The position numbers and the translations under genes are program-made. From positions 64,001-128,000 of the forward strand of contig JBMNIH010000009.1 in assembly GCA_050950825.1 (NCBI GenBank): a stretch of DNA of 64,000 bases. Direction: 5' to 3'. The stretch is from Clostridia bacterium. GTDB taxonomy: Bacteria; Bacillota; Clostridia; JAAYHZ01. The stretch's first letter is position 1. Each line of letters opens with the position of its first letter. The notes beneath the pieces are model-generated. The model worked only from the letters and a program-made list of their open reading frames with translations, ran no database searches and was not told the DNA's origin. Positions 1 through 64,000 of this stretch are shown here, in pieces.

Positions 1-59
1 AGTTAGTACTAATATATAAATAAGTAAAAAGCCCGAGTGGAATAGTAGGGAGACGGTTT

Positions 60-968
60 ATGAGTTTGATGAGGAATAAGGACGGTTTAACGGAAAAGGA
101 GTTTTTGGAAAGATACGATCCGAGCAAGTTTGAGCGGCCTTCCGTTACGGTGGATATGCTGATTTTCACCGTTTTGAGCAAGGACGCGGAGGATAATCGG
201 CGGCTTCCGGATAAAGACTTGTATGTATTAATGATTAAAAGAAGAGATCATCCCTGTATCGGCCGATGGGCTTTGCCCGGAGGATTTGTGAATATGAACG
301 AAAACTTGGATGAAGCGGCCCAAAGGGAATTAAAGGAAGAAACCGGCATTGAGAACCTGTACATGGAGCAGCTTTATACCTTCGGCGATGTAAACAGGGA
401 TCCGAGGACCCGGATTATCAGTACCTCCTATATGACCTTGGTGGATTCCGAAACGTTAGGGAGTATTCGTGCCGGGGACGATGCGGCGGACGTTGCCTTA
501 TTTCGAGTCAAAACGGCTTTGGAGGGTGAAAAAAGTACGCTATTGCCGGATTGCAGGATCAAGGAGCAAGTATATACGCTGATCCTTGACAACAAACAGA
601 CGACATTAAAAGCGACTTTAAAGAAAACAATAACGAGAAAGGGGAAAGTCACCCGAACCGGCTGGGAGATTGTTGAAAACGACGGAATTGCTTTTGACCA
701 TGCTAAAATTATTCTCTACGGATTGGAAAGACTGAGAAACAAAATTGAATACACGGATATTGCGTTCAATCTGATGCCGGATTTGTTTACCTTGTCCGAG
801 CTGCAGCAGGTATATGAAGTCATACTGGGCAAGGAGCTTTCGAAGGCGAACTTCCGCAGGAAGATATCGAATTTTGTACTGAAAACCGGAAAATCCACCG
901 AAGACAAAGCCCATCGACCGTCCATGCTGTATCGCTTTAATCCGGATTGGACCGAAAGAGGATTTTAA
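60..968 (+). CDS. nrtR: NrtR-family regulator (Nudix + winged HTH)
   Basis: PSVTVD, WALPGGF, intact Nudix box GGFVNMNENLDEAAQRELKEETGI, AFDH, C-terminal FTLSELQQVYE..ANFRRK wHTH; heads NAD salvage genes; RBS upstream. Confidence 0.9.
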   Translation: MSLMRNKDGLTEKEFLERYDPSKFERPSVTVDMLIFTVLSKDAEDNRRLPDKDLYVLMIKRRDHPCIGRWALPGGFVNMNENLDEAAQRELKEETGIENLYMEQLYTFGDVNRDPRTRIISTSYMTLVDSETLGSIRAGDDAADVALFRVKTALEGEKSTLLPDCRIKEQVYTLILDNKQTTLKATLKKTITRKGKVTRTGWEIVENDGIAFDHAKIILYGLERLRNKIEYTDIAFNLMPDLFTLSELQQVYEVILGKELSKANFRRKISNFVLKTGKSTEDKAHRPSMLYRFNPDWTERGF

Positions 969-985
969 ACAGAGGAGGGATTTTC

Positions 986-1633
986 ATGAAAGGATTTGGA
1001 GAAAGAATACTTGCCGAAATTCAGGAACGGTTGAAGAATATGCCTGTTCTTTCTTTTGATGATTTCGACAAAGAAGATACCGCCTTGGTCATCGTAGACA
1101 TGGTAAACGGATTTGCCAAAGAAGGCTTGTTAAGCAGTCCGAGGATTCGAAGCATTATCGATCCCATTGCAGGCCTTTTGAAAAAGTTTAAAGAAAAGGA
1201 TATGACGGTCATCGCTTTTGCCGATGCCCATAAGCCGGATTCCATCGAGCTTACGAATTTTCCGGAGCACTGTATCGCAGGAACTTATGAAAGCGAAGTG
1301 GTGGAAGAGCTTCAAAGCATAGGCGGATATACGCTGTTTCCCAAAAACTCCGTTAACGGATTTTTGGAGGATGCATTTTTGGAATGGTACGGGCGCCATG
1401 ACCGGATTAAAAACTGGATTGTAACCGGAGATTGTACGGATATTTGTATTCTGAATTTCGCTTTGACCTTAAAAAACGACCGAAATCGTAGAAACAAGGA
1501 ATCCCGAGTAATCGTTCCTTTATCCATGGTTGAGACCTATGACGGGGAAGGACATAATGCGGAATTTATGAATTTATCGGCCGCTGCCATTATGCTCAAC
1601 CAGGGAATCGAAATCGTTAAAAATATCGAATAA
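986..1633 (+). CDS. pncA: Isochorismatase-family cysteine hydrolase, probable nicotinamidase
   Basis: VDMVNGF, PEHC, KNS, GDCTDIC (D-K-C triad); GGAGG RBS before ATG 986; lies between nrtR and pncB. Confidence 0.8.
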   Translation: MKGFGERILAEIQERLKNMPVLSFDDFDKEDTALVIVDMVNGFAKEGLLSSPRIRSIIDPIAGLLKKFKEKDMTVIAFADAHKPDSIELTNFPEHCIAGTYESEVVEELQSIGGYTLFPKNSVNGFLEDAFLEWYGRHDRIKNWIVTGDCTDICILNFALTLKNDRNRRNKESRVIVPLSMVETYDGEGHNAEFMNLSAAAIMLNQGIEIVKNIE

Positions 1634-1680
1634 CATAAAAATTAAAATATATCACGGGAAACCGGGGAGGTTTTTTATCA

Positions 1681-3144
1681 ATGACAGAAACGAATCGTTG
1701 GACACAAAAGAGAAATTTGACCATGTTAACGGATTTTTACGAGTTAACCATGGCAAACGGATACCTGAAACACGGAATGCAGGATAAAATCGCATATTTC
1801 GATATGTTCTTCCGAAAAATACCGGATGACGGCGGATACGCCATCATGGCCGGTTTGGAACAAATGATTGAATATTTAAATGACTTGGTTTTTACCGAAC
1901 GTGACATTGCCTATTTAAAAAGCAAAAAGATTTTTTCTGATGAATTCTTAGACTACTTAAAAAATTTTAAATTTTCATGCGACGTATGGGCGGTTCCCGA
2001 AGGTACACCGATTTTTCCGGGTGAACCCATCGTTAAAGTTCGAGGACCCGTCATTGAAGCCCAGTTTGTGGAAACCATGATTTTACTTACCATCAACCAC
2101 CAGAGCTTGATTGCCACGAAAGCCAATCGAATCGTTTCGGCGGCACAAGGCAGAGCGGTGATGGAGTTCGGATCTCGAAGAGCCCAAGGGTACGACGGTG
2201 CCGTTATCGGCGCTCGAGCGGCATACATCGGAGGGTGTATAGGAACCGCATGCACCATGACCGATCGGGACTACAATATTCCCGCATTAGGTACCATGGC
2301 TCATTCTTGGATCCAGATGTTTCCCACCGAGTTGGAGGCCTTTAAAGCATATGCCAAAACGTATCCCCGGGGATGTACGCTGCTGGTAGATACCTACGAC
2401 GTTCTAAGAAGCGGTGTTCCCAATGCCATAAGAACCTTTAATGAAGTCCTTCTTCCTTTAGGGTACCGTCCGGCCGCCATACGGCTTGACAGCGGCGATA
2501 TTGCGTATCTGTCCAAAGCGGCTCGAAAAATGCTGGACGAAGCGGGATTTCCGGATTGCAAGATCGTAGCGTCAAATTCCTTGGATGAGTTCCGTATTCG
2601 TGACCTTTTACTGCAAAACGCACAAATCGATTTATTCGGAGTAGGAGAACGCTTAATCACCGCCGCATCGGAACCGGTCTTCGGAGGCGTTTACAAGCTG
2701 TCCGCGGTTGTGGAGAACGGAAAAATCATACCGAAGATTAAGATCAGTGAAAACCCCGGCAAGATCACCAATCCCGGAGCCAAGGAGGTATACCGCCTGT
2801 ATGACCGAGACAGCGGTATCGCTCTTGCCGACGTCATCACTTTAGAGGATGAAATCATCGACGATACGAAGCCTTATGAAATTTTCGATCCGGTTCATAC
2901 TTGGAAGCGGAAAACCCTTACGAATTTTAAAGCATCGAAACTGTTGGTTCCCGTGTTTAAAAAAGGCGTCTGTGTATACCAAAGCCCGAACATACAAGAA
3001 ATTCGAGAGTACTGCAAGCGGCAGGTCAACACGTTGTGGGAAGAAGTTCGAAGATTCGAAGATCCCCATGAGTATTATGTGGACTTGTCACAACCCTTGT
3101 GGGATATGAAAGACCAACTGATTCGCCGGCATTCAAGACCTTGA
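1681..3144 (+). CDS. pncB: Nicotinate phosphoribosyltransferase
   Basis: LTDFYELTM, EFGSRRAQG, GTMAHSW, LVDTYD, RLDSGD motifs. Confidence 0.95.
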   Translation: MTETNRWTQKRNLTMLTDFYELTMANGYLKHGMQDKIAYFDMFFRKIPDDGGYAIMAGLEQMIEYLNDLVFTERDIAYLKSKKIFSDEFLDYLKNFKFSCDVWAVPEGTPIFPGEPIVKVRGPVIEAQFVETMILLTINHQSLIATKANRIVSAAQGRAVMEFGSRRAQGYDGAVIGARAAYIGGCIGTACTMTDRDYNIPALGTMAHSWIQMFPTELEAFKAYAKTYPRGCTLLVDTYDVLRSGVPNAIRTFNEVLLPLGYRPAAIRLDSGDIAYLSKAARKMLDEAGFPDCKIVASNSLDEFRIRDLLLQNAQIDLFGVGERLITAASEPVFGGVYKLSAVVENGKIIPKIKISENPGKITNPGAKEVYRLYDRDSGIALADVITLEDEIIDDTKPYEIFDPVHTWKRKTLTNFKASKLLVPVFKKGVCVYQSPNIQEIREYCKRQVNTLWEEVRRFEDPHEYYVDLSQPLWDMKDQLIRRHSRP

Positions 3145-3154
3145 TAAAACCGTA

Positions 3155-3183
3155 TTGAACCTCCAAATCCTTTATGCTACACT
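3155..3183 (+). promoter_or_regulatory. Sigma-A-like promoter of the GH1-GH13-permease cassette
   Basis: TTGAAC-N17-TACACT with extended TG. Confidence 0.5.
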
Positions 3184-3224
3184 TTATTTATGGATATGGC
3201 GAAAAATTCCGGTTTGGGGGATGA

Positions 3225-4553
3225 ATGGATATGATCGGTTTTCGTATAAAGCCCGAGATGAAATTAGGGGTAGCCGTATCGGCTACCCAAATCGAGGGCG
3301 GTGATCGGAACAACAGCTGGTACGATTGGTATCGGAAAGGGAAAATCAAAGACAACTCGAGTCCGGAAAGGGCCAATCGGCATTACGAGCTTTTTCGTGA
3401 AGACACGGATTTATTAAAAGAAACTTTAATCCAAACCTACCGGTTCGGCATCGAATGGAGCCGAATCGAGCCGAAGCCGGGTGAATTCCGACAAGACGTT
3501 TTGAATCGATATCGTGAAGAGATTTCTTTATTAACGGAAGCGGGTATTCTTCCGCTTTTGACTTTGCATCACTTTACCAATCCTTTATGGTTCGAAGAAA
3601 TGGGCGGCTTTGAGAACCCGGATTCGGTACCGATTTTCTTACGGTTTACGGAAAAAGTCGTCTCTTCTTTCGGTGACTTGGTCAGCGAATACATAACCGT
3701 CAATGAACCGAACGTGTATAGCGTAGGCGGATTCTTTTTCGGCAATTGGCCCCCCGGAAAAAAGTCCTTTCGATCGGTTTTAAAAGTATACCGTCATTTG
3801 ACGGAATGCCATGTTAAAGCCTACGAGCTTATCCACAACATACGAAAAAACAAAGGTTATCACGATACCAAAGTCGGTTTTGCCCACCATATGCGTGTAT
3901 TTGAACCGAAAAATCCGAACAATCCTCTTCATCGGTTGTATGCAAATTGTAGCGAATATCTTTTTCAAGACGTCATTTGCAAAGCTTTTATGACCGGCGT
4001 GTGCGAGTTTCCCTTAAAAAAACCGAAGGATATCAAACCCGGTAAGTATTACGACTTTATCGGTTTGAATTACTACAGCCGAAGCACCGTGTCACGCTTC
4101 GGAGACGGTGTTAAAGGTAATGTACCCGTTAACGATTTGGGTTGGGAAATCTATCCCCAAGGTATCTTGGAATGTGCAAAAAAATTGTATAATCAATATT
4201 CGGCACCCGTTTACATAACCGAGAACGGAACCTGTGACAACGAGGACAAGTTCCGCTCTCGGTTTATTTATGAGCATTTAAAGGTTCTTTGCGAAAGCAA
4301 TCTTCCCGTACATCGATATTACCACTGGTGTTTTCTTGACAACTTCGAATGGCTGGAAGGTGAGAGTGCACGTTTCGGCATTGTTCATGTGGATTTTGAA
4401 ACCCAAAAGCGTACCGTGAAAAAAAGCGGATATTTTTACAGGGAAATTATCCGAAACGGCGGTGTCAGCGAGGAAATGGCACGAGAATGCTTGAACGAAG
4501 AATACAAAATCAACGATCCGAAAGAAAAGATAATAGGCGGAGCATGGTCATGA
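3225..4553 (+). CDS. Glycoside hydrolase family 1 (beta-glucosidase/beta-galactosidase)
   Basis: ATQIEG, YRFGIEWSRIEP, TLHHF, NEP acid/base, ITENG nucleophile, DNFEW. Confidence 0.92.
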   Translation: MDMIGFRIKPEMKLGVAVSATQIEGGDRNNSWYDWYRKGKIKDNSSPERANRHYELFREDTDLLKETLIQTYRFGIEWSRIEPKPGEFRQDVLNRYREEISLLTEAGILPLLTLHHFTNPLWFEEMGGFENPDSVPIFLRFTEKVVSSFGDLVSEYITVNEPNVYSVGGFFFGNWPPGKKSFRSVLKVYRHLTECHVKAYELIHNIRKNKGYHDTKVGFAHHMRVFEPKNPNNPLHRLYANCSEYLFQDVICKAFMTGVCEFPLKKPKDIKPGKYYDFIGLNYYSRSTVSRFGDGVKGNVPVNDLGWEIYPQGILECAKKLYNQYSAPVYITENGTCDNEDKFRSRFIYEHLKVLCESNLPVHRYYHWCFLDNFEWLEGESARFGIVHVDFETQKRTVKKSGYFYREIIRNGGVSEEMARECLNEEYKINDPKEKIIGGAWS

Positions 4554-6172
4554 CGAATTTGTGGTGGCAAGACGCCGTCGTTTATCAAATCTATCCGAAA
4601 AGCTTTAAGGACTCGAATAACGACGGCATCGGAGACATAAAAGGAATCATATCGAAGCCGGACTACTTGAAAGACCTGGGAGTCGATGTTTTATGGCTGT
4701 GCCCCGTATATCGATCTCCGGAAGTCGATAACGGATACGACATCAGCGATTACTTGGACATCAATCCGAAATTCGGTACCATGGAAGATATGGACCGTTT
4801 GATTCGACAAGCCGATCAACGAGGCATGAAAATTATCATGGATTTGGTGATCAACCACACTTCGGATAGGCACCCGTGGTTTTTAGAAAGCAAAGACAAA
4901 ACCGGTCCTTACCGTAATTATTACTATTGGAGGGAAGACGACGGCAAGGGCACCCCGAGCAATTGGACCGGATTTTTCGGCGGAAAAACCCGGAGCAAGG
5001 ATCCGGATACCGGCGATTGGTATTTGCACCTGTTTTCCAAAGAGCAACCGGACTTGAATTGGCACCATCCTGCCGTCATGGAAGAAATCAAGTCCGTAAT
5101 GAAATTTTGGCCGGACAAAGGTATTGCCGGTTTTCGATATGACGTGATCAATGTCATTTGGAAGGATTCCTTGGAAAACGGAAGATTTAAGCTTATCTTG
5201 AAAGGAAGTGAACACTATTTATCTCGGCCGGGAAGCCATGAGATTTTAAAAGCTCTTCGGAAAGACGTACTGAGCCGTTACGATTGCTTTACCGTGGGGG
5301 AGACGGTGTTCATAACCCCCGAAGAAGCAAGAAAATATACATTGCCAGAAAAAAAAGAACCGGATATGATTTTTTACTTCGAGCATATGGAAACGGACCA
5401 AATCCTCGTAAAATGGTTCAAAAGAAAATTCCGTCCCGAAAGATTATTTAAAACGCTGATCAAATGGCAAAAGGAACTGCCGTGGAACGCCAACTACTTG
5501 GAAAATCACGACCGGCCTCGGTCGGTTTCCCGTTTTGGCAATGTCGAAAAATATTGGAGGGAAAGCGCCAAAATGCCGGGCATGCTTCTTATGACTCTTC
5601 GAGGTACCCCCTTTTTATACCAAGGACAAGAATTGGGTATGACCGGGTTCGTTTTTCATTCCATGGAGGATATCAAAGACGTAGAATCCATTCAAATCGA
5701 AGCCTTGGCGAAAAAGCTGCTCATCCCCGAAAAGCTCCGTAAAAAAATCATTTTTTCCACAAGCCGAGACCATGCCCGTACGCCTTTTCAATGGTCCGAC
5801 CAAAAGCATGCCGGTTTTTCCGAAAGCACGCCGTGGATAAAGGTTAACCGTAATTACGTTCGTATCAACCAAGAAAATCAGAGCAAAGACCCGGACTCCG
5901 TTTTGGCTTTTTATAAACGTCTCATCGCTTTTCGTAAAAAATCCACCGCTTTAAAAGAAGGGTCTTTTACGCCCCTGTATTATGACAAAAAGACATTCAT
6001 ATATGAACGAAATCATGAACAAGAATCTTTGCTTGTATTGCTTAATTTCAGCGATAAACCGAGCAAAGTGAAATATGCGGGAGAATGTTTGCTGTCCAAT
6101 TACAACCGTAAAACCTTTGACGGGATGTTACATCCTTGGGAAGGAATTCTATTGTCAACTACTCCTCGGTAG
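4550..6172 (+). CDS. GH13 oligo-1,6-/alpha-glucosidase, probably degenerating in frame
   Basis: YQIYPKSFKDSN, NGYDISDY, QPDLNW, FRYDVIN, VGE, NHD; ATGA overlap with GH1 stop; several conserved L/W/Q replaced by P/R (see findings). Confidence 0.88.
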   Translation: MTNLWWQDAVVYQIYPKSFKDSNNDGIGDIKGIISKPDYLKDLGVDVLWLCPVYRSPEVDNGYDISDYLDINPKFGTMEDMDRLIRQADQRGMKIIMDLVINHTSDRHPWFLESKDKTGPYRNYYYWREDDGKGTPSNWTGFFGGKTRSKDPDTGDWYLHLFSKEQPDLNWHHPAVMEEIKSVMKFWPDKGIAGFRYDVINVIWKDSLENGRFKLILKGSEHYLSRPGSHEILKALRKDVLSRYDCFTVGETVFITPEEARKYTLPEKKEPDMIFYFEHMETDQILVKWFKRKFRPERLFKTLIKWQKELPWNANYLENHDRPRSVSRFGNVEKYWRESAKMPGMLLMTLRGTPFLYQGQELGMTGFVFHSMEDIKDVESIQIEALAKKLLIPEKLRKKIIFSTSRDHARTPFQWSDQKHAGFSESTPWIKVNRNYVRINQENQSKDPDSVLAFYKRLIAFRKKSTALKEGSFTPLYYDKKTFIYERNHEQESLLVLLNFSDKPSKVKYAGECLLSNYNRKTFDGMLHPWEGILLSTTPR

Positions 6173-6186
6173 TGGAAAGGATCTTT

Positions 6187-7572
6187 ATGGAGAATGAAAA
6201 TTTGACACGAAACAAATATTGCTTCGGATTAGGAACGGTAGGAAGGGATATGCTGTACACGTTGGTCAGCATGTATCTGTTGTTTTATCTTACGGACATA
6301 TTGAATCTGCCGGATTCTACCATGTGGTGGATGACTGCCGTTCTTACGGTCTTGAGAGTTTTTGATGCCGTAAACGATCCCTTTATGGGCGTTTTGGTGG
6401 ACAATACCAAGTCACGCTACGGAAAGTTCAAGCCTTGGATTGCCGTAGGTGCCGTTTTGGCCGGTGTATTTACGGTACTGATGTTTACCGATACGGGAAT
6501 GACCGGCTCTTCCTATATCGTCTTTTTCACCTTCGTTTACTTGACCTGGGATATCGTATACGGTGCCAACGATATCGCTTATTGGTCCATGCTGCCTTCT
6601 TTGACCATCGATTTGAGAGAGCGGGAAAAAATCGGGTCTTTCGCGAAAATATGCGCCAATGTGGGTATGTATATCGTCGTTGTGGCCATTATTCCGGTTA
6701 CGGAAATCTTAAGCCGTTTGACCGGCAGCGCCGTTCAAGGATGGTTTGTTTTCTCGTTGATCGTTGCCGGGTTGCTTTTGCTGTTTCAAAGCTTTACCGT
6801 GTTCGGCGTAAAAGAGATGAAAGGGACATTCAAAGAAGAAGAAAAGACGACTTTACGGGAAATGTTTTCGGTCATCTTTAAAAACGACCAATTGATGGTA
6901 ACCGCCGTAGCCATGGCCTTGTTCATGATCGGATACTGCACGACTACAAGCTTCGGGGTCTACTTTTTCAAGTATGGGTATAAGGATGAATCCATGTATT
7001 CCGTGTTTGCCGGGGTATTGGGCGTATCGCAAATCACCGCATTATCTTTATTCCCCGTCTTCGCCAAAAGGTATAACCGAAAACGGTTGTACACTTTTGC
7101 AACCGCTATGGTTGCGGCAGGCTATATCGTATTTTTCTTTGCTCCGATGAAAATGATCCCCATCGGAATTGCGGGTATTTTGGTGTTTATCGGGGAAGCC
7201 TTCATCTCCATTCTCATGCTGATGTTCTTAACGGATACCATTGAGTACGGCCAATGGAAGTTTCGGAAAAGAAACGAAAGCATCACTTTTTCCATCCAAC
7301 CGTTTATAAATAAAATAGGGGGTGCGATCGCCAACGGGATCGTCGGGATTACGGTGATCATTGCAGGAATCAATAGAGCAGAAACTCCCGAGGACGTAAC
7401 CTCGGAAGGGCTCTTAATCATGAAGCTTGCCATGTTGGTGCTTCCGCTTATTTTTATCGCCGTAGGATATTTCATTTACTTATCTAAATTCAAAATAGAT
7501 GACCGGCTTTTCGAGCAAATCGTAGCCGAATTGAAGCAAAGAGGAGATATTCGCAAGCCCTATTCGGAATAA
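6187..7572 (+). CDS. GPH-family (MelB-like) glycoside:cation symporter, MFS
   Basis: RVFDAVNDPFMG..VDNTKSRYGKFKPW, DTIEYGQWK, about 12 hydrophobic segments. Confidence 0.9.
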   Translation: MENENLTRNKYCFGLGTVGRDMLYTLVSMYLLFYLTDILNLPDSTMWWMTAVLTVLRVFDAVNDPFMGVLVDNTKSRYGKFKPWIAVGAVLAGVFTVLMFTDTGMTGSSYIVFFTFVYLTWDIVYGANDIAYWSMLPSLTIDLREREKIGSFAKICANVGMYIVVVAIIPVTEILSRLTGSAVQGWFVFSLIVAGLLLLFQSFTVFGVKEMKGTFKEEEKTTLREMFSVIFKNDQLMVTAVAMALFMIGYCTTTSFGVYFFKYGYKDESMYSVFAGVLGVSQITALSLFPVFAKRYNRKRLYTFATAMVAAGYIVFFFAPMKMIPIGIAGILVFIGEAFISILMLMFLTDTIEYGQWKFRKRNESITFSIQPFINKIGGAIANGIVGITVIIAGINRAETPEDVTSEGLLIMKLAMLVLPLIFIAVGYFIYLSKFKIDDRLFEQIVAELKQRGDIRKPYSE

Positions 7573-7598
7573 CTAAAAGACGACCTTTTGCTCGGGTG

Positions 7599-7650
7599 TT
7601 GTACTTTCTCGGGATATCGGATAAAATGATACGTGAACCGTTACGGTAAA
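7599..7650 (+). promoter_or_regulatory. Sigma-A-like promoter and possible operator upstream of the tandem GH-like genes
   Basis: TTGTAC-N17-TAAAAT followed by the short dyad ACCG-TTA-CGGT. Confidence 0.4.
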
Positions 7651-7675
7651 AAACCTATGCAGAGAGGAAATCATT

Positions 7676-9688
7676 ATGGGAGACAGACAAGCACCTTATC
7701 GTTACTTCAAGCCTCGCAAAATGGCAAGCTGGGTAACGGAGCTGGAAGACATCTTATGGCCTGCCAATAACATTGTAGAAAAAATCAAAAAAAGAGCGAA
7801 AAGCTTTGCGGATGCAGGCATCGATACGGCCATAAATTTCGGTTTCCATCTACGATTTGATTTTTCCGACTATTTCGAAATGCTCCACGGATATTTTAAA
7901 AACGTATGCGACGAATTGCATAAATACGGAATCAAGTTCATGGACCATTACAGCTGCAATCTGGTGGAAAGACCTCGAACCAAAGAGGATCTGTATTTTT
8001 TGCATAACGCCCACAAACACCACGTGCTTTTGCATAAGGACAGCAAAGCCGCCGAGTTTGCCCGGTACGAAGGCTATCGTTTTCAAGACCTGTGTGAAAA
8101 GCGCGTTGATGACGGCACGAGAGGCTACAGTTGGAATTACCAAGCGGAAATGTTTTGCCACAACAATCCCGATTTTTTGGATATGCATAAAAAGTATTTG
8201 CAGCGTTTATTGGAAGAAGTACCGATCGACGGATTGGAAATTGACGATATGTGCGATTACGGTTCCTTTTCCACCTGTGCTTGCGAATACTGTAAAGAAC
8301 GCTTCCGAAAAGAATTCGGGAGGGAATTGCCGCCATTCGAAGACAAGGATTTTTGGGGCAATACCGACGGGCATCCGACGACTTGGGGAAATTACGACAA
8401 CCCCGCCTTCCGCGATTGGGTTATGTTAAAAGCCAATTCCGCTCGCGATCATATTAAGATGGTAAAAAGTATAATCGGCGATCGCCCGCTTATGACCTGC
8501 TGTTCCGCAACGGGACCCATGGTTTTAAACGGATTGGGGTTGAATTTGGAGCGGTTCATGGACAACCTGGACCTTCTCATGCTTGAAAACTGCGGTATGG
8601 GCGTTAACACCGTGATTTGGGATCGGATTGAAGCGGAAGCCTTGATGCAGAAAAACATCGCCCTGAACATGGGCAATGCCCCCGCTTTGGCGTTAAGCTA
8701 TTCCGTATACGATACCGGTGCTTACATGGGTTGGGCTTTCGCAAGATTCTGGGGAGTATCCAACTGGGCAAGCACCTTGGAAGGACGCCTAAGCCACGAT
8801 CCGGGCGACTTTAAAGAAATTCACGAACTGATCGGGCCATGCAATAACTGGGAGGATCGATACAGCCCGTTGGATCCTTGTGAAGGCGAGGATGTTTACG
8901 AAGTGCGATTGGTAAACTCTCTGCTTAACCGTGAAAACGGGCATCGGGACGAACAAGGATACGACCATTGGACCAAATCCTCCTCTTGGTCGAAAGCTCT
9001 GCTCCGCTGCAATGTAGGATACCGCTTTGTACGGTTCACGGAGCTATCCGACAAAGACCGCTTATTAAGCGAAGATACGCCCTTGATTATCGATAACTGC
9101 GGTGTCGTATCGGATGAGCAGTTCGAAGCCATTAAAGCTTATCTTGAAAAAGGGGGAAAAGCCGTTATCGTTCCGCCTTTCGGTACAAAGGATGCCAAAG
9201 GCTTTAGAAGAGAAAAACCCTTGTTCGAGCTTTTGGAAAAAGGAAATTACCCCGGTTTGGTGATCTTGGAAAACGATTTGGCCGACGAAGCAATCGTTAA
9301 AAAGCTTATGGAAAGCAATGTAATCCGTCCTCGCATCCGCCAATTGGAGGGAGACGATACATGGGCGGTAAAGATAAGAAAGCATAAAGGTCGTTTGGTC
9401 ATGCACATTTTGAATCGTGCCATCGAAGGGATCCCTCATCCGGATTTGACTTCGCCCTACGGGGGAGGCCGAATTCTTCTGGATATTAAGAATACGAACA
9501 AACAAGAGGTTTTGTCGTATGCGGTCAAAACGGACCGAATGGAAGGACCGTGGGAAAATTTGTATTTTATGAGCCCCGAAACGGGATCCGTGAAAAGGGA
9601 AGTTGCGGCAGAGCAAATATCCGATGACGAAGTAAAAATAACTTTTAGTATAAAAGACATTAGGCTTTACGGAATCGTATCGCAATAA
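7676..9688 (+). CDS. Putative cytoplasmic glycoside-hydrolase-like protein (GH42/GHL6-like architecture), copy A
   Basis: FCHNNP, DGLEIDDM, CxCxxC-x3-F metal motif, WxxW, C-terminal LIIDNCGVVSD..YLEKGG resembling the beta-galactosidase trimerisation domain; no signal peptide; family not confidently assignable. Confidence 0.6.
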   Translation: MGDRQAPYRYFKPRKMASWVTELEDILWPANNIVEKIKKRAKSFADAGIDTAINFGFHLRFDFSDYFEMLHGYFKNVCDELHKYGIKFMDHYSCNLVERPRTKEDLYFLHNAHKHHVLLHKDSKAAEFARYEGYRFQDLCEKRVDDGTRGYSWNYQAEMFCHNNPDFLDMHKKYLQRLLEEVPIDGLEIDDMCDYGSFSTCACEYCKERFRKEFGRELPPFEDKDFWGNTDGHPTTWGNYDNPAFRDWVMLKANSARDHIKMVKSIIGDRPLMTCCSATGPMVLNGLGLNLERFMDNLDLLMLENCGMGVNTVIWDRIEAEALMQKNIALNMGNAPALALSYSVYDTGAYMGWAFARFWGVSNWASTLEGRLSHDPGDFKEIHELIGPCNNWEDRYSPLDPCEGEDVYEVRLVNSLLNRENGHRDEQGYDHWTKSSSWSKALLRCNVGYRFVRFTELSDKDRLLSEDTPLIIDNCGVVSDEQFEAIKAYLEKGGKAVIVPPFGTKDAKGFRREKPLFELLEKGNYPGLVILENDLADEAIVKKLMESNVIRPRIRQLEGDDTWAVKIRKHKGRLVMHILNRAIEGIPHPDLTSPYGGGRILLDIKNTNKQEVLSYAVKTDRMEGPWENLYFMSPETGSVKREVAAEQISDDEVKITFSIKDIRLYGIVSQ

Positions 9689-9704
9689 AGAAAAGAGGTT
9701 TATT

Positions 9705-11717
9705 ATGAGCGACAGACAAACACCCTATAAATATTTTAGACCTAGAAAAATGGCCAGCTGGGTAACCGAGCTTGACGACATTTTATGGCCGAGCAAAGCG
9801 GTAATCGAGAAAATCAAGAAGAGAGCCAAAGGATTTGCCGATGCGGGAATCGACACGGCGATTAACTACGGCTTTCATCTTCGTTTCGATTTTTCCGACT
9901 ATTTTGAAATGCTCCACGGCTATTTGAAAGATGTGTGCGACGAGCTTCACAAATACGGTATTAAATTTATGGATCACTACAGCTGCAACTTGGTGGAAAG
10001 ACCGCGAACAAAAGAAGATTTCTTTTTCCTTCGCAACGCCCACAGGCACCACGTTCTTTTGCATAAGGACAGCAAAGCCGCCGAGTTTGCCCAATACGAA
10101 GGCTATCGCTTCCAAGATATATGCGAAAAACGTATAGCCGACGGAACCCGAGGCTACAGCTGGAATTACCAGGCGGAAATGTTCTGTCACAACAACCCGA
10201 ACTTTTTGGATATGCATCGAAAATACTTGGAAAGATTGTTTAACGATGTACCCATAGACGGATTGGAAATTGACGATATGTGCGATTACGGCGCATTTTC
10301 CACTTGCTGCTGCGATTACTGCAAAGAGCGCTTCCGGAAAGAATTCGGAAGAGAACTGCCTCCCTTTGAAGATAAGGATTTTTGGGGCAATACGGACGCA
10401 CATCCGACGGCATGGGGGAATTATGAAAATCCCGCTTTCCGGGATTGGGTGATGTTAAAAGCGAACTCCGCTAAAGACCACATCAAAATGGTAAAAGAAA
10501 TATTGGGGGACCGCCCCTTAATGACGTGCTGCTCCGCAACCGGACCCATGGTTTTAAATGGCTTGGGTCTGAACCTGGAACGGTTTATGGATAATTTGGA
10601 TTTGCTTATGCTGGAAAACTGCGGCATGGGTGTCGATACGGTTTTATGGGACCGAAAAGAAGCGGAAGCGCTGCTTCAAAAAAACATTGCTCTGAACATG
10701 GGACGTGCACCGGCTATCGCTTTGAGCTACTTTGTATACGATCCCGGAGCCTATTTGGGATGGGCTTTGGCAAGGTTCTGGGGTGTGTCCAACTGGGCGA
10801 GCACCATGGCAGGAAGATTAAGCCACGACCCCGGAGACTTTAAGGAAACCCACGAGCTTTTAGCGCCTTGTAACAACTGGGAAGACCGATACAGTCGAAT
10901 CGATCCTTGCGAGGGAGAAGATATCTATGAGGTGCGTTTGGTCAACAACCTTTTATGCCGAGAAAACGGACATCGAGACGATAAGGGAAGAGACCATTGG
11001 ACGAAGGTCGCCGCATGGTCGAGGGCGTTGCTTCATAGCAACGTAGGATATCGTTTCTTACGCTATACCGAGCTTGCCGATGAAGAACGCCTTATCAGCG
11101 AAGACACGCCTTTGATTATCGATAATTGCGGAGTGGTATCCGACGCCCAGTTTAACGCGATAAAAGCATTTTTGGAAAAGGGCGGCAAGGTGATTCTTTC
11201 TCTTCCTTTCGGCATACGCGACGAAAAAGGATACCTTCGTGAAAAGCCTTTGTCCGAGGAGCTTTTAAACAAAGGATACAAAGGTCTTGTGTTGTTGGAA
11301 AACGTCGATTCGGCCGATGCATCCGTTGTTTCCCGATTGATCAGTGAAAATCATATCGTACCGAGAATTCGTCAAACGGAAGGGGATCCTACTTGGGCGG
11401 TCCGTATCCGAAAACATAAGGATAAACTCGTTATGCATGTATTGAATCGAGCATTGGAAGCAATCCCGCATCCGTCATTGACTTCTTCATTGGGACCTCA
11501 GAAGATATTGAAGGATTTTAAAGCGGTTCACAAAAACGATGTGATTACCTATGAAGTAAATATCGACGGAATTGTTGACGAATGGAACAATTTGACTTTC
11601 ATGACACCCGAAACCGGTTCAGTGAAACATGAAGTGAAAACGGAAATGATATCCGACCGGCTTGTACGGGTATCGATAAACGTGAAGGATCTTGTTTTGT
11701 ACGGTATAATTTCATAA
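9705..11717 (+). CDS. Putative glycoside-hydrolase-like protein, copy B (tandem paralogue of 7676-9688)
   Basis: Same length (670 aa) and same motifs; closely similar over the first ~450 aa; GAGG RBS. Confidence 0.6.
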   Translation: MSDRQTPYKYFRPRKMASWVTELDDILWPSKAVIEKIKKRAKGFADAGIDTAINYGFHLRFDFSDYFEMLHGYLKDVCDELHKYGIKFMDHYSCNLVERPRTKEDFFFLRNAHRHHVLLHKDSKAAEFAQYEGYRFQDICEKRIADGTRGYSWNYQAEMFCHNNPNFLDMHRKYLERLFNDVPIDGLEIDDMCDYGAFSTCCCDYCKERFRKEFGRELPPFEDKDFWGNTDAHPTAWGNYENPAFRDWVMLKANSAKDHIKMVKEILGDRPLMTCCSATGPMVLNGLGLNLERFMDNLDLLMLENCGMGVDTVLWDRKEAEALLQKNIALNMGRAPAIALSYFVYDPGAYLGWALARFWGVSNWASTMAGRLSHDPGDFKETHELLAPCNNWEDRYSRIDPCEGEDIYEVRLVNNLLCRENGHRDDKGRDHWTKVAAWSRALLHSNVGYRFLRYTELADEERLISEDTPLIIDNCGVVSDAQFNAIKAFLEKGGKVILSLPFGIRDEKGYLREKPLSEELLNKGYKGLVLLENVDSADASVVSRLISENHIVPRIRQTEGDPTWAVRIRKHKDKLVMHVLNRALEAIPHPSLTSSLGPQKILKDFKAVHKNDVITYEVNIDGIVDEWNNLTFMTPETGSVKHEVKTEMISDRLVRVSINVKDLVLYGIIS

Positions 11718-11729
11718 GCGGAGGTTTTC

Positions 11730-12206
11730 ATGAGTATTTTTAACGATGACGTAATGGAAGCGTTTGCAAGCGGCATGTTGAATGCGGTTTGCGAGTACGT
11801 CAGCAATGTAATCGGATGCGAGATGCTATTCAATCCGAAGGTCACGCTTGAGGAAGCCGTCCGGCGGGGGTTTGAAGAAAGCTCCGTGGATGATACTTAC
11901 GAGCGATACGGAATTGAAACGATTTTTCGGTTGTTGGAGCGAAGCGATTACAAGAGTTACGAAGAGTTGGATGTATTAAGAAAGAAATATACCGACAAAG
12001 TGATGAAGCTCTGTGTCAATTTCTACAAAAAAGCGCTAACCGAAACTTATGAAAAAAATCCCGGCATGTCGACGGAGGAGTTGTCCGATATATTGTCGGA
12101 TGATTTGACTTTATCCGGATCCGTTTATAACGAGAATTATATGATACGAAAAATCATGAAACTGTTAAGAGAATACGAAGAGCGTGTAAACGCCGTGGAA
12201 TGGTAA
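11730..12206 (+). CDS. Hypothetical acidic protein
   Basis: GGAGG RBS, tight operon spacing, no recognised motif. Confidence 0.7.
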   Translation: MSIFNDDVMEAFASGMLNAVCEYVSNVIGCEMLFNPKVTLEEAVRRGFEESSVDDTYERYGIETIFRLLERSDYKSYEELDVLRKKYTDKVMKLCVNFYKKALTETYEKNPGMSTEELSDILSDDLTLSGSVYNENYMIRKIMKLLREYEERVNAVEW

Positions 12207-12217
12207 GGAGTTGTGCC

Positions 12218-13189
12218 GTGAAAAAGTATTTTTTAGGTGTAGACGGTGGAGGCACGAAATTACTGTCCCTTTTATTCGACGAAGATTTGAATTTCATTTC
12301 ATCGGGAGTCGGAGGGCCGATAAATCCGAACTTTTCCACTTTGGATCAAGTCAAGGAGAGCATGATTCAAAGCATCACCGGGTGCCTGCCCGAAGGATTT
12401 AGAGAACCGATTCAATGTTGCCATATCACGATGCCGGGACCGGCGGAGCTCTATGTGGAGCTGCTGTCGGAACGCTGTCCGGTTATTGAGAGCAGGAGAT
12501 TAAGCGAAGGAGGTGCTTGCCTTTTGGCCGGTATCCAAAAGAAAACGGGTATCGTGGCATTGGCCGGCACGGGATCCGGCGCCTTTTATATCGTGGACAT
12601 CGAGCGGATGTATCATCTTGGCGGATGGGGATCGTTAGTAGGAGACGAGGGGAGCGGATACGATATCGGAGCGAAAGGACTTCGTGCCGCCATATACTCC
12701 TATGACGGCAGGGGTCCGAAAACCGTTTTGGAAGAGATGTTTAAAAGCTATTTCCAAGTGGAAGACTTTGTTGAAATTCGAAGCATTATATATAAAAATC
12801 CCAATTATCGCTCGACTTTATCCAAGCTGTGTTTACTTGTTTTGCAAGCGGCACGGCAAGGAGACCCTTGTGCGGTCAATATTATGAAAGAAGCGGGAAA
12901 AGACATGGCTTTGCAGGTGACGACCCTTATGAAACGAGAAGGAGTACCGGAAAAAGGAGTCGATATCGTGGTCTCCGGAAGCGTATGGAAGAAAAACTCG
13001 CATATGTTTGATTCGTTCAAGCAAGAAGTACAGAATCTTTATCCCCGCATTGTCGTATCGAAGCCTCTTTTTGAGCCTGCGGTAGGTTCGGTCGTTTTTG
13101 AAGCTTTTCGTCTGTACGACGAGATCGACAATGATAGGAGAAATCACCTGAAAGAGCAATTCCAAGGGTTTTTGTACGACCCGGTGTAA
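12218..13189 (+). CDS. BadF/BadG/BcrA/BcrD-family sugar kinase (N-acetylglucosamine kinase-like)
   Basis: LGVDGGGTK, AGTGS, GGWGSLVGDEGSGYDIG; GTG start after AAGGAG. Confidence 0.88.
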   Translation: MKKYFLGVDGGGTKLLSLLFDEDLNFISSGVGGPINPNFSTLDQVKESMIQSITGCLPEGFREPIQCCHITMPGPAELYVELLSERCPVIESRRLSEGGACLLAGIQKKTGIVALAGTGSGAFYIVDIERMYHLGGWGSLVGDEGSGYDIGAKGLRAAIYSYDGRGPKTVLEEMFKSYFQVEDFVEIRSIIYKNPNYRSTLSKLCLLVLQAARQGDPCAVNIMKEAGKDMALQVTTLMKREGVPEKGVDIVVSGSVWKKNSHMFDSFKQEVQNLYPRIVVSKPLFEPAVGSVVFEAFRLYDEIDNDRRNHLKEQFQGFLYDPV

Positions 13190-13216
13190 AAGAAGAAAGG
13201 AAGGTTTAAAAAGCCA

Positions 13217-13954
13217 ATGATTCAAACCTATTTTAGTGAAATACAGCGTATTTTGGATGAAATACTGAAAACCCAGAAGCCGGTCATGGAGAAAACGGCG
13301 GAGATTTTGGCGGATGCCATTGCGGACCGTCGCAACATTTTTGTTTTCGGCTGCAGCCACGCCGGTATATTGGCGCAAGAAATGTTTTACAGAACCGGCG
13401 GCTTGGCGGTTATCAATCCCATTCTTCCACCGGGGCTGACCTTGGAGGTTCGTCCGGTGACCATGACCACCGATATGGAACGGTTGGAAGGCTACGGGAA
13501 AACGATTTTAAAATCCTCCGGAATCAAAGAAGGAGATGTGTTGATTATCCATTCCGTATCCGGAAGGAATGCCGTACCGGTGGAAATGGCGATAGAAGCA
13601 AGAAAGACGGGTGTAACCGTGGTGGCCTTAACCAACGTGAAATATTCGAAATCGGTTACATCCAGACACAGCAGCGGAAAAAGGCTGTTTGAAGTATGCG
13701 ATTACCTTTTGGACAATTGCGGAAGCATCGGTGACACGGTTTGCAAGATTGAAGGGTTCGATCAAAAGGTAGCCGCTTCTTCTACGGTTTCGGGAGCCGC
13801 CATCTTGAATGCCATATTGGCCGAGACGGTGGACCGAGTCGTGAAAAAAGGCTTAGTTCCTCCCGTGTTTATCAGTGCGAACATGGAGGGAGGAGACGAG
13901 CACAACGCTCGCATTTTAAAAGAATACAAAGACAACATCAAATATATGGATTAA
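13217..13954 (+). CDS. SIS-domain sugar-phosphate protein (UPF0309, NagS-like)
   Basis: FVFGCSH, FYRTGGL, ERLEG, SVSGRN.VPVEMA, SRHSSG, PPVFISANMEGG. Confidence 0.85.
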   Translation: MIQTYFSEIQRILDEILKTQKPVMEKTAEILADAIADRRNIFVFGCSHAGILAQEMFYRTGGLAVINPILPPGLTLEVRPVTMTTDMERLEGYGKTILKSSGIKEGDVLIIHSVSGRNAVPVEMAIEARKTGVTVVALTNVKYSKSVTSRHSSGKRLFEVCDYLLDNCGSIGDTVCKIEGFDQKVAASSTVSGAAILNAILAETVDRVVKKGLVPPVFISANMEGGDEHNARILKEYKDNIKYMD

Positions 13955-13966
13955 GGTAATGATTTT

Positions 13967-14386
13967 ATGGCAGACACGGATCGGCGCTGCCCCTATTGCC
14001 ATGCGGCGGTAAAGCAAAGAGCTTTTCGATGCGCCGCATGCGGCAGCCTCATCGGAAGGAAAAATAAAAATATTCCGAGCATTGAACCGGAACCAAGGGA
14101 AGATGCGGAGCCTTCGAATTGCCTCGAGACCGAAGAGGTTCTTCCGAAAAGAAGAGCCCTTTCCACGACCGGTGCAGGCTTGTTTTTGTTCGGACTTATG
14201 GTGTTCATTCCCTTGGTCGGTCAATTGGCCGGACTTATCACCGGACTTGTGTTGTTCTTGCAGGGTAAAAGCAAAGACGGAAAATACAAGGGAAGAGTGT
14301 ATATATTTCAATACTTCTTGTTTTTCGTCTTTTGGTTTGCCGTACTCTATTTCCTAAACGAATACTTCGGGTTGGTAAAGTTTTAG
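13967..14386 (+). CDS. Zinc-ribbon membrane protein
   Basis: CPYC..CAACG at the N-terminus, hydrophobic C-terminal segments. Confidence 0.7.
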   Translation: MADTDRRCPYCHAAVKQRAFRCAACGSLIGRKNKNIPSIEPEPREDAEPSNCLETEEVLPKRRALSTTGAGLFLFGLMVFIPLVGQLAGLITGLVLFLQGKSKDGKYKGRVYIFQYFLFFVFWFAVLYFLNEYFGLVKF

Positions 14387-14388
14387 AT

Positions 14389-14979
14389 ATGACGGATAAG
14401 GAAACGTTAAGAAAAAGAATTCTTGCCGTAAGAAAAGGCTTGGATGAAGAAACAAAAAAGCGTTTGGGGCGGATTATATGCCAAAAGCTCTTGGATTCTT
14501 CTCTGTATAAGGAAGCAAAAACGGTTATGAGCTACATGGATTTTCGAAACGAAGCTCCGACGGAGGTTTTGAACCGTGCCTGTTTATCCGACGGTAAAAA
14601 TCTTTTGTTGCCTTACTGTATAGACGATAAAAATATGCATGCCGTAAAAGCGGAGCTTTTACCGGACGAATCCTTCACGGACCGCTTCGGCATTCGGGTT
14701 CCGAAAAACGCTCTCGAATATGTTTGGGATCCGAAAAGGATCGACCTTTTGGTTGTGCCCGGAGTGGTGTTCAACCGAAAGTGTTATCGTATCGGCTACG
14801 GGAAAGGCTTTTACGATCGGTTTTTGACACTAGTGAAGCCGGATTGCATCAAGGTGGGGTTTGCATACGAATTTCAGATCGTCGACGATCATTTTCAGCG
14901 GGATTACGATATCCCGACGGATATATTAATCAGTGAAAAGCGGGTCTATTACAATGAAAATAGTGGAGTTGGATTATAA
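14389..14979 (+). CDS. 5-formyltetrahydrofolate cyclo-ligase
   Basis: KETLRK, DLLVVPGVVF, RIGYGKGFYDRFL, DIPTD. Confidence 0.92.
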   Translation: MTDKETLRKRILAVRKGLDEETKKRLGRIICQKLLDSSLYKEAKTVMSYMDFRNEAPTEVLNRACLSDGKNLLLPYCIDDKNMHAVKAELLPDESFTDRFGIRVPKNALEYVWDPKRIDLLVVPGVVFNRKCYRIGYGKGFYDRFLTLVKPDCIKVGFAYEFQIVDDHFQRDYDIPTDILISEKRVYYNENSGVGL

Positions 14980-15937
14980 CAAGGAGAATACGGTAACAAG
15001 AGCGAACAAGCTGTTTTTTGTGTTCTGTACCCTTTTTTTGATTTCCCGATTGGCCTTTACCCTTTATATGAACTTTCAAATTGAGCTTTACGGTTTGGAT
15101 GTGGCCAACAACATGTTTGACGATTACACATATCCTCTCATTCTTTACAATGAGATTGTTTTGGTTTTGCTGCCCGCCTTAATCTACACGTTGATATACC
15201 GGCTGAATATACCCTACGGATTTCGCTTCAACACGTTAAAGTTCAAGAATCTGATTATCATCCTTCTACTGAGCGTTCCGTTGTATGTTTTCTTAAGCTC
15301 GGTAAACAGCATTTCCTATTACTTTCTGCAGCATGTAGGGGATATTCCTGCAAGGGACCTTCCTTTGCCGAAAAATGCAAGAGAATTCATCCTAAGCCTT
15401 TTCATTGTGGCATTTATACCCGCCGTTTGCGAGGAATATTTCCTTCGGGGAATCCTTCTTAACGCCTACAACCGAAGAGGCGCTTTTTCCGCCATTATAT
15501 CAGGCGGCATATTCTTTTCGATTTTTCATTTCGATTTGACCAATATTTTGGCACCCTTTTTCTTCGGCGTTATTATCGGCTATGTGGTTTTGCGAACCAA
15601 TTCCATCTATGCCGGTATTTTAGCCCATTTTCTCAACAACGCCATTGCCCATACCATGATGTTTGTTGCGAGCAAACCCGATGCTCCGGCCATTGTCCGT
15701 ATTTCCCCGGATGAATTTTTCGGGATTTTACTGCAATGTCTTGTCTCTTTGGCCGTCATTTTCCTGCTGCTCATGGCCATAAAAGCGTTGAACCCTCAAG
15801 TAAAATTAAAAAAGACCATTCGAAATCCCTTTTTAGGTTTCTTTGATATTATCACCCATTGGCCCGTTTTGCTTTCACTCGTGTTGTACGGCCTTCGCAC
15901 ATATTTTATCCTCATTCGCGTACAATTTATAAAATAA
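14954..15937 (+). CDS. CPBP (Abi/CAAX) intramembrane metalloprotease
   Basis: EEYFLRG, FSIFH, HFLNN motifs; polytopic; start uncertain. Confidence 0.88.
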   Translation: MKIVELDYNKENTVTRANKLFFVFCTLFLISRLAFTLYMNFQIELYGLDVANNMFDDYTYPLILYNEIVLVLLPALIYTLIYRLNIPYGFRFNTLKFKNLIIILLLSVPLYVFLSSVNSISYYFLQHVGDIPARDLPLPKNAREFILSLFIVAFIPAVCEEYFLRGILLNAYNRRGAFSAIISGGIFFSIFHFDLTNILAPFFFGVIIGYVVLRTNSIYAGILAHFLNNAIAHTMMFVASKPDAPAIVRISPDEFFGILLQCLVSLAVIFLLLMAIKALNPQVKLKKTIRNPFLGFFDIITHWPVLLSLVLYGLRTYFILIRVQFIK

Positions 15938-15960
15938 CGCCGTCTTTTTTCTTTAAATAG

Positions 15961-15988
15961 GTATAAACATTCATTTCCCACATATATT
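15961..15988 (+). promoter_or_regulatory. Sigma-E-like promoter of spoIVA
   Basis: GTATA-N15-CATATATT upstream of a known mother-cell gene. Confidence 0.55.
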
Positions 15989-16028
15989 TGTTATGGTACA
16001 AGTTTTAATGAATCAAGGGGGAATTTGA

Positions 16029-17504
16029 ATGGAATATAACATATACGGCGAAATCGCAGAAAGGACAAACGGCAATGTGTATATAGGTGTAGTTGGCCCG
16101 GTAAGAACCGGAAAATCCACATTCGTTAAAAGATTCATGGATTTGAAGGTCATTCCGAACATTCGGAACGGATACGACAAAGCCCGTGCAATTGACGAAT
16201 TGCCTCAAAGCGGTACCGGCAGGACCATTATGACTGCAGAGCCCAAATTTGTCCCGAACGAAGCCGTTGAAATCAATATGGAAGACAATATCAGTCTTAG
16301 CGTTCGTATGATTGATTGTGTCGGGTACATCGTAAAAGAGGCGATAGGCTACATAGAGGACAACGCACCGAGAATGGTAAACACGCCATGGTTCGATTCC
16401 CCGATACCCTTTGAAGAGGCTGCCGAAGTCGGCACGAGAAAAGTCATTCAAGATCATTCCACCATCGGCATCGTCGTAACTACGGACGGATCCATCACCG
16501 AGATCCCCCGAGACGCCTATATCGATGCCGAAAGAAGAGTAATTGAAGAGCTTAAGGCGAGAAAGAAGCCTTTTGCGGTTCTTCTCAACTCTACAAGGCC
16601 GGACGATCCCGAAACGAAAAAAATAGCGGCGGAGCTTGCGGAAACCTACCAAGTCCCGGTCAAGTGCGTAGATGCATTGAATATGAGAGAATCCGAAGTC
16701 AATGACATCATGAACATGGTTCTAATGGAGTTCCCCGTCAATGATATCTACTTTGATTTTCCTTCTTGGGTGGATAGCTTGGATGACGACTACGAACTGA
16801 AGCAAAAATACCGTAATTTATGTATAAAATCATTTTCCAATATCCGAAAGCTGAGAGAGGCGCGGGATCGGCTGCAAGGACTCATGGAACCGGAAATCGT
16901 GGAAAATGCCTTTGTGAAAGCCATTAAGCCCGGCTCCGGATTTATCAATATTCAATTGACGGCAAGTGAAAGCTTGTTCTACAAGACCCTGTGCGATATT
17001 TCCGGATTGGATGTCAGCGACGAGCGAAAGCTGATGAATTGTATCAAGGAGCTTTCAAATATTCAAGTTCAATACAAGCAGATCGAATACGCACTGCACC
17101 AAGCGAAAACCGTCGGTTACGGTATTGTTATGCCGGTCTTAGATGAAATGAGCTTGGAAAAGCCGGAGATTATCAAGCAAGCCGGTCGTTTCGGTGTAAA
17201 GCTACGAGCCACCGCTCCTTCCATTCATTTAATCCGTGCGGATATCGAAACGGAAGTAGCTCCCTTGGTAGGCACGGAAAAACAGTCGGAGGAGCTGGCG
17301 GAGCATATTATCAACGAATTTGAAGAAAAACCGGAATTGATGTGGCAGTCCAACATATTCGGAAAATCCCTTCATGATTTGGTTATCGAAGGACTTAATA
17401 ATAAGCTTTTAAAAATGCCGGAAGATGCACAAATTAAGCTGCGAGAAACCTTGGAAAGAATCCTTAACGAAAGCAACGGCAGTCTCATATGCATCATCTT
17501 GTAA
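16029..17504 (+). CDS. spoIVA: Stage IV sporulation protein A
   Basis: IAERTNGNVYIGVVGPVRTGKSTF, DELPQSG, C-terminal LICIIL. Confidence 0.97.
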   Translation: MEYNIYGEIAERTNGNVYIGVVGPVRTGKSTFVKRFMDLKVIPNIRNGYDKARAIDELPQSGTGRTIMTAEPKFVPNEAVEINMEDNISLSVRMIDCVGYIVKEAIGYIEDNAPRMVNTPWFDSPIPFEEAAEVGTRKVIQDHSTIGIVVTTDGSITEIPRDAYIDAERRVIEELKARKKPFAVLLNSTRPDDPETKKIAAELAETYQVPVKCVDALNMRESEVNDIMNMVLMEFPVNDIYFDFPSWVDSLDDDYELKQKYRNLCIKSFSNIRKLREARDRLQGLMEPEIVENAFVKAIKPGSGFINIQLTASESLFYKTLCDISGLDVSDERKLMNCIKELSNIQVQYKQIEYALHQAKTVGYGIVMPVLDEMSLEKPEIIKQAGRFGVKLRATAPSIHLIRADIETEVAPLVGTEKQSEELAEHIINEFEEKPELMWQSNIFGKSLHDLVIEGLNNKLLKMPEDAQIKLRETLERILNESNGSLICIIL

Positions 17505-17547
17505 AACAAGCGGCGTAAAACCTTCTTTTTAATCGGATTCTAATTAT

Positions 17548-17597
17548 AAAACCTCCGAACCCATGTTATAATTAACGTAACGGTTCGGAGGTTTTTT
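17548..17597 (+). terminator. 14-bp perfect inverted repeat with T tail after spoIVA; loop holds an extended -10
   Basis: AAAACCTCCGAACC-N20-GGTTCGGAGGTTTT; loop contains TGTTATAAT. Confidence 0.7.
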
Positions 17598-17631
17598 CGG
17601 TTGAACGTAAAATGGAATTTTGGAGGCCGGA

Positions 17632-20600
17632 ATGAGTAATTTTGTGCATCTACATCTACATACGGAATACAGCTTGTTGGACGGAGCGGCAAGAATCAGC
17701 CTTTTGCCGAAAAGAGCAAAGGAGTTGGGCATGAATGCCTTGGCCATGACGGACCACGGTGCCATGTACGGAACCTTGGCTTTTTACAAGCAGTGTAAAA
17801 GCGAGGGAATCAAGCCTATTATCGGATGCGAGGTGTATACCGCAAGAAGAAGCCGATTCGACAAGGATAAGGATGCAGACAGCGATTACGGGCATTTGGT
17901 GCTGCTGGCTGAAAACGATACCGGGTACCATAATTTAATCAAGCTGGTCACTCGGTCTTGGTCGGAAGGCTTCTATTACAAGCCTCGTGTGGACATGGAA
18001 TTATTGCGAGAATACCGTGAAGGCTTGATTGCTTTGAGTGCATGCTTGGCAGGAGATATACCGAGGCTTCTTCTCAACGGCCAATACGAAGATGCGAAAA
18101 AAATGGCGTTGGATTTCCAAGAACTCTACGGGAAAGACCGCTTCTATTTGGAGTTGCAGTACAACGGTCTTACGGAGCAAAACAAGGTCAACGCCCAATT
18201 GATCAAGCTTTCTCAAGAAACCGGTATTCCTTTGGTAGCCACCAACGACGTCCATTACATCAACAGGGAAGACAGCAAAATGCACGATATCCTCATGTGC
18301 ATTCAAACCCAAACCACCGTTCACGATACGGACCGGATGTCCTTTGAAACGGACGAATTCTATTTAAAATCTCCTGAGGAAATGAAATCTCACTTTCCCG
18401 GCGTCCCGGAAGCTATTGAAAATACCGTGAAAATCGCGGATATGTGCAACGTGGAATTGGACTTTTCCAATCGGCATTTACCGGAATACAAGCTTCCGGA
18501 TAACACGGATGCTTATGAATATTTGGAGAAATTGGCCACCGATGGAATGATAAGAAAATACGGTAAAGAGTCTCTTCAGGACGAGAGTATTTACGGCCGT
18601 CTGAAATACGAGCTTTCGGTCATTCGACAAATGGGATACGTAGATTATTTCCTCATTGTCTGGGACTACATCAAATATGCAAGGAGCAACAATATTACCG
18701 TCGGACCCGGAAGAGGCTCCGCGGCCGGGTGCTTGGTATCCTATTGCTTGGATATTATCACCGTGGATCCTTTAAAGCACGATTTGATTTTCGAACGTTT
18801 TTTAAATCCCGAACGGGTGAGCATGCCGGATATCGACAGCGACTTTTCTTCCTTCGGAAGACAGCAGGTAATCGATTATGTCATTCATAAATACGGCCAG
18901 AGCAATGTGGCACAAATTATCACCTTCGGTACCTTAGGCGCCCGTGCCGCTGTTCGGGATGTTGGAAGGGCCATGGGAATTCCCTATTCGAGGGTGGATT
19001 CCGTCGCTAAAATGCTGCCTTCCATGGGTAGACTCTCCATCGAAGAAGCTATCGAGCAAAATCCACTTTTAAAAAAGCTTTATCTTGAGGATATGGAAAT
19101 TCGCGAGCTTTTCGATATGTCCATGCAGGTCGAAGGAATGCCTCGGCATTCGTCGGTTCATGCGTCCGGCATCGTGGTATCGAAGAAATCCATCGATAAT
19201 TACGTTCCTCTGCAGCAAGTAGAAGGAAACATGGTGACCATGTTTACCATGAACGAATTGGAGGAATTAGGACTTTTAAAGATGGACTTTTTGGGCTTAA
19301 AAAACCTGGACGTTATCGACCAAGCGGTAAAAATGATCAAAGCCAATAAGGGAACGGATATCGAATTGGAAAACATCGATATGGAGGATCCTAAGGTATT
19401 TCAATTGATTTCGGAAGGGAATACGTCCGGCTTGTTCCAGATTGAAAGTACGGGTATGACGTCTTTTTTGAAAAACCTGAAGCCGGACAAGCTGGAAGAA
19501 ATCATCGCCGGTATTTCCCTTTATCGCCCGGGTCCCATGGATTCCATCCCCACATATATAGAAAACAGAAAGAATCCTGAAAAAATACAATATCTGCATC
19601 CGAAGCTCAAAGACATTCTTGACGTGACATACGGCTGTATCGTCTACCAAGAGCAGGTCATGCGTATTTGCCGCGATTTGGCGGGATACAGCAGCGGTCG
19701 GGCCGATTTGGTCCGCCGTATCATGTCGAAGAAGAAGCATTCCGACATGATGAAGGAACGGGAAATTTTCATCTACGGCGAAAAGGACGAAAACGGAAAC
19801 GTCATCGTTCCCGGATGTGTCAACAACGGCATACCGGAGGCGATCGCTGCGGAATTGTACGACCGAATGAGTGCTTTTGCCAGCTATGCATTTAACAAGT
19901 CTCATGCCGCCGCTTATGCCTATATCTGTTATCGAGAGGCCTGGCTGAAGTGCTATTATCCGGTCGAATTTTATGCGGCACTGCTAAACAGCTATTTGGA
20001 CAACACGGATAAAATCGCCCAATACGTTTACGAATGTAACAAACAAGAGATTAAAGTGCTGCCTCCCGATATCAACGAGAGCGGATCCGAATTTACCGTT
20101 TCCGGGAAAAATATTCGATTCGGTATGTCCGCCGTTAAAAACGTCAGCACCCAAGCCGTTAAGATGATAATAAAAGAGAGGGAAGAGAACGGCATTTTTA
20201 CGGATTTCATGGACTTTTGCAAAAGAATCAGCAAACACGACGTAAACAAAAAGAGCGTGGAAAATCTGATTCGTTGCGGCGCATTTGATTCCATGGGCGT
20301 TTATCGGTCTCGCTTGCTTAGCGTCTATGAAAAGGTTTTAGACGGGTTCAACCAAGAGAATAAAAGAAACATCGAAGGTCAGCTTCGTTTGTTTGACGAT
20401 ACATCCGGTGAAGCAAAGAAATTGGAGGTTATAAACTATCCAGATATCGACGAATTTGATCCCGCCGTATTGCTGTCCATGGAAAAGGAAATCCTCGGCT
20501 ACTATATCTCCGGCCATCCTATGCTTCAATACCAGGAAAAGCTTTCGGATTTGGTGACTTTCTCCGCCAAGGACAAGTTCGATATCATAAGCGGCATCAA

Positions 20601-21246
20601 GGAGGAAAACAACGGTACCGCTTCCGCGAAAACCTTAAAAGACAAGCAAAGCGTAGTTTTTGCCGGAAGCATCACCAAAGTGACGGTAAAATCCACGAAG
20701 AGCAACCGGCTGATGGCATTTATCAACGTGGAGGATGTGTACGGATATGTGGAAGTGATTGTTTTTCCCGATGTATATAAAGAGAATATCGATTTGTTTG
20801 CCAATGACAAAATCGTTGTGATTAAAGGAACGTTGGATATACGGGACGACGAAGAAGATATCAAGATTTTATGCAATGAAATTTACGACGTTCAAAGGAT
20901 TATCGATAATCCGGAGATATTGAAAGAAAAAAATCATACGATAAGTAAGAATTCCGCGGTCTTAGAGGCCGCCCGTCCTTCCGAAAACAAGGAGAAGACC
21001 GATCCGAAGCGACAGGTTTCACCGGAGAAGAAAACGTTGTACGTACGTTTGGACAACCGGATGAGATTGGAAGAACTAAAAAGTACCGTCCGGTATTTCT
21101 ACGGACGAACGCCGGTCAAGGTATATTATCGTGACACGGAGAAGGTAGAAAAGTTGAACGACAATCATACGATTGATGTGGAAGACCCGCAAGTCGTCCG
21201 TATATTGAGTGAAAAGTTCGGAAAAGAGAACATTGTAATAAAATAG
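17632..21246 (+). CDS. dnaE: DNA polymerase III alpha subunit
   Basis: FVHLHLHTEYSLLDG PHP domain, GPGRGSAAG, MPDIDSD, FNKSHAAAY, OB fold. Confidence 0.98.
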   Translation: MSNFVHLHLHTEYSLLDGAARISLLPKRAKELGMNALAMTDHGAMYGTLAFYKQCKSEGIKPIIGCEVYTARRSRFDKDKDADSDYGHLVLLAENDTGYHNLIKLVTRSWSEGFYYKPRVDMELLREYREGLIALSACLAGDIPRLLLNGQYEDAKKMALDFQELYGKDRFYLELQYNGLTEQNKVNAQLIKLSQETGIPLVATNDVHYINREDSKMHDILMCIQTQTTVHDTDRMSFETDEFYLKSPEEMKSHFPGVPEAIENTVKIADMCNVELDFSNRHLPEYKLPDNTDAYEYLEKLATDGMIRKYGKESLQDESIYGRLKYELSVIRQMGYVDYFLIVWDYIKYARSNNITVGPGRGSAAGCLVSYCLDIITVDPLKHDLIFERFLNPERVSMPDIDSDFSSFGRQQVIDYVIHKYGQSNVAQIITFGTLGARAAVRDVGRAMGIPYSRVDSVAKMLPSMGRLSIEEAIEQNPLLKKLYLEDMEIRELFDMSMQVEGMPRHSSVHASGIVVSKKSIDNYVPLQQVEGNMVTMFTMNELEELGLLKMDFLGLKNLDVIDQAVKMIKANKGTDIELENIDMEDPKVFQLISEGNTSGLFQIESTGMTSFLKNLKPDKLEEIIAGISLYRPGPMDSIPTYIENRKNPEKIQYLHPKLKDILDVTYGCIVYQEQVMRICRDLAGYSSGRADLVRRIMSKKKHSDMMKEREIFIYGEKDENGNVIVPGCVNNGIPEAIAAELYDRMSAFASYAFNKSHAAAYAYICYREAWLKCYYPVEFYAALLNSYLDNTDKIAQYVYECNKQEIKVLPPDINESGSEFTVSGKNIRFGMSAVKNVSTQAVKMIIKEREENGIFTDFMDFCKRISKHDVNKKSVENLIRCGAFDSMGVYRSRLLSVYEKVLDGFNQENKRNIEGQLRLFDDTSGEAKKLEVINYPDIDEFDPAVLLSMEKEILGYYISGHPMLQYQEKLSDLVTFSAKDKFDIISGIKEENNGTASAKTLKDKQSVVFAGSITKVTVKSTKSNRLMAFINVEDVYGYVEVIVFPDVYKENIDLFANDKIVVIKGTLDIRDDEEDIKILCNEIYDVQRIIDNPEILKEKNHTISKNSAVLEAARPSENKEKTDPKRQVSPEKKTLYVRLDNRMRLEELKSTVRYFYGRTPVKVYYRDTEKVEKLNDNHTIDVEDPQVVRILSEKFGKENIVIK

Positions 21247-21428
21247 AATATCGGTTAAAACTTGATATAGGATTTTATTCTTGTGTTACGTTATATAAGT
21301 GATATAATTATTTATGATATAACGAATGTTTCGCATGCATAGTAATGAAAAGACATGGAATCGAAAGTCCGACACCATTCGTTTGAAATTGTTCTGACGT
21401 CTTTAGTTTGGATTGGGAGGTAAGGTGT

Positions 21429-22403
21429 ATGGGTAATATCAGGACAATCGGCGTATTGACCAGCGGAGGAGATGCACCGGGTATGAATGCTGCAATCCGG
21501 GCGGTGGTACGTGCAGGTATTTATTACGGATATAAAGTGATGGGAATCAAAAGAGGCTTTACCGGCCTTGTTTCCGGAGATATGGAAGAGCTGACCCTGC
21601 GTGCCGTTTCGGGGATTATTCAGCACGGCGGAACGATGCTAAAAACATCAAGATGCCCGGAATTCAAAACAAAAGAAGGAATTTTTAAAGGGGTTTCCAT
21701 GTGTAAAATCTTCGGTATTGATGTGGTTGTAGTTATCGGAGGAGACGGTTCATTTCGAGGAGCTTTGGATTTGAGCAAAGCCGGCATTCCTGTCATCGGC
21801 ATTCCTGCAACCATCGATAACGACGTGGGCTGCACCGATTATACCATTGGATTCGATACCGCTTTAAATACCGTTTCGGATGCCTTGGATAAAATCAAAG
21901 ACACCGGATACTCTCATGAGCGCGTCAGTGTTTTGGAGGTTATGGGTCGAAAAGCGGGACATATCGCCATTAATACGGGAATCGCAGGAGGAGCGGAAGT
22001 CATTTTGATTCCGGAAGAAACACCGGATTATGAAAAAGACGTAATACGACCGATTTTGGAAGGCAGAAATCGAGGAAAGACCGATTTTAACGTCATTGTT
22101 GCCGAGGGTGTGGATATCAGTGTTCCCGAGCTGTCCCGAATGATCGAGGAAAGTACGGGTATCACCACTCGATATACCATATTAGGATACATACAAAGAG
22201 GCGGAATCCCCACCGTCAATGACCGTGTAATGGCAAGCAGGATGGGAGTCAAGGCCGTTAAGGATATCCGGGAAGGCAAGCTTAATCGAGTGATTGCATA
22301 CAAGAACGGTAAAGTCGTAGACTTTGACATAGAGGAAGCACTAAAGCAAACAAAAAGTGTTGATGAAGAAATGATTGAATTGGAAAGAATATTGTCATTG
22401 TAA
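21429..22403 (+). CDS. pfkA: ATP-dependent 6-phosphofructokinase
   Basis: GVLTSGGDAPGMNAA, GGDGS, PATIDND, EVMGR; GGGAGG RBS. Confidence 0.97.
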   Translation: MGNIRTIGVLTSGGDAPGMNAAIRAVVRAGIYYGYKVMGIKRGFTGLVSGDMEELTLRAVSGIIQHGGTMLKTSRCPEFKTKEGIFKGVSMCKIFGIDVVVVIGGDGSFRGALDLSKAGIPVIGIPATIDNDVGCTDYTIGFDTALNTVSDALDKIKDTGYSHERVSVLEVMGRKAGHIAINTGIAGGAEVILIPEETPDYEKDVIRPILEGRNRGKTDFNVIVAEGVDISVPELSRMIEESTGITTRYTILGYIQRGGIPTVNDRVMASRMGVKAVKDIREGKLNRVIAYKNGKVVDFDIEEALKQTKSVDEEMIELERILSL

Positions 22404-22416
22404 TATTGAGGAGAGA

Positions 22417-22968
22417 ATGAATTTACCCAATTTTTTAACCGTCATTAGATTAATATTGATACCATTTTGCGGGTATGCACTGTATAATGATCATTTTTTA
22501 CAAGCAGGCGTTATTTTTGTCATGGCATGCATAACGGATTATGCGGACGGCAAAATTGCGAGAAAGTACAATATGGTCACGAACTTCGGAAAGCTCGCCG
22601 ACCCTGCGGCTGACAAATTGTTGCTTTTAACCGCACTGTTCATACTTGCCGTAAAGAAACTAATCCCCATGTTCATTCCGGTAACGGTGTTGATAAAGGA
22701 AACCATCATGGGAATCGGCGGCTTGATTTTATTAAACAAAAAATACGTAGTGAGTGCGAACATATACGGGAAGATTGCCACCTTCTTTTTTAACACATCC
22801 GTCGCGGTGATTATCATTTTAAAACCGGCATCCTTCATAACCAATACGCTGTTGGTGACATCCGTTCTGTTGATGTTTGTTGCCTTGGCCAAATATTCGC
22901 ACCAATATTTTAAAATTAAACGTGATTTGATTGAAAAGCAGGCCAAAGAAGATCCTTTGGTAAGGTGA
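22417..22968 (+). CDS. pgsA: CDP-alcohol phosphatidyltransferase (PgsA-like)
   Basis: MNLPNFLTVIR, TDYADGKIARK..FGKLADPAADK signature. Confidence 0.85.
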   Translation: MNLPNFLTVIRLILIPFCGYALYNDHFLQAGVIFVMACITDYADGKIARKYNMVTNFGKLADPAADKLLLLTALFILAVKKLIPMFIPVTVLIKETIMGIGGLILLNKKYVVSANIYGKIATFFFNTSVAVIIILKPASFITNTLLVTSVLLMFVALAKYSHQYFKIKRDLIEKQAKEDPLVR

Positions 22969-22971
22969 TTT

Positions 22972-23865
22972 ATGTTTGGATATATACATCCCCTGAAGCC
23001 GGAAATGAAGATTCGAGATTACGAAACATTCAGGGCGTATTACTGCGGCGTTTGCCGTTCCATTTCCAAGCGGACGGGGCAGTCGGCAAGAATGGCATTA
23101 ACATACGATGCAACCTTTTATGCAATATTTTTGGATGCCCTGCATAAGAATACAAAGACCGGTATTTCCATGAACCGTTGTATTCGACATCCCTTGAAAA
23201 AAAGGGCCGCCGTTCACTCCTCGGACAGTACGGATTATGCCTCCGACGTGAATGTCATACTCGCATGGTTCAGCATGTTGGATCACTATCAAGACGGTGA
23301 AGGCGTAAAGTCGGTTGCGGGTATGGCGGCCTTGAGAAGAGCTTTCAAGCGGTGCAAAAAGCGTAATCCGAAGCTATGCGATTTTGTAGCGAACAAGCTT
23401 TCCGATTTGCATCGTTTGGAAAAGGAAAATTGTCCAAACATTGATATGGTTTCCGAAACCTTTGCCGATATCCTTCGCTATATATCATGTCCGCCCTTTT
23501 TGGAGCTTTCGAATGAAACCCAAGAAGCGGTGCAGTGGTTCGGCTACAATTTGGGTAAATGGCTGTATTTGATTGATGCATTCGACGATTTGGAACAAGA
23601 TGCGAAAAAGAAGCGGTATAACCCGTTTTTGGCTCGTTACGAGTACAATCCTCGGGAAACGGATATCGGAGATTTTAAAAAGAAGATTAAGGAACAAGCG
23701 GAATTTTTGCTTCTGAACTGTTTGGACCAAGTGACGAAAGCTTATCGCTTTATTGACGTTTACAGAAACAAAGATATTATCGAAAACATTATTTACTTGG
23801 GAATGCTGAATAAAACGGATCAAATTTTACAAGGAGAAAAGGAAAAGAATGAAAAATCCGTATGA
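22972..23865 (+). CDS. DUF5685-family protein
   Basis: [42 protein letters not shown]. Confidence 0.8.
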
Positions 23866-24484
23866 AGTATTAGGGGTAAAAGAGACTGCAAGCGATGCAG
23901 AAATAAAAAGAGCATATCGTGAGCTGGTAAAAAAGTACCACCCGGACCAATACCGTGATAACCCGCTGAGCAAGCTTGCGGAAGAAAAGCTTCGTGAGGT
24001 TAATGAAGCTTATGACGAAATCATGCGGCAAAGAGCCGCAGGTGGCGGCAGCGGATATCGTCAAACCGATTCCGGCTCAAGATCCGGTCAATCTTATTCC
24101 TCCAATACCGGCGGTAATGCTTTTTATGAAATCAGGCAAAAAATTAATATGGGGCAACTGAACGAGGCCGACGTTATGCTGGATAATATCGTTACAAGAA
24201 CGGCGGAGTGGTATTTCTTAAAAGGCTTGCTGTACTTTAAACGAGGCTGGTACGACGCGGCTTACAACCACGTGCAGACGGCATGCAGCATGGAACCGAA
24301 CAATTTTGAATATCGACAGACGCTGAATCGTATGCAAAACAATACGAATATGTACCGTCAAAGCTCTACCAACCGAGGATATAAAAAGAACGACGATTTC
24401 GATATTTGCTCCATATGTACGGCACTGTACTGTGCCGACTGCTGCTGCGAATGTGCCGGCGGTGACTTGATCGCTTGCTGCTGA
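23849..24484 (+). CDS. J-domain protein with TPR-like middle and Cys-rich C-terminal tail
   Basis: [15 protein letters not shown]-domain; [11 protein letters not shown]-like segment; tail [25 protein letters not shown]. Confidence 0.88.
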
Positions 24485-24497
24485 CAGGTGAAGCGAA

Positions 24498-25010
24498 ATG
24501 AGAAGAACCAAAAGAATCGCTTTCGGAGGGATTTTAACGGCTTTAACCGTAATAGCGGTCTTTGCAGCCGCCTATGTTCCCTCCGGGAAACTGTCCGTAT
24601 ATGTTTTGGCATCCTTTTTTACGGCCGTATTTGTGATTCATTTCGGTGCAAAATTCGGCTTGCTGTTCTACATAACGGCTTCATTATTATCTTGGATCCT
24701 ATTGCCGGATAAAATGGCCGTTGTACCCTACGCAGGATTTTTCGGCTGGTACGGAATCGTAAAGTCGTATATCGAAAAATTAAACAAGCTTTTGTTGGAA
24801 TGGATTTTGAAGATTGTAATAATGAACTTGGTTTTCGCCGTCGGTTATTTTCTTTTCCGTTCCTTTTTACCCCAAATCGATTTCTCAAGCCCTTGGATTT
24901 GGGGAGGCTTCATCCTTCTGCAGATAGCTTTTGTCGTTTATGACTATGTTTTCACCATGGTCATCAATGTATACTATAGAAGGTTTTATTCGAAATTCGG
25001 CAACGAATGA
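24498..25010 (+). CDS. Conserved membrane protein of unknown function
   Basis: Five to six hydrophobic segments, FFGWYGIVK, FVVYDY; AGGTG RBS. Confidence 0.75.
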   Translation: MRRTKRIAFGGILTALTVIAVFAAAYVPSGKLSVYVLASFFTAVFVIHFGAKFGLLFYITASLLSWILLPDKMAVVPYAGFFGWYGIVKSYIEKLNKLLLEWILKIVIMNLVFAVGYFLFRSFLPQIDFSSPWIWGGFILLQIAFVVYDYVFTMVINVYYRRFYSKFGNE

Positions 25011-25098
25011 AGATTTAACAAAAGCTTACATGCTTGATATGTCAATGTGATATAATTGAGGAAATAAGAGGTATCGTTATCTTACAGAGGTGGTAGCC

Positions 25099-26940
25099 AT
25101 GTCGATGTATAAAAAATCTTTTTGTTTTCTTATGATATTTTTCCTGGTTCTATCTTTTGCTTCTTGTGCAAAAGAACAAACGCCCGATTACCTTCGTCAA
25201 ATTACCGAATCCCGAGAACGGCTGGTCATTGAGAATCCTTTGGCCGCATTTTTTGAAATCACATGGCTTGCAGGCATTGATGACGATAAATACGTAGACG
25301 GCGGTATAGACGAACGGATGCTGGAGGAGCGGTACAACGTCGATTTTAAGGTATGGAAAATAAGCAACTATGACCCGGAAGGCTTATCCGCCATGATTGC
25401 ATCCGGGGATATTCCGGATATCGGTTATCTGCCTTATGCACCTTACGATGCGCCGAGGCTTTTAAGAGAAGGCTTTACGAGAACCGTCCCCCTGGATTTA
25501 TACCAAGATTACTTTCCGTATTACTACGAACAAATGGAAAAAAACGCTCCTTATTCTTTTATGTATAACAATGTCTTAGACGAAGAAGGCAATCTTACGG
25601 AGCATTATTACGGTATCTCTTTTATAACCTGGAACTACAAATGGTACTACAACGTACCTCTTATGAGACTGGATTGGTTGGAGAAAGTTGGCTATTCCAT
25701 ACCTAGCGAGTTATTGATACCTATAACCTTGACCGATGACAAATTGGGACAATTCAGCGGCCGGCTTTTTCAAACCAACCACATTTTCTCTCACGAAGAA
25801 ATGAATGATATTCTGCGTGCCTTCACTATCATGGATCCCGATGGAAACGGGAAAGACGACACCTACGGCGCCGTCCTTTTCCGGCACGATTTCAGATCCC
25901 ACTGGGTTGATCTTTATTGGGGACAATTCGGTGTCATAGCATCCGACGACAACTTTTTATATCTCGATCATGAAACGGGCGATGTGGTACCGTATTATGC
26001 CTATTCGGGGTTCCGAGACTATATGGAATGGGCCGTCGGCATGAAAGAAAAAGGCTATATGCGCACGCTTCCCGAAGGATACGTAAGCGATGCTCCCCAA
26101 GGCGCGTGGTACGACCAATTGCTGGAGACTTGGGCTACGGGGAAGGTGGGCTTTTTTACCGCCGATATGCAATACCTTTGCAGACCGGATTTTCCGGAAT
26201 ACTCCGACAGGCAGCCTCCCCAAAGCATTTGGTTGAAAACATATGAAAAAAATGCTACATTCGTAGCCTTTCCCGTCCTTGCCGGTCCGGGAGAGCCCGG
26301 GACTTGGGGCACTCGCCGATACAATATGGATGCATTCAGCGAAGGGCAATTCAGAACTTATGTAGTGGGGGCTTCCGTTTCCGATGAAAAATTGGCTCGC
26401 GTGTTTACCATGTGGAACGACCGCTACACGAATCCGGAGGATGATTTTTGGCGAAAGGTTCTGTACGGTATCGAAGGAATCCACTACCGATGGACGGGAG
26501 AGCCTTGGAAAAGCGGTATGATTCGGACACCCAAGGAAGATATTCCTGAAAATTACCGAATGTACGGTTCATTCGGGGGCAGCTTTTCCTCCGACGTTTC
26601 TCCGGTACTTAATGAAGCCATGGCTCAATTTTATCGTTTCTTTATTGAAGACAAATGGGCGTCGAAATATACCATCGAACCTTATAAATACATCAGCGTG
26701 AGAACGATGGGTTATGACATGTACGAAGATTATATGAACAAAAGAAACGAAGTCATCGGAGAAATCTATGCCGTGGTAAACGATTATATAAACCGTTCTT
26801 GGGAAGGCCTGTTGGGAAGTTCTTCCAAAGAGTGGGAGCAATACCTCGAAAGGCTCTACGATGCGGGGTTGAATGTGTTGGTCAATAAGTATTATAACAA
26901 CCCGGAATTCGAGCTTTATGTAAGACCGGATCTTGATTGA
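25099..26940 (+). CDS. Extracellular solute-binding lipoprotein (LplA-like), no adjacent permease
   Basis: Signal peptide with lipobox FASC, MIASGDIPD, RLDWLEKVG, DPDGNGKDDTYG, YGIEGIHY. Confidence 0.8.
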   Translation: MSMYKKSFCFLMIFFLVLSFASCAKEQTPDYLRQITESRERLVIENPLAAFFEITWLAGIDDDKYVDGGIDERMLEERYNVDFKVWKISNYDPEGLSAMIASGDIPDIGYLPYAPYDAPRLLREGFTRTVPLDLYQDYFPYYYEQMEKNAPYSFMYNNVLDEEGNLTEHYYGISFITWNYKWYYNVPLMRLDWLEKVGYSIPSELLIPITLTDDKLGQFSGRLFQTNHIFSHEEMNDILRAFTIMDPDGNGKDDTYGAVLFRHDFRSHWVDLYWGQFGVIASDDNFLYLDHETGDVVPYYAYSGFRDYMEWAVGMKEKGYMRTLPEGYVSDAPQGAWYDQLLETWATGKVGFFTADMQYLCRPDFPEYSDRQPPQSIWLKTYEKNATFVAFPVLAGPGEPGTWGTRRYNMDAFSEGQFRTYVVGASVSDEKLARVFTMWNDRYTNPEDDFWRKVLYGIEGIHYRWTGEPWKSGMIRTPKEDIPENYRMYGSFGGSFSSDVSPVLNEAMAQFYRFFIEDKWASKYTIEPYKYISVRTMGYDMYEDYMNKRNEVIGEIYAVVNDYINRSWEGLLGSSSKEWEQYLERLYDAGLNVLVNKYYNNPEFELYVRPDLD

Positions 26941-26949
26941 ATATTAGTA

Positions 26950-27050
26950 TTGACGAAGGGGTTATTGCATGGTAATATGACAATGAAAATCGGGTTTCAC
27001 GAAGAAACCGTGTAAAAAACTGCGAAGGTTTTTTTGCAGTTTTTTTCTTT
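26950..27050 (+). promoter_or_regulatory. Sigma-A promoter with a terminator-containing leader upstream of the ECF S component
   Basis: TTGACG-N17-TAATAT with extended TG; hairpin GGTTTC/GAAACC; terminator AAAAAACTGC..GCAGTTTTTTT. Confidence 0.6.
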
Positions 27051-27083
27051 GCTTAAAAATATCATTTTTGTGAGGTCGATTCC

Positions 27084-27623
27084 ATGAAATTGAGTGTTCG
27101 AAATATTACTTACGGCGGTTTCTTTTTGGCATTGTGCGTTGTAATGCCCATGGCTTTTCATGCATTCGGAGCCGATGCGGGCAGAATATTTTTGCCCATG
27201 CATATTCCCGTTCTATTAAGCGGATTTGTATTAGGTCCCTTACCGGGGGCTATTATAGGGGCGGTAGGACCTTTATTGTCTTCCGCTATAACCGGAATGC
27301 CTGCAGGCCCCATGCTGATCAGTATGCCCATAGAGCTTTGTCTTTACGGATTGGTATCGGGTTTGTTCTTTTATAAGCTCAAGTGGAATGTATATTTATC
27401 GCTGGTATTATCTATGATTATCGGCCGCGCCGTATTGGCGGGAATTCTGCTTGTATTGACCGATGTGTTTCATATCAAGACCATCGGACCTGCCGCCGTA
27501 TTTTCTTCCGTCGGAGCAGGAATTCCCGGTATCGTTATCCAAATTCTTTTCATTCCTCTTGTGGTCATGGGGTTAAAGAAAATAAAAGGATTAAATCCGG
27601 AACAAAAAGCAATGGAAGGGTAA
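27084..27623 (+). CDS. ECF transporter S component, substrate unknown
   Basis: FLPMHIPVLLSG..GP, ITGMP, IPGIVIQ; about six TM segments. Confidence 0.85.
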   Translation: MKLSVRNITYGGFFLALCVVMPMAFHAFGADAGRIFLPMHIPVLLSGFVLGPLPGAIIGAVGPLLSSAITGMPAGPMLISMPIELCLYGLVSGLFFYKLKWNVYLSLVLSMIIGRAVLAGILLVLTDVFHIKTIGPAAVFSSVGAGIPGIVIQILFIPLVVMGLKKIKGLNPEQKAMEG

Positions 27624-27665
27624 AAACAAAGAACCCGGTATTAAAAAACAAAAAACAAGTCGACG

Positions 27666-27702
27666 GGATGAAATATGCGAATTTATTTCATCCTTTGTTT
27701 TT
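27666..27702 (+). terminator. Intrinsic terminator
   Basis: GGATGAAATA-N8-TATTTCATCC followed by TTTGTTTTT. Confidence 0.75.
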
Positions 27703-27845
27703 CCAAAGACATGTTTCATGGATGGAATCCGGAATTTTTGAGTATAAATCAAAGTAATCCTATCCGTATCGTTGTTATTATCCCTTATTTACGGTAAAAT
27801 AGTAGAAGTGTAAAATCAATAATCGAAAAAAGAGGGTAGAAAGAC

Positions 27846-28295
27846 TTGAACCGAATCAAAGAATTGACGGAACAATTTTACGAGAAAAAATATACGTGCT
27901 TAATCGCCGACCCGGAGAAAATCATATTTACATCCTTTGATAAAGGCGTAAAGCCTTTGTTTGACTTTTATAATACGATGAAGAATGATACGAATTCGGA
28001 GAAGGAGCTGTATTTGATCGATAAGGTTATCGGCAAGGGTGCGGCATACTTGTGCATTCTTTCGGGCATCAAAAGAATCCGGACGGAAGTCATTAGCAAG
28101 CCGGCTTTGAAGATTTTGGCGGATAACGGAATCGACGTAATCTATGAAACGCTTACGGAATATATCTCGAACATGAAAAAGACGGGAATCTGTCCGGTGG
28201 AGAGCTTAAGCTATGAATACGATACTCCGGAGTCTTTTTATCCTGCTTTGTCGAAGTTTTTAAACGGTAAACGGGAGTTAAAAGGAACATGTTGA
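27846..28295 (+). CDS. DUF1893 (TM1506-like) protein
   Basis: GVKPL, DKVIGKGAA, VISKPA, CPVE; TTG start after GAGGG. Confidence 0.8.
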   Translation: MNRIKELTEQFYEKKYTCLIADPEKIIFTSFDKGVKPLFDFYNTMKNDTNSEKELYLIDKVIGKGAAYLCILSGIKRIRTEVISKPALKILADNGIDVIYETLTEYISNMKKTGICPVESLSYEYDTPESFYPALSKFLNGKRELKGTC

Positions 28296-28711
28296 AGATT
28301 GCAGTTATCGATGCCCAAGGAGGCGGTTTCGGGAAAGCCATTGTCGAAGGCTTGTCCGTTTTAGGAGACAAAGTTGACATATTGGCATTGGGTACCAATG
28401 TATATGCTACCATGGCCATGCGAAAAGCCGGTGCCCATCGCTATGCCACCGGAGAAAACGCCATTTGCTTTAACGCGGACAAGGTGGATATTATCATAGG
28501 AGGAATCGGCATTTTGGCTTCCAATTCCATGTTGGGTGAAATTACGCCGGCCATCGCTCATGCGGTTTCTTCTTCTCATGCCAAAAAAATCGTAATTCCA
28601 TTTGGGAAATGCAATATTACGGTACCCGGTATTTCTCAGTACACATTAAAAGAATTGGTCGACATGGCGGTAGAAACGGTGGTCCGACATATGGAGGAGC
28701 AAGATGGATAA
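28289..28711 (+). CDS. DUF3842-family protein
   Basis: IAVIDAQGGGFG, ALGTN, ATGENA, SMLGEITP. Confidence 0.8.
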   Translation: MLKIAVIDAQGGGFGKAIVEGLSVLGDKVDILALGTNVYATMAMRKAGAHRYATGENAICFNADKVDIIIGGIGILASNSMLGEITPAIAHAVSSSHAKKIVIPFGKCNITVPGISQYTLKELVDMAVETVVRHMEEQDG

Positions 28712-31085
28712 TCATACCCTTCGTGTATTGGAGTTTGAAAAAATCGTCGACATGTTGGTCGATTGTGCCGTAGCAAAGCCTGCGAAGAATCTGGCGGCGA
28801 AGGTGCGGCCCTATTCATCTCGGAAGCATGTATTGGAAAAACTAAAGGAAACCACGGATGCAACCGTCTATATGATCAAAAAAGGCCGTCCCGCATTATC
28901 CGGTGTGGACGACTTGTCTCATTTGGTCTTAAAAGCGGAAAAAGGCGGTGTTTTGAGCCCCGGAGAGCTTTTAAAGGTTGCGGACCTTTTATATTCGTGC
29001 CGGCATCTGTCCGAGTATTTTCAGGAAAGAGAGCCGGATGAAGAAAACAGCATTTACAAGCTTTATCAAAACATCGTACGAAACGACGGCTTGGAAAGAG
29101 AAATAAAAAGGATTGTCGTATCGAAGGACGATTTGGCCGACGATGCCAGTCCGGAGCTTTTTTCCATTAGAAGGAGCATCCAAAAGACCAAGGACGAGTT
29201 GAAGGCCGCATTGGATCGGTTGATACGATCCCCTCAATACGCCAAATTTATGCAGGATCCTTTGGTAACCGTTCGAAACGACCGCTATGTTCTGCCGATT
29301 AAATCCGCCTACAAATCGGAAATCAAAGGCATCATACATGATACGTCGGCAAGCGGTTCCACCGTATTTATTGAACCTGCTTTTTCCGTGGAAGCGAATA
29401 ATAAAATTCGGGAATTGATGATTCAAGAAGCCAGAGAAATCGAACGAATATTAAGAATCATGTCGGAAAAAGTACGGGATTTCGGAAAAGAGATCAACGA
29501 CAACGTCTATTTCGCTACGAGGATCGACTTTGCCTTTGCCAAGGGCGAATTAAGCTTTCGTTTAAATTGCATTTGTCCGAAGATCAGCGACAACTATACG
29601 GTTAAAATAGTGGAGGGTCGTCATCCTTTGTTGGACAAGGAGACGGTGGTTCCTTTAAATATTGAAATAGGGGAGAGGTTTAAAACCTTAATCATTACGG
29701 GACCTAACACCGGCGGAAAGACGGTAGCGCTTAAGACGAGCGGGCTGTTTTGCCTTATGGCTCAAGCGGGGCTCCACGTCCCGGCAAAAGACGGTACAAT
29801 CATGCCGGTGTTTAACGACATCTTTTGCGATATCGGCGACGAGCAAAGCATTGAGCAAAGCTTGAGTACTTTTTCTTCGCATATGAAAAACATTATACAC
29901 ATCGTAAAAAATGCCGATAGTCGGTCCTTTGTTCTTTTAGACGAGTTGGGCGCGGGAACGGACCCCGAAGAAGGCTCCGCTTTGGCCATGTCCATTTTGG
30001 ACGGTTTATCGGAAAAAGGATGCACCGTCATTGCAACCACCCACTATAGCGATTTAAAGCTTTATGCCATAAAAAACGAAAACATGGAGAATGCAAGCTG
30101 CGAATTTGATGTCGAAAGCTTAAAGCCGACCTACAAATTGATCATGGGCGTGCCGGGAGAAAGCAACGCTTTGGCGATCTGCAAAAGATTGGGATTGCCC
30201 GACACCTATATCCAAAACGCAAAAAATTATCTTCACAACGACGATATCAAGTTTGAAGAAATTCTTCATAACATTCATAAAAACAAAGCCCGAACCGATC
30301 GGGAACGCCACCAAGCCCAAATGATTACAAAAGAATTGGAGACCATGAAGGCGGAGCTGGAAGAAAAAATCAAACGCTTGGAAATTGAAAAGGAAAGACA
30401 AATCAACAAAGCGAAAGAAGAAGCCAAGCGGATTATCGCCGCCGCAAAGCTGGAAGCCCAAGCCGTCATTGACCGATTGAAGCGAATGGAGGAAGAAGGA
30501 AAGCAAAACATCAAGTTAAACGAGCTGATCGATTTGAGAAAAGAAATCAATACCATGGATAAACGAATTCTCGAATCGGAAGTGCGGGATGACGAAGAAA
30601 ACGAATTTGAAGAAGTGACGTTTTCGGAAGAAAAGAGCCTCAAAGCCGGCGATACGGTAAAAATTCTAAAGCTCAACCAAACGGGTACGTTGGTATCCGA
30701 TCCGGAACCGGACGGAAAAATACTGGTGCAGGCGGGTATGATGAAGATCGCTCTTACGTTGAACGACGTTGTTCCGGTTAAAGCATCGGAAGTAAAAACG
30801 GAGCCCTCCAAAACCGTGGTAACCGGAGTGAAAAAACCGGAGAGAGTCAGCATGGAGGTGGACGTTAGAGGGCATACCGTAGAAGAAGCCATTGATGTCA
30901 TCGACAAGTATTTGGACGATGTCATTATGGCGGGACTTCATGAAGTAAGCATTATACACGGAAAAGGAACCGGAGCCTTGCGAGCCGGCATACAAGACTA
31001 TTTAAAAAACAATCCGAGAGTCTCAAGCTTTCGTATAGGAAAACACGGCGAGGGCGATTTGGGAGTCACGATCGTGGAGTTGTAG
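28704..31085 (+). CDS. mutS2: MutS2 endonuclease / ribosome-splitting factor
   Basis: ITGPNTGGKT, DIGDEQSIEQSLSTFS, LDELGAGTDP, C-terminal Smr IIHGKGTG. Confidence 0.97.
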   Translation: MDNHTLRVLEFEKIVDMLVDCAVAKPAKNLAAKVRPYSSRKHVLEKLKETTDATVYMIKKGRPALSGVDDLSHLVLKAEKGGVLSPGELLKVADLLYSCRHLSEYFQEREPDEENSIYKLYQNIVRNDGLEREIKRIVVSKDDLADDASPELFSIRRSIQKTKDELKAALDRLIRSPQYAKFMQDPLVTVRNDRYVLPIKSAYKSEIKGIIHDTSASGSTVFIEPAFSVEANNKIRELMIQEAREIERILRIMSEKVRDFGKEINDNVYFATRIDFAFAKGELSFRLNCICPKISDNYTVKIVEGRHPLLDKETVVPLNIEIGERFKTLIITGPNTGGKTVALKTSGLFCLMAQAGLHVPAKDGTIMPVFNDIFCDIGDEQSIEQSLSTFSSHMKNIIHIVKNADSRSFVLLDELGAGTDPEEGSALAMSILDGLSEKGCTVIATTHYSDLKLYAIKNENMENASCEFDVESLKPTYKLIMGVPGESNALAICKRLGLPDTYIQNAKNYLHNDDIKFEEILHNIHKNKARTDRERHQAQMITKELETMKAELEEKIKRLEIEKERQINKAKEEAKRIIAAAKLEAQAVIDRLKRMEEEGKQNIKLNELIDLRKEINTMDKRILESEVRDDEENEFEEVTFSEEKSLKAGDTVKILKLNQTGTLVSDPEPDGKILVQAGMMKIALTLNDVVPVKASEVKTEPSKTVVTGVKKPERVSMEVDVRGHTVEEAIDVIDKYLDDVIMAGLHEVSIIHGKGTGALRAGIQDYLKNNPRVSSFRIGKHGEGDLGVTIVEL

Positions 31086-31093
31086 TAAAAGAA

Positions 31094-31138
31094 AAGAGGA
31101 CTTACCGCGTTATTGTAAGCCCTCTTCTTTGTTTTTTG
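31094..31138 (+). terminator. Intrinsic terminator after mutS2
   Basis: AAGAGG.CTTAC / GTAAG.CCTCTT stem with a T-rich tail. Confidence 0.65.
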
Positions 31139-31229
31139 TGGAAACTTTTATTCTTATGCGTTATAATGATAACGCCGATTTGCTTTAAAAATAATAAGGC
31201 AAAAGTATTCGAAAACATCGGGAGAACAA

Positions 31230-32396
31230 ATGGACAAGGATAAGAAAAGGAAAAATTTACTTGCTATTGAACGAACTTTTGACGTTTTGCGTTTTATCAT
31301 AACCGTCATTGTTATACTTTCTATGATCTATTTGGGAATTCATTTCTTTCGCAAGGGATATAACTTTGTAATAAAAAGAAATGAAGTCAAGGACTTGGAT
31401 ATCGAAATCAACATCGCTCCCGGAAACGAGTATGAAATTACCATTCCGTGGGGTTACAGCACCGACGATATTGCCGCTTTGCTAAAGGAAAAGGGATTTA
31501 TCGATAACGTCTTTTTGTTTTCCATATGGTCGAAATTTATAGGATATGAAGGAAAATATACCGCAGGGGTTCATGTGCTGGATAGAACCGAAAATTACAA
31601 CACCTTGGACGGGTACGAAAAATTAATGTATATCCTTTCTCAAAATCCGAAGAAAAAGCCGGACGTAAGGGTCTTCATACCGGAAGGCAGCACATGGCAC
31701 CAGACGGAAAAGATCTTAAAGGATGCGGGAATACCCGTAGACGACGATTTTTGGAAAAAGGCGGCGGAACACGAATATAATTATAGGTTCCTGGAATATG
31801 CTTTGGACGACATGAAAAAAGAAGGCCGAACCAATATGTTCGAAGGATATCTGTTCCCGGACACTTACATTATGGACCCGGAAGCTTCGCCGGAAGTTAT
31901 TGTGGACAAGTTTTTATCCAACTTTGAGAACAAATTCCGAGAAGAGTTTTACAAAAAGACGGAGGAATTAGGGATTACCGTCGACGAAGCCATTATCATC
32001 GCGTCCTTAATCGAAAGAGAAGCAAAATTGGACAATGAAAGAGAAATTATCAGCGGTGTTATTTACAATCGTTTAAGAAGCAGCGATCCTTCCTTGAACT
32101 ATTTGCAAATTGACGCTACCATTCAATACTACTACATCGAGTCGACGGGCAAAGTGAAAGACGTGCTTTTGACGGAAGATACGAAGATTGACCACCCCTA
32201 TAATACCTACGTACATCCGGGGCTTCCTCCGGGACCCATATGCAGTCCGGGACTGAGCTCCATTATTGCCGCATTGTATCCCGAAGAACACGATTACTAC
32301 TATTACGTTGCTCGCGGAGACGGAAGCCACGAGTTTTCACGGACATATGACGAGCACATGGCAGCCGTAAGAAAATATCAAAATAACAACAGGTAA
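31230..32396 (+). CDS. mltG: Endolytic transglycosylase MltG
   Basis: N-terminal TM, EGYLFPDTY, IASLIERE, YNTY..PGLPPGPICSPG. Confidence 0.93.
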   Translation: MDKDKKRKNLLAIERTFDVLRFIITVIVILSMIYLGIHFFRKGYNFVIKRNEVKDLDIEINIAPGNEYEITIPWGYSTDDIAALLKEKGFIDNVFLFSIWSKFIGYEGKYTAGVHVLDRTENYNTLDGYEKLMYILSQNPKKKPDVRVFIPEGSTWHQTEKILKDAGIPVDDDFWKKAAEHEYNYRFLEYALDDMKKEGRTNMFEGYLFPDTYIMDPEASPEVIVDKFLSNFENKFREEFYKKTEELGITVDEAIIIASLIEREAKLDNEREIISGVIYNRLRSSDPSLNYLQIDATIQYYYIESTGKVKDVLLTEDTKIDHPYNTYVHPGLPPGPICSPGLSSIIAALYPEEHDYYYYVARGDGSHEFSRTYDEHMAAVRKYQNNNR

Positions 32397-32439
32397 ACAA
32401 AAACCGTGTTTAATAACCCTTAGGAAGAGGATGCTTTTC

Positions 32440-33111
32440 ATGCTGGGAAGAGAAGACGATAAAATTGTCGGCAACAAGCTTCGGGAGTATTTGCTGTCTT
32501 TATTGCCCGAAGATATCGGCATCTTAAAGGAAATTAAAGATCGCGCTCTGCGGGAAGGAGTTCCGCTGCTGATGGAGGAAACGGCTCGCTTCTTGGAAGT
32601 GCTTGTCCGTTTAAAGAAGCCGCAGAGAATCTTGGAAGCGGGTACGGGCATCGGATATTCCTCCATTTTAATGTGCAAAGCTTTAGAGGGAAACGTCCGT
32701 ATCGATACGATCGAATCGAACTTTGACTCGGCAAGCGAAGCAAAAAACAATATAAAAAAGGCGGGATACGAGCAACATATTCATGTTATCGTCGGTGACG
32801 TTATCGATGTATTTTCCAATCTGCAGGGACAATATGATATGATATTTATGGATGCGGCAAAAAGCCTATACAAAGAAGCGCTGCCTTTATGTACGAGGCT
32901 CTTAAAGGAAGAAGGGTTGTTGATATCCGATAACGTATTGTTTAAAGGAATGATTTCGGACCTTGAAGTCGACGTAAAAAAGCATCGCACCATTATCCGC
33001 AGCATGCGGGAGTATTTGGACCTTTTATGTCATGAAGGAACGTACGCGACCTCGTTGATTCCTTTAGGCGACGGCGTGGCGGTATCCTTAAAAAACAAAG
33101 AAAACAGGTGA
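32440..33111 (+). CDS. O-methyltransferase (YrrM/TrmR-like)
   Basis: ILEAGTGIGYS, DMIFMDAAK, SDNVLF; mltG-yrrM-U32 synteny. Confidence 0.85.
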   Translation: MLGREDDKIVGNKLREYLLSLLPEDIGILKEIKDRALREGVPLLMEETARFLEVLVRLKKPQRILEAGTGIGYSSILMCKALEGNVRIDTIESNFDSASEAKNNIKKAGYEQHIHVIVGDVIDVFSNLQGQYDMIFMDAAKSLYKEALPLCTRLLKEEGLLISDNVLFKGMISDLEVDVKKHRTIIRSMREYLDLLCHEGTYATSLIPLGDGVAVSLKNKENR

Positions 33112-33118
33112 TTTTTTA

Positions 33119-34354
33119 TTGATTACAACGATTAAAAAACCCGAGCTTTTGGCTCCGGGGGGAAATTTGGAAAAAATGAAAATTGCCCTTCATTACGGAG
33201 CCGATGCGGTATATATTTCCGGAACTCAATTCGGTTTAAGGGCTTATGCGGGCAATTTTACGGAAGCCCAATTGGAAGAAGGAATCGAATATGCCCATGC
33301 ATTAGGAAAAAAGGTGTATGTAACGGTCAATATTTTCACAAGGGATAATGATTACGAATACCTGCCGGCTTACATCCAAAAACTAAAAAAGATGAACGCC
33401 GATGCCGTCATCGTATCGGATCCGGGTCTTGTCTATATGATACGTAATCGGGTTCCGGATATGGAGATCCATTTAAGTACCCAAGCCAATACCACCAATT
33501 CCTATGCCGCGCAATTCTGGGCGGATATGGGGGTAAAAAGAATCATATTGGCCAGAGAATTAACCGGTAGCGAAATCAAGGAAATGATAAACCGTGTTAA
33601 AGGCGTTGACTTTGAAATCTTTGTTCACGGAGCCATGTGCGTTTCCTATTCCGGAAGGTGTTTGCTAAGCAACTACCTTGCAAACCGCGATTCGAACCGA
33701 GGAGAATGTACCCAGCCTTGTCGTTGGAAATATTTCTTAATGGAAGAAAAAAGGCCGGGAGAATATATACCTGTAGAAGAAGACGAAAAGGGAACCTATA
33801 TTTTCAACTCCAAGGATTTGTGTTTGATCGAGCAAATTCCGGAAATCATTCAAATGGGCGTGGCAAGCTTAAAGATCGAGGGACGCATGAAAAGCGCCCA
33901 TTACGTGGGGACGGTCGTTTCCGCCTATCGATTGGCCATTGATTCCTACTGCAAGGACCCTTCAGGATATCGATTCGATTCCTTATGGACGGAGATGTTA
34001 AAGAAGGTCAGTCACAGGCCTTATCATACCGGATTCTTTTACGGAAAGGATCAGGGAAGCCAGATTTACGCCCAATCCACCTATGTTAAGGAATACGATT
34101 TTATCGGAATGACCGAAGAATATATCACCGAAAAAAAGCTTTTACGAATTGAGCAAAGAAACAAGTTTCAAATCGGGGATGAAATTGAAATTCATCAACC
34201 GGACGGAAAATTGATTCACCTAACGGTGACCGAAATGTATAACGAAGAAATGGAATCGATACGGAATGCTCCTCATCCTCAAATGACCGTATATATTCCG
34301 ATGGATCGGCCCGTGCAAAAAGGAAGCTTGATCCGAAGAAAACCCGAAGCGTGA
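33119..34354 (+). CDS. Peptidase U32 family, tRNA hydroxylation protein (TrhP/YrrO-like)
   Basis: PELLAPGG, HLSTQ, LAREL, HGAMCVSYSGRC, CTQPCRW, KIEGRMK. Confidence 0.92.
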   Translation: MITTIKKPELLAPGGNLEKMKIALHYGADAVYISGTQFGLRAYAGNFTEAQLEEGIEYAHALGKKVYVTVNIFTRDNDYEYLPAYIQKLKKMNADAVIVSDPGLVYMIRNRVPDMEIHLSTQANTTNSYAAQFWADMGVKRIILARELTGSEIKEMINRVKGVDFEIFVHGAMCVSYSGRCLLSNYLANRDSNRGECTQPCRWKYFLMEEKRPGEYIPVEEDEKGTYIFNSKDLCLIEQIPEIIQMGVASLKIEGRMKSAHYVGTVVSAYRLAIDSYCKDPSGYRFDSLWTEMLKKVSHRPYHTGFFYGKDQGSQIYAQSTYVKEYDFIGMTEEYITEKKLLRIEQRNKFQIGDEIEIHQPDGKLIHLTVTEMYNEEMESIRNAPHPQMTVYIPMDRPVQKGSLIRRKPEA

Positions 34355-34393
34355 AGGAAGATTAAATTTGGCTGTCGAAAGGAAGGATAAGAT

Positions 34394-35212
34394 ATGGTGT
34401 GTGATAAAATTGCAATTATCGGTATCGGAAATATGGGCTCGGCGTTAGTAAAAGGAATCGTCCGAAAGGGAATAATACCCTCGGAAAACATTATTCTTTA
34501 CGATACCGATTCGGAAAAAACGGAAAAATTGGCCGAGGAAATCGGCGCTACCGCCTCCTTCGATTTAAAAGAAGCCGTGGGATCAAGCGGTACGGTCATT
34601 CTTTGCGTCAAGCCGAATATCGTTTTAAATGTTGCCGAAGAAATTTCCTCGTATTTGAATAAAGGAACCGTTGTATGCTCCATTGCGGTGGGGATACCGA
34701 TCAGCCGTTACAGAGAGTATATTTCAAACGAATGCGATTTCTTCCGAATTATGCCCAACACGCCGGCTTTGGTAGGAGAAGGCATGTCGGTTATAAGCTT
34801 TGAGGAAGGGACAAAAAAGGATTCCGTGGAACGTGTATTAAAGATATTCTCCTGTGCCGGAAAGACCCAAATTTTAGATGAAAAATTCATGAATCAAGTT
34901 ACGGCTTTAACGGGAAGCAGTCCGGCTTACGTGTTTATGATGATCGAAGCCATGGGGAACGCCGGAGTAAAGTCGGGCATTCCTGCCGATGTTTCCTACA
35001 GATTAGCGGCGCAGGCCGTTTTAGGTTCGGCAAAAATGGTTTTGGAATCCGGCCTCCATCCCGCCGTATTGAAGGACCGGGTTTGTTCTCCTGCCGGTAC
35101 TACCATCGAGGCGGTGGAAGCTTTAGAAAAAAGCAATTTCCGATATGCCTTAATGGAAGCGATGAACCGGTGCACCGAAAGAGCCAAAGAAATTTCCGGC
35201 GGGAAGGGATAA
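34394..35212 (+). CDS. proC: Pyrroline-5-carboxylate reductase
   Basis: IGIGNMG, RIMPNTP, GSSPAY, VCSPAGTT. Confidence 0.96.
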   Translation: MVCDKIAIIGIGNMGSALVKGIVRKGIIPSENIILYDTDSEKTEKLAEEIGATASFDLKEAVGSSGTVILCVKPNIVLNVAEEISSYLNKGTVVCSIAVGIPISRYREYISNECDFFRIMPNTPALVGEGMSVISFEEGTKKDSVERVLKIFSCAGKTQILDEKFMNQVTALTGSSPAYVFMMIEAMGNAGVKSGIPADVSYRLAAQAVLGSAKMVLESGLHPAVLKDRVCSPAGTTIEAVEALEKSNFRYALMEAMNRCTERAKEISGGKG

Positions 35213-35219
35213 ATCGGTA

Positions 35220-35663
35220 ATGAAAAAAGTGGATATCTATACGGACGGCGCATGCTCCGGAAACCCCGGAGAAGGCGGTTGGGGTGTCGTTTTGATTTAC
35301 AAGGACACCGAAAAGCGAATGTCCGGTTATGAAAAAGAAACAACCAATAACGCAATGGAAATCACGGCTGCCATTAAGGGATTGGAAGCGCTAAAGGAAC
35401 CTTGCGACGTAACCCTTTATTCCGACAGCGCGTATTTGGTAAACGGATTCAACTTAGGTTGGGTACATAAATGGAAAAGCTTAGGTTGGAAAAGAACACC
35501 GAAGGACGAGCTAAAAAACAAAGAGCTGTGGATGCGGCTGTATGAGCTCAATCTGATTCATCGTGTTCGGTTTGTCAAAGTCAAAGGACACGCCGATAAC
35601 GAATACAATAATATCTGCGATACTTTGGCAACGGAAGCCATTGCAAATAAAAAAGGGATTTGA
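35220..35663 (+). CDS. rnhA: Ribonuclease HI
   Basis: YTDGACSGNPG, TTNNAME, SDSAY, VKGHA. Confidence 0.96.
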   Translation: MKKVDIYTDGACSGNPGEGGWGVVLIYKDTEKRMSGYEKETTNNAMEITAAIKGLEALKEPCDVTLYSDSAYLVNGFNLGWVHKWKSLGWKRTPKDELKNKELWMRLYELNLIHRVRFVKVKGHADNEYNNICDTLATEAIANKKGI

Positions 35664-35674
35664 TCCCTTTTTTT
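35649..35674. terminator. Bidirectional terminator between convergent rnhA and spoIIM
   Basis: AAAAAAGGGAT-TTG-ATCCCTTTTTT. Confidence 0.7.
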
Positions 35675-36326
35675 ATAATACCGCTTTCAGCAGTACGGGA
35701 CATATATAGGCTTCCATAAAGCAACCGAGGATAAGTAGAATATAGCAGGGGATAAATCCCGTCAAATGGCGCGTTATTATATACTTATCGGGTTCGAATC
35801 CGGAGCTTTTTCTCCTTAAAACTATTTGAATCAAATGGCTGCACAAGGAAACACCGACGACGGCTATGATCATGTAGGCGGTAAGCAGTATCAATTCTTT
35901 CGGTAAAATCAGGCAAAGGATGACGGCGAGGCCCTTTGCTCCGAGGACCTTCGCGGTAATTCCCGCGGTGAAACCGACAATAAATCCTTTTACGGCTAAG
36001 ATTGCATAGATGAAGGGAATTCCGATTACCGATATACTCATAAAAAGCAGCAGTAAAAACACCTTGGTGTTGACGGAAAATGACCGGGCGAATAATGCAC
36101 TGCGATCCACGGTTTGCAAGCCCACCATATTCACAAATCCCGTGAAATAGCGTTCCATTTCAAGCTCCCGGGACGCATTGAGATAATTGGAGGATATACA
36201 TCCGAGCAATATTCCGAATACGATGAAGACAACGGGAATCAGCATCTTTTCAAAGGGTATGTCAAACATACGCAAAAACCGAAGAATGAGAGTATTCATG
36301 AACTTGTTTATTTTCATATCCTGCAT
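35673..36326 (-). CDS. spoIIM: Stage II sporulation protein M
   Basis: IGIPF..KGFIVGFT, ILP, EAYICP; polytopic; next to the xerD-like gene; sigma-E-like promoter. Confidence 0.85.
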   Translation of the reverse strand: MQDMKINKFMNTLILRFLRMFDIPFEKMLIPVVFIVFGILLGCISSNYLNASRELEMERYFTGFVNMVGLQTVDRSALFARSFSVNTKVFLLLLFMSISVIGIPFIYAILAVKGFIVGFTAGITAKVLGAKGLAVILCLILPKELILLTAYMIIAVVGVSLCSHLIQIVLRRKSSGFEPDKYIITRHLTGFIPCYILLILGCFMEAYICPVLLKAVL

Positions 36327-36364
36327 GACTATTGACCGTCCCTTTGTCTTTTTTCTTTCTTTGT

Positions 36365-36393
36365 ATCATATGAATAAAAGAACCTATCTATGA
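36365..36393 (-). promoter_or_regulatory. Sigma-E-like promoter of spoIIM
   Basis: Minus strand TCATA-N16-CATATGAT. Confidence 0.6.
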
Positions 36394-36495
36394 ATGAAAA
36401 GCATAAAATCCGTTTAAATTCGTGTTTTACGGTTATAAATATCCATGGGGTTACATAAGAATGGTAATGATTTTAAATATTATCGGTGGTGTATA

Positions 36496-37329
36496 ATGAT
36501 CGGTAAATACGTGGACGACTACATGGACTACTTGCATGTGGATAGAAATTTATCCGCAAACACAATCATGTCGTATAACAGAGATCTTAAAATTTTCTTC
36601 GATTACTTGGCCCGATGCGGTATTCACGATCCCGAAAAAGTGGACAAAAACGAATTGAAAAAATACTTAAAGGAAATGAGGGGAATGAAAAAGTCCGATG
36701 CAACCATATTGCGCTACATCGCTACGATCAAGTCCTACTACTCCTACTTAATCGATAACAACGTATGTACGAAAAACCCGGCATCGGATCTCGATACCCC
36801 GAAATTGGAGAAAAAGCCTTTGGTGACCATTGACGAAAACAGCATGCTGAAAATCATCAATACCCCGGAAAAGGAAACGGTCAAAGGAAAAAGAGATCGA
36901 GCCATTTTGGCAACGTTGTATTACTCCGGAGTCCGGGTATCGGAATTAATAGCTTTAACTACCGGACAATACGATTCCCAATCCGGTATAATTACCATTA
37001 GCGGTAAAGCACCTAGAAAAGTGAGTATATCCCGTTTGTGTGCCGAGTATTTGGACGATTATCTGACAAATGCACGGCCGAAAATCGTGAACAGTCAAAC
37101 GGGTGATACGTTGTTTCTCAACATGAAGGGTAACGGAATGACTCGGCAAGGTCTCTGGAAGATTATTAAATATTATTGCAAAGATATCGAGAGCGAATAC
37201 GAGATTACGCCTCATACCTTCCGCCATTCCATAGCCGCCAACATGCTGATGAAAGGAGAAGACATACATCGTATCAAAGAAATGCTGGGGCATGCGGATA
37301 TATACTCCACGAAGATTTACCGCAAATAA
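36496..37329 (+). CDS. xerD: XerD/RipX-like tyrosine recombinase with short C-terminus
   Basis: LSANTIMSYNRD, GVRVSEL, MTRQGLWK, TPHTFRHS, LGHAD, KIY; spoIIM-xerD-pdp neighbourhood. Confidence 0.8.
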   Translation: MIGKYVDDYMDYLHVDRNLSANTIMSYNRDLKIFFDYLARCGIHDPEKVDKNELKKYLKEMRGMKKSDATILRYIATIKSYYSYLIDNNVCTKNPASDLDTPKLEKKPLVTIDENSMLKIINTPEKETVKGKRDRAILATLYYSGVRVSELIALTTGQYDSQSGIITISGKAPRKVSISRLCAEYLDDYLTNARPKIVNSQTGDTLFLNMKGNGMTRQGLWKIIKYYCKDIESEYEITPHTFRHSIAANMLMKGEDIHRIKEMLGHADIYSTKIYRK

Positions 37330-37348
37330 CGGAATTTTGTGAGGAATT

Positions 37349-38683
37349 ATGATTCGGGATATCATCGCGAAAAAAAGAGACGGTAAAGTGTTGACGAGCG
37401 AGGAAATCGGTTTTTTTACAAGAGGATATGCCGACGGATTCATACCGGATTATCAAGCCGCGGCACTGCTGATGGCGATGTATATAAACGGGTTGAACGA
37501 TGAAGAAACCGGATATTTGACCGAACACATGGTCAGATCCGGCAGCACGGTGAATTTAAGCGGAATAAAAGGTGTTAAAGTGGATAAACACAGTACCGGC
37601 GGAGTAGGGGATAAAACGACCTTGGTTGTTGCCCCTATCGCTGCGGCTTCCGGGGTCTATGTTCCGAAAATGTCCGGAAGAGGCTTAGGTCATACCGGAG
37701 GAACGATAGACAAGCTGGAGTCAATTCCCGGTTTTAAAACCTCTCTTACGCAAGAAGAATTCATTAAAGTCGTAAAAACCGTAGGCTTTTCCATCATCGG
37801 ACAAACGGAAAATATCGCCGTTGCCGATAAGAAAATCTATGCGCTGCGTGATGTCACCGCAACCGTGGATTCCATACCTTTAATAGCATCCAGTATAATG
37901 AGTAAGAAGCTGGCGTCGGGATGCGATTGTATCGTTCTGGATGTGAAATTGGGCTCGGGAGCATTCATGACGGATATTAAAAATGCATTGAAGCTGGCCA
38001 AAACCATGATTTCCATCGGCGAGAACGCGGGAAAACGAACCGTTTGCCTCGTAACGGATATGGACGTACCTTTGGGAAATCATATCGGCAATGCCCTTGA
38101 AGTGATGGAAGCCATAGAAACCTTAAAAGGCAACGGCCCGAAGGATTTTACCGAACTATGCATACATATTTCAGGAGCCATGATATATGCCGCCGGAAAA
38201 GCCGATAATTTTGATTCCGCAAGAGAAGCGGCTCGAAAGAGCTTGGAGAGCGGAATCGCATTGAAGCGCTTTCGAGATTTTATTTACATGCAAGGAGGAG
38301 ATCCTCGCGTCACGGAGGATTATTCTTTGCTTCCTGCGGCAAAAAAATATAGGGATGTGTTATCCGACGGGGAAGGATTTATCCGGAGAATGGACTGCAA
38401 AAAAATCGGCGTTGCGTCCATGGAATTGGGAGCCGGAAGAAAAGACCTTTCGGATACAATTCAGCTTGGTGCAGGCATTCGATTAAACAAGAAAACGGGT
38501 GATTTCGTAAACAAGGGGGAAGTCTTGGCTGTCCTTTACTCCGATGACGAGGAAAAATTGGATAAAGGGGAAGCTTTGTTGAAAGAATCGATCCGATTCG
38601 GTTCGGAACCTCTTCCGAAAAGATCGATTCTTATTGCTGCGGTAGATGCGGAGAAAACCGAAATGTTTTCATACCCGGAATAA
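37349..38683 (+). CDS. pdp: Pyrimidine-nucleoside phosphorylase
   Basis: DKHSTGGVGDK, KMSGRGLGHTGGTIDKLE, SSIMSKK. Confidence 0.96.
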   Translation: MIRDIIAKKRDGKVLTSEEIGFFTRGYADGFIPDYQAAALLMAMYINGLNDEETGYLTEHMVRSGSTVNLSGIKGVKVDKHSTGGVGDKTTLVVAPIAAASGVYVPKMSGRGLGHTGGTIDKLESIPGFKTSLTQEEFIKVVKTVGFSIIGQTENIAVADKKIYALRDVTATVDSIPLIASSIMSKKLASGCDCIVLDVKLGSGAFMTDIKNALKLAKTMISIGENAGKRTVCLVTDMDVPLGNHIGNALEVMEAIETLKGNGPKDFTELCIHISGAMIYAAGKADNFDSAREAARKSLESGIALKRFRDFIYMQGGDPRVTEDYSLLPAAKKYRDVLSDGEGFIRRMDCKKIGVASMELGAGRKDLSDTIQLGAGIRLNKKTGDFVNKGEVLAVLYSDDEEKLDKGEALLKESIRFGSEPLPKRSILIAAVDAEKTEMFSYPE

Positions 38684-38765
38684 GTTGAATCGTTAGCTTA
38701 CATCCGTGTATAATAATAACGATAATAGTACGAGTCATCAAATTCATCTTTGGGGGGTTTTATAT

Positions 38766-39965
38766 TTGAAAAAGCTGTTGTCAATTTTCCTTGTTTTTAT
38801 TTTGGCATTGCTTCCGTTTTCCGTTTTTGCGGAAACCGATCCGGATTCCTTCGATATGGCCGTTGTCAATGAAATCATGAAAAATACCGACATTTTCAAC
38901 TTAAAAGCTCGAAGCGCCATATTAATCGATGCGAAAACGGGAATGGTTCTGTATGAAAAAAATGCCGACGATCGTCTTCCTATCGCCAGCATAACCAAGA
39001 TCATGACATCCGTTATTGTGATGGACCATATTAAAGAAGGAAAACTAAATTACGATGATATGGTCACGGTTTCCGAGTATGCGTACAGCATGGGGGGTTC
39101 TCAAGTCTACTTGGAACCGGGAGAAAAGTTTACGGTTCGCGAATTGATCGAAGCCGTGGAAATCCACTCCGCCAATGACGCGGCGGTAGCGCTGGCGGAA
39201 AAGATAGCGGGCAGTGAAGATGCCTTTGTCCTTATGATGAATAACAGAGCCAAGGAATTGGGTTTAAAGGATACCGTTTTCAAAGATTGCACCGGCTTGA
39301 CCGATGAAGGACATTACAGCACCGCAAGGGAAATTGCGAAATTTTCCGCGGAACTGATTAACAAGCATCCCGAGATTTTGGAGATAACCACCACGCAATA
39401 CAAGGAGTTTCGCCCGGGACCGAATTATATTGCCATGTGGAATCGGAATCGCTTAATCTGGTTTTACAACGGTGCCAACGGCTTAAAAACCGGTTTTACC
39501 ACGGCGGCGGGCTACTGCTTGGTAGGCAGTGCCAAAAGAGAGGACTTGCAGTTAATCTCGGTGGTGCTAGGGGAGCCCAATAACAACACCCGTTTTGCCG
39601 AAACGGCAAAGCTGTTGGATTACGGTTTTTATAATTTCGAATCCGTGGATATTATAAAAAAAGACGATTATGTGAAAACCGTGGAAGTAAAAAAAGGCGT
39701 TAAGGATTCGGTGGACTTGATTTATGCGGACGATTTTTCGTATTTGATTGACAAGTCCAAAAAAGATAAATTGAAAATCGATATTGTCACCCAGGATACT
39801 TTGACGGCACCGGTAGAAAAAGGTACTATTATCGGATATGCTCGGATTACCCTTGATAAAGAAGTAATAGGGAATGTCAACATTCTGACTGCCGATACGG
39901 TGGAAAAGGCGTCTTTCTTCCGATTGTTTATTATGATGATCAAAGAATGGTTGACCTTTAAGTAA
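38766..39965 (+). CDS. dacF: D-alanyl-D-alanine carboxypeptidase (DacF-like)
   Basis: Signal peptide, ASITK, SAND, KTG; TTG start after GGGGG; follows pdp. Confidence 0.78.
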   Translation: MKKLLSIFLVFILALLPFSVFAETDPDSFDMAVVNEIMKNTDIFNLKARSAILIDAKTGMVLYEKNADDRLPIASITKIMTSVIVMDHIKEGKLNYDDMVTVSEYAYSMGGSQVYLEPGEKFTVRELIEAVEIHSANDAAVALAEKIAGSEDAFVLMMNNRAKELGLKDTVFKDCTGLTDEGHYSTAREIAKFSAELINKHPEILEITTTQYKEFRPGPNYIAMWNRNRLIWFYNGANGLKTGFTTAAGYCLVGSAKREDLQLISVVLGEPNNNTRFAETAKLLDYGFYNFESVDIIKKDDYVKTVEVKKGVKDSVDLIYADDFSYLIDKSKKDKLKIDIVTQDTLTAPVEKGTIIGYARITLDKEVIGNVNILTADTVEKASFFRLFIMMIKEWLTFK

Positions 39966-40011
39966 TAGGTGAAGATGACAATGGAAATACAACGAGAGGA
40001 TTTTTTGAAGA

Positions 40012-40674
40012 ATGAATAAGCTTTGGAATGCCGTTTCGGATTTGGTCTATATGATTCCGGTGGTTTTGTCCCTTCCTTTTCATGAGTTCGCGCATGCGTT
40101 TGTGTCATACAAATTGGGAGACCCTACGGCAAAGGAGCAGGGAAGGCTGACGCTAAACCCCTTGAAGCATTTAGACCCTTTAGGGACGCTCCTCATGTTT
40201 TTGGCTCACATCGGTTGGGCAAAGCCGGTACCCATAAATCCCCTGTATTACAAGAACAGAAAGCTGGGAACCCTTTTGGTGGCTTTGGCAGGTCCCTTTT
40301 CGAATTTGCTTTTGTCTTTTTTATTCAGCATATTTTTAGGGATTTTGAATGTCTATTTGTTAAATCATGACCTTAATGGGTTTACCATTGCCTTAATCAA
40401 TATATTCTATTTGTTTATTCATGTAAACGTGTACTTGGCCATTTTCAACCTCATACCCGTTCCTCCGTTGGACGGGTCTAAGGTTTTAGGCGGGATACTG
40501 CCGGATCAGAAATATTGGTCGTTTTTGCAGTATGAACGAACCATCGGTTTAATCTTCCTTCTCGTTATTATCTTTTTCCGTGCCCAATTCTCGATGGTTC
40601 TGAATTTCATCGCTTCGCCGATTATCCGTGTTGTTATGAAGGCCGGATTCGGTTTGGTGGATCTTTTTGCATAG
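40012..40674 (+). CDS. Site-2 protease (peptidase M50)
   Basis: HEFAH, GRLTLNP, AGPFSN, NLIPVPPLDG. Confidence 0.93.
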   Translation: MNKLWNAVSDLVYMIPVVLSLPFHEFAHAFVSYKLGDPTAKEQGRLTLNPLKHLDPLGTLLMFLAHIGWAKPVPINPLYYKNRKLGTLLVALAGPFSNLLLSFLFSIFLGILNVYLLNHDLNGFTIALINIFYLFIHVNVYLAIFNLIPVPPLDGSKVLGGILPDQKYWSFLQYERTIGLIFLLVIIFFRAQFSMVLNFIASPIIRVVMKAGFGLVDLFA

Positions 40675-40704
40675 TGAAAGATATTTCCTTACTGCACCCT
40701 CGTA

Positions 40705-40733
40705 TTGACTTTTTTTGCATGAGCCAATACAAT
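40705..40733 (+). promoter_or_regulatory. Sigma-A promoter of scpAB
   Basis: TTGACT-N17-TACAAT. Confidence 0.65.
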
Positions 40734-40759
40734 AATATGGAAATTTCCATGGAGGCTTA

Positions 40760-41569
40760 ATGATTTTGCAGGTATCGGAACAAACGGACAATCCTGTTCT
40801 GTTAAAACTGAATAATTTCGAAGGTCCTTTTGAACTGCTGTTTCATCTCCTTGAAAAGAACGAGATGGATATTTACGATATCGACATCAATGCCATCGCC
40901 GATCAATATCTCGAATATTTATCCGGAATGGAGCGGCTTGATTTGGACATTGCCAGCGAGTTTCTTGTTATGGCGGCGACGCTGTTACATATTAAGTCGA
41001 GAATGCTTTTACCGGATAAAAAAGTGCAGGAGGATGAAGAGGAACCGGATCCGAAGGAAGAATTGGTTATTCGTTTGTTGGAGTATAAGAAGTATAAGAC
41101 GGCGGCTGAAATATTAAAGGATAAAGAAGAAAAATGGAAGGACTGTTTCTATAAAGTACCGGAAGCCGTCGAATACCGAAGAGAATACGAAAATACTCCC
41201 ATGTCGATATCGGACTTGGCGGATGCGTATCGATATTTGCATCAAGCCTTTGTTAACAAGAGCAATAAAAATCGAAAGAATATCGTATCTCTTCTAAAAC
41301 ACGAGCTTTATTCCGTAAAAAACAAGCTGAAGGAAATTACGGAGCTGTTTCGTAGAAAGAAGGAATTTAATTTTAATCGAACATTCGATTTGCGAAAGCG
41401 CCACCGTCTGGATGTCATTTCCGGATTTCTGGCCGTATTGGAATTGGCGAAATTCCACAAGGTGACGTTAAACCAAAGAAATATCAACGACGATATTATT
41501 GTCAGAAAGGTCGACGATATTAAGCTTACCGAATTGAAAGAGATTATGGAAGAATCGACGGAGGTATAA
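40760..41569 (+). CDS. scpA: Segregation and condensation protein A
   Basis: FEGPFELL, SEFLVMAATLLHIKSRMLLP, FLAVLEL. Confidence 0.95.
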   Translation: MILQVSEQTDNPVLLKLNNFEGPFELLFHLLEKNEMDIYDIDINAIADQYLEYLSGMERLDLDIASEFLVMAATLLHIKSRMLLPDKKVQEDEEEPDPKEELVIRLLEYKKYKTAAEILKDKEEKWKDCFYKVPEAVEYRREYENTPMSISDLADAYRYLHQAFVNKSNKNRKNIVSLLKHELYSVKNKLKEITELFRRKKEFNFNRTFDLRKRHRLDVISGFLAVLELAKFHKVTLNQRNINDDIIVRKVDDIKLTELKEIMEESTEV

Positions 41570-42102
41570 TGCTGGATCAAAAAACGATTGAAGGCATCAT
41601 TGAAGCCATGCTGTTTGTACACGGGGATCCTTTGCCCTTATCAAAGATATGCGAAGCCATAGGGATGGATGAATCATCCGTTTATGCCATATTGGAAAGC
41701 ATGATGAAAAAATACTCGGCTTCGGACCGAGGGATTCAACTTCGTAAAATTAAAGACAGCTACCAATTTTGTACCAAGCAAGAGTATGCATCTTATGTGT
41801 CGAAAATCTACGTAAAGCATATCAGTCAAACTCTTTCGAATGCCGCCTTCGAAACGCTGGCCATTATTGCATACAACGAGCCGGTTACGAAAGCGACCAT
41901 AGAACAGATACGAGGTGTATCCAGCGACAGCTCCGTAACAAAGCTTTTGGAAAGAAACCTGATACGAGAAGCAGGCAAGCTGGATGCGCCGGGACGCCCC
42001 GTACTCTACGAAACCACCGAAGAGTTTCTTCGCTGTTTCGGCCTATCAAGTCTCGACGAATTACCTCCGGTCGATACCCTGTTGAATGCGGATAAAAAAT
42101 AG
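41569..42102 (+). CDS. scpB: Segregation and condensation protein B
   Basis: LSNAAFETLAIIAY, IRGV, PGRPVLYETT..FL..FGL..LDELP. Confidence 0.96.
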   Translation: MLDQKTIEGIIEAMLFVHGDPLPLSKICEAIGMDESSVYAILESMMKKYSASDRGIQLRKIKDSYQFCTKQEYASYVSKIYVKHISQTLSNAAFETLAIIAYNEPVTKATIEQIRGVSSDSSVTKLLERNLIREAGKLDAPGRPVLYETTEEFLRCFGLSSLDELPPVDTLLNADKK

Positions 42103-42107
42103 CTTTT

Positions 42108-42596
42108 TTAAGATAAGGTATTTTCCGTCGTTTTTTGCTCGGCGGATGGGCCGGTTTTTTGTTTGTCGGTTTTTTCAAATGTATCCTTCGTTTCTTTATT
42201 CTCTTTCGTGTCTTTCTTTTTAAACAGATCCGGGATTAAATCCAGCAATTTATCAACGGAAGCATTGGTGTTGACCGACAAAAGCTTTACGGTACCGTTT
42301 GTCACGGTCATAAATGCCACCGGACTGATGCTGACTCCCGCAGCGCTTCCTCCGGCAAAGGGCAACTCCTCGTTATTGCCGGTTTGTGCGTTATGGGAAG
42401 TATTTTGCTTTTCCTGTCCGTTTTTTGTGAATTCACCTCCGCCGGAAGCAAATCCAAAGCTGACTCTGGATACCGGTATAATGTATGTTCCGTCTCCCGT
42501 TTGAATCGTGTCTCCGATAATGGTGTTGACATCCACCATTTCTTTAATGCTTCTCATAGCCGTGTCCATTAAACCTTCAATAGGATGTTGGGACAT
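42108..42596 (-). CDS. ytfJ: Sporulation/germination protein YtfJ (GerW)
   Basis: HPIEGLM..IKEMVDVNTIIG, IIPVSRVSFGFASGG, PFAGGSAAGVSISP. Confidence 0.93.
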   Translation of the reverse strand: MSQHPIEGLMDTAMRSIKEMVDVNTIIGDTIQTGDGTYIIPVSRVSFGFASGGGEFTKNGQEKQNTSHNAQTGNNEELPFAGGSAAGVSISPVAFMTVTNGTVKLLSVNTNASVDKLLDLIPDLFKKKDTKENKETKDTFEKTDKQKTGPSAEQKTTENTLS

Positions 42597-43119
42597 ATTC
42601 TTCGCTCCTTTTTTCTTTCTTTTTCTCTTTTACGTACTTGATAATAAGCGTTATTATTTTCCCAACCTTAGAAGATAATATACACTTAATATGAGAACGG
42701 CTTTCGTTTACGGTCAAGCGGATTTGAACATTGCTTTTTTTATTTTGTCGATAAGATTCCGAAATGCCGTTTACAATATTGGATATACCTAAAAGAATAG
42801 AATATATGTCCTGCTCATCGGTTGTAAAATTCAATAAACAATCGACTTCCTCAATTTTCAAGTGGGCATCTCTTAAAGAGCGTAGGATGAATAAGAAATA
42901 GTTATCGGATTCTTGTTCTTTTTTCTTAAAAAAATTGCCTATGGCGTTCCAAATCTCTTCTCGGGAATAAGTTACTTTTTTAACGGCAATATTGAATATG
43001 CTAAAAATCAGTACGACATATTCCGCTTCGTCCTGATCCGAAACTTGTATTTTTATGAAAAACTTCATCCGTAAAAAAAGCAACAACAAAATGAAGAGGG
43101 ATAAAATCACATACCACAT
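42577..43119 (-). CDS. YtfI/DUF2953-like membrane-anchored protein
   Basis: N-terminal TM helix and position directly upstream of ytfJ; weak sequence evidence; start 43119 or 43137. Confidence 0.6.
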   Translation of the reverse strand: MWYVILSLFILLLLFLRMKFFIKIQVSDQDEAEYVVLIFSIFNIAVKKVTYSREEIWNAIGNFFKKKEQESDNYFLFILRSLRDAHLKIEEVDCLLNFTTDEQDIYSILLGISNIVNGISESYRQNKKSNVQIRLTVNESRSHIKCILSSKVGKIITLIIKYVKEKKKEKRSEEYVPTSY

Positions 43120-43178
43120 ATGATTTATTATTATCACATCCGGTATGAATATACATTCTATGTTATTTATCCCTGATA

Positions 43179-44357
43179 TCAGAAGCTATAGCATTCTTCG
43201 GTTATCTTTTCCGCAAACTCTTTTAACAAAGACGGATAACGTTCGTTTAAATAGGTTAAAACGGTGTACTTCGGTGAAATTTTATACCCGTAAACCAAGC
43301 TGTCTTTAAAATCCTCTTTGGATACGTCAAGCTCCGAGGGAGATATTTTCGCGCCTGCGGACAGCAAAACATTTCGAACGTATTCCGAAGAAGGCCCTTG
43401 AATGTTTTGCGGAATAAGGTCTTTGGCCAGCTCGTACATGCGGCTTATGACGATTGCGCCTACACCCACCGATTCGCCGTGCAGAGCGTGTTCTTTATTC
43501 CTTCGTATGGCACTCAAATCCCAAAAATGAGCCAAATGATGTTCCGCCCCCGATGCAGGCCGAGTATTTTTATTTAATCCCATGGTAACGCCGGCAATGG
43601 TTAGAGCTTCAAAAACACGGGCTACCGCTTCTTTGTCGTTATTGCGAACGCCGGCTGCATTCTCTATACACCGGTTCACCGCTTGGTTGACCATATCCGT
43701 AATGACGGGACATTTTACTTCTTGCAGAAGAGTAACGCCTAAGTCCCAGTCCGTGAGAGCGGTTAGCTTTCCGATCACGTCGCCAAAGCCCGCTTTGATC
43801 ATTCTTCCGGGGGCTTTTTGGAGGACTTCTTCATCGGCGAAAATCCCTTTCGGCAATTGACCGGGAATGGTGTCTTTGATATCGTCGATAATCAGGGAGG
43901 AGGTGGCGGAAGCATATCCGTCCATGGAAGGCGCCGTGCAAACCACCATGTAGGGAATCTTCATTTTCCGGCTGACCAAACGGGTAATGTCGTTAATCAC
44001 TCCGGAGCCTACGGCTACCATCAAAGCGATGTCGCCGGATACCTCGATGACCATTTTTCCGATTTGGCGATTGTCCGGAAGCAAATCGTGTTTCGAACGG
44101 AAAATATAGAGGGAAGAATTCATTCCGGCATTCAAGAAGGCTTCTTGGACTTCCGCAGCGTAAGCTTTGTATGTATTTTGATCGCAAACAACCAGAACGG
44201 GACCGCCTTTCGCATACTTTTCGGCGGCTTTAACAACGTTTTCAAGAATGTTCCGACCGTATACGATTTGATCAATATTTAAAGAATGGTGCATGCCGCA
44301 TTCACAATCGAATGACAACCTTGATAAATCTTCAAGTTTCAGGTTCAATACGTTCAC
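43179..44357 (-). CDS. sn-glycerol-1-phosphate dehydrogenase family (AraM/EgsA-like)
   Basis: CECGMHH, GSGVIND, PSMDGYAS, GFGDVIGK, SGAEHHLAH, HGESVG; GTG start after AAGGAG. Confidence 0.85.
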   Translation of the reverse strand: MNVLNLKLEDLSRLSFDCECGMHHSLNIDQIVYGRNILENVVKAAEKYAKGGPVLVVCDQNTYKAYAAEVQEAFLNAGMNSSLYIFRSKHDLLPDNRQIGKMVIEVSGDIALMVAVGSGVINDITRLVSRKMKIPYMVVCTAPSMDGYASATSSLIIDDIKDTIPGQLPKGIFADEEVLQKAPGRMIKAGFGDVIGKLTALTDWDLGVTLLQEVKCPVITDMVNQAVNRCIENAAGVRNNDKEAVARVFEALTIAGVTMGLNKNTRPASGAEHHLAHFWDLSAIRRNKEHALHGESVGVGAIVISRMYELAKDLIPQNIQGPSSEYVRNVLLSAGAKISPSELDVSKEDFKDSLVYGYKISPKYTVLTYLNERYPSLLKEFAEKITEECYSF

Positions 44358-44448
44358 CTTCAAATCTCCTTTTTTTTCTTTTTATTATAGCATAAATCGA
44401 TAGATACCATGAGAACATTACCGATCTTTGAATTACCGTATTTTTTTC

Positions 44449-44497
44449 TTGATTTCAATTCTTGATTTCAGTACAATATTTACTATTAGTAAATATT
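44449..44497 (+). promoter_or_regulatory. Promoter with overlapping palindromic operator (probable MarR site)
   Basis: TTGATT-N17-TACAAT; perfect dyad AATATTTACTA-T-TAGTAAATATT at 44475-44497. Confidence 0.75.
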
Positions 44498-44516
44498 AAA
44501 CTATGAAAGATAGAGG

Positions 44517-44987
44517 ATGACTTCGGTGATGGAAACAAATTTCATGGAGCTTCACGATTTGTACAAGAAAGTGGAGTACCTTTACCGCGAAAGGGTAAAG
44601 GGCATCCTCGGTCCTCTTAAACTCAGCAATTTGGAGTTTCGTTACCTCAAAAACATTGAAGAAGACGAAAGACCGACCATATCCGAAATTTCGCAAAGGT
44701 TGAGCAAGCATAACAGCAATATTACCGGTCTTCTGGACAGTTTAGAGAAGAAAGGGTATATTCGTAGGACAATGGATACCGTCGACAGGCGGATCATTCG
44801 AATCGAGTACACTCAAGAGGGACTGTCAAAGCGGGAGGAAGCATTGAAAATCTTTGAAAACAAAGTGAGTTTGTTTTTACAAGATGTGCCTTCTCCGGTT
44901 TTGGAACAGTCCTTTCGAGTTTTACGCTATTTTGCGGAGAAATTGGACGAAGGGAAAATAAATATGGAAGAAAAGAGGGATGCGTAA
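44517..44987 (+). CDS. MarR-family transcriptional regulator
   Basis: TISEIS..SNITGLLDSLEKKGYIRR..DRR. Confidence 0.9.
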   Translation: MTSVMETNFMELHDLYKKVEYLYRERVKGILGPLKLSNLEFRYLKNIEEDERPTISEISQRLSKHNSNITGLLDSLEKKGYIRRTMDTVDRRIIRIEYTQEGLSKREEALKIFENKVSLFLQDVPSPVLEQSFRVLRYFAEKLDEGKINMEEKRDA

Positions 44988-46853
44988 TTGGAAACACAAA
45001 TGTATGGCCGCCAAGGCCAAAGGATGAAAAAGAGCAAGTGGGTTCGGGATTTTGAACAGAGCAATGAAAAATTGGTCGTAAAATTTATTCAAGCGAATAA
45101 AATACGATATTTGTTCGGACTCATTGTATTTGCAGGTGTTAATGCTCTCGAAATTCTGACTCCACGGCTTACGGGCCAAATCATCGACCAATTGTATGAG
45201 CGGCTACCGGACTTAAATTTGATTAAAAAATTGTGTATAGCTATCTTCGGTATATCGATCGCCGTTATGGTTCTACAGTTTTTCGGTCGTTTGTTAGTCC
45301 TCGGCGCAGGTATTCTTTTCGATGTCCTTATGAGGAAAAAGCTGTTTCGAAAATTGCTGACTTTGTCCATGAGCTTCTTTTACAAAAAGTCCATCGGAGA
45401 CATTATGGCGCTATCCATCAACGACTTAAGCGCCATCAACAATGCCATCGGCCGCGGAGCCATGATCATGTGCAACATGATCATTTTGGCAATCGCAAGC
45501 ATTATAGCTATGGGTGAATCCATGAGTTATAGACTGACGCTGATGATCTTTATTCCGCTGCCCCTGCTCGTCTTTACCATGTTTAAATTCGGGACGGTTA
45601 TCAACCGAAAATCCCGGAAGGTGCAAGACCGCTTCGGGCAATTAAGCGGAAAAGTGCAGGAGAATATCAGCGGGATTCGCGTGGTCAAATCCTTTGTTCG
45701 AGAAGAAACCGAGCAGAAGGCCTTTGAAGAGGTCAACCAAGCCCATTACAATGCGGAGGTTGAATTGGCATTCGTGCAGGGACTTTTTATGCCCTTGATT
45801 TCTTTCATATCCAGCTTCTGCTATTTGATACTTATCTATTTCGGCGGAAGGTCGGTAATTTTGGACCGTACCATATCCATCGGCGACTTTGTTGCCGCCA
45901 CCAGCTATATCAGCATGCTGATTCGACCTATGCAAATGTTAGGAAGGTTGTTGAGTATGGTTCAAAGAGGGAAGGCTTCTTTAGGAAGAATCTACGACCT
46001 GTTCAACGAGAAGCCCGATATCTACGACAATAAATTTAATCAAAACAAGGTTGAAATCAAAGACAATCGATTGGAAGGAAAAATCGAATTCAAAAATCTT
46101 ACCTTCGCTTACAACGAAGAAAACGGAGACGTGTTGAAAAACATTGATCTTACCATCAATCCCGGAGAGACCGTCGCCTTTATAGGACCGGTGGGTTCCG
46201 GGAAAAGTACCGTATCGAACCTTTTGATCCGTTTGTTCGATACGAAGGAACGCGGACAGCTTTTAATCGACGGCATGGATATTGCGGACATTCCGTTGAA
46301 AACCTTACGTGCTAACATCGGTTACATACCGCAGGACAACTTCTTATTCTCCGATACCATTCGGTACAACATTGCTTTTACGCCGGAGGATTTGAAGGAT
46401 GAAGAAGTTGAAGAAGCCGCGAAAGCAAGCGACATTTACGATACGATTATGAATCTTCCTGACAAATGGGAAACCTTGTTAGGGGAAAAAGGAGTCAACT
46501 TATCCGGAGGGCAAAAGCAAAGGCTTTGTATCGCCCGTGCTATCGCCAAAAACGCACCGATCATGATATTTGACGACTGCTTATCCGCCGTGGATATGGA
46601 AACGGAAAGCCGTATTCTAAAATCGCTTAAAGACGTTCAAAGCAACCGTACATGTATTATAATTGCTCATCGAATCTCCACCGTTAAGAATGCGGATAAA
46701 ATCGTTGTTTTAAATAAAGGAAGAATCGTTGAAATGGGTAACCACGAAGAGCTTTTGGAAAAACGAGGCTATTACTACAAAGCGTACAGCATCCAATTGC
46801 TGGAGCAGCAGTACGGGGCCGGATTAAGAAACAAGGAAGGAGTGAGAGCATGA
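44988..46853 (+). CDS. ABC exporter subunit (TMD-NBD, YheI-like)
   Basis: GPVGSGKS, LSGGQKQR, degenerate Walker B FDDCLSAVD. Confidence 0.93.
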   Translation: METQMYGRQGQRMKKSKWVRDFEQSNEKLVVKFIQANKIRYLFGLIVFAGVNALEILTPRLTGQIIDQLYERLPDLNLIKKLCIAIFGISIAVMVLQFFGRLLVLGAGILFDVLMRKKLFRKLLTLSMSFFYKKSIGDIMALSINDLSAINNAIGRGAMIMCNMIILAIASIIAMGESMSYRLTLMIFIPLPLLVFTMFKFGTVINRKSRKVQDRFGQLSGKVQENISGIRVVKSFVREETEQKAFEEVNQAHYNAEVELAFVQGLFMPLISFISSFCYLILIYFGGRSVILDRTISIGDFVAATSYISMLIRPMQMLGRLLSMVQRGKASLGRIYDLFNEKPDIYDNKFNQNKVEIKDNRLEGKIEFKNLTFAYNEENGDVLKNIDLTINPGETVAFIGPVGSGKSTVSNLLIRLFDTKERGQLLIDGMDIADIPLKTLRANIGYIPQDNFLFSDTIRYNIAFTPEDLKDEEVEEAAKASDIYDTIMNLPDKWETLLGEKGVNLSGGQKQRLCIARAIAKNAPIMIFDDCLSAVDMETESRILKSLKDVQSNRTCIIIAHRISTVKNADKIVVLNKGRIVEMGNHEELLEKRGYYYKAYSIQLLEQQYGAGLRNKEGVRA

Positions 46854-48664
46854 AAAGTTCAAAATATGAAAAAATTGCATCAAGCGGAAAAGACAGCAAA
46901 GTAAAACTAAATAAAGATTCCCTTCGAAATATCATTCGATTTGCACTTCCTTATTGGCCTTGGTTTGCTCTGGCGTTTTTTCTGATCATTTGCATATCCG
47001 TAGCGGATATTTTACAGCCTCTCATTATTAAATATGCTATTGACGATAATATATCGCCCTATGTCGACGGTATACTGTCCGCCGATAAGGCCATAAGAAA
47101 TTTAGGTATTCTGGCTTTGATGTATGTCGGTTTATCCTTTATTCATTTTCTGTTCGGCTTTATTCAAGAATATACGCTGCAGAAAACCGGGTCTAAAATT
47201 ATTACGGAATTGCGTAAAAAAATGTTTAGCCATGTACAACGGCTGCCCTTTACCTATTTTGACAAAACACCGGTAGGAACCATCGTCACTCGTATATGCA
47301 ACGATACCAATGCCATCAGCGAATTTTATACCGGCGTTCTTATCAGCTTTTTCAAAGATATTTTTGTGATGATCGGCATTCTCGTTACCATGTTCATTAT
47401 GGATGTGAAGCTGACGTTGATTACCATCACCGTACTGCCTTTGATCGCCTTTGCATCCGTTACATTCCGATTAAAAGCCCGACAAGCCTTCTTTAACATT
47501 CGAACGAAAATGGCCGCTATTAACGCTTTCGTTGCGGAACATACGGCGGGAATGAAAATTATTCAGGCATTTAATATGGAGAAAAAGAAGGAAGAAGAAT
47601 TCGATCAAATCAACAACGAATATTACAAAGCCAATATGGAACGAATTAAGATTTTCGGCATTTTCCGTCCTTTCATGGATGTAGTGAAGTCCTTCTCCTT
47701 GGCCATTGTGATCTATGTGGGTGCGAAGGAAGTGGCAGGTGCGTCCATCGAAGTAGGCATTTTGTATCTGTTTATTCGTTATATCGGTAACTTCTTCCAA
47801 CCGATCATGAACCTGACGGAGATGTTTAATACGACCCAATCGGCGGTGGTTGCGGCGGACCGTATTACAACGGTATTCGAAACCAAGCCTGAAAGCGAGG
47901 AGGTACAAAGAGAACCGATTTTGACTCCGGAAAAATGCAAGGGACGTATCGAATTTGACCATGTTTGGTTTGCCTATATTGACGATCTTTGGGTATTAAA
48001 AGACGTTTCCTTTACGGTAGAGCCGGGCGAAAGTGTGGCCATTGTGGGAATGACCGGAGCGGGAAAGACCAGTATTATCAGCCTATTGTGCGGATTTTAC
48101 GAAATCCAAAAAGGAAGCATTCGTATAGACGGAGTGGATATTAAGGATATGACAAAGCAAGAACTCCGCAGGTTGGTAGGGATGGTTCGTCAAGACGTGT
48201 TTATGTTCTCGGGTAGCATTCTTCACAACATTACGCTGGGAAACGAGGATATTACATTTGACCGGGTGCAAGAAGCCGCAGTTTTAACCAATGCCCATGA
48301 GTTTATAAAGGATTTGCCGGGACAATACGATTTTCAATTGAATGAAGGCGGATCCATTTTGTCCGAAGGTCAAAGGCAATTGATTTCCTTTGCAAGAGCC
48401 ATCGTAACCGATCCTAAAATTTTAGTACTGGATGAAGCGACTTCGAACATCGACAGCGAAACGGAAAGACTGATCCAAGATGCGTTGGTGAAGCTGATGC
48501 GGAATCGAAGTTCAATTTCCATCGCACACCGGTTGTCAACCATACAAAATTCTGATAAAATAATAGTTCTAAATAACGGAAGAATTATGGAGCAGGGAAC
48601 ACATGATGAGTTGTTCGAGATGCGCGGATTGTACTATGATTTATACAACTTGCAGTTTGAATAA
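46850..48664 (+). CDS. ABC exporter subunit (TMD-NBD, YheH-like)
   Basis: GMTGAGKT, LSEGQRQ, LDEATSNID; ATGA overlap; heterodimer partner. Confidence 0.93.
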   Translation: MKSSKYEKIASSGKDSKVKLNKDSLRNIIRFALPYWPWFALAFFLIICISVADILQPLIIKYAIDDNISPYVDGILSADKAIRNLGILALMYVGLSFIHFLFGFIQEYTLQKTGSKIITELRKKMFSHVQRLPFTYFDKTPVGTIVTRICNDTNAISEFYTGVLISFFKDIFVMIGILVTMFIMDVKLTLITITVLPLIAFASVTFRLKARQAFFNIRTKMAAINAFVAEHTAGMKIIQAFNMEKKKEEEFDQINNEYYKANMERIKIFGIFRPFMDVVKSFSLAIVIYVGAKEVAGASIEVGILYLFIRYIGNFFQPIMNLTEMFNTTQSAVVAADRITTVFETKPESEEVQREPILTPEKCKGRIEFDHVWFAYIDDLWVLKDVSFTVEPGESVAIVGMTGAGKTSIISLLCGFYEIQKGSIRIDGVDIKDMTKQELRRLVGMVRQDVFMFSGSILHNITLGNEDITFDRVQEAAVLTNAHEFIKDLPGQYDFQLNEGGSILSEGQRQLISFARAIVTDPKILVLDEATSNIDSETERLIQDALVKLMRNRSSISIAHRLSTIQNSDKIIVLNNGRIMEQGTHDELFEMRGLYYDLYNLQFE

Positions 48665-48683
48665 TTCCCGACGGAAAACATTC

Positions 48684-48716
48684 GGAGGTTGTTTTCGGGC
48701 AACCTCTTTATTATTG
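48684..48716 (+). terminator. Intrinsic terminator after the ABC pair
   Basis: GAGGTTG-N8-CAACCTC followed by TTTATTATT. Confidence 0.6.
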
Positions 48717-48747
48717 TTATCGATATATATTGAAACGGAGTCTAGCT

Positions 48748-50292
48748 ATGCGTAAATTTCTTATACTTGTACTTATTCTATCTATTTTATTCGTTTGCTC
48801 TTGCAGTAAAATCTCTTATCTTCGTTATCTGGGTGACGACGATAATATCAAGGGGCTTCAGTATAGCCGCATCAAATTTATCGTATCCGAAGGGTTTATA
48901 AGAGGAGGCTTTTCGGATTACAGAGACCAAATGATTGAAGAGTTTAAAAAACTCGCTTTGGACAAAACCAACACGGAAATTACTTTTGTTTTCACCGAAG
49001 AATCGGTGTATGCGGAAACGCTGCAGATTCGTATCAACAGCGGACTTGAGTTCGATGTATTTATGGGATTTGAAAGCATCCAATCGGACCGTTTGCTGTC
49101 CTCCATGTTCAAGTCCTCAAGATATTGGATCGAAAAAGGCGTTGCCTTAGATCTGACGGATTACATTACGCCGAAATACGAAAATCTGTACAATCGTTTC
49201 GAAAAGTATCCGATTCTAAAAGAATTGGCGTCCTATAACGGAAGGATTTACTCCATCCCCAGCGGTATTCAAAGCTCCGAACGACCCTATATTCTTATTC
49301 GAGAAGATTTGAGGAAAAAATACGCATCGGGAAAACCTCTAGAAACCATGGAAGATTTGGCTTTGTTCATGGAAAGAGTCAATCAAGATTATCCGGACCA
49401 TCCTTTTTATATCAAAACCCATTTTACTTTCTATGACCTTATTGAATTCTTTGCTTGGGAAGAAGGCTACTACATTCTGCCCGGTGCTTACGTAGCCAAG
49501 ATCGATGATCCGAATATTACTCCTGTTCCCATCGAAGACACGATGATTATAGACCGAGCCGCATCCTTTTATGAAAGAGTATTCGATATCTTTTTTGAAT
49601 TGGATTCGTCGGTAGAAGTTTCTACGATTTTGGCGGCAGACAAAACGGCACTTTTCTTAAGCAAGAACCCGGAAGAATACCATTTTGAAACCGCCGGTTA
49701 TCATCCTTACGAATATACTTTTCAACAGCTATATCCTGATTCCGGGTATCATCTGAAAATTCCCGGAGAGCTCAGTTTGATGGTGTACAACGATTCGAAA
49801 AACAAAGAAAGAACATTGACCATATTGAACTGGTTAGGATCCAGCAACCAAGCTTATGATATTTTGTCCTACGGCTTGGAAGGAGTGAATTATGTTTACA
49901 AGGACAGGCTGTTTCAATTCAACGAGAAAACCGAACCGGCTTTAGGCTGGATGCAGCGTTTTAGCGGATTTCCCGAATTGGAAAAGAATTTTAAAACGGA
50001 TAAAACGCCTTATAGCGAAGTGTTAGAAAACAATATGCAAAGGGCGTATATCAATCCCTTCGACAGCTTATTGATTAAAAACTACGGGAACATGAACGTC
50101 TATTTGGATCAAACAAGGCAAGACGCAACGCTGTACGGAAGCCGTACCGCCATCGTATCTCGTTACGTGAGAAGCGCATCGAGAACCGGTAAAGTGGACT
50201 CGGAGGAATTCAAAAGAGAATTGGCTGAGCAGCAAAATGAAAACATTGAACAGCATTTGAAAGAATTAATAACCGTATTAAAAAACGGCTAA
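48748..50292 (+). CDS. Divergent solute-binding lipoprotein, no adjacent permease
   Basis: Signal peptide with lipobox-like CSC, ALDLTDYI, NGRIYSIP, IREDL, YGLEGVNY. Confidence 0.72.
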   Translation: MRKFLILVLILSILFVCSCSKISYLRYLGDDDNIKGLQYSRIKFIVSEGFIRGGFSDYRDQMIEEFKKLALDKTNTEITFVFTEESVYAETLQIRINSGLEFDVFMGFESIQSDRLLSSMFKSSRYWIEKGVALDLTDYITPKYENLYNRFEKYPILKELASYNGRIYSIPSGIQSSERPYILIREDLRKKYASGKPLETMEDLALFMERVNQDYPDHPFYIKTHFTFYDLIEFFAWEEGYYILPGAYVAKIDDPNITPVPIEDTMIIDRAASFYERVFDIFFELDSSVEVSTILAADKTALFLSKNPEEYHFETAGYHPYEYTFQQLYPDSGYHLKIPGELSLMVYNDSKNKERTLTILNWLGSSNQAYDILSYGLEGVNYVYKDRLFQFNEKTEPALGWMQRFSGFPELEKNFKTDKTPYSEVLENNMQRAYINPFDSLLIKNYGNMNVYLDQTRQDATLYGSRTAIVSRYVRSASRTGKVDSEEFKRELAEQQNENIEQHLKELITVLKNG

Positions 50293-50310
50293 TTTAGCCG
50301 TTTTTTAATA
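50276..50310. terminator. Bidirectional terminator
   Basis: TATTAAAAAACGGCTA-ATT-TAGCCGTTTTTTAATA between convergent genes. Confidence 0.8.
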
Positions 50311-50313
50311 TGA

Positions 50314-51126
50314 TTACATGTCCGATTCCTCGGTTTTGATATACAATTTCCGGTCGCCGGCGTATTTTTTAATGGCGTTGTAGGAATACAAAAATGCGGC
50401 GAGGATGAAAATATAATCCCAAAATACGATATTCAGCTTCAATATGGTTAGGATTGTTCCGACCACCGTAGGCAGCGTGATGGCGTGGCAGCACACACGG
50501 AATATGGATTTTCTGTCCAGATTGATTCTTTTTATCATGACGTAAATAATGGAGATGAAATGTACGATGTAGCATGCCAAAACTTTAACGCCTAACCCGA
50601 AAACCATCATATATATAGTTAAGACCGGTATGAGGGTTAAGAAAAACTTACCGAAGCGCTGCGTAATATTCTCTTTTGTCAATGTGAACATGGATAAGCT
50701 TTCAAGCGGAATGGTATTGTAAGCCGTTACGGTTTTTTGAATCAATTCCGTTTCCGTCAATAAAATGGCAAGGGGATAATAACTGAGATCACTTTTTCGA
50801 TACCCGTTCACGGGATCGATGATTACAATCATTCCGATGTCCTTGTTCTCATACACCACATGATACGTATCGGAATCCATCCGAAGCTTTCCGTCTTTAA
50901 TTTCAAAGTAGGGGAGCTGTTCCGTGTTTTGGAAGATCTCTTCTACAACGGTTTTATACTGAAAGATACCGGGTAAAGTGGAGATGAAAAAGAAAAACAA
51001 ACTGACAATGATCAAATAACCGAATGCTTTGCCTGTGGTTTGGTGTATAAAATGCTTGTAATAGTCGAAATCCGTTATGCTTTTATAAAAAGAAACGAAT
51101 ATGTTTCCTTGTTTGGAACTTTCCAT
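50314..51126 (-). CDS. DUF1189-like membrane protein
   Basis: GKAFGYL, LPYFEIKDGKL, HAITLPT; AAGGAG RBS before ATG 51126. Confidence 0.72.
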   Translation of the reverse strand: MESSKQGNIFVSFYKSITDFDYYKHFIHQTTGKAFGYLIIVSLFFFFISTLPGIFQYKTVVEEIFQNTEQLPYFEIKDGKLRMDSDTYHVVYENKDIGMIVIIDPVNGYRKSDLSYYPLAILLTETELIQKTVTAYNTIPLESLSMFTLTKENITQRFGKFFLTLIPVLTIYMMVFGLGVKVLACYIVHFISIIYVMIKRINLDRKSIFRVCCHAITLPTVVGTILTILKLNIVFWDYIFILAAFLYSYNAIKKYAGDRKLYIKTEESDM

Positions 51127-51220
51127 AGCTGCTCCTTCATACTTTTGCGTTTCGTTAACGATATTATACATGAAGGCGTAAGGTTATACAATGAAAAAGA
51201 ACCGGTTAAAATCCGGTCGA

Positions 51221-51249
51221 TTGCCCTTGCTCTTTGATCGTGGTATAAT
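51221..51249 (+). promoter_or_regulatory. Sigma-A promoter upstream of the esterase and uvrB
   Basis: TTGCCC-N17-TATAAT with extended TG. Confidence 0.55.
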
Positions 51250-51288
51250 TTTTTCCGTAATATATAAACGGATGGAGGATTTGCCGTT

Positions 51289-52068
51289 ATGAAATTATGG
51301 GATAAGATACCGGGACTCATCGAGGGAGATCAATTTGAACCTGCCATTACACCTTATATTATCAAAGACAATACGAAGCATTCCGGGGTTGTGGTTTGCC
51401 CGGGGGGTGGCTACGTAGGAAGAGCATACCATGAAGGAGAACCCGTAGCCTGCTGGCTGAATTCTATCGGCATCAACGCCTTTGTTTTGGATTACCGCAC
51501 AGCGCCTTATCGGTATCCTTATCCTCAAATGGACGCCGTAAGAGCCATTCAGCTTGTTCGTCGTCATGCCGAGGAATTCGGTACAAATAAAGACAAAATC
51601 GGAATTTTGGGATTTTCGGCAGGCGGACATTTGGCGGCTTTTGTAACCGTCCATCGATTGAAGGAGTTGTCTTTAGACGACGAAATCGGCAAGATCGACT
51701 GTCGGCCGAACTTTTGCATTCTCGGTTATCCGGTTATTCTTATGGATCGGTTGGGACATGCGGGAAGTAAAAGAAATCTGTTGGGAGACAATCCCGATCC
51801 GACGCTTACGGAGCTCTGCTCTCTTGAAAAACAAGTGACACCGGATACGCCTCCCGTCTTTTTATGGCATACCGCGGAAGACGCAGGGGTACCGGTGGAA
51901 AATAGTCTGTTTTTCGCAGCCGCTTTATCCCGTAATAAAATACCTTTTGAATGCCACATATTCCAAAAGGGCAGACACGGTTTGGGTATCAAATACGAAG
52001 TGCCGGAGGTTCGCACTTGGATGGATTTATGTGAAAAGTGGTTGATTCAAAACGGTTTCACCGGTTAA
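51289..52068 (+). CDS. Alpha/beta hydrolase (acetyl/feruloyl esterase-like)
   Basis: [15 protein letters not shown] nucleophile elbow, [13 protein letters not shown]. Confidence 0.9.
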
Positions 52069-52075
52069 GTTAGAG

Positions 52076-54118
52076 ATGAATAATAAAATTTTAAGACAGG
52101 CACGAAGAAAAATGTTGGAAAAAGAATTTAAATTGGTATCGGAATATACTCCTAGAGGGGATCAACCCCAAGCCATCGAAAAGCTAACGGAAGGTATTCT
52201 TAAGGGGAAAAAGCACCAAACGCTTTTAGGAGTAACCGGATCCGGTAAAACCTTTACCATGGCCAATGTTATACAGAACGTTCAAAAGCCTACATTGGTT
52301 ATTGCGCATAACAAAACCTTAGCGGCGCAATTGTATATGGAATTCAAAGAATTTTTCCCGGAGAATTGCGTCGAGTACTTTGTCAGCTATTACGATTACT
52401 ACCAACCGGAAGCGTATATTCCTGCTACGGATACCTATATCGAAAAGGATTCGTCCATTAACGACGAAATTGACAAGCTGCGCCACTCGGCAACCGCCGC
52501 TCTTTTCGAAAGAAGAGACGTCATTATTGTAGCCTCCGTATCTTGCATATACGGCTTGGGAGATCCGGAGGACTACACCACCTTGATGCAGTCTTTACGA
52601 GTGGGCATGACATATGACCGAGATCAAATCATAAGAAAGCTGATCGATATTCAATACACAAGAAATGAAATCGATTTTAAGCGTGGAACCTTCCGGGTAA
52701 GGGGAGACGTGCTGGAAATTTTCCCTGCCTCTTCTTCCGGGGAAGTGATTCGTGTAGAATTTTTCGGTGATGAAATCGATAAAATATGCATGATCGACTA
52801 TTTGACAGGAGAAATATTAGGTACGACCAACCATGCGGCGATTTTTCCCGCATCTCACTATTCCACGACCTCATGGAAAATGGAACGAGCCATAGAGAGT
52901 ATTAAGGCAGAGCTTGCGGAACAGATTCAAAAATTTAAAGAGGAAAACAAACTGCTGGAGGCCCAAAGGATCGAGCAAAGGACCCGATATGATTTGGAAA
53001 TGCTCAAGCAGACCGGCTTTTGCTCCGGAATCGAAAACTACTCCCGGCATATAAGCGGAAGGGAGCCCGGATCGCCTCCCTATACCTTGTTGGACTATTT
53101 TCCGAAGGATTATTTGCTCATCATTGACGAGTCTCACGTTACCATTCCTCAAATCGGCGCCATGTACAAAGGAGACAAGGCTCGAAAGGATTCCTTGGTC
53201 ACTTACGGTTTTCGCTTGCCTTCCGCCTATGATAACAGGCCTTTGAAATTTCATGAGTTTGAGGAGAAGGTAAACCAAGCCATATACGTCAGTGCAACTC
53301 CTTCCGATTACGAGAGGGAAAAGTGCCCCGTATTCGTGGAACAGATTATTCGGCCTACCGGGCTGGTGGACCCGGAAATCGTAGTGAAACCGGTCAAAGG
53401 CCAAATCGACGATTTAACCGAAGAGATTCGGAGAACCGTAGAAAAAGGGTATCGGGTATTGGTGACTACATTAACCAAAAGAATGGCGGAGGATTTGACC
53501 GACTATTTGGACGAGGCGGGTATCAATGTCCGCTATCTCCATTCGGATATCGCCACCCTTGAACGAACGGAAATCATCGCCGATCTTCGAAAAGGCGAGT
53601 TTGATGTCTTGGTGGGTATTAATTTGCTTCGAGAAGGATTGGACTTGCCGGAGGTGGCTTTGGTTGCCATTTTGGATGCGGACAAGGAAGGATTTTTACG
53701 TTCGGAGACCTCTTTAATACAAACCGTCGGCCGTGCCGCAAGAAACGCAGAAGGAAGGGTGGTTATGTATGCGGATACCATTACCGGATCTATGGAACGT
53801 GCCATAAGCGAAACCAAACGTAGAAGAAAACTTCAATTGGAGTATAATAGAAAGCATAATATAACGCCGAAAACCATACAGAAGAATATTCGGGAAGCCA
53901 TTCGAGCAAGTATCGCCGCAGAACCCGAGGAAGTATACGACATTGAAAGAAGAATCGCCGAGAAAATTGACATGGGGAATAAGCAGGACTTGATTAACCA
54001 ATTGAAGAAGCAAATGAAGGAAGCCGCCGCCAATCTTAATTTTGAATTGGCGGCACAACTGCGAGATAAAATTAGGGATTTGGAGGAAGACAAGCCTTTA
54101 AGGATAAATAAACGTTGA
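52076..54118 (+). CDS. uvrB: Excinuclease ABC subunit B
   Basis: [32 protein letters not shown]; alternative start 52112. Confidence 0.98.
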
Positions 54119-54152
54119 AGAAGGAAATATAAAGCAAACGGAGGTTTCCAAA

Positions 54153-55226
54153 ATGAGCGAATCGAATTTTCTCTCCTATGATAAGAAGGATCTATTGAGT
54201 AAATGCGCCAACATGAGCCAAATGGCCGGTATTACGCCTTTTATGTATACGGAAGGGAAGGCGGCAGGCTTGAAAGCCTTCGAGGTGGAAACAGGCGGCG
54301 GACTGAATTACATCGTACTGCAGGACAAATGCTTGGATATTTTTAAGGTGAAATACAAAGGAATCAACATCAGCTTTGTATCCAAGGCCGGATTGGTTCA
54401 TCCTCACTATTACAATCCCGACCCTGCGGAATTTACTAAAAATTTTCAAGGAGGAATGCTCTTTACTTGCGGCTTATCCAACGTAGGATCTCCTTGTATA
54501 ATTGACGGAGTACAATATACCCAACACGGAACGATCCATGCGGTTCCCGCTTCCCGGGTAAGCGCTTCGGCCAAATGGATTTATGATAAATATATTATGG
54601 AAATATCCGGTGAGATGGCGGAAAGCCGTTTATTCGGGGAGAACTTGATTCTTAACAGAACCTTGACCTCCGAATTCGGTGGAAAATATGTCAAGATCAA
54701 CGACTCTTTGACAAATCACGGCTTCGAAACCCAAGAATTCATGATATTATACCATTTCAATTTCGGTTATCCTTTCTTGTCCGAAGACACCGAACTCGTC
54801 CTTCCGAATTGCTCTTCCGTTCCGAGAGACGAAGAAGCGGCAAAAGGAATAAAAAGCTTTAAAACCTTTGAAAACCCGGTAGACGGGTACAAGGAACAGG
54901 TTTTCTATCACGACTTAACCGCCGATGACAACGGTTACGTAACGGTTTTAGTTAAAAATGAAAAACTCGGGTTCGGAGTTTATTTATCCTACAAAAAAGA
55001 ATCCTTGGACCGATTCATCCAATGGAAATCCATGAAAACCGGAGATTATGCGTTAGGACTGGAGCCCTCCAATTGCTACGTGGGCGGAAGGGCTGCCGAA
55101 ATGTCTTCCGAAAAAGGCTTAAAAAAGATTGAGCCTATGGAAAAAATCGATTTCGAGCTTACCCTCGGCATCGTGGATGCAGGAGAAGAAATGGAGCGGC
55201 TGGAGAAGAAATTGATGAAAGGATAA
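54153..55226 (+). CDS. Aldose 1-epimerase family protein (DUF4432)
   Basis: GGMLFTCGLSNVG, HG, YHFNFGYPF, QWK, YALGLEP. Confidence 0.85.
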   Translation: MSESNFLSYDKKDLLSKCANMSQMAGITPFMYTEGKAAGLKAFEVETGGGLNYIVLQDKCLDIFKVKYKGINISFVSKAGLVHPHYYNPDPAEFTKNFQGGMLFTCGLSNVGSPCIIDGVQYTQHGTIHAVPASRVSASAKWIYDKYIMEISGEMAESRLFGENLILNRTLTSEFGGKYVKINDSLTNHGFETQEFMILYHFNFGYPFLSEDTELVLPNCSSVPRDEEAAKGIKSFKTFENPVDGYKEQVFYHDLTADDNGYVTVLVKNEKLGFGVYLSYKKESLDRFIQWKSMKTGDYALGLEPSNCYVGGRAAEMSSEKGLKKIEPMEKIDFELTLGIVDAGEEMERLEKKLMKG

Positions 55227-55296
55227 GGTCCGTAACCCTGTAACCAAATGTTGCCCGCGATAATATACTGAATTAGATTCGAATTTGGAGGTTATC

Positions 55297-55440
55297 ATGT
55301 TAGGCAAATTGTTACTTGGTAATATCGGATTGGATAATATTTTCGGCGGTAAAGATGACAATTCATGGTTAGTAATTGCCCTTGTTGTCATCGTGGTGAT
55401 TGCGCTGTTGTCGAGAGATAAAAAGAAGGAGTTTTGCTGA
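55297..55440 (+). CDS. Small single-pass membrane protein (47 aa), absent from the ORF track
   Basis: GGAGG RBS; MLGKLLLGNIGLDNIFGGKDDNSWLVIALVVIVVIALLSRDKKKEFC; hairpin downstream. Confidence 0.7.
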   Translation: MLGKLLLGNIGLDNIFGGKDDNSWLVIALVVIVVIALLSRDKKKEFC

Positions 55441-55472
55441 CCGAAAATAAGGAAATGAGGAAAAAACAAATG

Positions 55473-55506
55473 AGGGACTTTACCGTAGTGTGAAGTTCCG
55501 TTTTAT
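55473..55506 (+). terminator. Probable terminator after the small ORF
   Basis: GGACTTTAC / GTGAAGTTC stem followed by TTTTAT. Confidence 0.5.
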
Positions 55507-55531
55507 ATTCAAAAATTTCCCGTAAATTTAT

Positions 55532-55560
55532 TTGACAAACCTTTTATATTTGACTATAAT
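55532..55560 (+). promoter_or_regulatory. Consensus sigma-A promoter of the T-box leader
   Basis: TTGACA-N17-TATAAT. Confidence 0.9.
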
Positions 55561-55583
55561 GAAAAAAATATTTTATATAAATA

Positions 55584-55834
55584 AAGGCTGTGAACGTACA
55601 AAGTAGGCATAAAAAATCTCGACAGGGAGAAAAGTCGCGACTGAGAGCTTTTCAGGGCAAATTTTATGCTGAAATTTCATACGGGAGCCGCATTTCCGAA
55701 AGTCCATTAAGAAATGCCGGTCGACGGACCGTTAAACAAATGAGTGCCTGATGGCGCATCATGGATGCAAGTCAGGAATAAGAGTGGTACCGCGAATGAT
55801 GAACTTCGTCTCTTGAGACGAAGTTTTTTATTTT
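55584..55834 (+). ncRNA. T-box riboswitch, Phe (UUC) specifier
   Basis: GA motif, AGTA/GAA loop E, stem GGCATAAAA/TTTTATGCT, CTGAG apical loop, specifier TTC at 55676-55678, T-box AAGAGTGGTACCGCG, terminator AACTTCGTCTC-TT-GAGACGAAGTT with T run. Confidence 0.92.
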
Positions 55835-55881
55835 ATATTCATTTATTACGATTAATATACAAGGTATATTGGAGGGTTCAT

Positions 55882-57192
55882 ATGAATTGCTTTAATCCTA
55901 AATATGAATGCATGTCTAGGGAAGAAATGAGAAAGGTGCAATCGGAACGATTGATTAAAACCGTACACCGTGTTTATGAAAACGTGCCTTTTTACCGAAA
56001 GAAGATGGACGACATGGGTATTCTTCCCGGCGATATTAAGTCGGTGGACGATATTGTGAAGCTTCCTTTCACAACGAAACAGGACTTAAGAGATCATTAT
56101 CCTTTCGGGTTGTTCGCTGCACCGATGGAGGATGTTGTACGCATTCATGCTTCTTCCGGAACAACCGGAAAGCCGACGGTAGTAGGATACACGAAAAACG
56201 ATATTGAGATTTGGTCCGAAACCATGGCCCGTACTTTTGCTTGCGCCGGAGGAACCAATAAGGACATTATTCAAATCGCTTACGGTTACGGTTTGTTTAC
56301 GGGAGGCCTTGGAGCTCATTACGGCGCGGAAAAACTGGGAGCTGCCGTTGTGCCTATTTCCGCCGGAAATACGAAAAAGCAAATTATGCTGATGCAGGAT
56401 TTCGGAACTACCCTTGTGGCTTGTACTCCTTCTTACGTCCTTTTCATAGCCGAAACCATGGAAGAAATGGGTATTGATCCGAAGAGCCTGAAATTAAAGG
56501 CGGGATGCTTCGGTGCCGAACCGTGGACCGACCTTATGAGAAAAGAAATTGAAAACAAGCTGGGTATCCTGGCAATTGATATATACGGCTTAAGTGAAAT
56601 CATCGGACCCGGTGTTTCTTCCGAATGTCCGGTTCAATGCGGGTTGCATGTGAACGAGGATCATTACATACCGGAAATTATTGATCCGAATACATTGGAA
56701 CCTCTGGGAGAAGGTCAGCAGGGAGAATTGGTATTTACCACCGTTACCAAAGAAGCTCTCCCGCTTCTGCGATACAGAACCCGAGACATTTCTTCTCTTC
56801 ACTACGGAGCTTGCGATTGCGGAAGAACCTTGGTGCGCATGTCTCGCGTAACCGGAAGAACCGACGATATGCTGATTATTCGCGGAGTCAACGTATTTCC
56901 GTCCCAAATCGAAAGCGTATTGTTGGATATGGGTTATACGACACCTCATTATCAAATCATTGTCGACCGGAAAGGGTCTTTGGATATGTTGGAAATCCAA
57001 GTTGAAATGACGCAGGAGCTGTTTTCCGATCAGGTTCGAAAGCTGGAAGACATAGAAAAGAAATTAAGACTGAATCTTGAAAGCATATTGGGTCTATCCG
57101 CTAAAATTACCTTGGTAGAACCGAAGACCATACAAAGAAGCGAAGGAAAAGCCAAGAGGGTCATCGACCTACGAAAAGAAAGAATCATTTAA
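55882..57192 (+). CDS. paaK: Phenylacetate-CoA ligase family protein
   Basis: [54 protein letters not shown]; GGAGG RBS before ATG 55882. Confidence 0.92.
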
Positions 57193-57304
57193 ATAAAAAA
57201 GAACCGATAAATCGACTCAAACGGAAAAGGCAAAATGGATATATTTTCATTATACCCGATATATGATATAATGGAAGTGTCCAAAATGTCCAAGGAGGTA
57301 TGTA

Positions 57305-57736
57305 ATGTTGGTAAAGCAAGTTTCTGTCTTTCTGGAAAACAAGAGGGGTAGAGTCGAAAAGGTTACAAGATGTCTGGCCGAAGAAGGAATAAATATTCGA
57401 GCGTTGTCGATAGCGGATACCTCCGACTTCGGAATTTTGAGAATGATTGTTAATGATCCTGATCGAGCCGCCAAAGTGCTGAGAGATAACGGATTTACCG
57501 TTACAATCACCGATGTAATTGCATTAACGGTAGAAGACCAACCGGGTGGATTGGCAAAAGCCTTGTCGGTCATCGGGAAGAATAATATAGAAATAGAGTA
57601 CATTTATGCGTTTATCGGAAGCAGCAAAGGAAAAGCCCAAGTGGTCATTCGGACGGAGATGCCGGAATTATCCACAAAGCTGTTGGAAGAAGCCGGATTT
57701 GAGATCTTGGATTCGATCCATGCGTACGCTTTGTAA
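57305..57736 (+). CDS. Tandem ACT-domain protein
   Basis: KQVSVFLENK.G, INIRALSIADTSDFGILR, DQPGGL, IEYIYAF. Confidence 0.9.
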   Translation: MLVKQVSVFLENKRGRVEKVTRCLAEEGINIRALSIADTSDFGILRMIVNDPDRAAKVLRDNGFTVTITDVIALTVEDQPGGLAKALSVIGKNNIEIEYIYAFIGSSKGKAQVVIRTEMPELSTKLLEEAGFEILDSIHAYAL

Positions 57737-57753
57737 TCCGGAGGTCTTTACGA

Positions 57754-58995
57754 ATGGTTGCTGAAATAATCGCAATTGGTACGGAACTCCTTATGGGACA
57801 AATCGCCAACACCAACGCACAATATATATCCGGCAGATTGCCGGATATCGGCGTTTATGCATACTATCATACGGTTGTAGGCGATAATCGGGAGCGCATG
57901 ATTGCATGTATTAAGAATGCGTTAAGCCGAGCGGACATTATCATTACCACGGGAGGACTCGGCCCTACCCAGGACGACATTACAAGAGAAGCCGTTTCCG
58001 AAATATTAGAAAAACCTTTGGTATCCGATGCCCGTTGCCTTGCGGATATCGAGGCTTTTTTTAAGAGGATCGGAAGAGAAATGACCTCCAACAACATAAA
58101 GCAAGCAATGTTTCCGGAAGGTGCCGTTATCGTCAAGAACCCTAACGGCACCGCTCCGGGATGTATAATCGAGCATCGGGATAAAACCATTATCATGCTT
58201 CCGGGACCTCCTAATGAAATGAAACCGATGTTTGACAATTTCATCATGCCATACTTGGCGAAAAAAGGGGATTTGAAGCTAAAGTCCGTATATATTCGAA
58301 CCTTCGGGATCGGAGAATCCGCATTGGAAGATGCGATCGAAGATCTTGTCAGCAAGCAAAAAAATCCTACCATAGCCACATACGCTTCGGTGGGCCAGGT
58401 TACCGTACGAATAACCGCACGATACTCGGAAGAAGAAAAAGCGGATGATATATTGAAACCCGTAACGGATGAAATAATGAAGCGATTGGGGGACAAAATA
58501 TATTCCGAGGAAAACAAGGAACTGTATGAAGTTGTCTGTGAGCTTTTATTAAAAAAGAAAACAACCGTATCTCTTGCCGAATCCTGTACCGGCGGAATGA
58601 TCAGCGCATGTTTAACCGATTATCCCGGTATTTCCGAAGTTTATCTTGGAGGTGTTAATGCATATTCCAATGAAATGAAGATGAACTTATTGGGTGTTTC
58701 GGAAGAGACTTTGGATCGATACGGTGCGGTCAGCGAAGCCTGTGCCGTGGAAATGGCAAAAGGAATTCAAAATCGAACGAATTCGGACATCGCCTTGTCC
58801 GTAACCGGCATCGCCGGTCCGGGCGGCGGCACCAAAGACAAGCCGGTAGGCTTGGTCTATGTCTCGCTTGTAACGAAATGCGACGTTTGGGTTAAAAGAC
58901 TGAATTTATGGGGAGATCGTTCAAGAATCCGTGCAAATACTACGCTTCATGCTTTGGACATGATTCGAAGATATTTGTCGGGGCTTGAGTTTTAG
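57754..58995 (+). CDS. cinA: CinA (MoCF-like domain + PncC NMN deamidase)
   Basis: IGTELLMG, TGGLGPTQDD, LPGPP, AESCTGG, TGIAGPGGG. Confidence 0.96.
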   Translation: MVAEIIAIGTELLMGQIANTNAQYISGRLPDIGVYAYYHTVVGDNRERMIACIKNALSRADIIITTGGLGPTQDDITREAVSEILEKPLVSDARCLADIEAFFKRIGREMTSNNIKQAMFPEGAVIVKNPNGTAPGCIIEHRDKTIIMLPGPPNEMKPMFDNFIMPYLAKKGDLKLKSVYIRTFGIGESALEDAIEDLVSKQKNPTIATYASVGQVTVRITARYSEEEKADDILKPVTDEIMKRLGDKIYSEENKELYEVVCELLLKKKTTVSLAESCTGGMISACLTDYPGISEVYLGGVNAYSNEMKMNLLGVSEETLDRYGAVSEACAVEMAKGIQNRTNSDIALSVTGIAGPGGGTKDKPVGLVYVSLVTKCDVWVKRLNLWGDRSRIRANTTLHALDMIRRYLSGLEF

Positions 58996-60621
58996 TTGGT
59001 GAAGGATTTGTTAAAAGAAAAAAAGAACAACATGACCGGTAACGCCATGATGATCATGGTATCGGTCGTTTTAAGCAGAATACTCGGTTTCGTCAGGACG
59101 ATGTTGATTCCCGAAAGATTAGGCGGGATGAACGAAGTCACCGACGCATACAACTTGGCATTTTTATTACCCGATTTGATGTACAGCTTGCTGGTAGGCG
59201 GAGCGATTTCCGCCGCACTGATTCCCATGCTGGCAAGCTATATCGAAAAAAAGGACGAAGAGGACGGTTGGAAAGCCGTCAGTACTTTTGTTAATGCGAC
59301 ATTTATCGCCATGTTTGTGGTAAGCGTGCTGGGCATTGTTTTTGCACCGCAGCTTATGAACATCATCGCTCCGGGCTACGACAAAAGCAACACCGAGGTC
59401 TATGAATTGTCCGTTCAATTGACAAGAATTCTGTTTCCGTCGGTCTGTTTCTTAATGTTGGCCGGGTTATGTAACGGAATCATGAATTCCTACCAAAAGT
59501 TTGTCGTTGCCGCATACGGTCCTTGCCTCTATAACCTGCTGTGTATATTCAGCATTTATTTTCTGAGCAGTGACGACCCGAGCAACCACTATAGTGTTCA
59601 CAGAGTGGTATGGGGAGTAGTATTAAGCTCCTTTATATACTTTTTGTTTCAAATCGCTTTTACATTTAAGCATTTGAAGCACTATCGGTTCGGCTTGTAT
59701 TTTCGACATAAGGGTTTTAAACAAATGCTGAAGCTGGCGATCCCTTCTTTGCTGACGACATCCGTCATGCAAGTCAATATCATCATCTCCAATTCGGTAA
59801 CCACCAATTTTCCGGAAGGCAGTGTTACCGCATTAAATATTGCAAGCAAAACATGGCAGATGCCTTTAGGCATTATAGCGCAGTCCATGGGTGTCGCTAT
59901 GCTGCCCGTTCTGTCCACTCTTTTTGCGGCTGAAAAGAAAGACGAGTTTATTCAAAAATTCAATAAAGCATTGCGAACCGTTCTGATGCTGGCGATCCCT
60001 TCGGCCTTTGCCATGGCGATTTTGGCTAATCCTGTCATTCGAACCTTATTCAAATTTTCGGACAAGCTTACGGAAGGCGATATCGATCTAACGGCTCGCA
60101 TATTGATACTATATTCCATCGCCTTGGTGGCGCAATCCGTCAATACCATATTAAACCGTTCCTTCTTCTCGGTGAAGGATGCCGTAACGCCCCTTCTTTC
60201 CGGATTGGTTGCCATTGCGGTCAATGTCGGCTTTTCTGTTCTCAGTTACCGATATACGGGGATGGAGGTTCGCGGTATTGCTTTGGCGTACTCCCTTGCG
60301 GCTTGTGTAAATATGGTTATATTGATAGGATCCATGAATCGGAAAATGAATATATTAAAAAACAAGAAGCAATTGACCTTGGAAATTGTGAAAATGGTTT
60401 TCGCTTCCGTTATTATGGCATTTGTATTGGTATTGTGCGAGCGTTACCTTCTTCCTTTACTGATCGACCCGAATCTTTATTACGGACGAAAATCGATTCA
60501 AGTGTTGGTCCTTTTATTCGAAGCCGTTGTTGGAGTCGTTTCCTATTTTACCCTTATGATTGTCTTGCGTTCGGAAGACATGCGAGATACCATCCGGCTT
60601 CTGCGAAGAAAACAAGAATAA
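58996..60621 (+). CDS. murJ: Lipid II flippase MurJ (MviN)
   Basis: LSRILGFVR, AFLLPD, GGAISAALIP, QMPLG; many TM segments. Confidence 0.9.
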   Translation: MVKDLLKEKKNNMTGNAMMIMVSVVLSRILGFVRTMLIPERLGGMNEVTDAYNLAFLLPDLMYSLLVGGAISAALIPMLASYIEKKDEEDGWKAVSTFVNATFIAMFVVSVLGIVFAPQLMNIIAPGYDKSNTEVYELSVQLTRILFPSVCFLMLAGLCNGIMNSYQKFVVAAYGPCLYNLLCIFSIYFLSSDDPSNHYSVHRVVWGVVLSSFIYFLFQIAFTFKHLKHYRFGLYFRHKGFKQMLKLAIPSLLTTSVMQVNIIISNSVTTNFPEGSVTALNIASKTWQMPLGIIAQSMGVAMLPVLSTLFAAEKKDEFIQKFNKALRTVLMLAIPSAFAMAILANPVIRTLFKFSDKLTEGDIDLTARILILYSIALVAQSVNTILNRSFFSVKDAVTPLLSGLVAIAVNVGFSVLSYRYTGMEVRGIALAYSLAACVNMVILIGSMNRKMNILKNKKQLTLEIVKMVFASVIMAFVLVLCERYLLPLLIDPNLYYGRKSIQVLVLLFEAVVGVVSYFTLMIVLRSEDMRDTIRLLRRKQE

Positions 60622-60812
60622 TCCGGTTGAAAGCAAACAAAAAATTAAAGATATATCATACAAGAAGGCAACCAAATAGGAGAGGGGAGATACCTGTACG
60701 TTAAAAACCGAAGCATTAACGAGCTTTTCAGTTGATAGCAGCAGCGAACAATCGCTGCTCCATTCTCCTGCAGCAAAAACTCACACTTTTTATGCATATT
60801 TAAAAACCATGC

Positions 60813-61433
60813 TTATGTGTTTTTTATAACGACTTGCTCAATTACGTCGGCTGCGTGTTCACACAGGTCACAGCAATGCTCAAGTCCTTCATACACTGCC
60901 TTCGCACCAACCAAGGCTTTTCCTGTAACGTCAGATCCGAAGAGATTGTAAATTGCATCGATATAAATTCTATCGGCTTCGATTTCAATATCATTAACTT
61001 TAACAAGGAGTTTATGGAGATTCCCGGATTTTTTAAAGTTCTTCAGTTCTCCAACCGCTTCATCCAATGATTTGACACATCTGTTCACAACCTTGGAAAG
61101 CTCAACGGTTTTTGCCGGGATAACATCTATGTGGTACATATAGATATCCAGAATTACCTCGTCCAAAGCATCGGTGATGTCATCAATGATTTGTACCAAG
61201 CGCAGAATATCCTCTTGGTCAATAGGCGTAATAAACTCGGTAGAGAGCTTTTTCAGGATATCATGATGAACAATATCGGCTGTGTGCTCAATCTCATGCA
61301 TGCGTGTTCTATAATCATTGATACTTTCTGCATCAAAGTTACTCAGAATCTCCTCCAATAAATTTGAAGCTTCCACACAGTAAGAGGTTTGCTTTTTTAT
61401 CAATTCAAAATAATCATTTTTTTTCTTAGCCAT
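60813..61433 (-). CDS. DUF47 / PhoU-like phosphate transport accessory protein
   Basis: IEHTAD, FITPIDQEDI, DDITD, EIEAD, CDLCE; AAGGAG RBS. Confidence 0.9.
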   Translation of the reverse strand: MAKKKNDYFELIKKQTSYCVEASNLLEEILSNFDAESINDYRTRMHEIEHTADIVHHDILKKLSTEFITPIDQEDILRLVQIIDDITDALDEVILDIYMYHIDVIPAKTVELSKVVNRCVKSLDEAVGELKNFKKSGNLHKLLVKVNDIEIEADRIYIDAIYNLFGSDVTGKALVGAKAVYEGLEHCCDLCEHAADVIEQVVIKNT

Positions 61434-61446
61434 TTTACATTTCTCC

Positions 61447-62496
61447 TTACGCAAATATCATTAAAAACAATTTTGCCATACCAAAGCCTAAAAGACCGCA
61501 ACCGGGGAATGTGAATACCCAGGTCAGAACCAATTCTCTTACAATGCTCCAGTTTACGTTGCTCATTCTGCGAGCTGCACCTACACCCATAATCGCTGTG
61601 GTTTTTGTATGTGTTGTACTTACGGGAATACCCGTAAGAGAGGATAAAAGCAAGCAAAATGTTGCGGAAAAGTCCGCCGCAAAACCCTGATAGGGTTTTA
61701 ATTTCACCATATCCATCCCAACGGATTTTATAATTCGATATCCGCCTATGGAGGTACCAAGACCCATCACGATGGAGCAAAGAACCATAAGCCATATAGG
61801 AACTACAAAATTCGAGGTATTTGCTTGTCCTCTTGCCATCGCTGCACCAAGCAAAAAAATCGCCATAAACTTCTGACCGTCCTGTGCGCCGTGCATAAAG
61901 GCCATTGCCGCACCACCTGCGACTTGGGCTCCTGAAAAAAAGCGCTCGGACTTTAATCGATTCCGATTACGGAATAATAAAACCGTGAGTTTGGAAGTAG
62001 CAAAACCGAGTCCAAATCCTAAAAAGGTGGAAAGGAAAATTCCGTAAATTACTTTTATCCACTCTGCACCGTTAATTCCGGAAAAACTATTCTGAATAGC
62101 CACGGCGGCACCTGAAATACCTGCAATTAGAGCATGACTCTCGCTTGTCGGAATACCGAAATACCAAGCTGCCGTTGCCCATATAACGATTGCCGCCATA
62201 GCCGCACACAGAGCGATTAAGGCAAGGTGTGAATCACCTCCGAAGTCAACCATCTTGTAAATGGTGAAGGCAACAGAAGCGTTGACGGATGTCATAATAA
62301 GAACACCCAGGAAGTTGAATATGGCAGCCATGATGATTGCTTTCCTCACAGTTATGGCTCTTGTGGAAACACAAGTAGCGATGGCATTTGGTGCATCTGT
62401 CCACCCGTTCACCAATATGACACCTAATGTAAGCAGTGACGATATCATCAGCATAGGGGAACCGATCATTTGACTGATATATTCTGTTATACTCAT
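61447..62496 (-). CDS. pit: Inorganic phosphate transporter (PiT family)
   Basis: NGWTDAPNAIAT, GIPTSESHAL, HGAQDGQK, GIPVSTTH. Confidence 0.92.
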   Translation of the reverse strand: MSITEYISQMIGSPMLMISSLLTLGVILVNGWTDAPNAIATCVSTRAITVRKAIIMAAIFNFLGVLIMTSVNASVAFTIYKMVDFGGDSHLALIALCAAMAAIVIWATAAWYFGIPTSESHALIAGISGAAVAIQNSFSGINGAEWIKVIYGIFLSTFLGFGLGFATSKLTVLLFRNRNRLKSERFFSGAQVAGGAAMAFMHGAQDGQKFMAIFLLGAAMARGQANTSNFVVPIWLMVLCSIVMGLGTSIGGYRIIKSVGMDMVKLKPYQGFAADFSATFCLLLSSLTGIPVSTTHTKTTAIMGVGAARRMSNVNWSIVRELVLTWVFTFPGCGLLGFGMAKLFLMIFA

Positions 62497-62640
62497 AATC
62501 GAATCTCTGACTTTCTTTCGTTTTAGCTGTAAAACCGCCAAAAATATATGAAGGAAAACGGTATACCGGTACGTATATAATCTCTTGTTTTAACCTCATA
62601 GCGGCTTTACGAAGGATTCCGATATCCGTGCCGAATATTA

Positions 62641-62669
62641 AGTATAGTCTAAAATAATCCAATAGTCAA
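62641..62669 (-). promoter_or_regulatory. Sigma-A promoter of pit-DUF47
   Basis: Minus strand TTGACT-N17-TATACT. Confidence 0.7.
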
Positions 62670-63092
62670 TAATACGACACATGTCAAACCGTTTGTAAGA
62701 GCGAGTTTGATCCCTGTTGACACCCGGTCAGAATAATCGAAGAATCAAACCGTAAAATTAAATAAAAGTAGTATTAGAAAAATCTCGAAAACCTTGATGC
62801 AGAGCTTTTTTATATCTTATTAAAAAAATACCGGCATCATAATTGCTATGTAAAATTATACACTCATACATTGATTAGGCGAGTTAATCCCAAAACGAGC
62901 GAGATAATCCCGGCCGGTGGAAGGTCCGGAAAGACTAAAGTGAAGTCAAAAGCACAGCCACAAAGACGGATTCAAATTAAAATACCGGTACTTAACATCA
63001 TAAATTTTGATACTTTAGTTTATCCGGGATGTGAACAGAAACTCCAAAAGAATACAGAAAGAATACAGAATTCGACACTCCCTTGTTTTTCC

Positions 63093-63142
63093 TTGACGAA
63101 AAAAAACGGGTAGAGTATAATGAAAAAAAGAACATTCGTTTT
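63093..63142 (+). promoter_or_regulatory. recA sigma-A promoter with LexA (SOS) box
   Basis: TTGACG-N17-TATAAT, then AGAAC-ATTC-GTTTT, close to the Firmicute GAAC-N4-GTTC box. Confidence 0.8.
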
Positions 63143-63155
63143 ATAGAGGTGTAAA

Positions 63156-64000
63156 ATGGTAGAAAAGAAGAAAGCTCTGGAAATGGCTCTTGCGCAAATA
63201 GAAAAGCAATTCGGTAAAGGCTCGGTAATGAAATTAGGCGACAATTCCCGGATGAATATTGAAACCATATCGACGGGATCCGTAGGTTTGGATCTCGCTT
63301 TAGGTATCGGAGGGGTTCCCCGCGGAAGAATCGTCGAAATATACGGACCGGAATCATCCGGTAAAACCACCGTAGCTCTGCATATGATTGCAGAAGCGCA
63401 AAAAGCCGGGGGAGAAGCGGCTTTTATTGACGCGGAGCATGCCTTGGATCCCAATTATGCAAAAAATTTGGGAGTAGATACGGATAATTTGATTGTGTCC
63501 CAACCGGACACCGGCGAACAAGCGTTGGAAATATGCGAGGCTTTGGTAAGAAGCGGTGCCATAGACATCATCGTCATTGACTCGGTAGCCGCCTTGGTAC
63601 CGAAAGCGGAAATCGACGGGGAAATGGGAGACTCTCATATCGGTTTGCAAGCACGCCTTATGTCCCAAGCTTTAAGAAAGCTAGCGGGTGTTGTGAGCAA
63701 ATCTCGTACTACCGCCATCTTTATTAACCAATTGAGGGAAAAAGTCGGGGTCATGTTCGGAAATCCGGAGGTAACACCCGGCGGACGAGCTTTGAAATTT
63801 TACGCCTCCATTCGAATGGATGTTCGAAGAGTCGATTCCTTGAAAAAAGACAATGAAATTATCGGTAACAGAACCCGAGTTAAAATCGTAAAAAACAAGA
63901 TTGCACCTCCTTTTAAAGAAGCCGAATTCGATATCATATACGGTAAGGGAATCTCGAAGGAAGGGGATTTGCTGGATATCGCCGTACAATTGGATATCAT
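63156..64000 (+). CDS. recA: Recombinase A (3' end beyond the window)
   Basis: Translated by hand: [57 protein letters not shown]. Confidence 0.98.

Follow-up and report, generated by a model that had tools for sequence, protein, structure and literature searches.

Repair by the E. coli Dcm/Vsr system has reportedly been proposed to affect how often oligonucleotides occur in the genome, by Bhagwat and McClelland in 1992 and by Merkl et al. in 1992. V.NgoAXIV, a Vsr enzyme of Neisseria gonorrhoeae, cuts a CTGG/CCGG T:G substrate, so CCGG-directed T:G incision exists in nature, as described in the part of the study cited here (PMC6116569). CCGG is over-represented in Helicobacter genomes, for which the authors offer no explanation in the portion of their paper used here (PMC4687349).

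Here we describe an uncultured, spore-forming member of the Clostridia from an anaerobic digester in which a pressure toward CCGG appears to have altered a protein. The window, a 64,000-nt stretch of contig JBMNIH010000009.1, belongs to its genome (G000), which is 97% complete and assembled into 11 contigs. G000 was compared with a genus mate (G001), a family mate (G002), and other relatives.

Six replaced residues in a GH13 glucosidase

The gene of interest encodes a protein whose Alpha-amylase match (PF00128, residues 13-471) has an E-value of 1.1e-139 and 467 bits against a cut-off of 22. Its closest solved relative is the oligo-1,6-glucosidase 9u7v (E 4.9e-158), and 1uok from Bacillus cereus matches over the full length (E 8.6e-148). 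The catalytic residues D198, E251, and D321 are kept, as had been predicted, and when 68 sequences are aligned the columns of all three are invariant. By profile and triad, the protein is a member of this family and a putative glucosidase.

At six positions, the protein has P37, R148, P188, P271, R322, and P343 where its relatives read L/W/L/L/Q/L. Each replacement sits within a CCGG (Table 1). The original prediction named these six departures, and all of their coordinates were right. At every position, at least 118 of the 119 nearest homologue clusters have the expected residue, and none has Pro or Arg at any of them. The solved relatives 9u7v and 1uok also read L/W/L/L/Q/L, as does the G001 orthologue (71% identity). 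L>P, W>R, and Q>R changes were absent among 641 consensus departures of the 119 related proteins.

It had also been claimed that each site is explained by one T>C. This is directly visible against G001 at three sites: ACC TGG became ACC CGG at site 2, CTG GAC became CCG GAC at site 3, and CTG GCA became CCG GGC at site 6, where the adjoining codon is altered too (A344G). At sites 1, 4, and 5, a single step is inferred since the synonymous sites are saturated. Site 5 shows A>G when read on the + strand, equivalent to T>C on the - strand. CCGG occurs 17 times in the gene, compared to one CTGG and one CCAG.

The predicted fold has a mean pLDDT of 87.8. This value is uninformative on stability since the model follows the alignment, and the model was used only to place residues. 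P37 is modeled as the first residue of helix 37-43, P188 close to the C-terminal end of helix 174-190, P271 in the loop ahead of strand 273-275, and P343 in the middle of helix 336-349.

Table 1. Features discussed in the text. Coordinates without a prefix are window positions; clusters are the 119 nearest GH13 homologue clusters.
Feature	Coordinates	Strand	Remarks
GH1 glycosidase gene, upstream, same gene string	3225..4553	+	Pfam Glyco_hydro_1; control gene
GH13 alpha-glucosidase gene (oligo-1,6-glucosidase-like; putative)	4550..6172	+	540 aa, open frame
CCGG site 1, codon CCG = P37	4658..4661	+	Leu in 119/119 clusters (SKLDYL); G001 codon TTA
Sole remaining CTGG of the GH13 gene (CTG|G, Leu43)	4676..4679	+	Non-synonymous frame; also CTGG in G001
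CCGG site 2, codon CGG = R148	4990..4993	+	Trp in 119/119 clusters
CCGG site 3, codon CCG = P188	5111..5114	+	Leu in 119/119 clusters (FWLDKG)
Sole remaining CCAG of the GH13 gene (CCA|G, Pro)	5345..5348	+	Synonymous frame; A8 run 5349-5356 next
CCGG site 4, codon CCG = P271	5360..5363	+	Leu in 118/119 clusters; G001 codon TTG
CCGG site 5, codon CGG = R322	5512..5515	+	Gln in 118/119 clusters (NHDQPR); G001 codon CAA
CCGG site 6, codon CCG = P343	5576..5579	+	Leu in 118/119 clusters (SAKML)
MFS_2 (GPH) sugar permease gene, downstream	6187..7572	+	Pfam MFS_2; control gene
C5 DNA methyltransferase gene	G000:C10:25415-26419		Sole PF00145 gene of G000; match 25427-26398, 329.5 bits
Third UDG paralogue	G000:C2:277428-278042		Below NCBIfam family-4 cut-off

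Purifying selection looks relaxed on the GH13 gene alone in its neighborhood, although the numbers are small. The protein has 26 departures at 239 columns that are at least 90% conserved; the other proteins have a median of 4, and genus relatives have 15-20. Three of the eight CTGG sites in the G001 gene are now CCGG in G000, compared to 8 of 232 elsewhere (p 0.004). Within the species, the four GH13 SNPs, which were taken from contigs, are all non-synonymous, whereas genes outside the sugar string have two non-synonymous and nine synonymous SNPs (p 0.011). Truncated or frameshifted forms make up 6 of the 15 GH13 cluster members listed and could be homopolymer assembly errors. At the protein level, one of them, P0524, equals P0001 through residue 271 and then diverges, at the place of the A8 run.

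The neighbors and other control genes are not damaged in this way. GH1 has five departures at 68 conserved columns, two of which are identical in G001, and no CCGG-type lesions. The MFS permease has 18 departures at 259 columns, mostly common to its nearest relatives (14-19), and no L>P or W>R. Two other genes were checked as well: DnaE has nine departures over 268 columns, with no TG>CG change among them, and UvrB has none at 266; recA is cut by the window end. These results support two earlier claims, that the gene is under relaxed selection with its frame open in the window and that DnaE and UvrB are free of such lesions. In identity to its G001 counterpart, GH13 sits at the median for 151 gene pairs. 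Together with the intact frame and triad and the undegraded GH1 and MFS genes, this suggests that the relaxation is recent or partial.

The same intact frame, triad, and median identity would fit a functional enzyme in which the changes are tolerated or adaptive, for example if prolines stabilize the protein under warm digester conditions or if it has gained a new specificity, with the drive described below supplying raw material. Proline-driven thermostabilization has been described for the oligo-1,6-glucosidase family, and P37 and P271 are modeled in places that tolerate Pro. The sequence was also found in RNA libraries, although contigs do not prove transcription. We consider a functional enzyme unlikely, given that no related cluster has Pro or Arg at the six positions, that W148 is invariant, and that P343 is modeled in mid-helix. 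The exclusively non-synonymous SNPs and the existence of truncated alleles also speak against it, as do eight other departures that this protein alone shows at conserved columns, among them C197Y, D368V, and W398K.

Genome-wide loss of CTGG and CCAG

CTGG and CCAG rank among the five tetranucleotides with the strongest depletion in G000, and in G001 they head the list. Observed/expected ratios (O/E) were calculated with the expectation given by amino-acid pairs. In the synonymous frame xCT|GG, O/E was 0.07 in G000 and 0.12 in G001, and in CCA|G, also synonymous, it was 0.34 and 0.24. In the Leu frame CTG|G, O/E was 0.84 and 0.91. CCGG had an O/E of 1.19-1.86 across all frames in these two genomes. 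In TCN, ACN, and GCN codons before GG in G001, T at the third base was down to 0.01-0.04 and A was at 0.14-0.38. The loss of T while A stays indicates a transition-specific effect.

The signature is also present in 195 kb of intergenic-like DNA, where T/(T+C) at C[Y]GG was 0.096, compared to 0.32-0.51 when the 3' base differed and 0.41-0.46 when the 5' base differed. G002 has the same signature (1 T vs 64 C). A DNA-level drive from CTGG/CCAG to CCGG, specific to both flanks, is present in G000, G001, and G002. The sequence-directed T>C (A>G) process that had been proposed is therefore genome-wide.

Outside GH13, 16 L>P replacements separate G000 from G001, and 8 of them are at CCGG, where a fraction of 0.196 is expected (p 0.006). 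Among the proteins with L>P or W>R replacements at CCGG relative to G001 are a URO-D-like protein, a BNR protein, an SNF2 helicase, a PfkB kinase, and SpoIIE.

Selection on words, either to avoid restriction at CTGG/CCAG or in favor of CCGG, could leave the GH13 changes as by-products. It would fit the strong depletion of CTGG and CCAG in both genomes and the enrichment of CCGG in all three frames, and the unexplained over-representation in Helicobacter could be a parallel, as far as the cited part of that source goes (PMC4687349). We regard word selection as distinctly unlikely since Leu CTG|G is hardly depleted, despite five synonymous Leu codons that could remove the word, and depletion is extreme only where the transition is silent. 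This pattern points to mutation pressure and not to word avoidance. The loss is confined to T, and to A in CCA|G, with the transversion neighbors spared, and selection on a word would hardly pay with Pro or Arg at invariant residues. Restriction avoidance was rejected on this frame test.

G000 also shows a broader TG>CG trend, which goes beyond the claims of the original prediction. By a crude count, 17.5% of CTGA in G001 changed to CCGA in G000, compared to 2.6% in reverse, and CTGG>CCGG reached just 4.6% by the same count. It could be argued that this CpG-creating trend alone changed the GH13 gene and that the CCGG context is a coincidence aided by codon structure. CpG stands at 61.8 per kb in G000 and 38.8 in G001, NTGN>NCGN changes are all strongly asymmetric between the two, Q>R replacements number 101 vs 21, and the codon itself fixes the 5' C in L>P and the 3' G in W>R and Q>R. 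However, the free flank completes CCGG in all six changes (p = 9e-5 for flank-blind T>C/A>G at CTG, TGG, and CAG codons), and conserved GH13 columns have no further TG>CG change. The O/E in the synonymous frame is 0.07 for CTGG but 0.25-0.26 for ATGG and CTGA, and in intergenic DNA C[Y]GG alone is depleted. G001 and G002 have the CCGG-specific signature without CpG enrichment. The TG>CG trend alone is thus a very unlikely cause.

The six substitutions are real, being present in every covering assembly and cluster member examined. A single contig from run X13 runs across window positions 1-8056 with nine differences, none of them at the six sites. Two contigs from run X7 (1-4758 and 4747-8056) have the same letters at the six sites, and the GH13 frame is open in the window and in the X13 and X7 contigs. 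An Illumina RNA contig from run X15 (5415-6364), which spans sites 5 and 6, has no differences. The stretch is present in 20 of the 24 runs listed, from 17 studies. The listed cluster members have P or R at every covered site, barring the ends of P0523 and P0524, where the frame is shifted.

A transition at a short motif, on either strand, is the form that methylation-linked base-calling errors take. The observed changes are of this type, and an 11-contig assembly is compatible with long reads. Even so, the idea that miscalling of a methylated motif (e.g., 6mA in CCAG read as G by nanopore) wrote CCGG is hardly credible, as predicted, because independent contigs and members from other assemblies agree, DnaE and UvrB lack such lesions, and a frame-blind error would not yield the frame dependence (0.07 vs 0.84).

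Two further candidates were rejected. RNA editing back to L, W, or Q would have to act at the two sites where the X15 RNA contig shows no difference (contigs drop rare variants, so editing at a low level may escape notice), and Q322R would require G>A on the sense strand, so a single C>U editing activity would not account for the whole set of six. Codon reassignment was rejected by reasoning, since CGG would then need to encode Trp as well as Gln.

A C5 methylase and its possible partner

The single C5 methylase of G000 (Table 1) contains the motifs FAGIGG, PCQ, ENV, QNRER, and GNSV. It is 80% identical to the G001 copy and 59% identical to the G002 copy, with a conserved target-recognition region whose closest solved structure is a Dcm-like enzyme. 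The 120 nearest homologues of the G002 copy include one (69% identity) to which NCBI gives the name 'Modification methylase HpaII', along with 15 Vsr-methylase fusions. Similarity and the name given by the source suggest that the G000 enzyme may be specific for CCGG with the inner C as its target, and the genome may be methylated at CCGG. No restriction gene lies beside it. Its neighbors (DUF1848, GNAT, a BNR protein, and a Crp-type regulator) are not retained next to the copies in G001 or G002 and thus provide no operon clue. All four relatives with a full-length homologue of the methylase (G001, G002, G013, and G014) show the signature, with values of 0.01-0.09 vs 0.29-0.59. Several relatives in the class, such as G012 and G018, show the signature with no methylase homologue detected.

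The original prediction paired a methylase of this kind with a T:G-repair partner. The methylase was found, with its HpaII-named and Vsr-fusion relatives, but the partner was not. Pfam searches did not find Vsr (PF03852) in G000 or G001. A custom Vsr profile with filters off gave a best E-value of 2.6 over 66,428 frames of G000, while positive controls reached ~1e-61. DUF559, which has a Vsr-like fold, was not found in G000, G001, or G002, and no single TDG/MIG partner stood out. The genomes that do have Vsr are G002, G010, G013, G014, G019, and G027. The silent-site signature is strongest in G000 and G001, the two genomes in which Vsr was not found.

A C(5mC)GG methylase without active correction should create CTGG, which argues for active correction. 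The six GH13 changes postdate the split from G001, and the signature is strongest where Vsr was not found, which together argue for a correction that does not use Vsr. We suggest, tentatively, that the genus of G000 and G001 may run a CCGG-specific T:G-to-C:G correction in which the orphan HpaII-like methylase is partnered by another enzyme. That enzyme could be any of three family-4-like UDG paralogues, an HhH glycosylase, or an unannotated protein. The third UDG paralogue has orthologues (44-58% identity) in G001, G026, and G009. Signature strengths differ among these carriers (0.01, 0.12, and 0.38, respectively), so this paralogue is unusable as a correlate.

Proposed mechanism and comparison with known systems

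Two elements jointly offer a probable explanation of the six substitutions. One is a tetranucleotide-specific transition drive that turns CTGG/CCAG into CCGG across the family of G000, G001, and G002. The other is relaxed purifying selection on the GH13 gene alone, which would let hits in its Leu, Trp, and Gln codons persist, and the enzyme may have lost its function. The most likely source of the drive, by analogy with known repair, is over-correction of T:G to C:G at CCGG sites. A very-short-patch logic that normally protects the 5-methylcytosine of C(5mC)GG would be coupled to the orphan HpaII-like methylase. If a replication error puts G opposite the legitimate T of CTGG, the T would be removed and CCGG fixed.

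If this repair source is right, the locus would show with unusual clarity how a repair system in nature can act as a sequence-specific mutator. The genome as a whole is shaped by the drive, the bias at silent CTGG sites exceeding 10-fold, and radical residue replacements appear to be written into a protein when selection on it is relaxed. Should the correction not involve Vsr, the drive would still be strong enough to overwrite invariant codons when selection weakens. The two genomes with the strongest signature and no Vsr found are a concrete place to seek a new T:G-correcting enzyme. By setting positions where a tetranucleotide is silent against those where it is not, the frame test tells mutation pressure and word selection apart by sequence alone, and it is applicable to other genomes. 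Annotators of this lineage should regard Pro or Arg at CCGG as a scar of the drive, and genes with such scars as possibly inactive.

As in E. coli Dcm/Vsr, the T-variant of the C5 methylase target is depleted in the genome and the target itself is not. The proposed drive would also follow the Dcm/Vsr logic in which T:G is always resolved to C:G, which is mutagenic for a legitimate T. In contrast to Dcm/Vsr, the target is the 4-base CCGG instead of CCWGG, the signature is far from subtle, and the methylase stands alone with no conserved neighbor. Thus, G000 and G001 have the C5 methylase and the T-variant depletion of very-short-patch repair, but a Vsr endonuclease gene was not found in them. 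V.NgoAXIV acts on the exact mismatch context that the drive would need (PMC6116569). It belongs to the Vsr family, the one not found in G000, and its study, in the part cited, is a biochemical and mutator-phenotype study that describes no genome-wide composition effect or protein damage (PMC6116569).

The G000 methylase resembles HpaII-type methyltransferases in its motifs and through the HpaII-named and Vsr-fusion relatives of the G002 copy, a likeness that comes via a homologue's name. It differs from HpaII-type systems in having no adjoining restriction partner. As in Helicobacter, going by the cited portion of that source (PMC4687349), CCGG shows no avoidance in a genome with a CCGG methylase, the one in G000 being HpaII-like by similarity. 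The GH13 protein resembles the oligo-1,6-glucosidases 9u7v and 1uok in its full-length match and triad. Unlike them, it has Pro or Arg in place of six near-invariant residues, in addition to its eight unique departures.

Altered CCGG sites in the GH13 gene

The GH13 alpha-glucosidase gene lies between a glycosidase gene and a permease gene (see table of coordinates) in a 3.55-Mb genome of 11 contigs (G000), and spoIVA, spoIIM, dnaE, uvrB, mutS2 and recA are also within the window, which corresponds to C9:64001-128000 of this genome. The top solved relative of the enzyme is the oligo-1,6-glucosidase 9u7v (E 4.9e-158). Its closest relatives in named genomes, from MAGs of Clostridia and Oscillospiraceae, are 48-57% identical. 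Downstream is a tandem pair of paralogues, 77% identical and without a Pfam family. An RNA contig from one public run (X19) links 8026 to 10056 across this pair, as is expected of a repeat.

Coordinates of the features (window positions unless a contig is named)
Feature	Position	Strand	Remark
GH1 glycosidase	3225-4553		one flank of the GH13 gene
GH13 enzyme, 540 residues	4550-6172	+	Pfam Alpha-amylase, E 1.1e-139
MFS_2 sugar permease	6187-7572		other flank of the GH13 gene
Paralogue, 670 residues	7676-9688		
Paralogue, 670 residues	9705-11717		
C5 DNA methyltransferase	C10:25415-26419		
Third UDG-superfamily paralogue	C2:277428-278042		

The original prediction described six conserved residues of this enzyme as altered by one change, CTGG/CCAG to CCGG. 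This observation is correct: all six CCGG sites are present, and they encode P37, R148, P188, P271, R322 and P343. In total, the gene contains 17 CCGG, one CTGG and one CCAG. Apart from single exceptions at some positions, these sites mostly read L/W/L/L/Q/L in the orthologue of the genus mate, G001 (71% identical), and in five orthologues from class-level relatives. This consensus is found in 119, 119, 119, 118, 118 and 118 of the 119 nearest homologue clusters, drawn from a collection of 5.8 billion proteins. L>P, W>R and Q>R replacements were absent from the 641 departures from the 90% consensus made by the 119 homologue proteins. If transitions struck CTG, TGG and CAG codons irrespective of their flanks, the free flank would complete CCGG in all six cases with a probability of 9e-5. 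Since the G001 codons are TTA, TGG, CTG, TTG, CAA and CTG, a single-step origin is visible at three sites, and we infer it at the other three. In the modelled structure, three of the prolines are predicted to lie in helices (P37 at the start, P188 close to the end, P343 in the middle) and the fourth, P271, in a loop. The codon after L343P is altered as well (5576-5581, CTG GCA in G001 vs CCG GGC in G000), a second substitution near CCGG.

The changes are not a sequencing artefact. When contigs of four public runs were compared over positions 1-20000, none of the runs disagreed with the window at the six sites. The stretch was found in 20 of the 24 listed runs, from 17 studies; among the public runs are metagenomes of bioreactors, digesters and sludge as well as Illumina metatranscriptomes. 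One run (X13) has a single contig across 1-8056 with 9 differences, another (X7) has contigs spanning 1-4758 and 4747-8056, and an RNA contig from a third (X15) spans 5415-6364 with 0 differences. Listed members of the GH13 90% cluster from other assemblies retain P or R at every covered site, the exceptions being P0523 and P0524 at their frameshifted ends.

Constraint on the GH13 gene

Relaxed selection on this gene, which had also been proposed, is supported by an excess of departures, by within-species variation and by undamaged control genes. The enzyme departs from its homologues at 26 of 239 conserved columns, compared to a median of 4 for the other homologues and 15-20 for genus relatives. 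Across 151 gene pairs (44,664 aligned residues) there are 20 L>P differences, and the GH13 gene accounts for 4 of them (Poisson p 1e-4). Within the species, its SNPs are 4 non-synonymous and 0 synonymous, compared to 2 and 9 in genes outside the sugar string (p 0.011). The G001 orthologue has eight CTGG words, every one in a non-silent frame; three of the eight are CCGG in G000, compared to 8 of 232 elsewhere (p 0.004). Among the controls, UvrB showed 0 departures at 266 conserved columns, and DnaE showed 9 at 268, six of them common to G001, with no damage of the TG>CG type. The GH1 glycosidase had 5 departures at 68 columns and the permease 18 at 259, most of the latter common to its clade.

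The GH13 90% cluster has 15 listed members, of which six (P0516, P0517 and P0521-P0524) are truncated or frameshifted; one of these loses its frame at an A8 run (5349-5356). Such forms may be genuine pseudogene alleles, or the assemblies may have erred at homopolymers. In each of two pairs of cluster members, the partners share a contig and resemble the two parts of a broken gene. Long-standing decay of the gene is opposed by an identity to G001 that equals the median, an intact frame and catalytic triad, and sound neighbours. We read GH13 as a gene with recently weakened constraint, in which the most mutable sites were scarred first.

Loss of CTGG/CCAG across genomes

The proposed sequence-directed drive is evident genome-wide, as a frame-dependent, transition-specific depletion that extends to intergenic DNA. 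The observed/expected ratio (O/E) is 0.63 for CTGG and 0.67 for CCAG in G000, both among the five most depleted tetranucleotides, and the two words are the most depleted tetranucleotides in 255 kb of G001 (0.62). Word O/E was then resolved by reading frame, conditioned on amino-acid pairs.

Frame-resolved O/E of the source and target words in G000 and G001
Word and frame	Meaning	O/E G000	O/E G001
xCT|GG	T>C silent	0.07	0.12
CCA|G	A>G silent	0.34	0.24
CTG|G	T>C = Leu>Pro	0.84	0.91
CCGG, all three frames	target word	1.19-1.43	1.51-1.86

If selection acted against the word itself, the word should vanish from every frame that offers a synonymous alternative, whereas directional T>C pressure should deplete it only in frames where selection tolerates the product. 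The CTG|G frame is hardly depleted, although five other Leu codons could abolish the word. In TCN, ACN and GCN codons that precede GG in G001, third-base T is down to 0.01-0.04, whereas A remains at 0.14-0.38. The loss of CTGG is thus specific to the transition. A translational cause is ruled out by 195 kb of intergenic-like DNA in G000, where C[Y]GG has a T/(T+C) of 0.096; contexts that differ in the 3' base have 0.32-0.51, and those that differ in the 5' base 0.41-0.46. The silent-frame signature is also present in the family mate, G002 (T 1 vs C 64), and a weaker shift is seen in pooled class relatives (0.256 vs 0.474).

A second, broad NTG>NCG trend, separate from the CCGG-specific shift, was found in G000. 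CpG stands at 61.8 per kb in G000 vs 38.8 in G001, silent-frame CTGA has an O/E of 0.26 vs 0.84, every NTGN>NCGN change between the two genomes is strongly asymmetric, and Q>R replacements number 101 vs 21. The CCGG-specific component is far stronger than this trend, and at conserved GH13 columns it is the only TG>CG component seen. CCTGG/CCAGG is depleted in G000 beyond the depletion of CTGG (1063 observed vs 2004 expected from tetramers, 0.53). Other low words in this genome are GGCC (0.65), CGCG (0.57) and CTAG (0.44).

The methylase, its partner and known systems

The C5 DNA methyltransferase anticipated by the original prediction exists, as exactly one gene in G000. It carries all canonical motifs, and no restriction gene was found beside it. 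Its identity is 80% to the G001 copy and 59% to the G002 copy, and the recognition region is conserved. The 120 nearest homologues of the G002 methylase include one that NCBI calls 'Modification methylase HpaII' and 15 Vsr-methylase fusions of 526-562 residues with Vsr N-terminal. One such fusion is attributed to a Methanimicrococcus MAG. The signature is seen in each of the four relatives that have a full-length methylase homologue (G001, G002, G013 and G014), and in G013 a Vsr gene is directly upstream of the methylase. Strong silent-site CTGG depletion was also observed in four class-level relatives (G012, G018, G008 and G025) in which a search to E 1e-20 detected no homologue of the G000 methylase; a different enzyme may be responsible, or the assemblies may be incomplete. 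The opposite pattern was seen in the class-level relatives G017, G024, G030 and G021, where CCGG is nearly missing (0.09-1.0 per kb) and xCC|GG is used less than xCT|GG, which is what CCGG restriction should produce.

The predicted Vsr partner, on the other hand, did not materialize. Pfam searches detected no Vsr in G000 or G001, and a custom Vsr profile with filters off gave a best E of 2.6 in G000, compared to about 1e-61 for controls. DUF559 was not found in either genome. The six GH13 changes are younger than the G000/G001 split, and a C(5mC)GG methylase without repair would add CTGG words to the genome instead of depleting them; a correcting activity must therefore exist in G000. Under very-short-patch logic, a T:G mismatch at CCGG would always be resolved to C:G, which would be mutagenic for a legitimate CTGG. 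Our results fit this logic, in which the methylase would be specific for CCGG.

G000 also has three family-4-like UDG paralogues. The third scores under the NCBIfam family-4 cut-off and has the motif DNPGE at the place where family-4 enzymes usually have GEGPG. Its orthologues were found only in G001, G026 and G009, a phyletic pattern too uninformative to make it a correlate of the signature.

The kind of process is known, namely biased correction of the VSP type, which in E. coli has reportedly been proposed to leave an imprint on oligonucleotide abundance. Keyword searches of the open-access literature found no account that links a depletion of CTGG to a CCGG methylase, although such an account may exist in print. 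A Vsr of Neisseria gonorrhoeae is reported to cleave the CTGG/CCGG T:G mismatch (PMC6116569). What is new here is the CCGG target with a very strong, frame-resolved genomic imprint. Also new are the absence of Vsr from the two genomes with the strongest imprint, G000 and G001, and the damage visible at the protein level in a relaxed gene.
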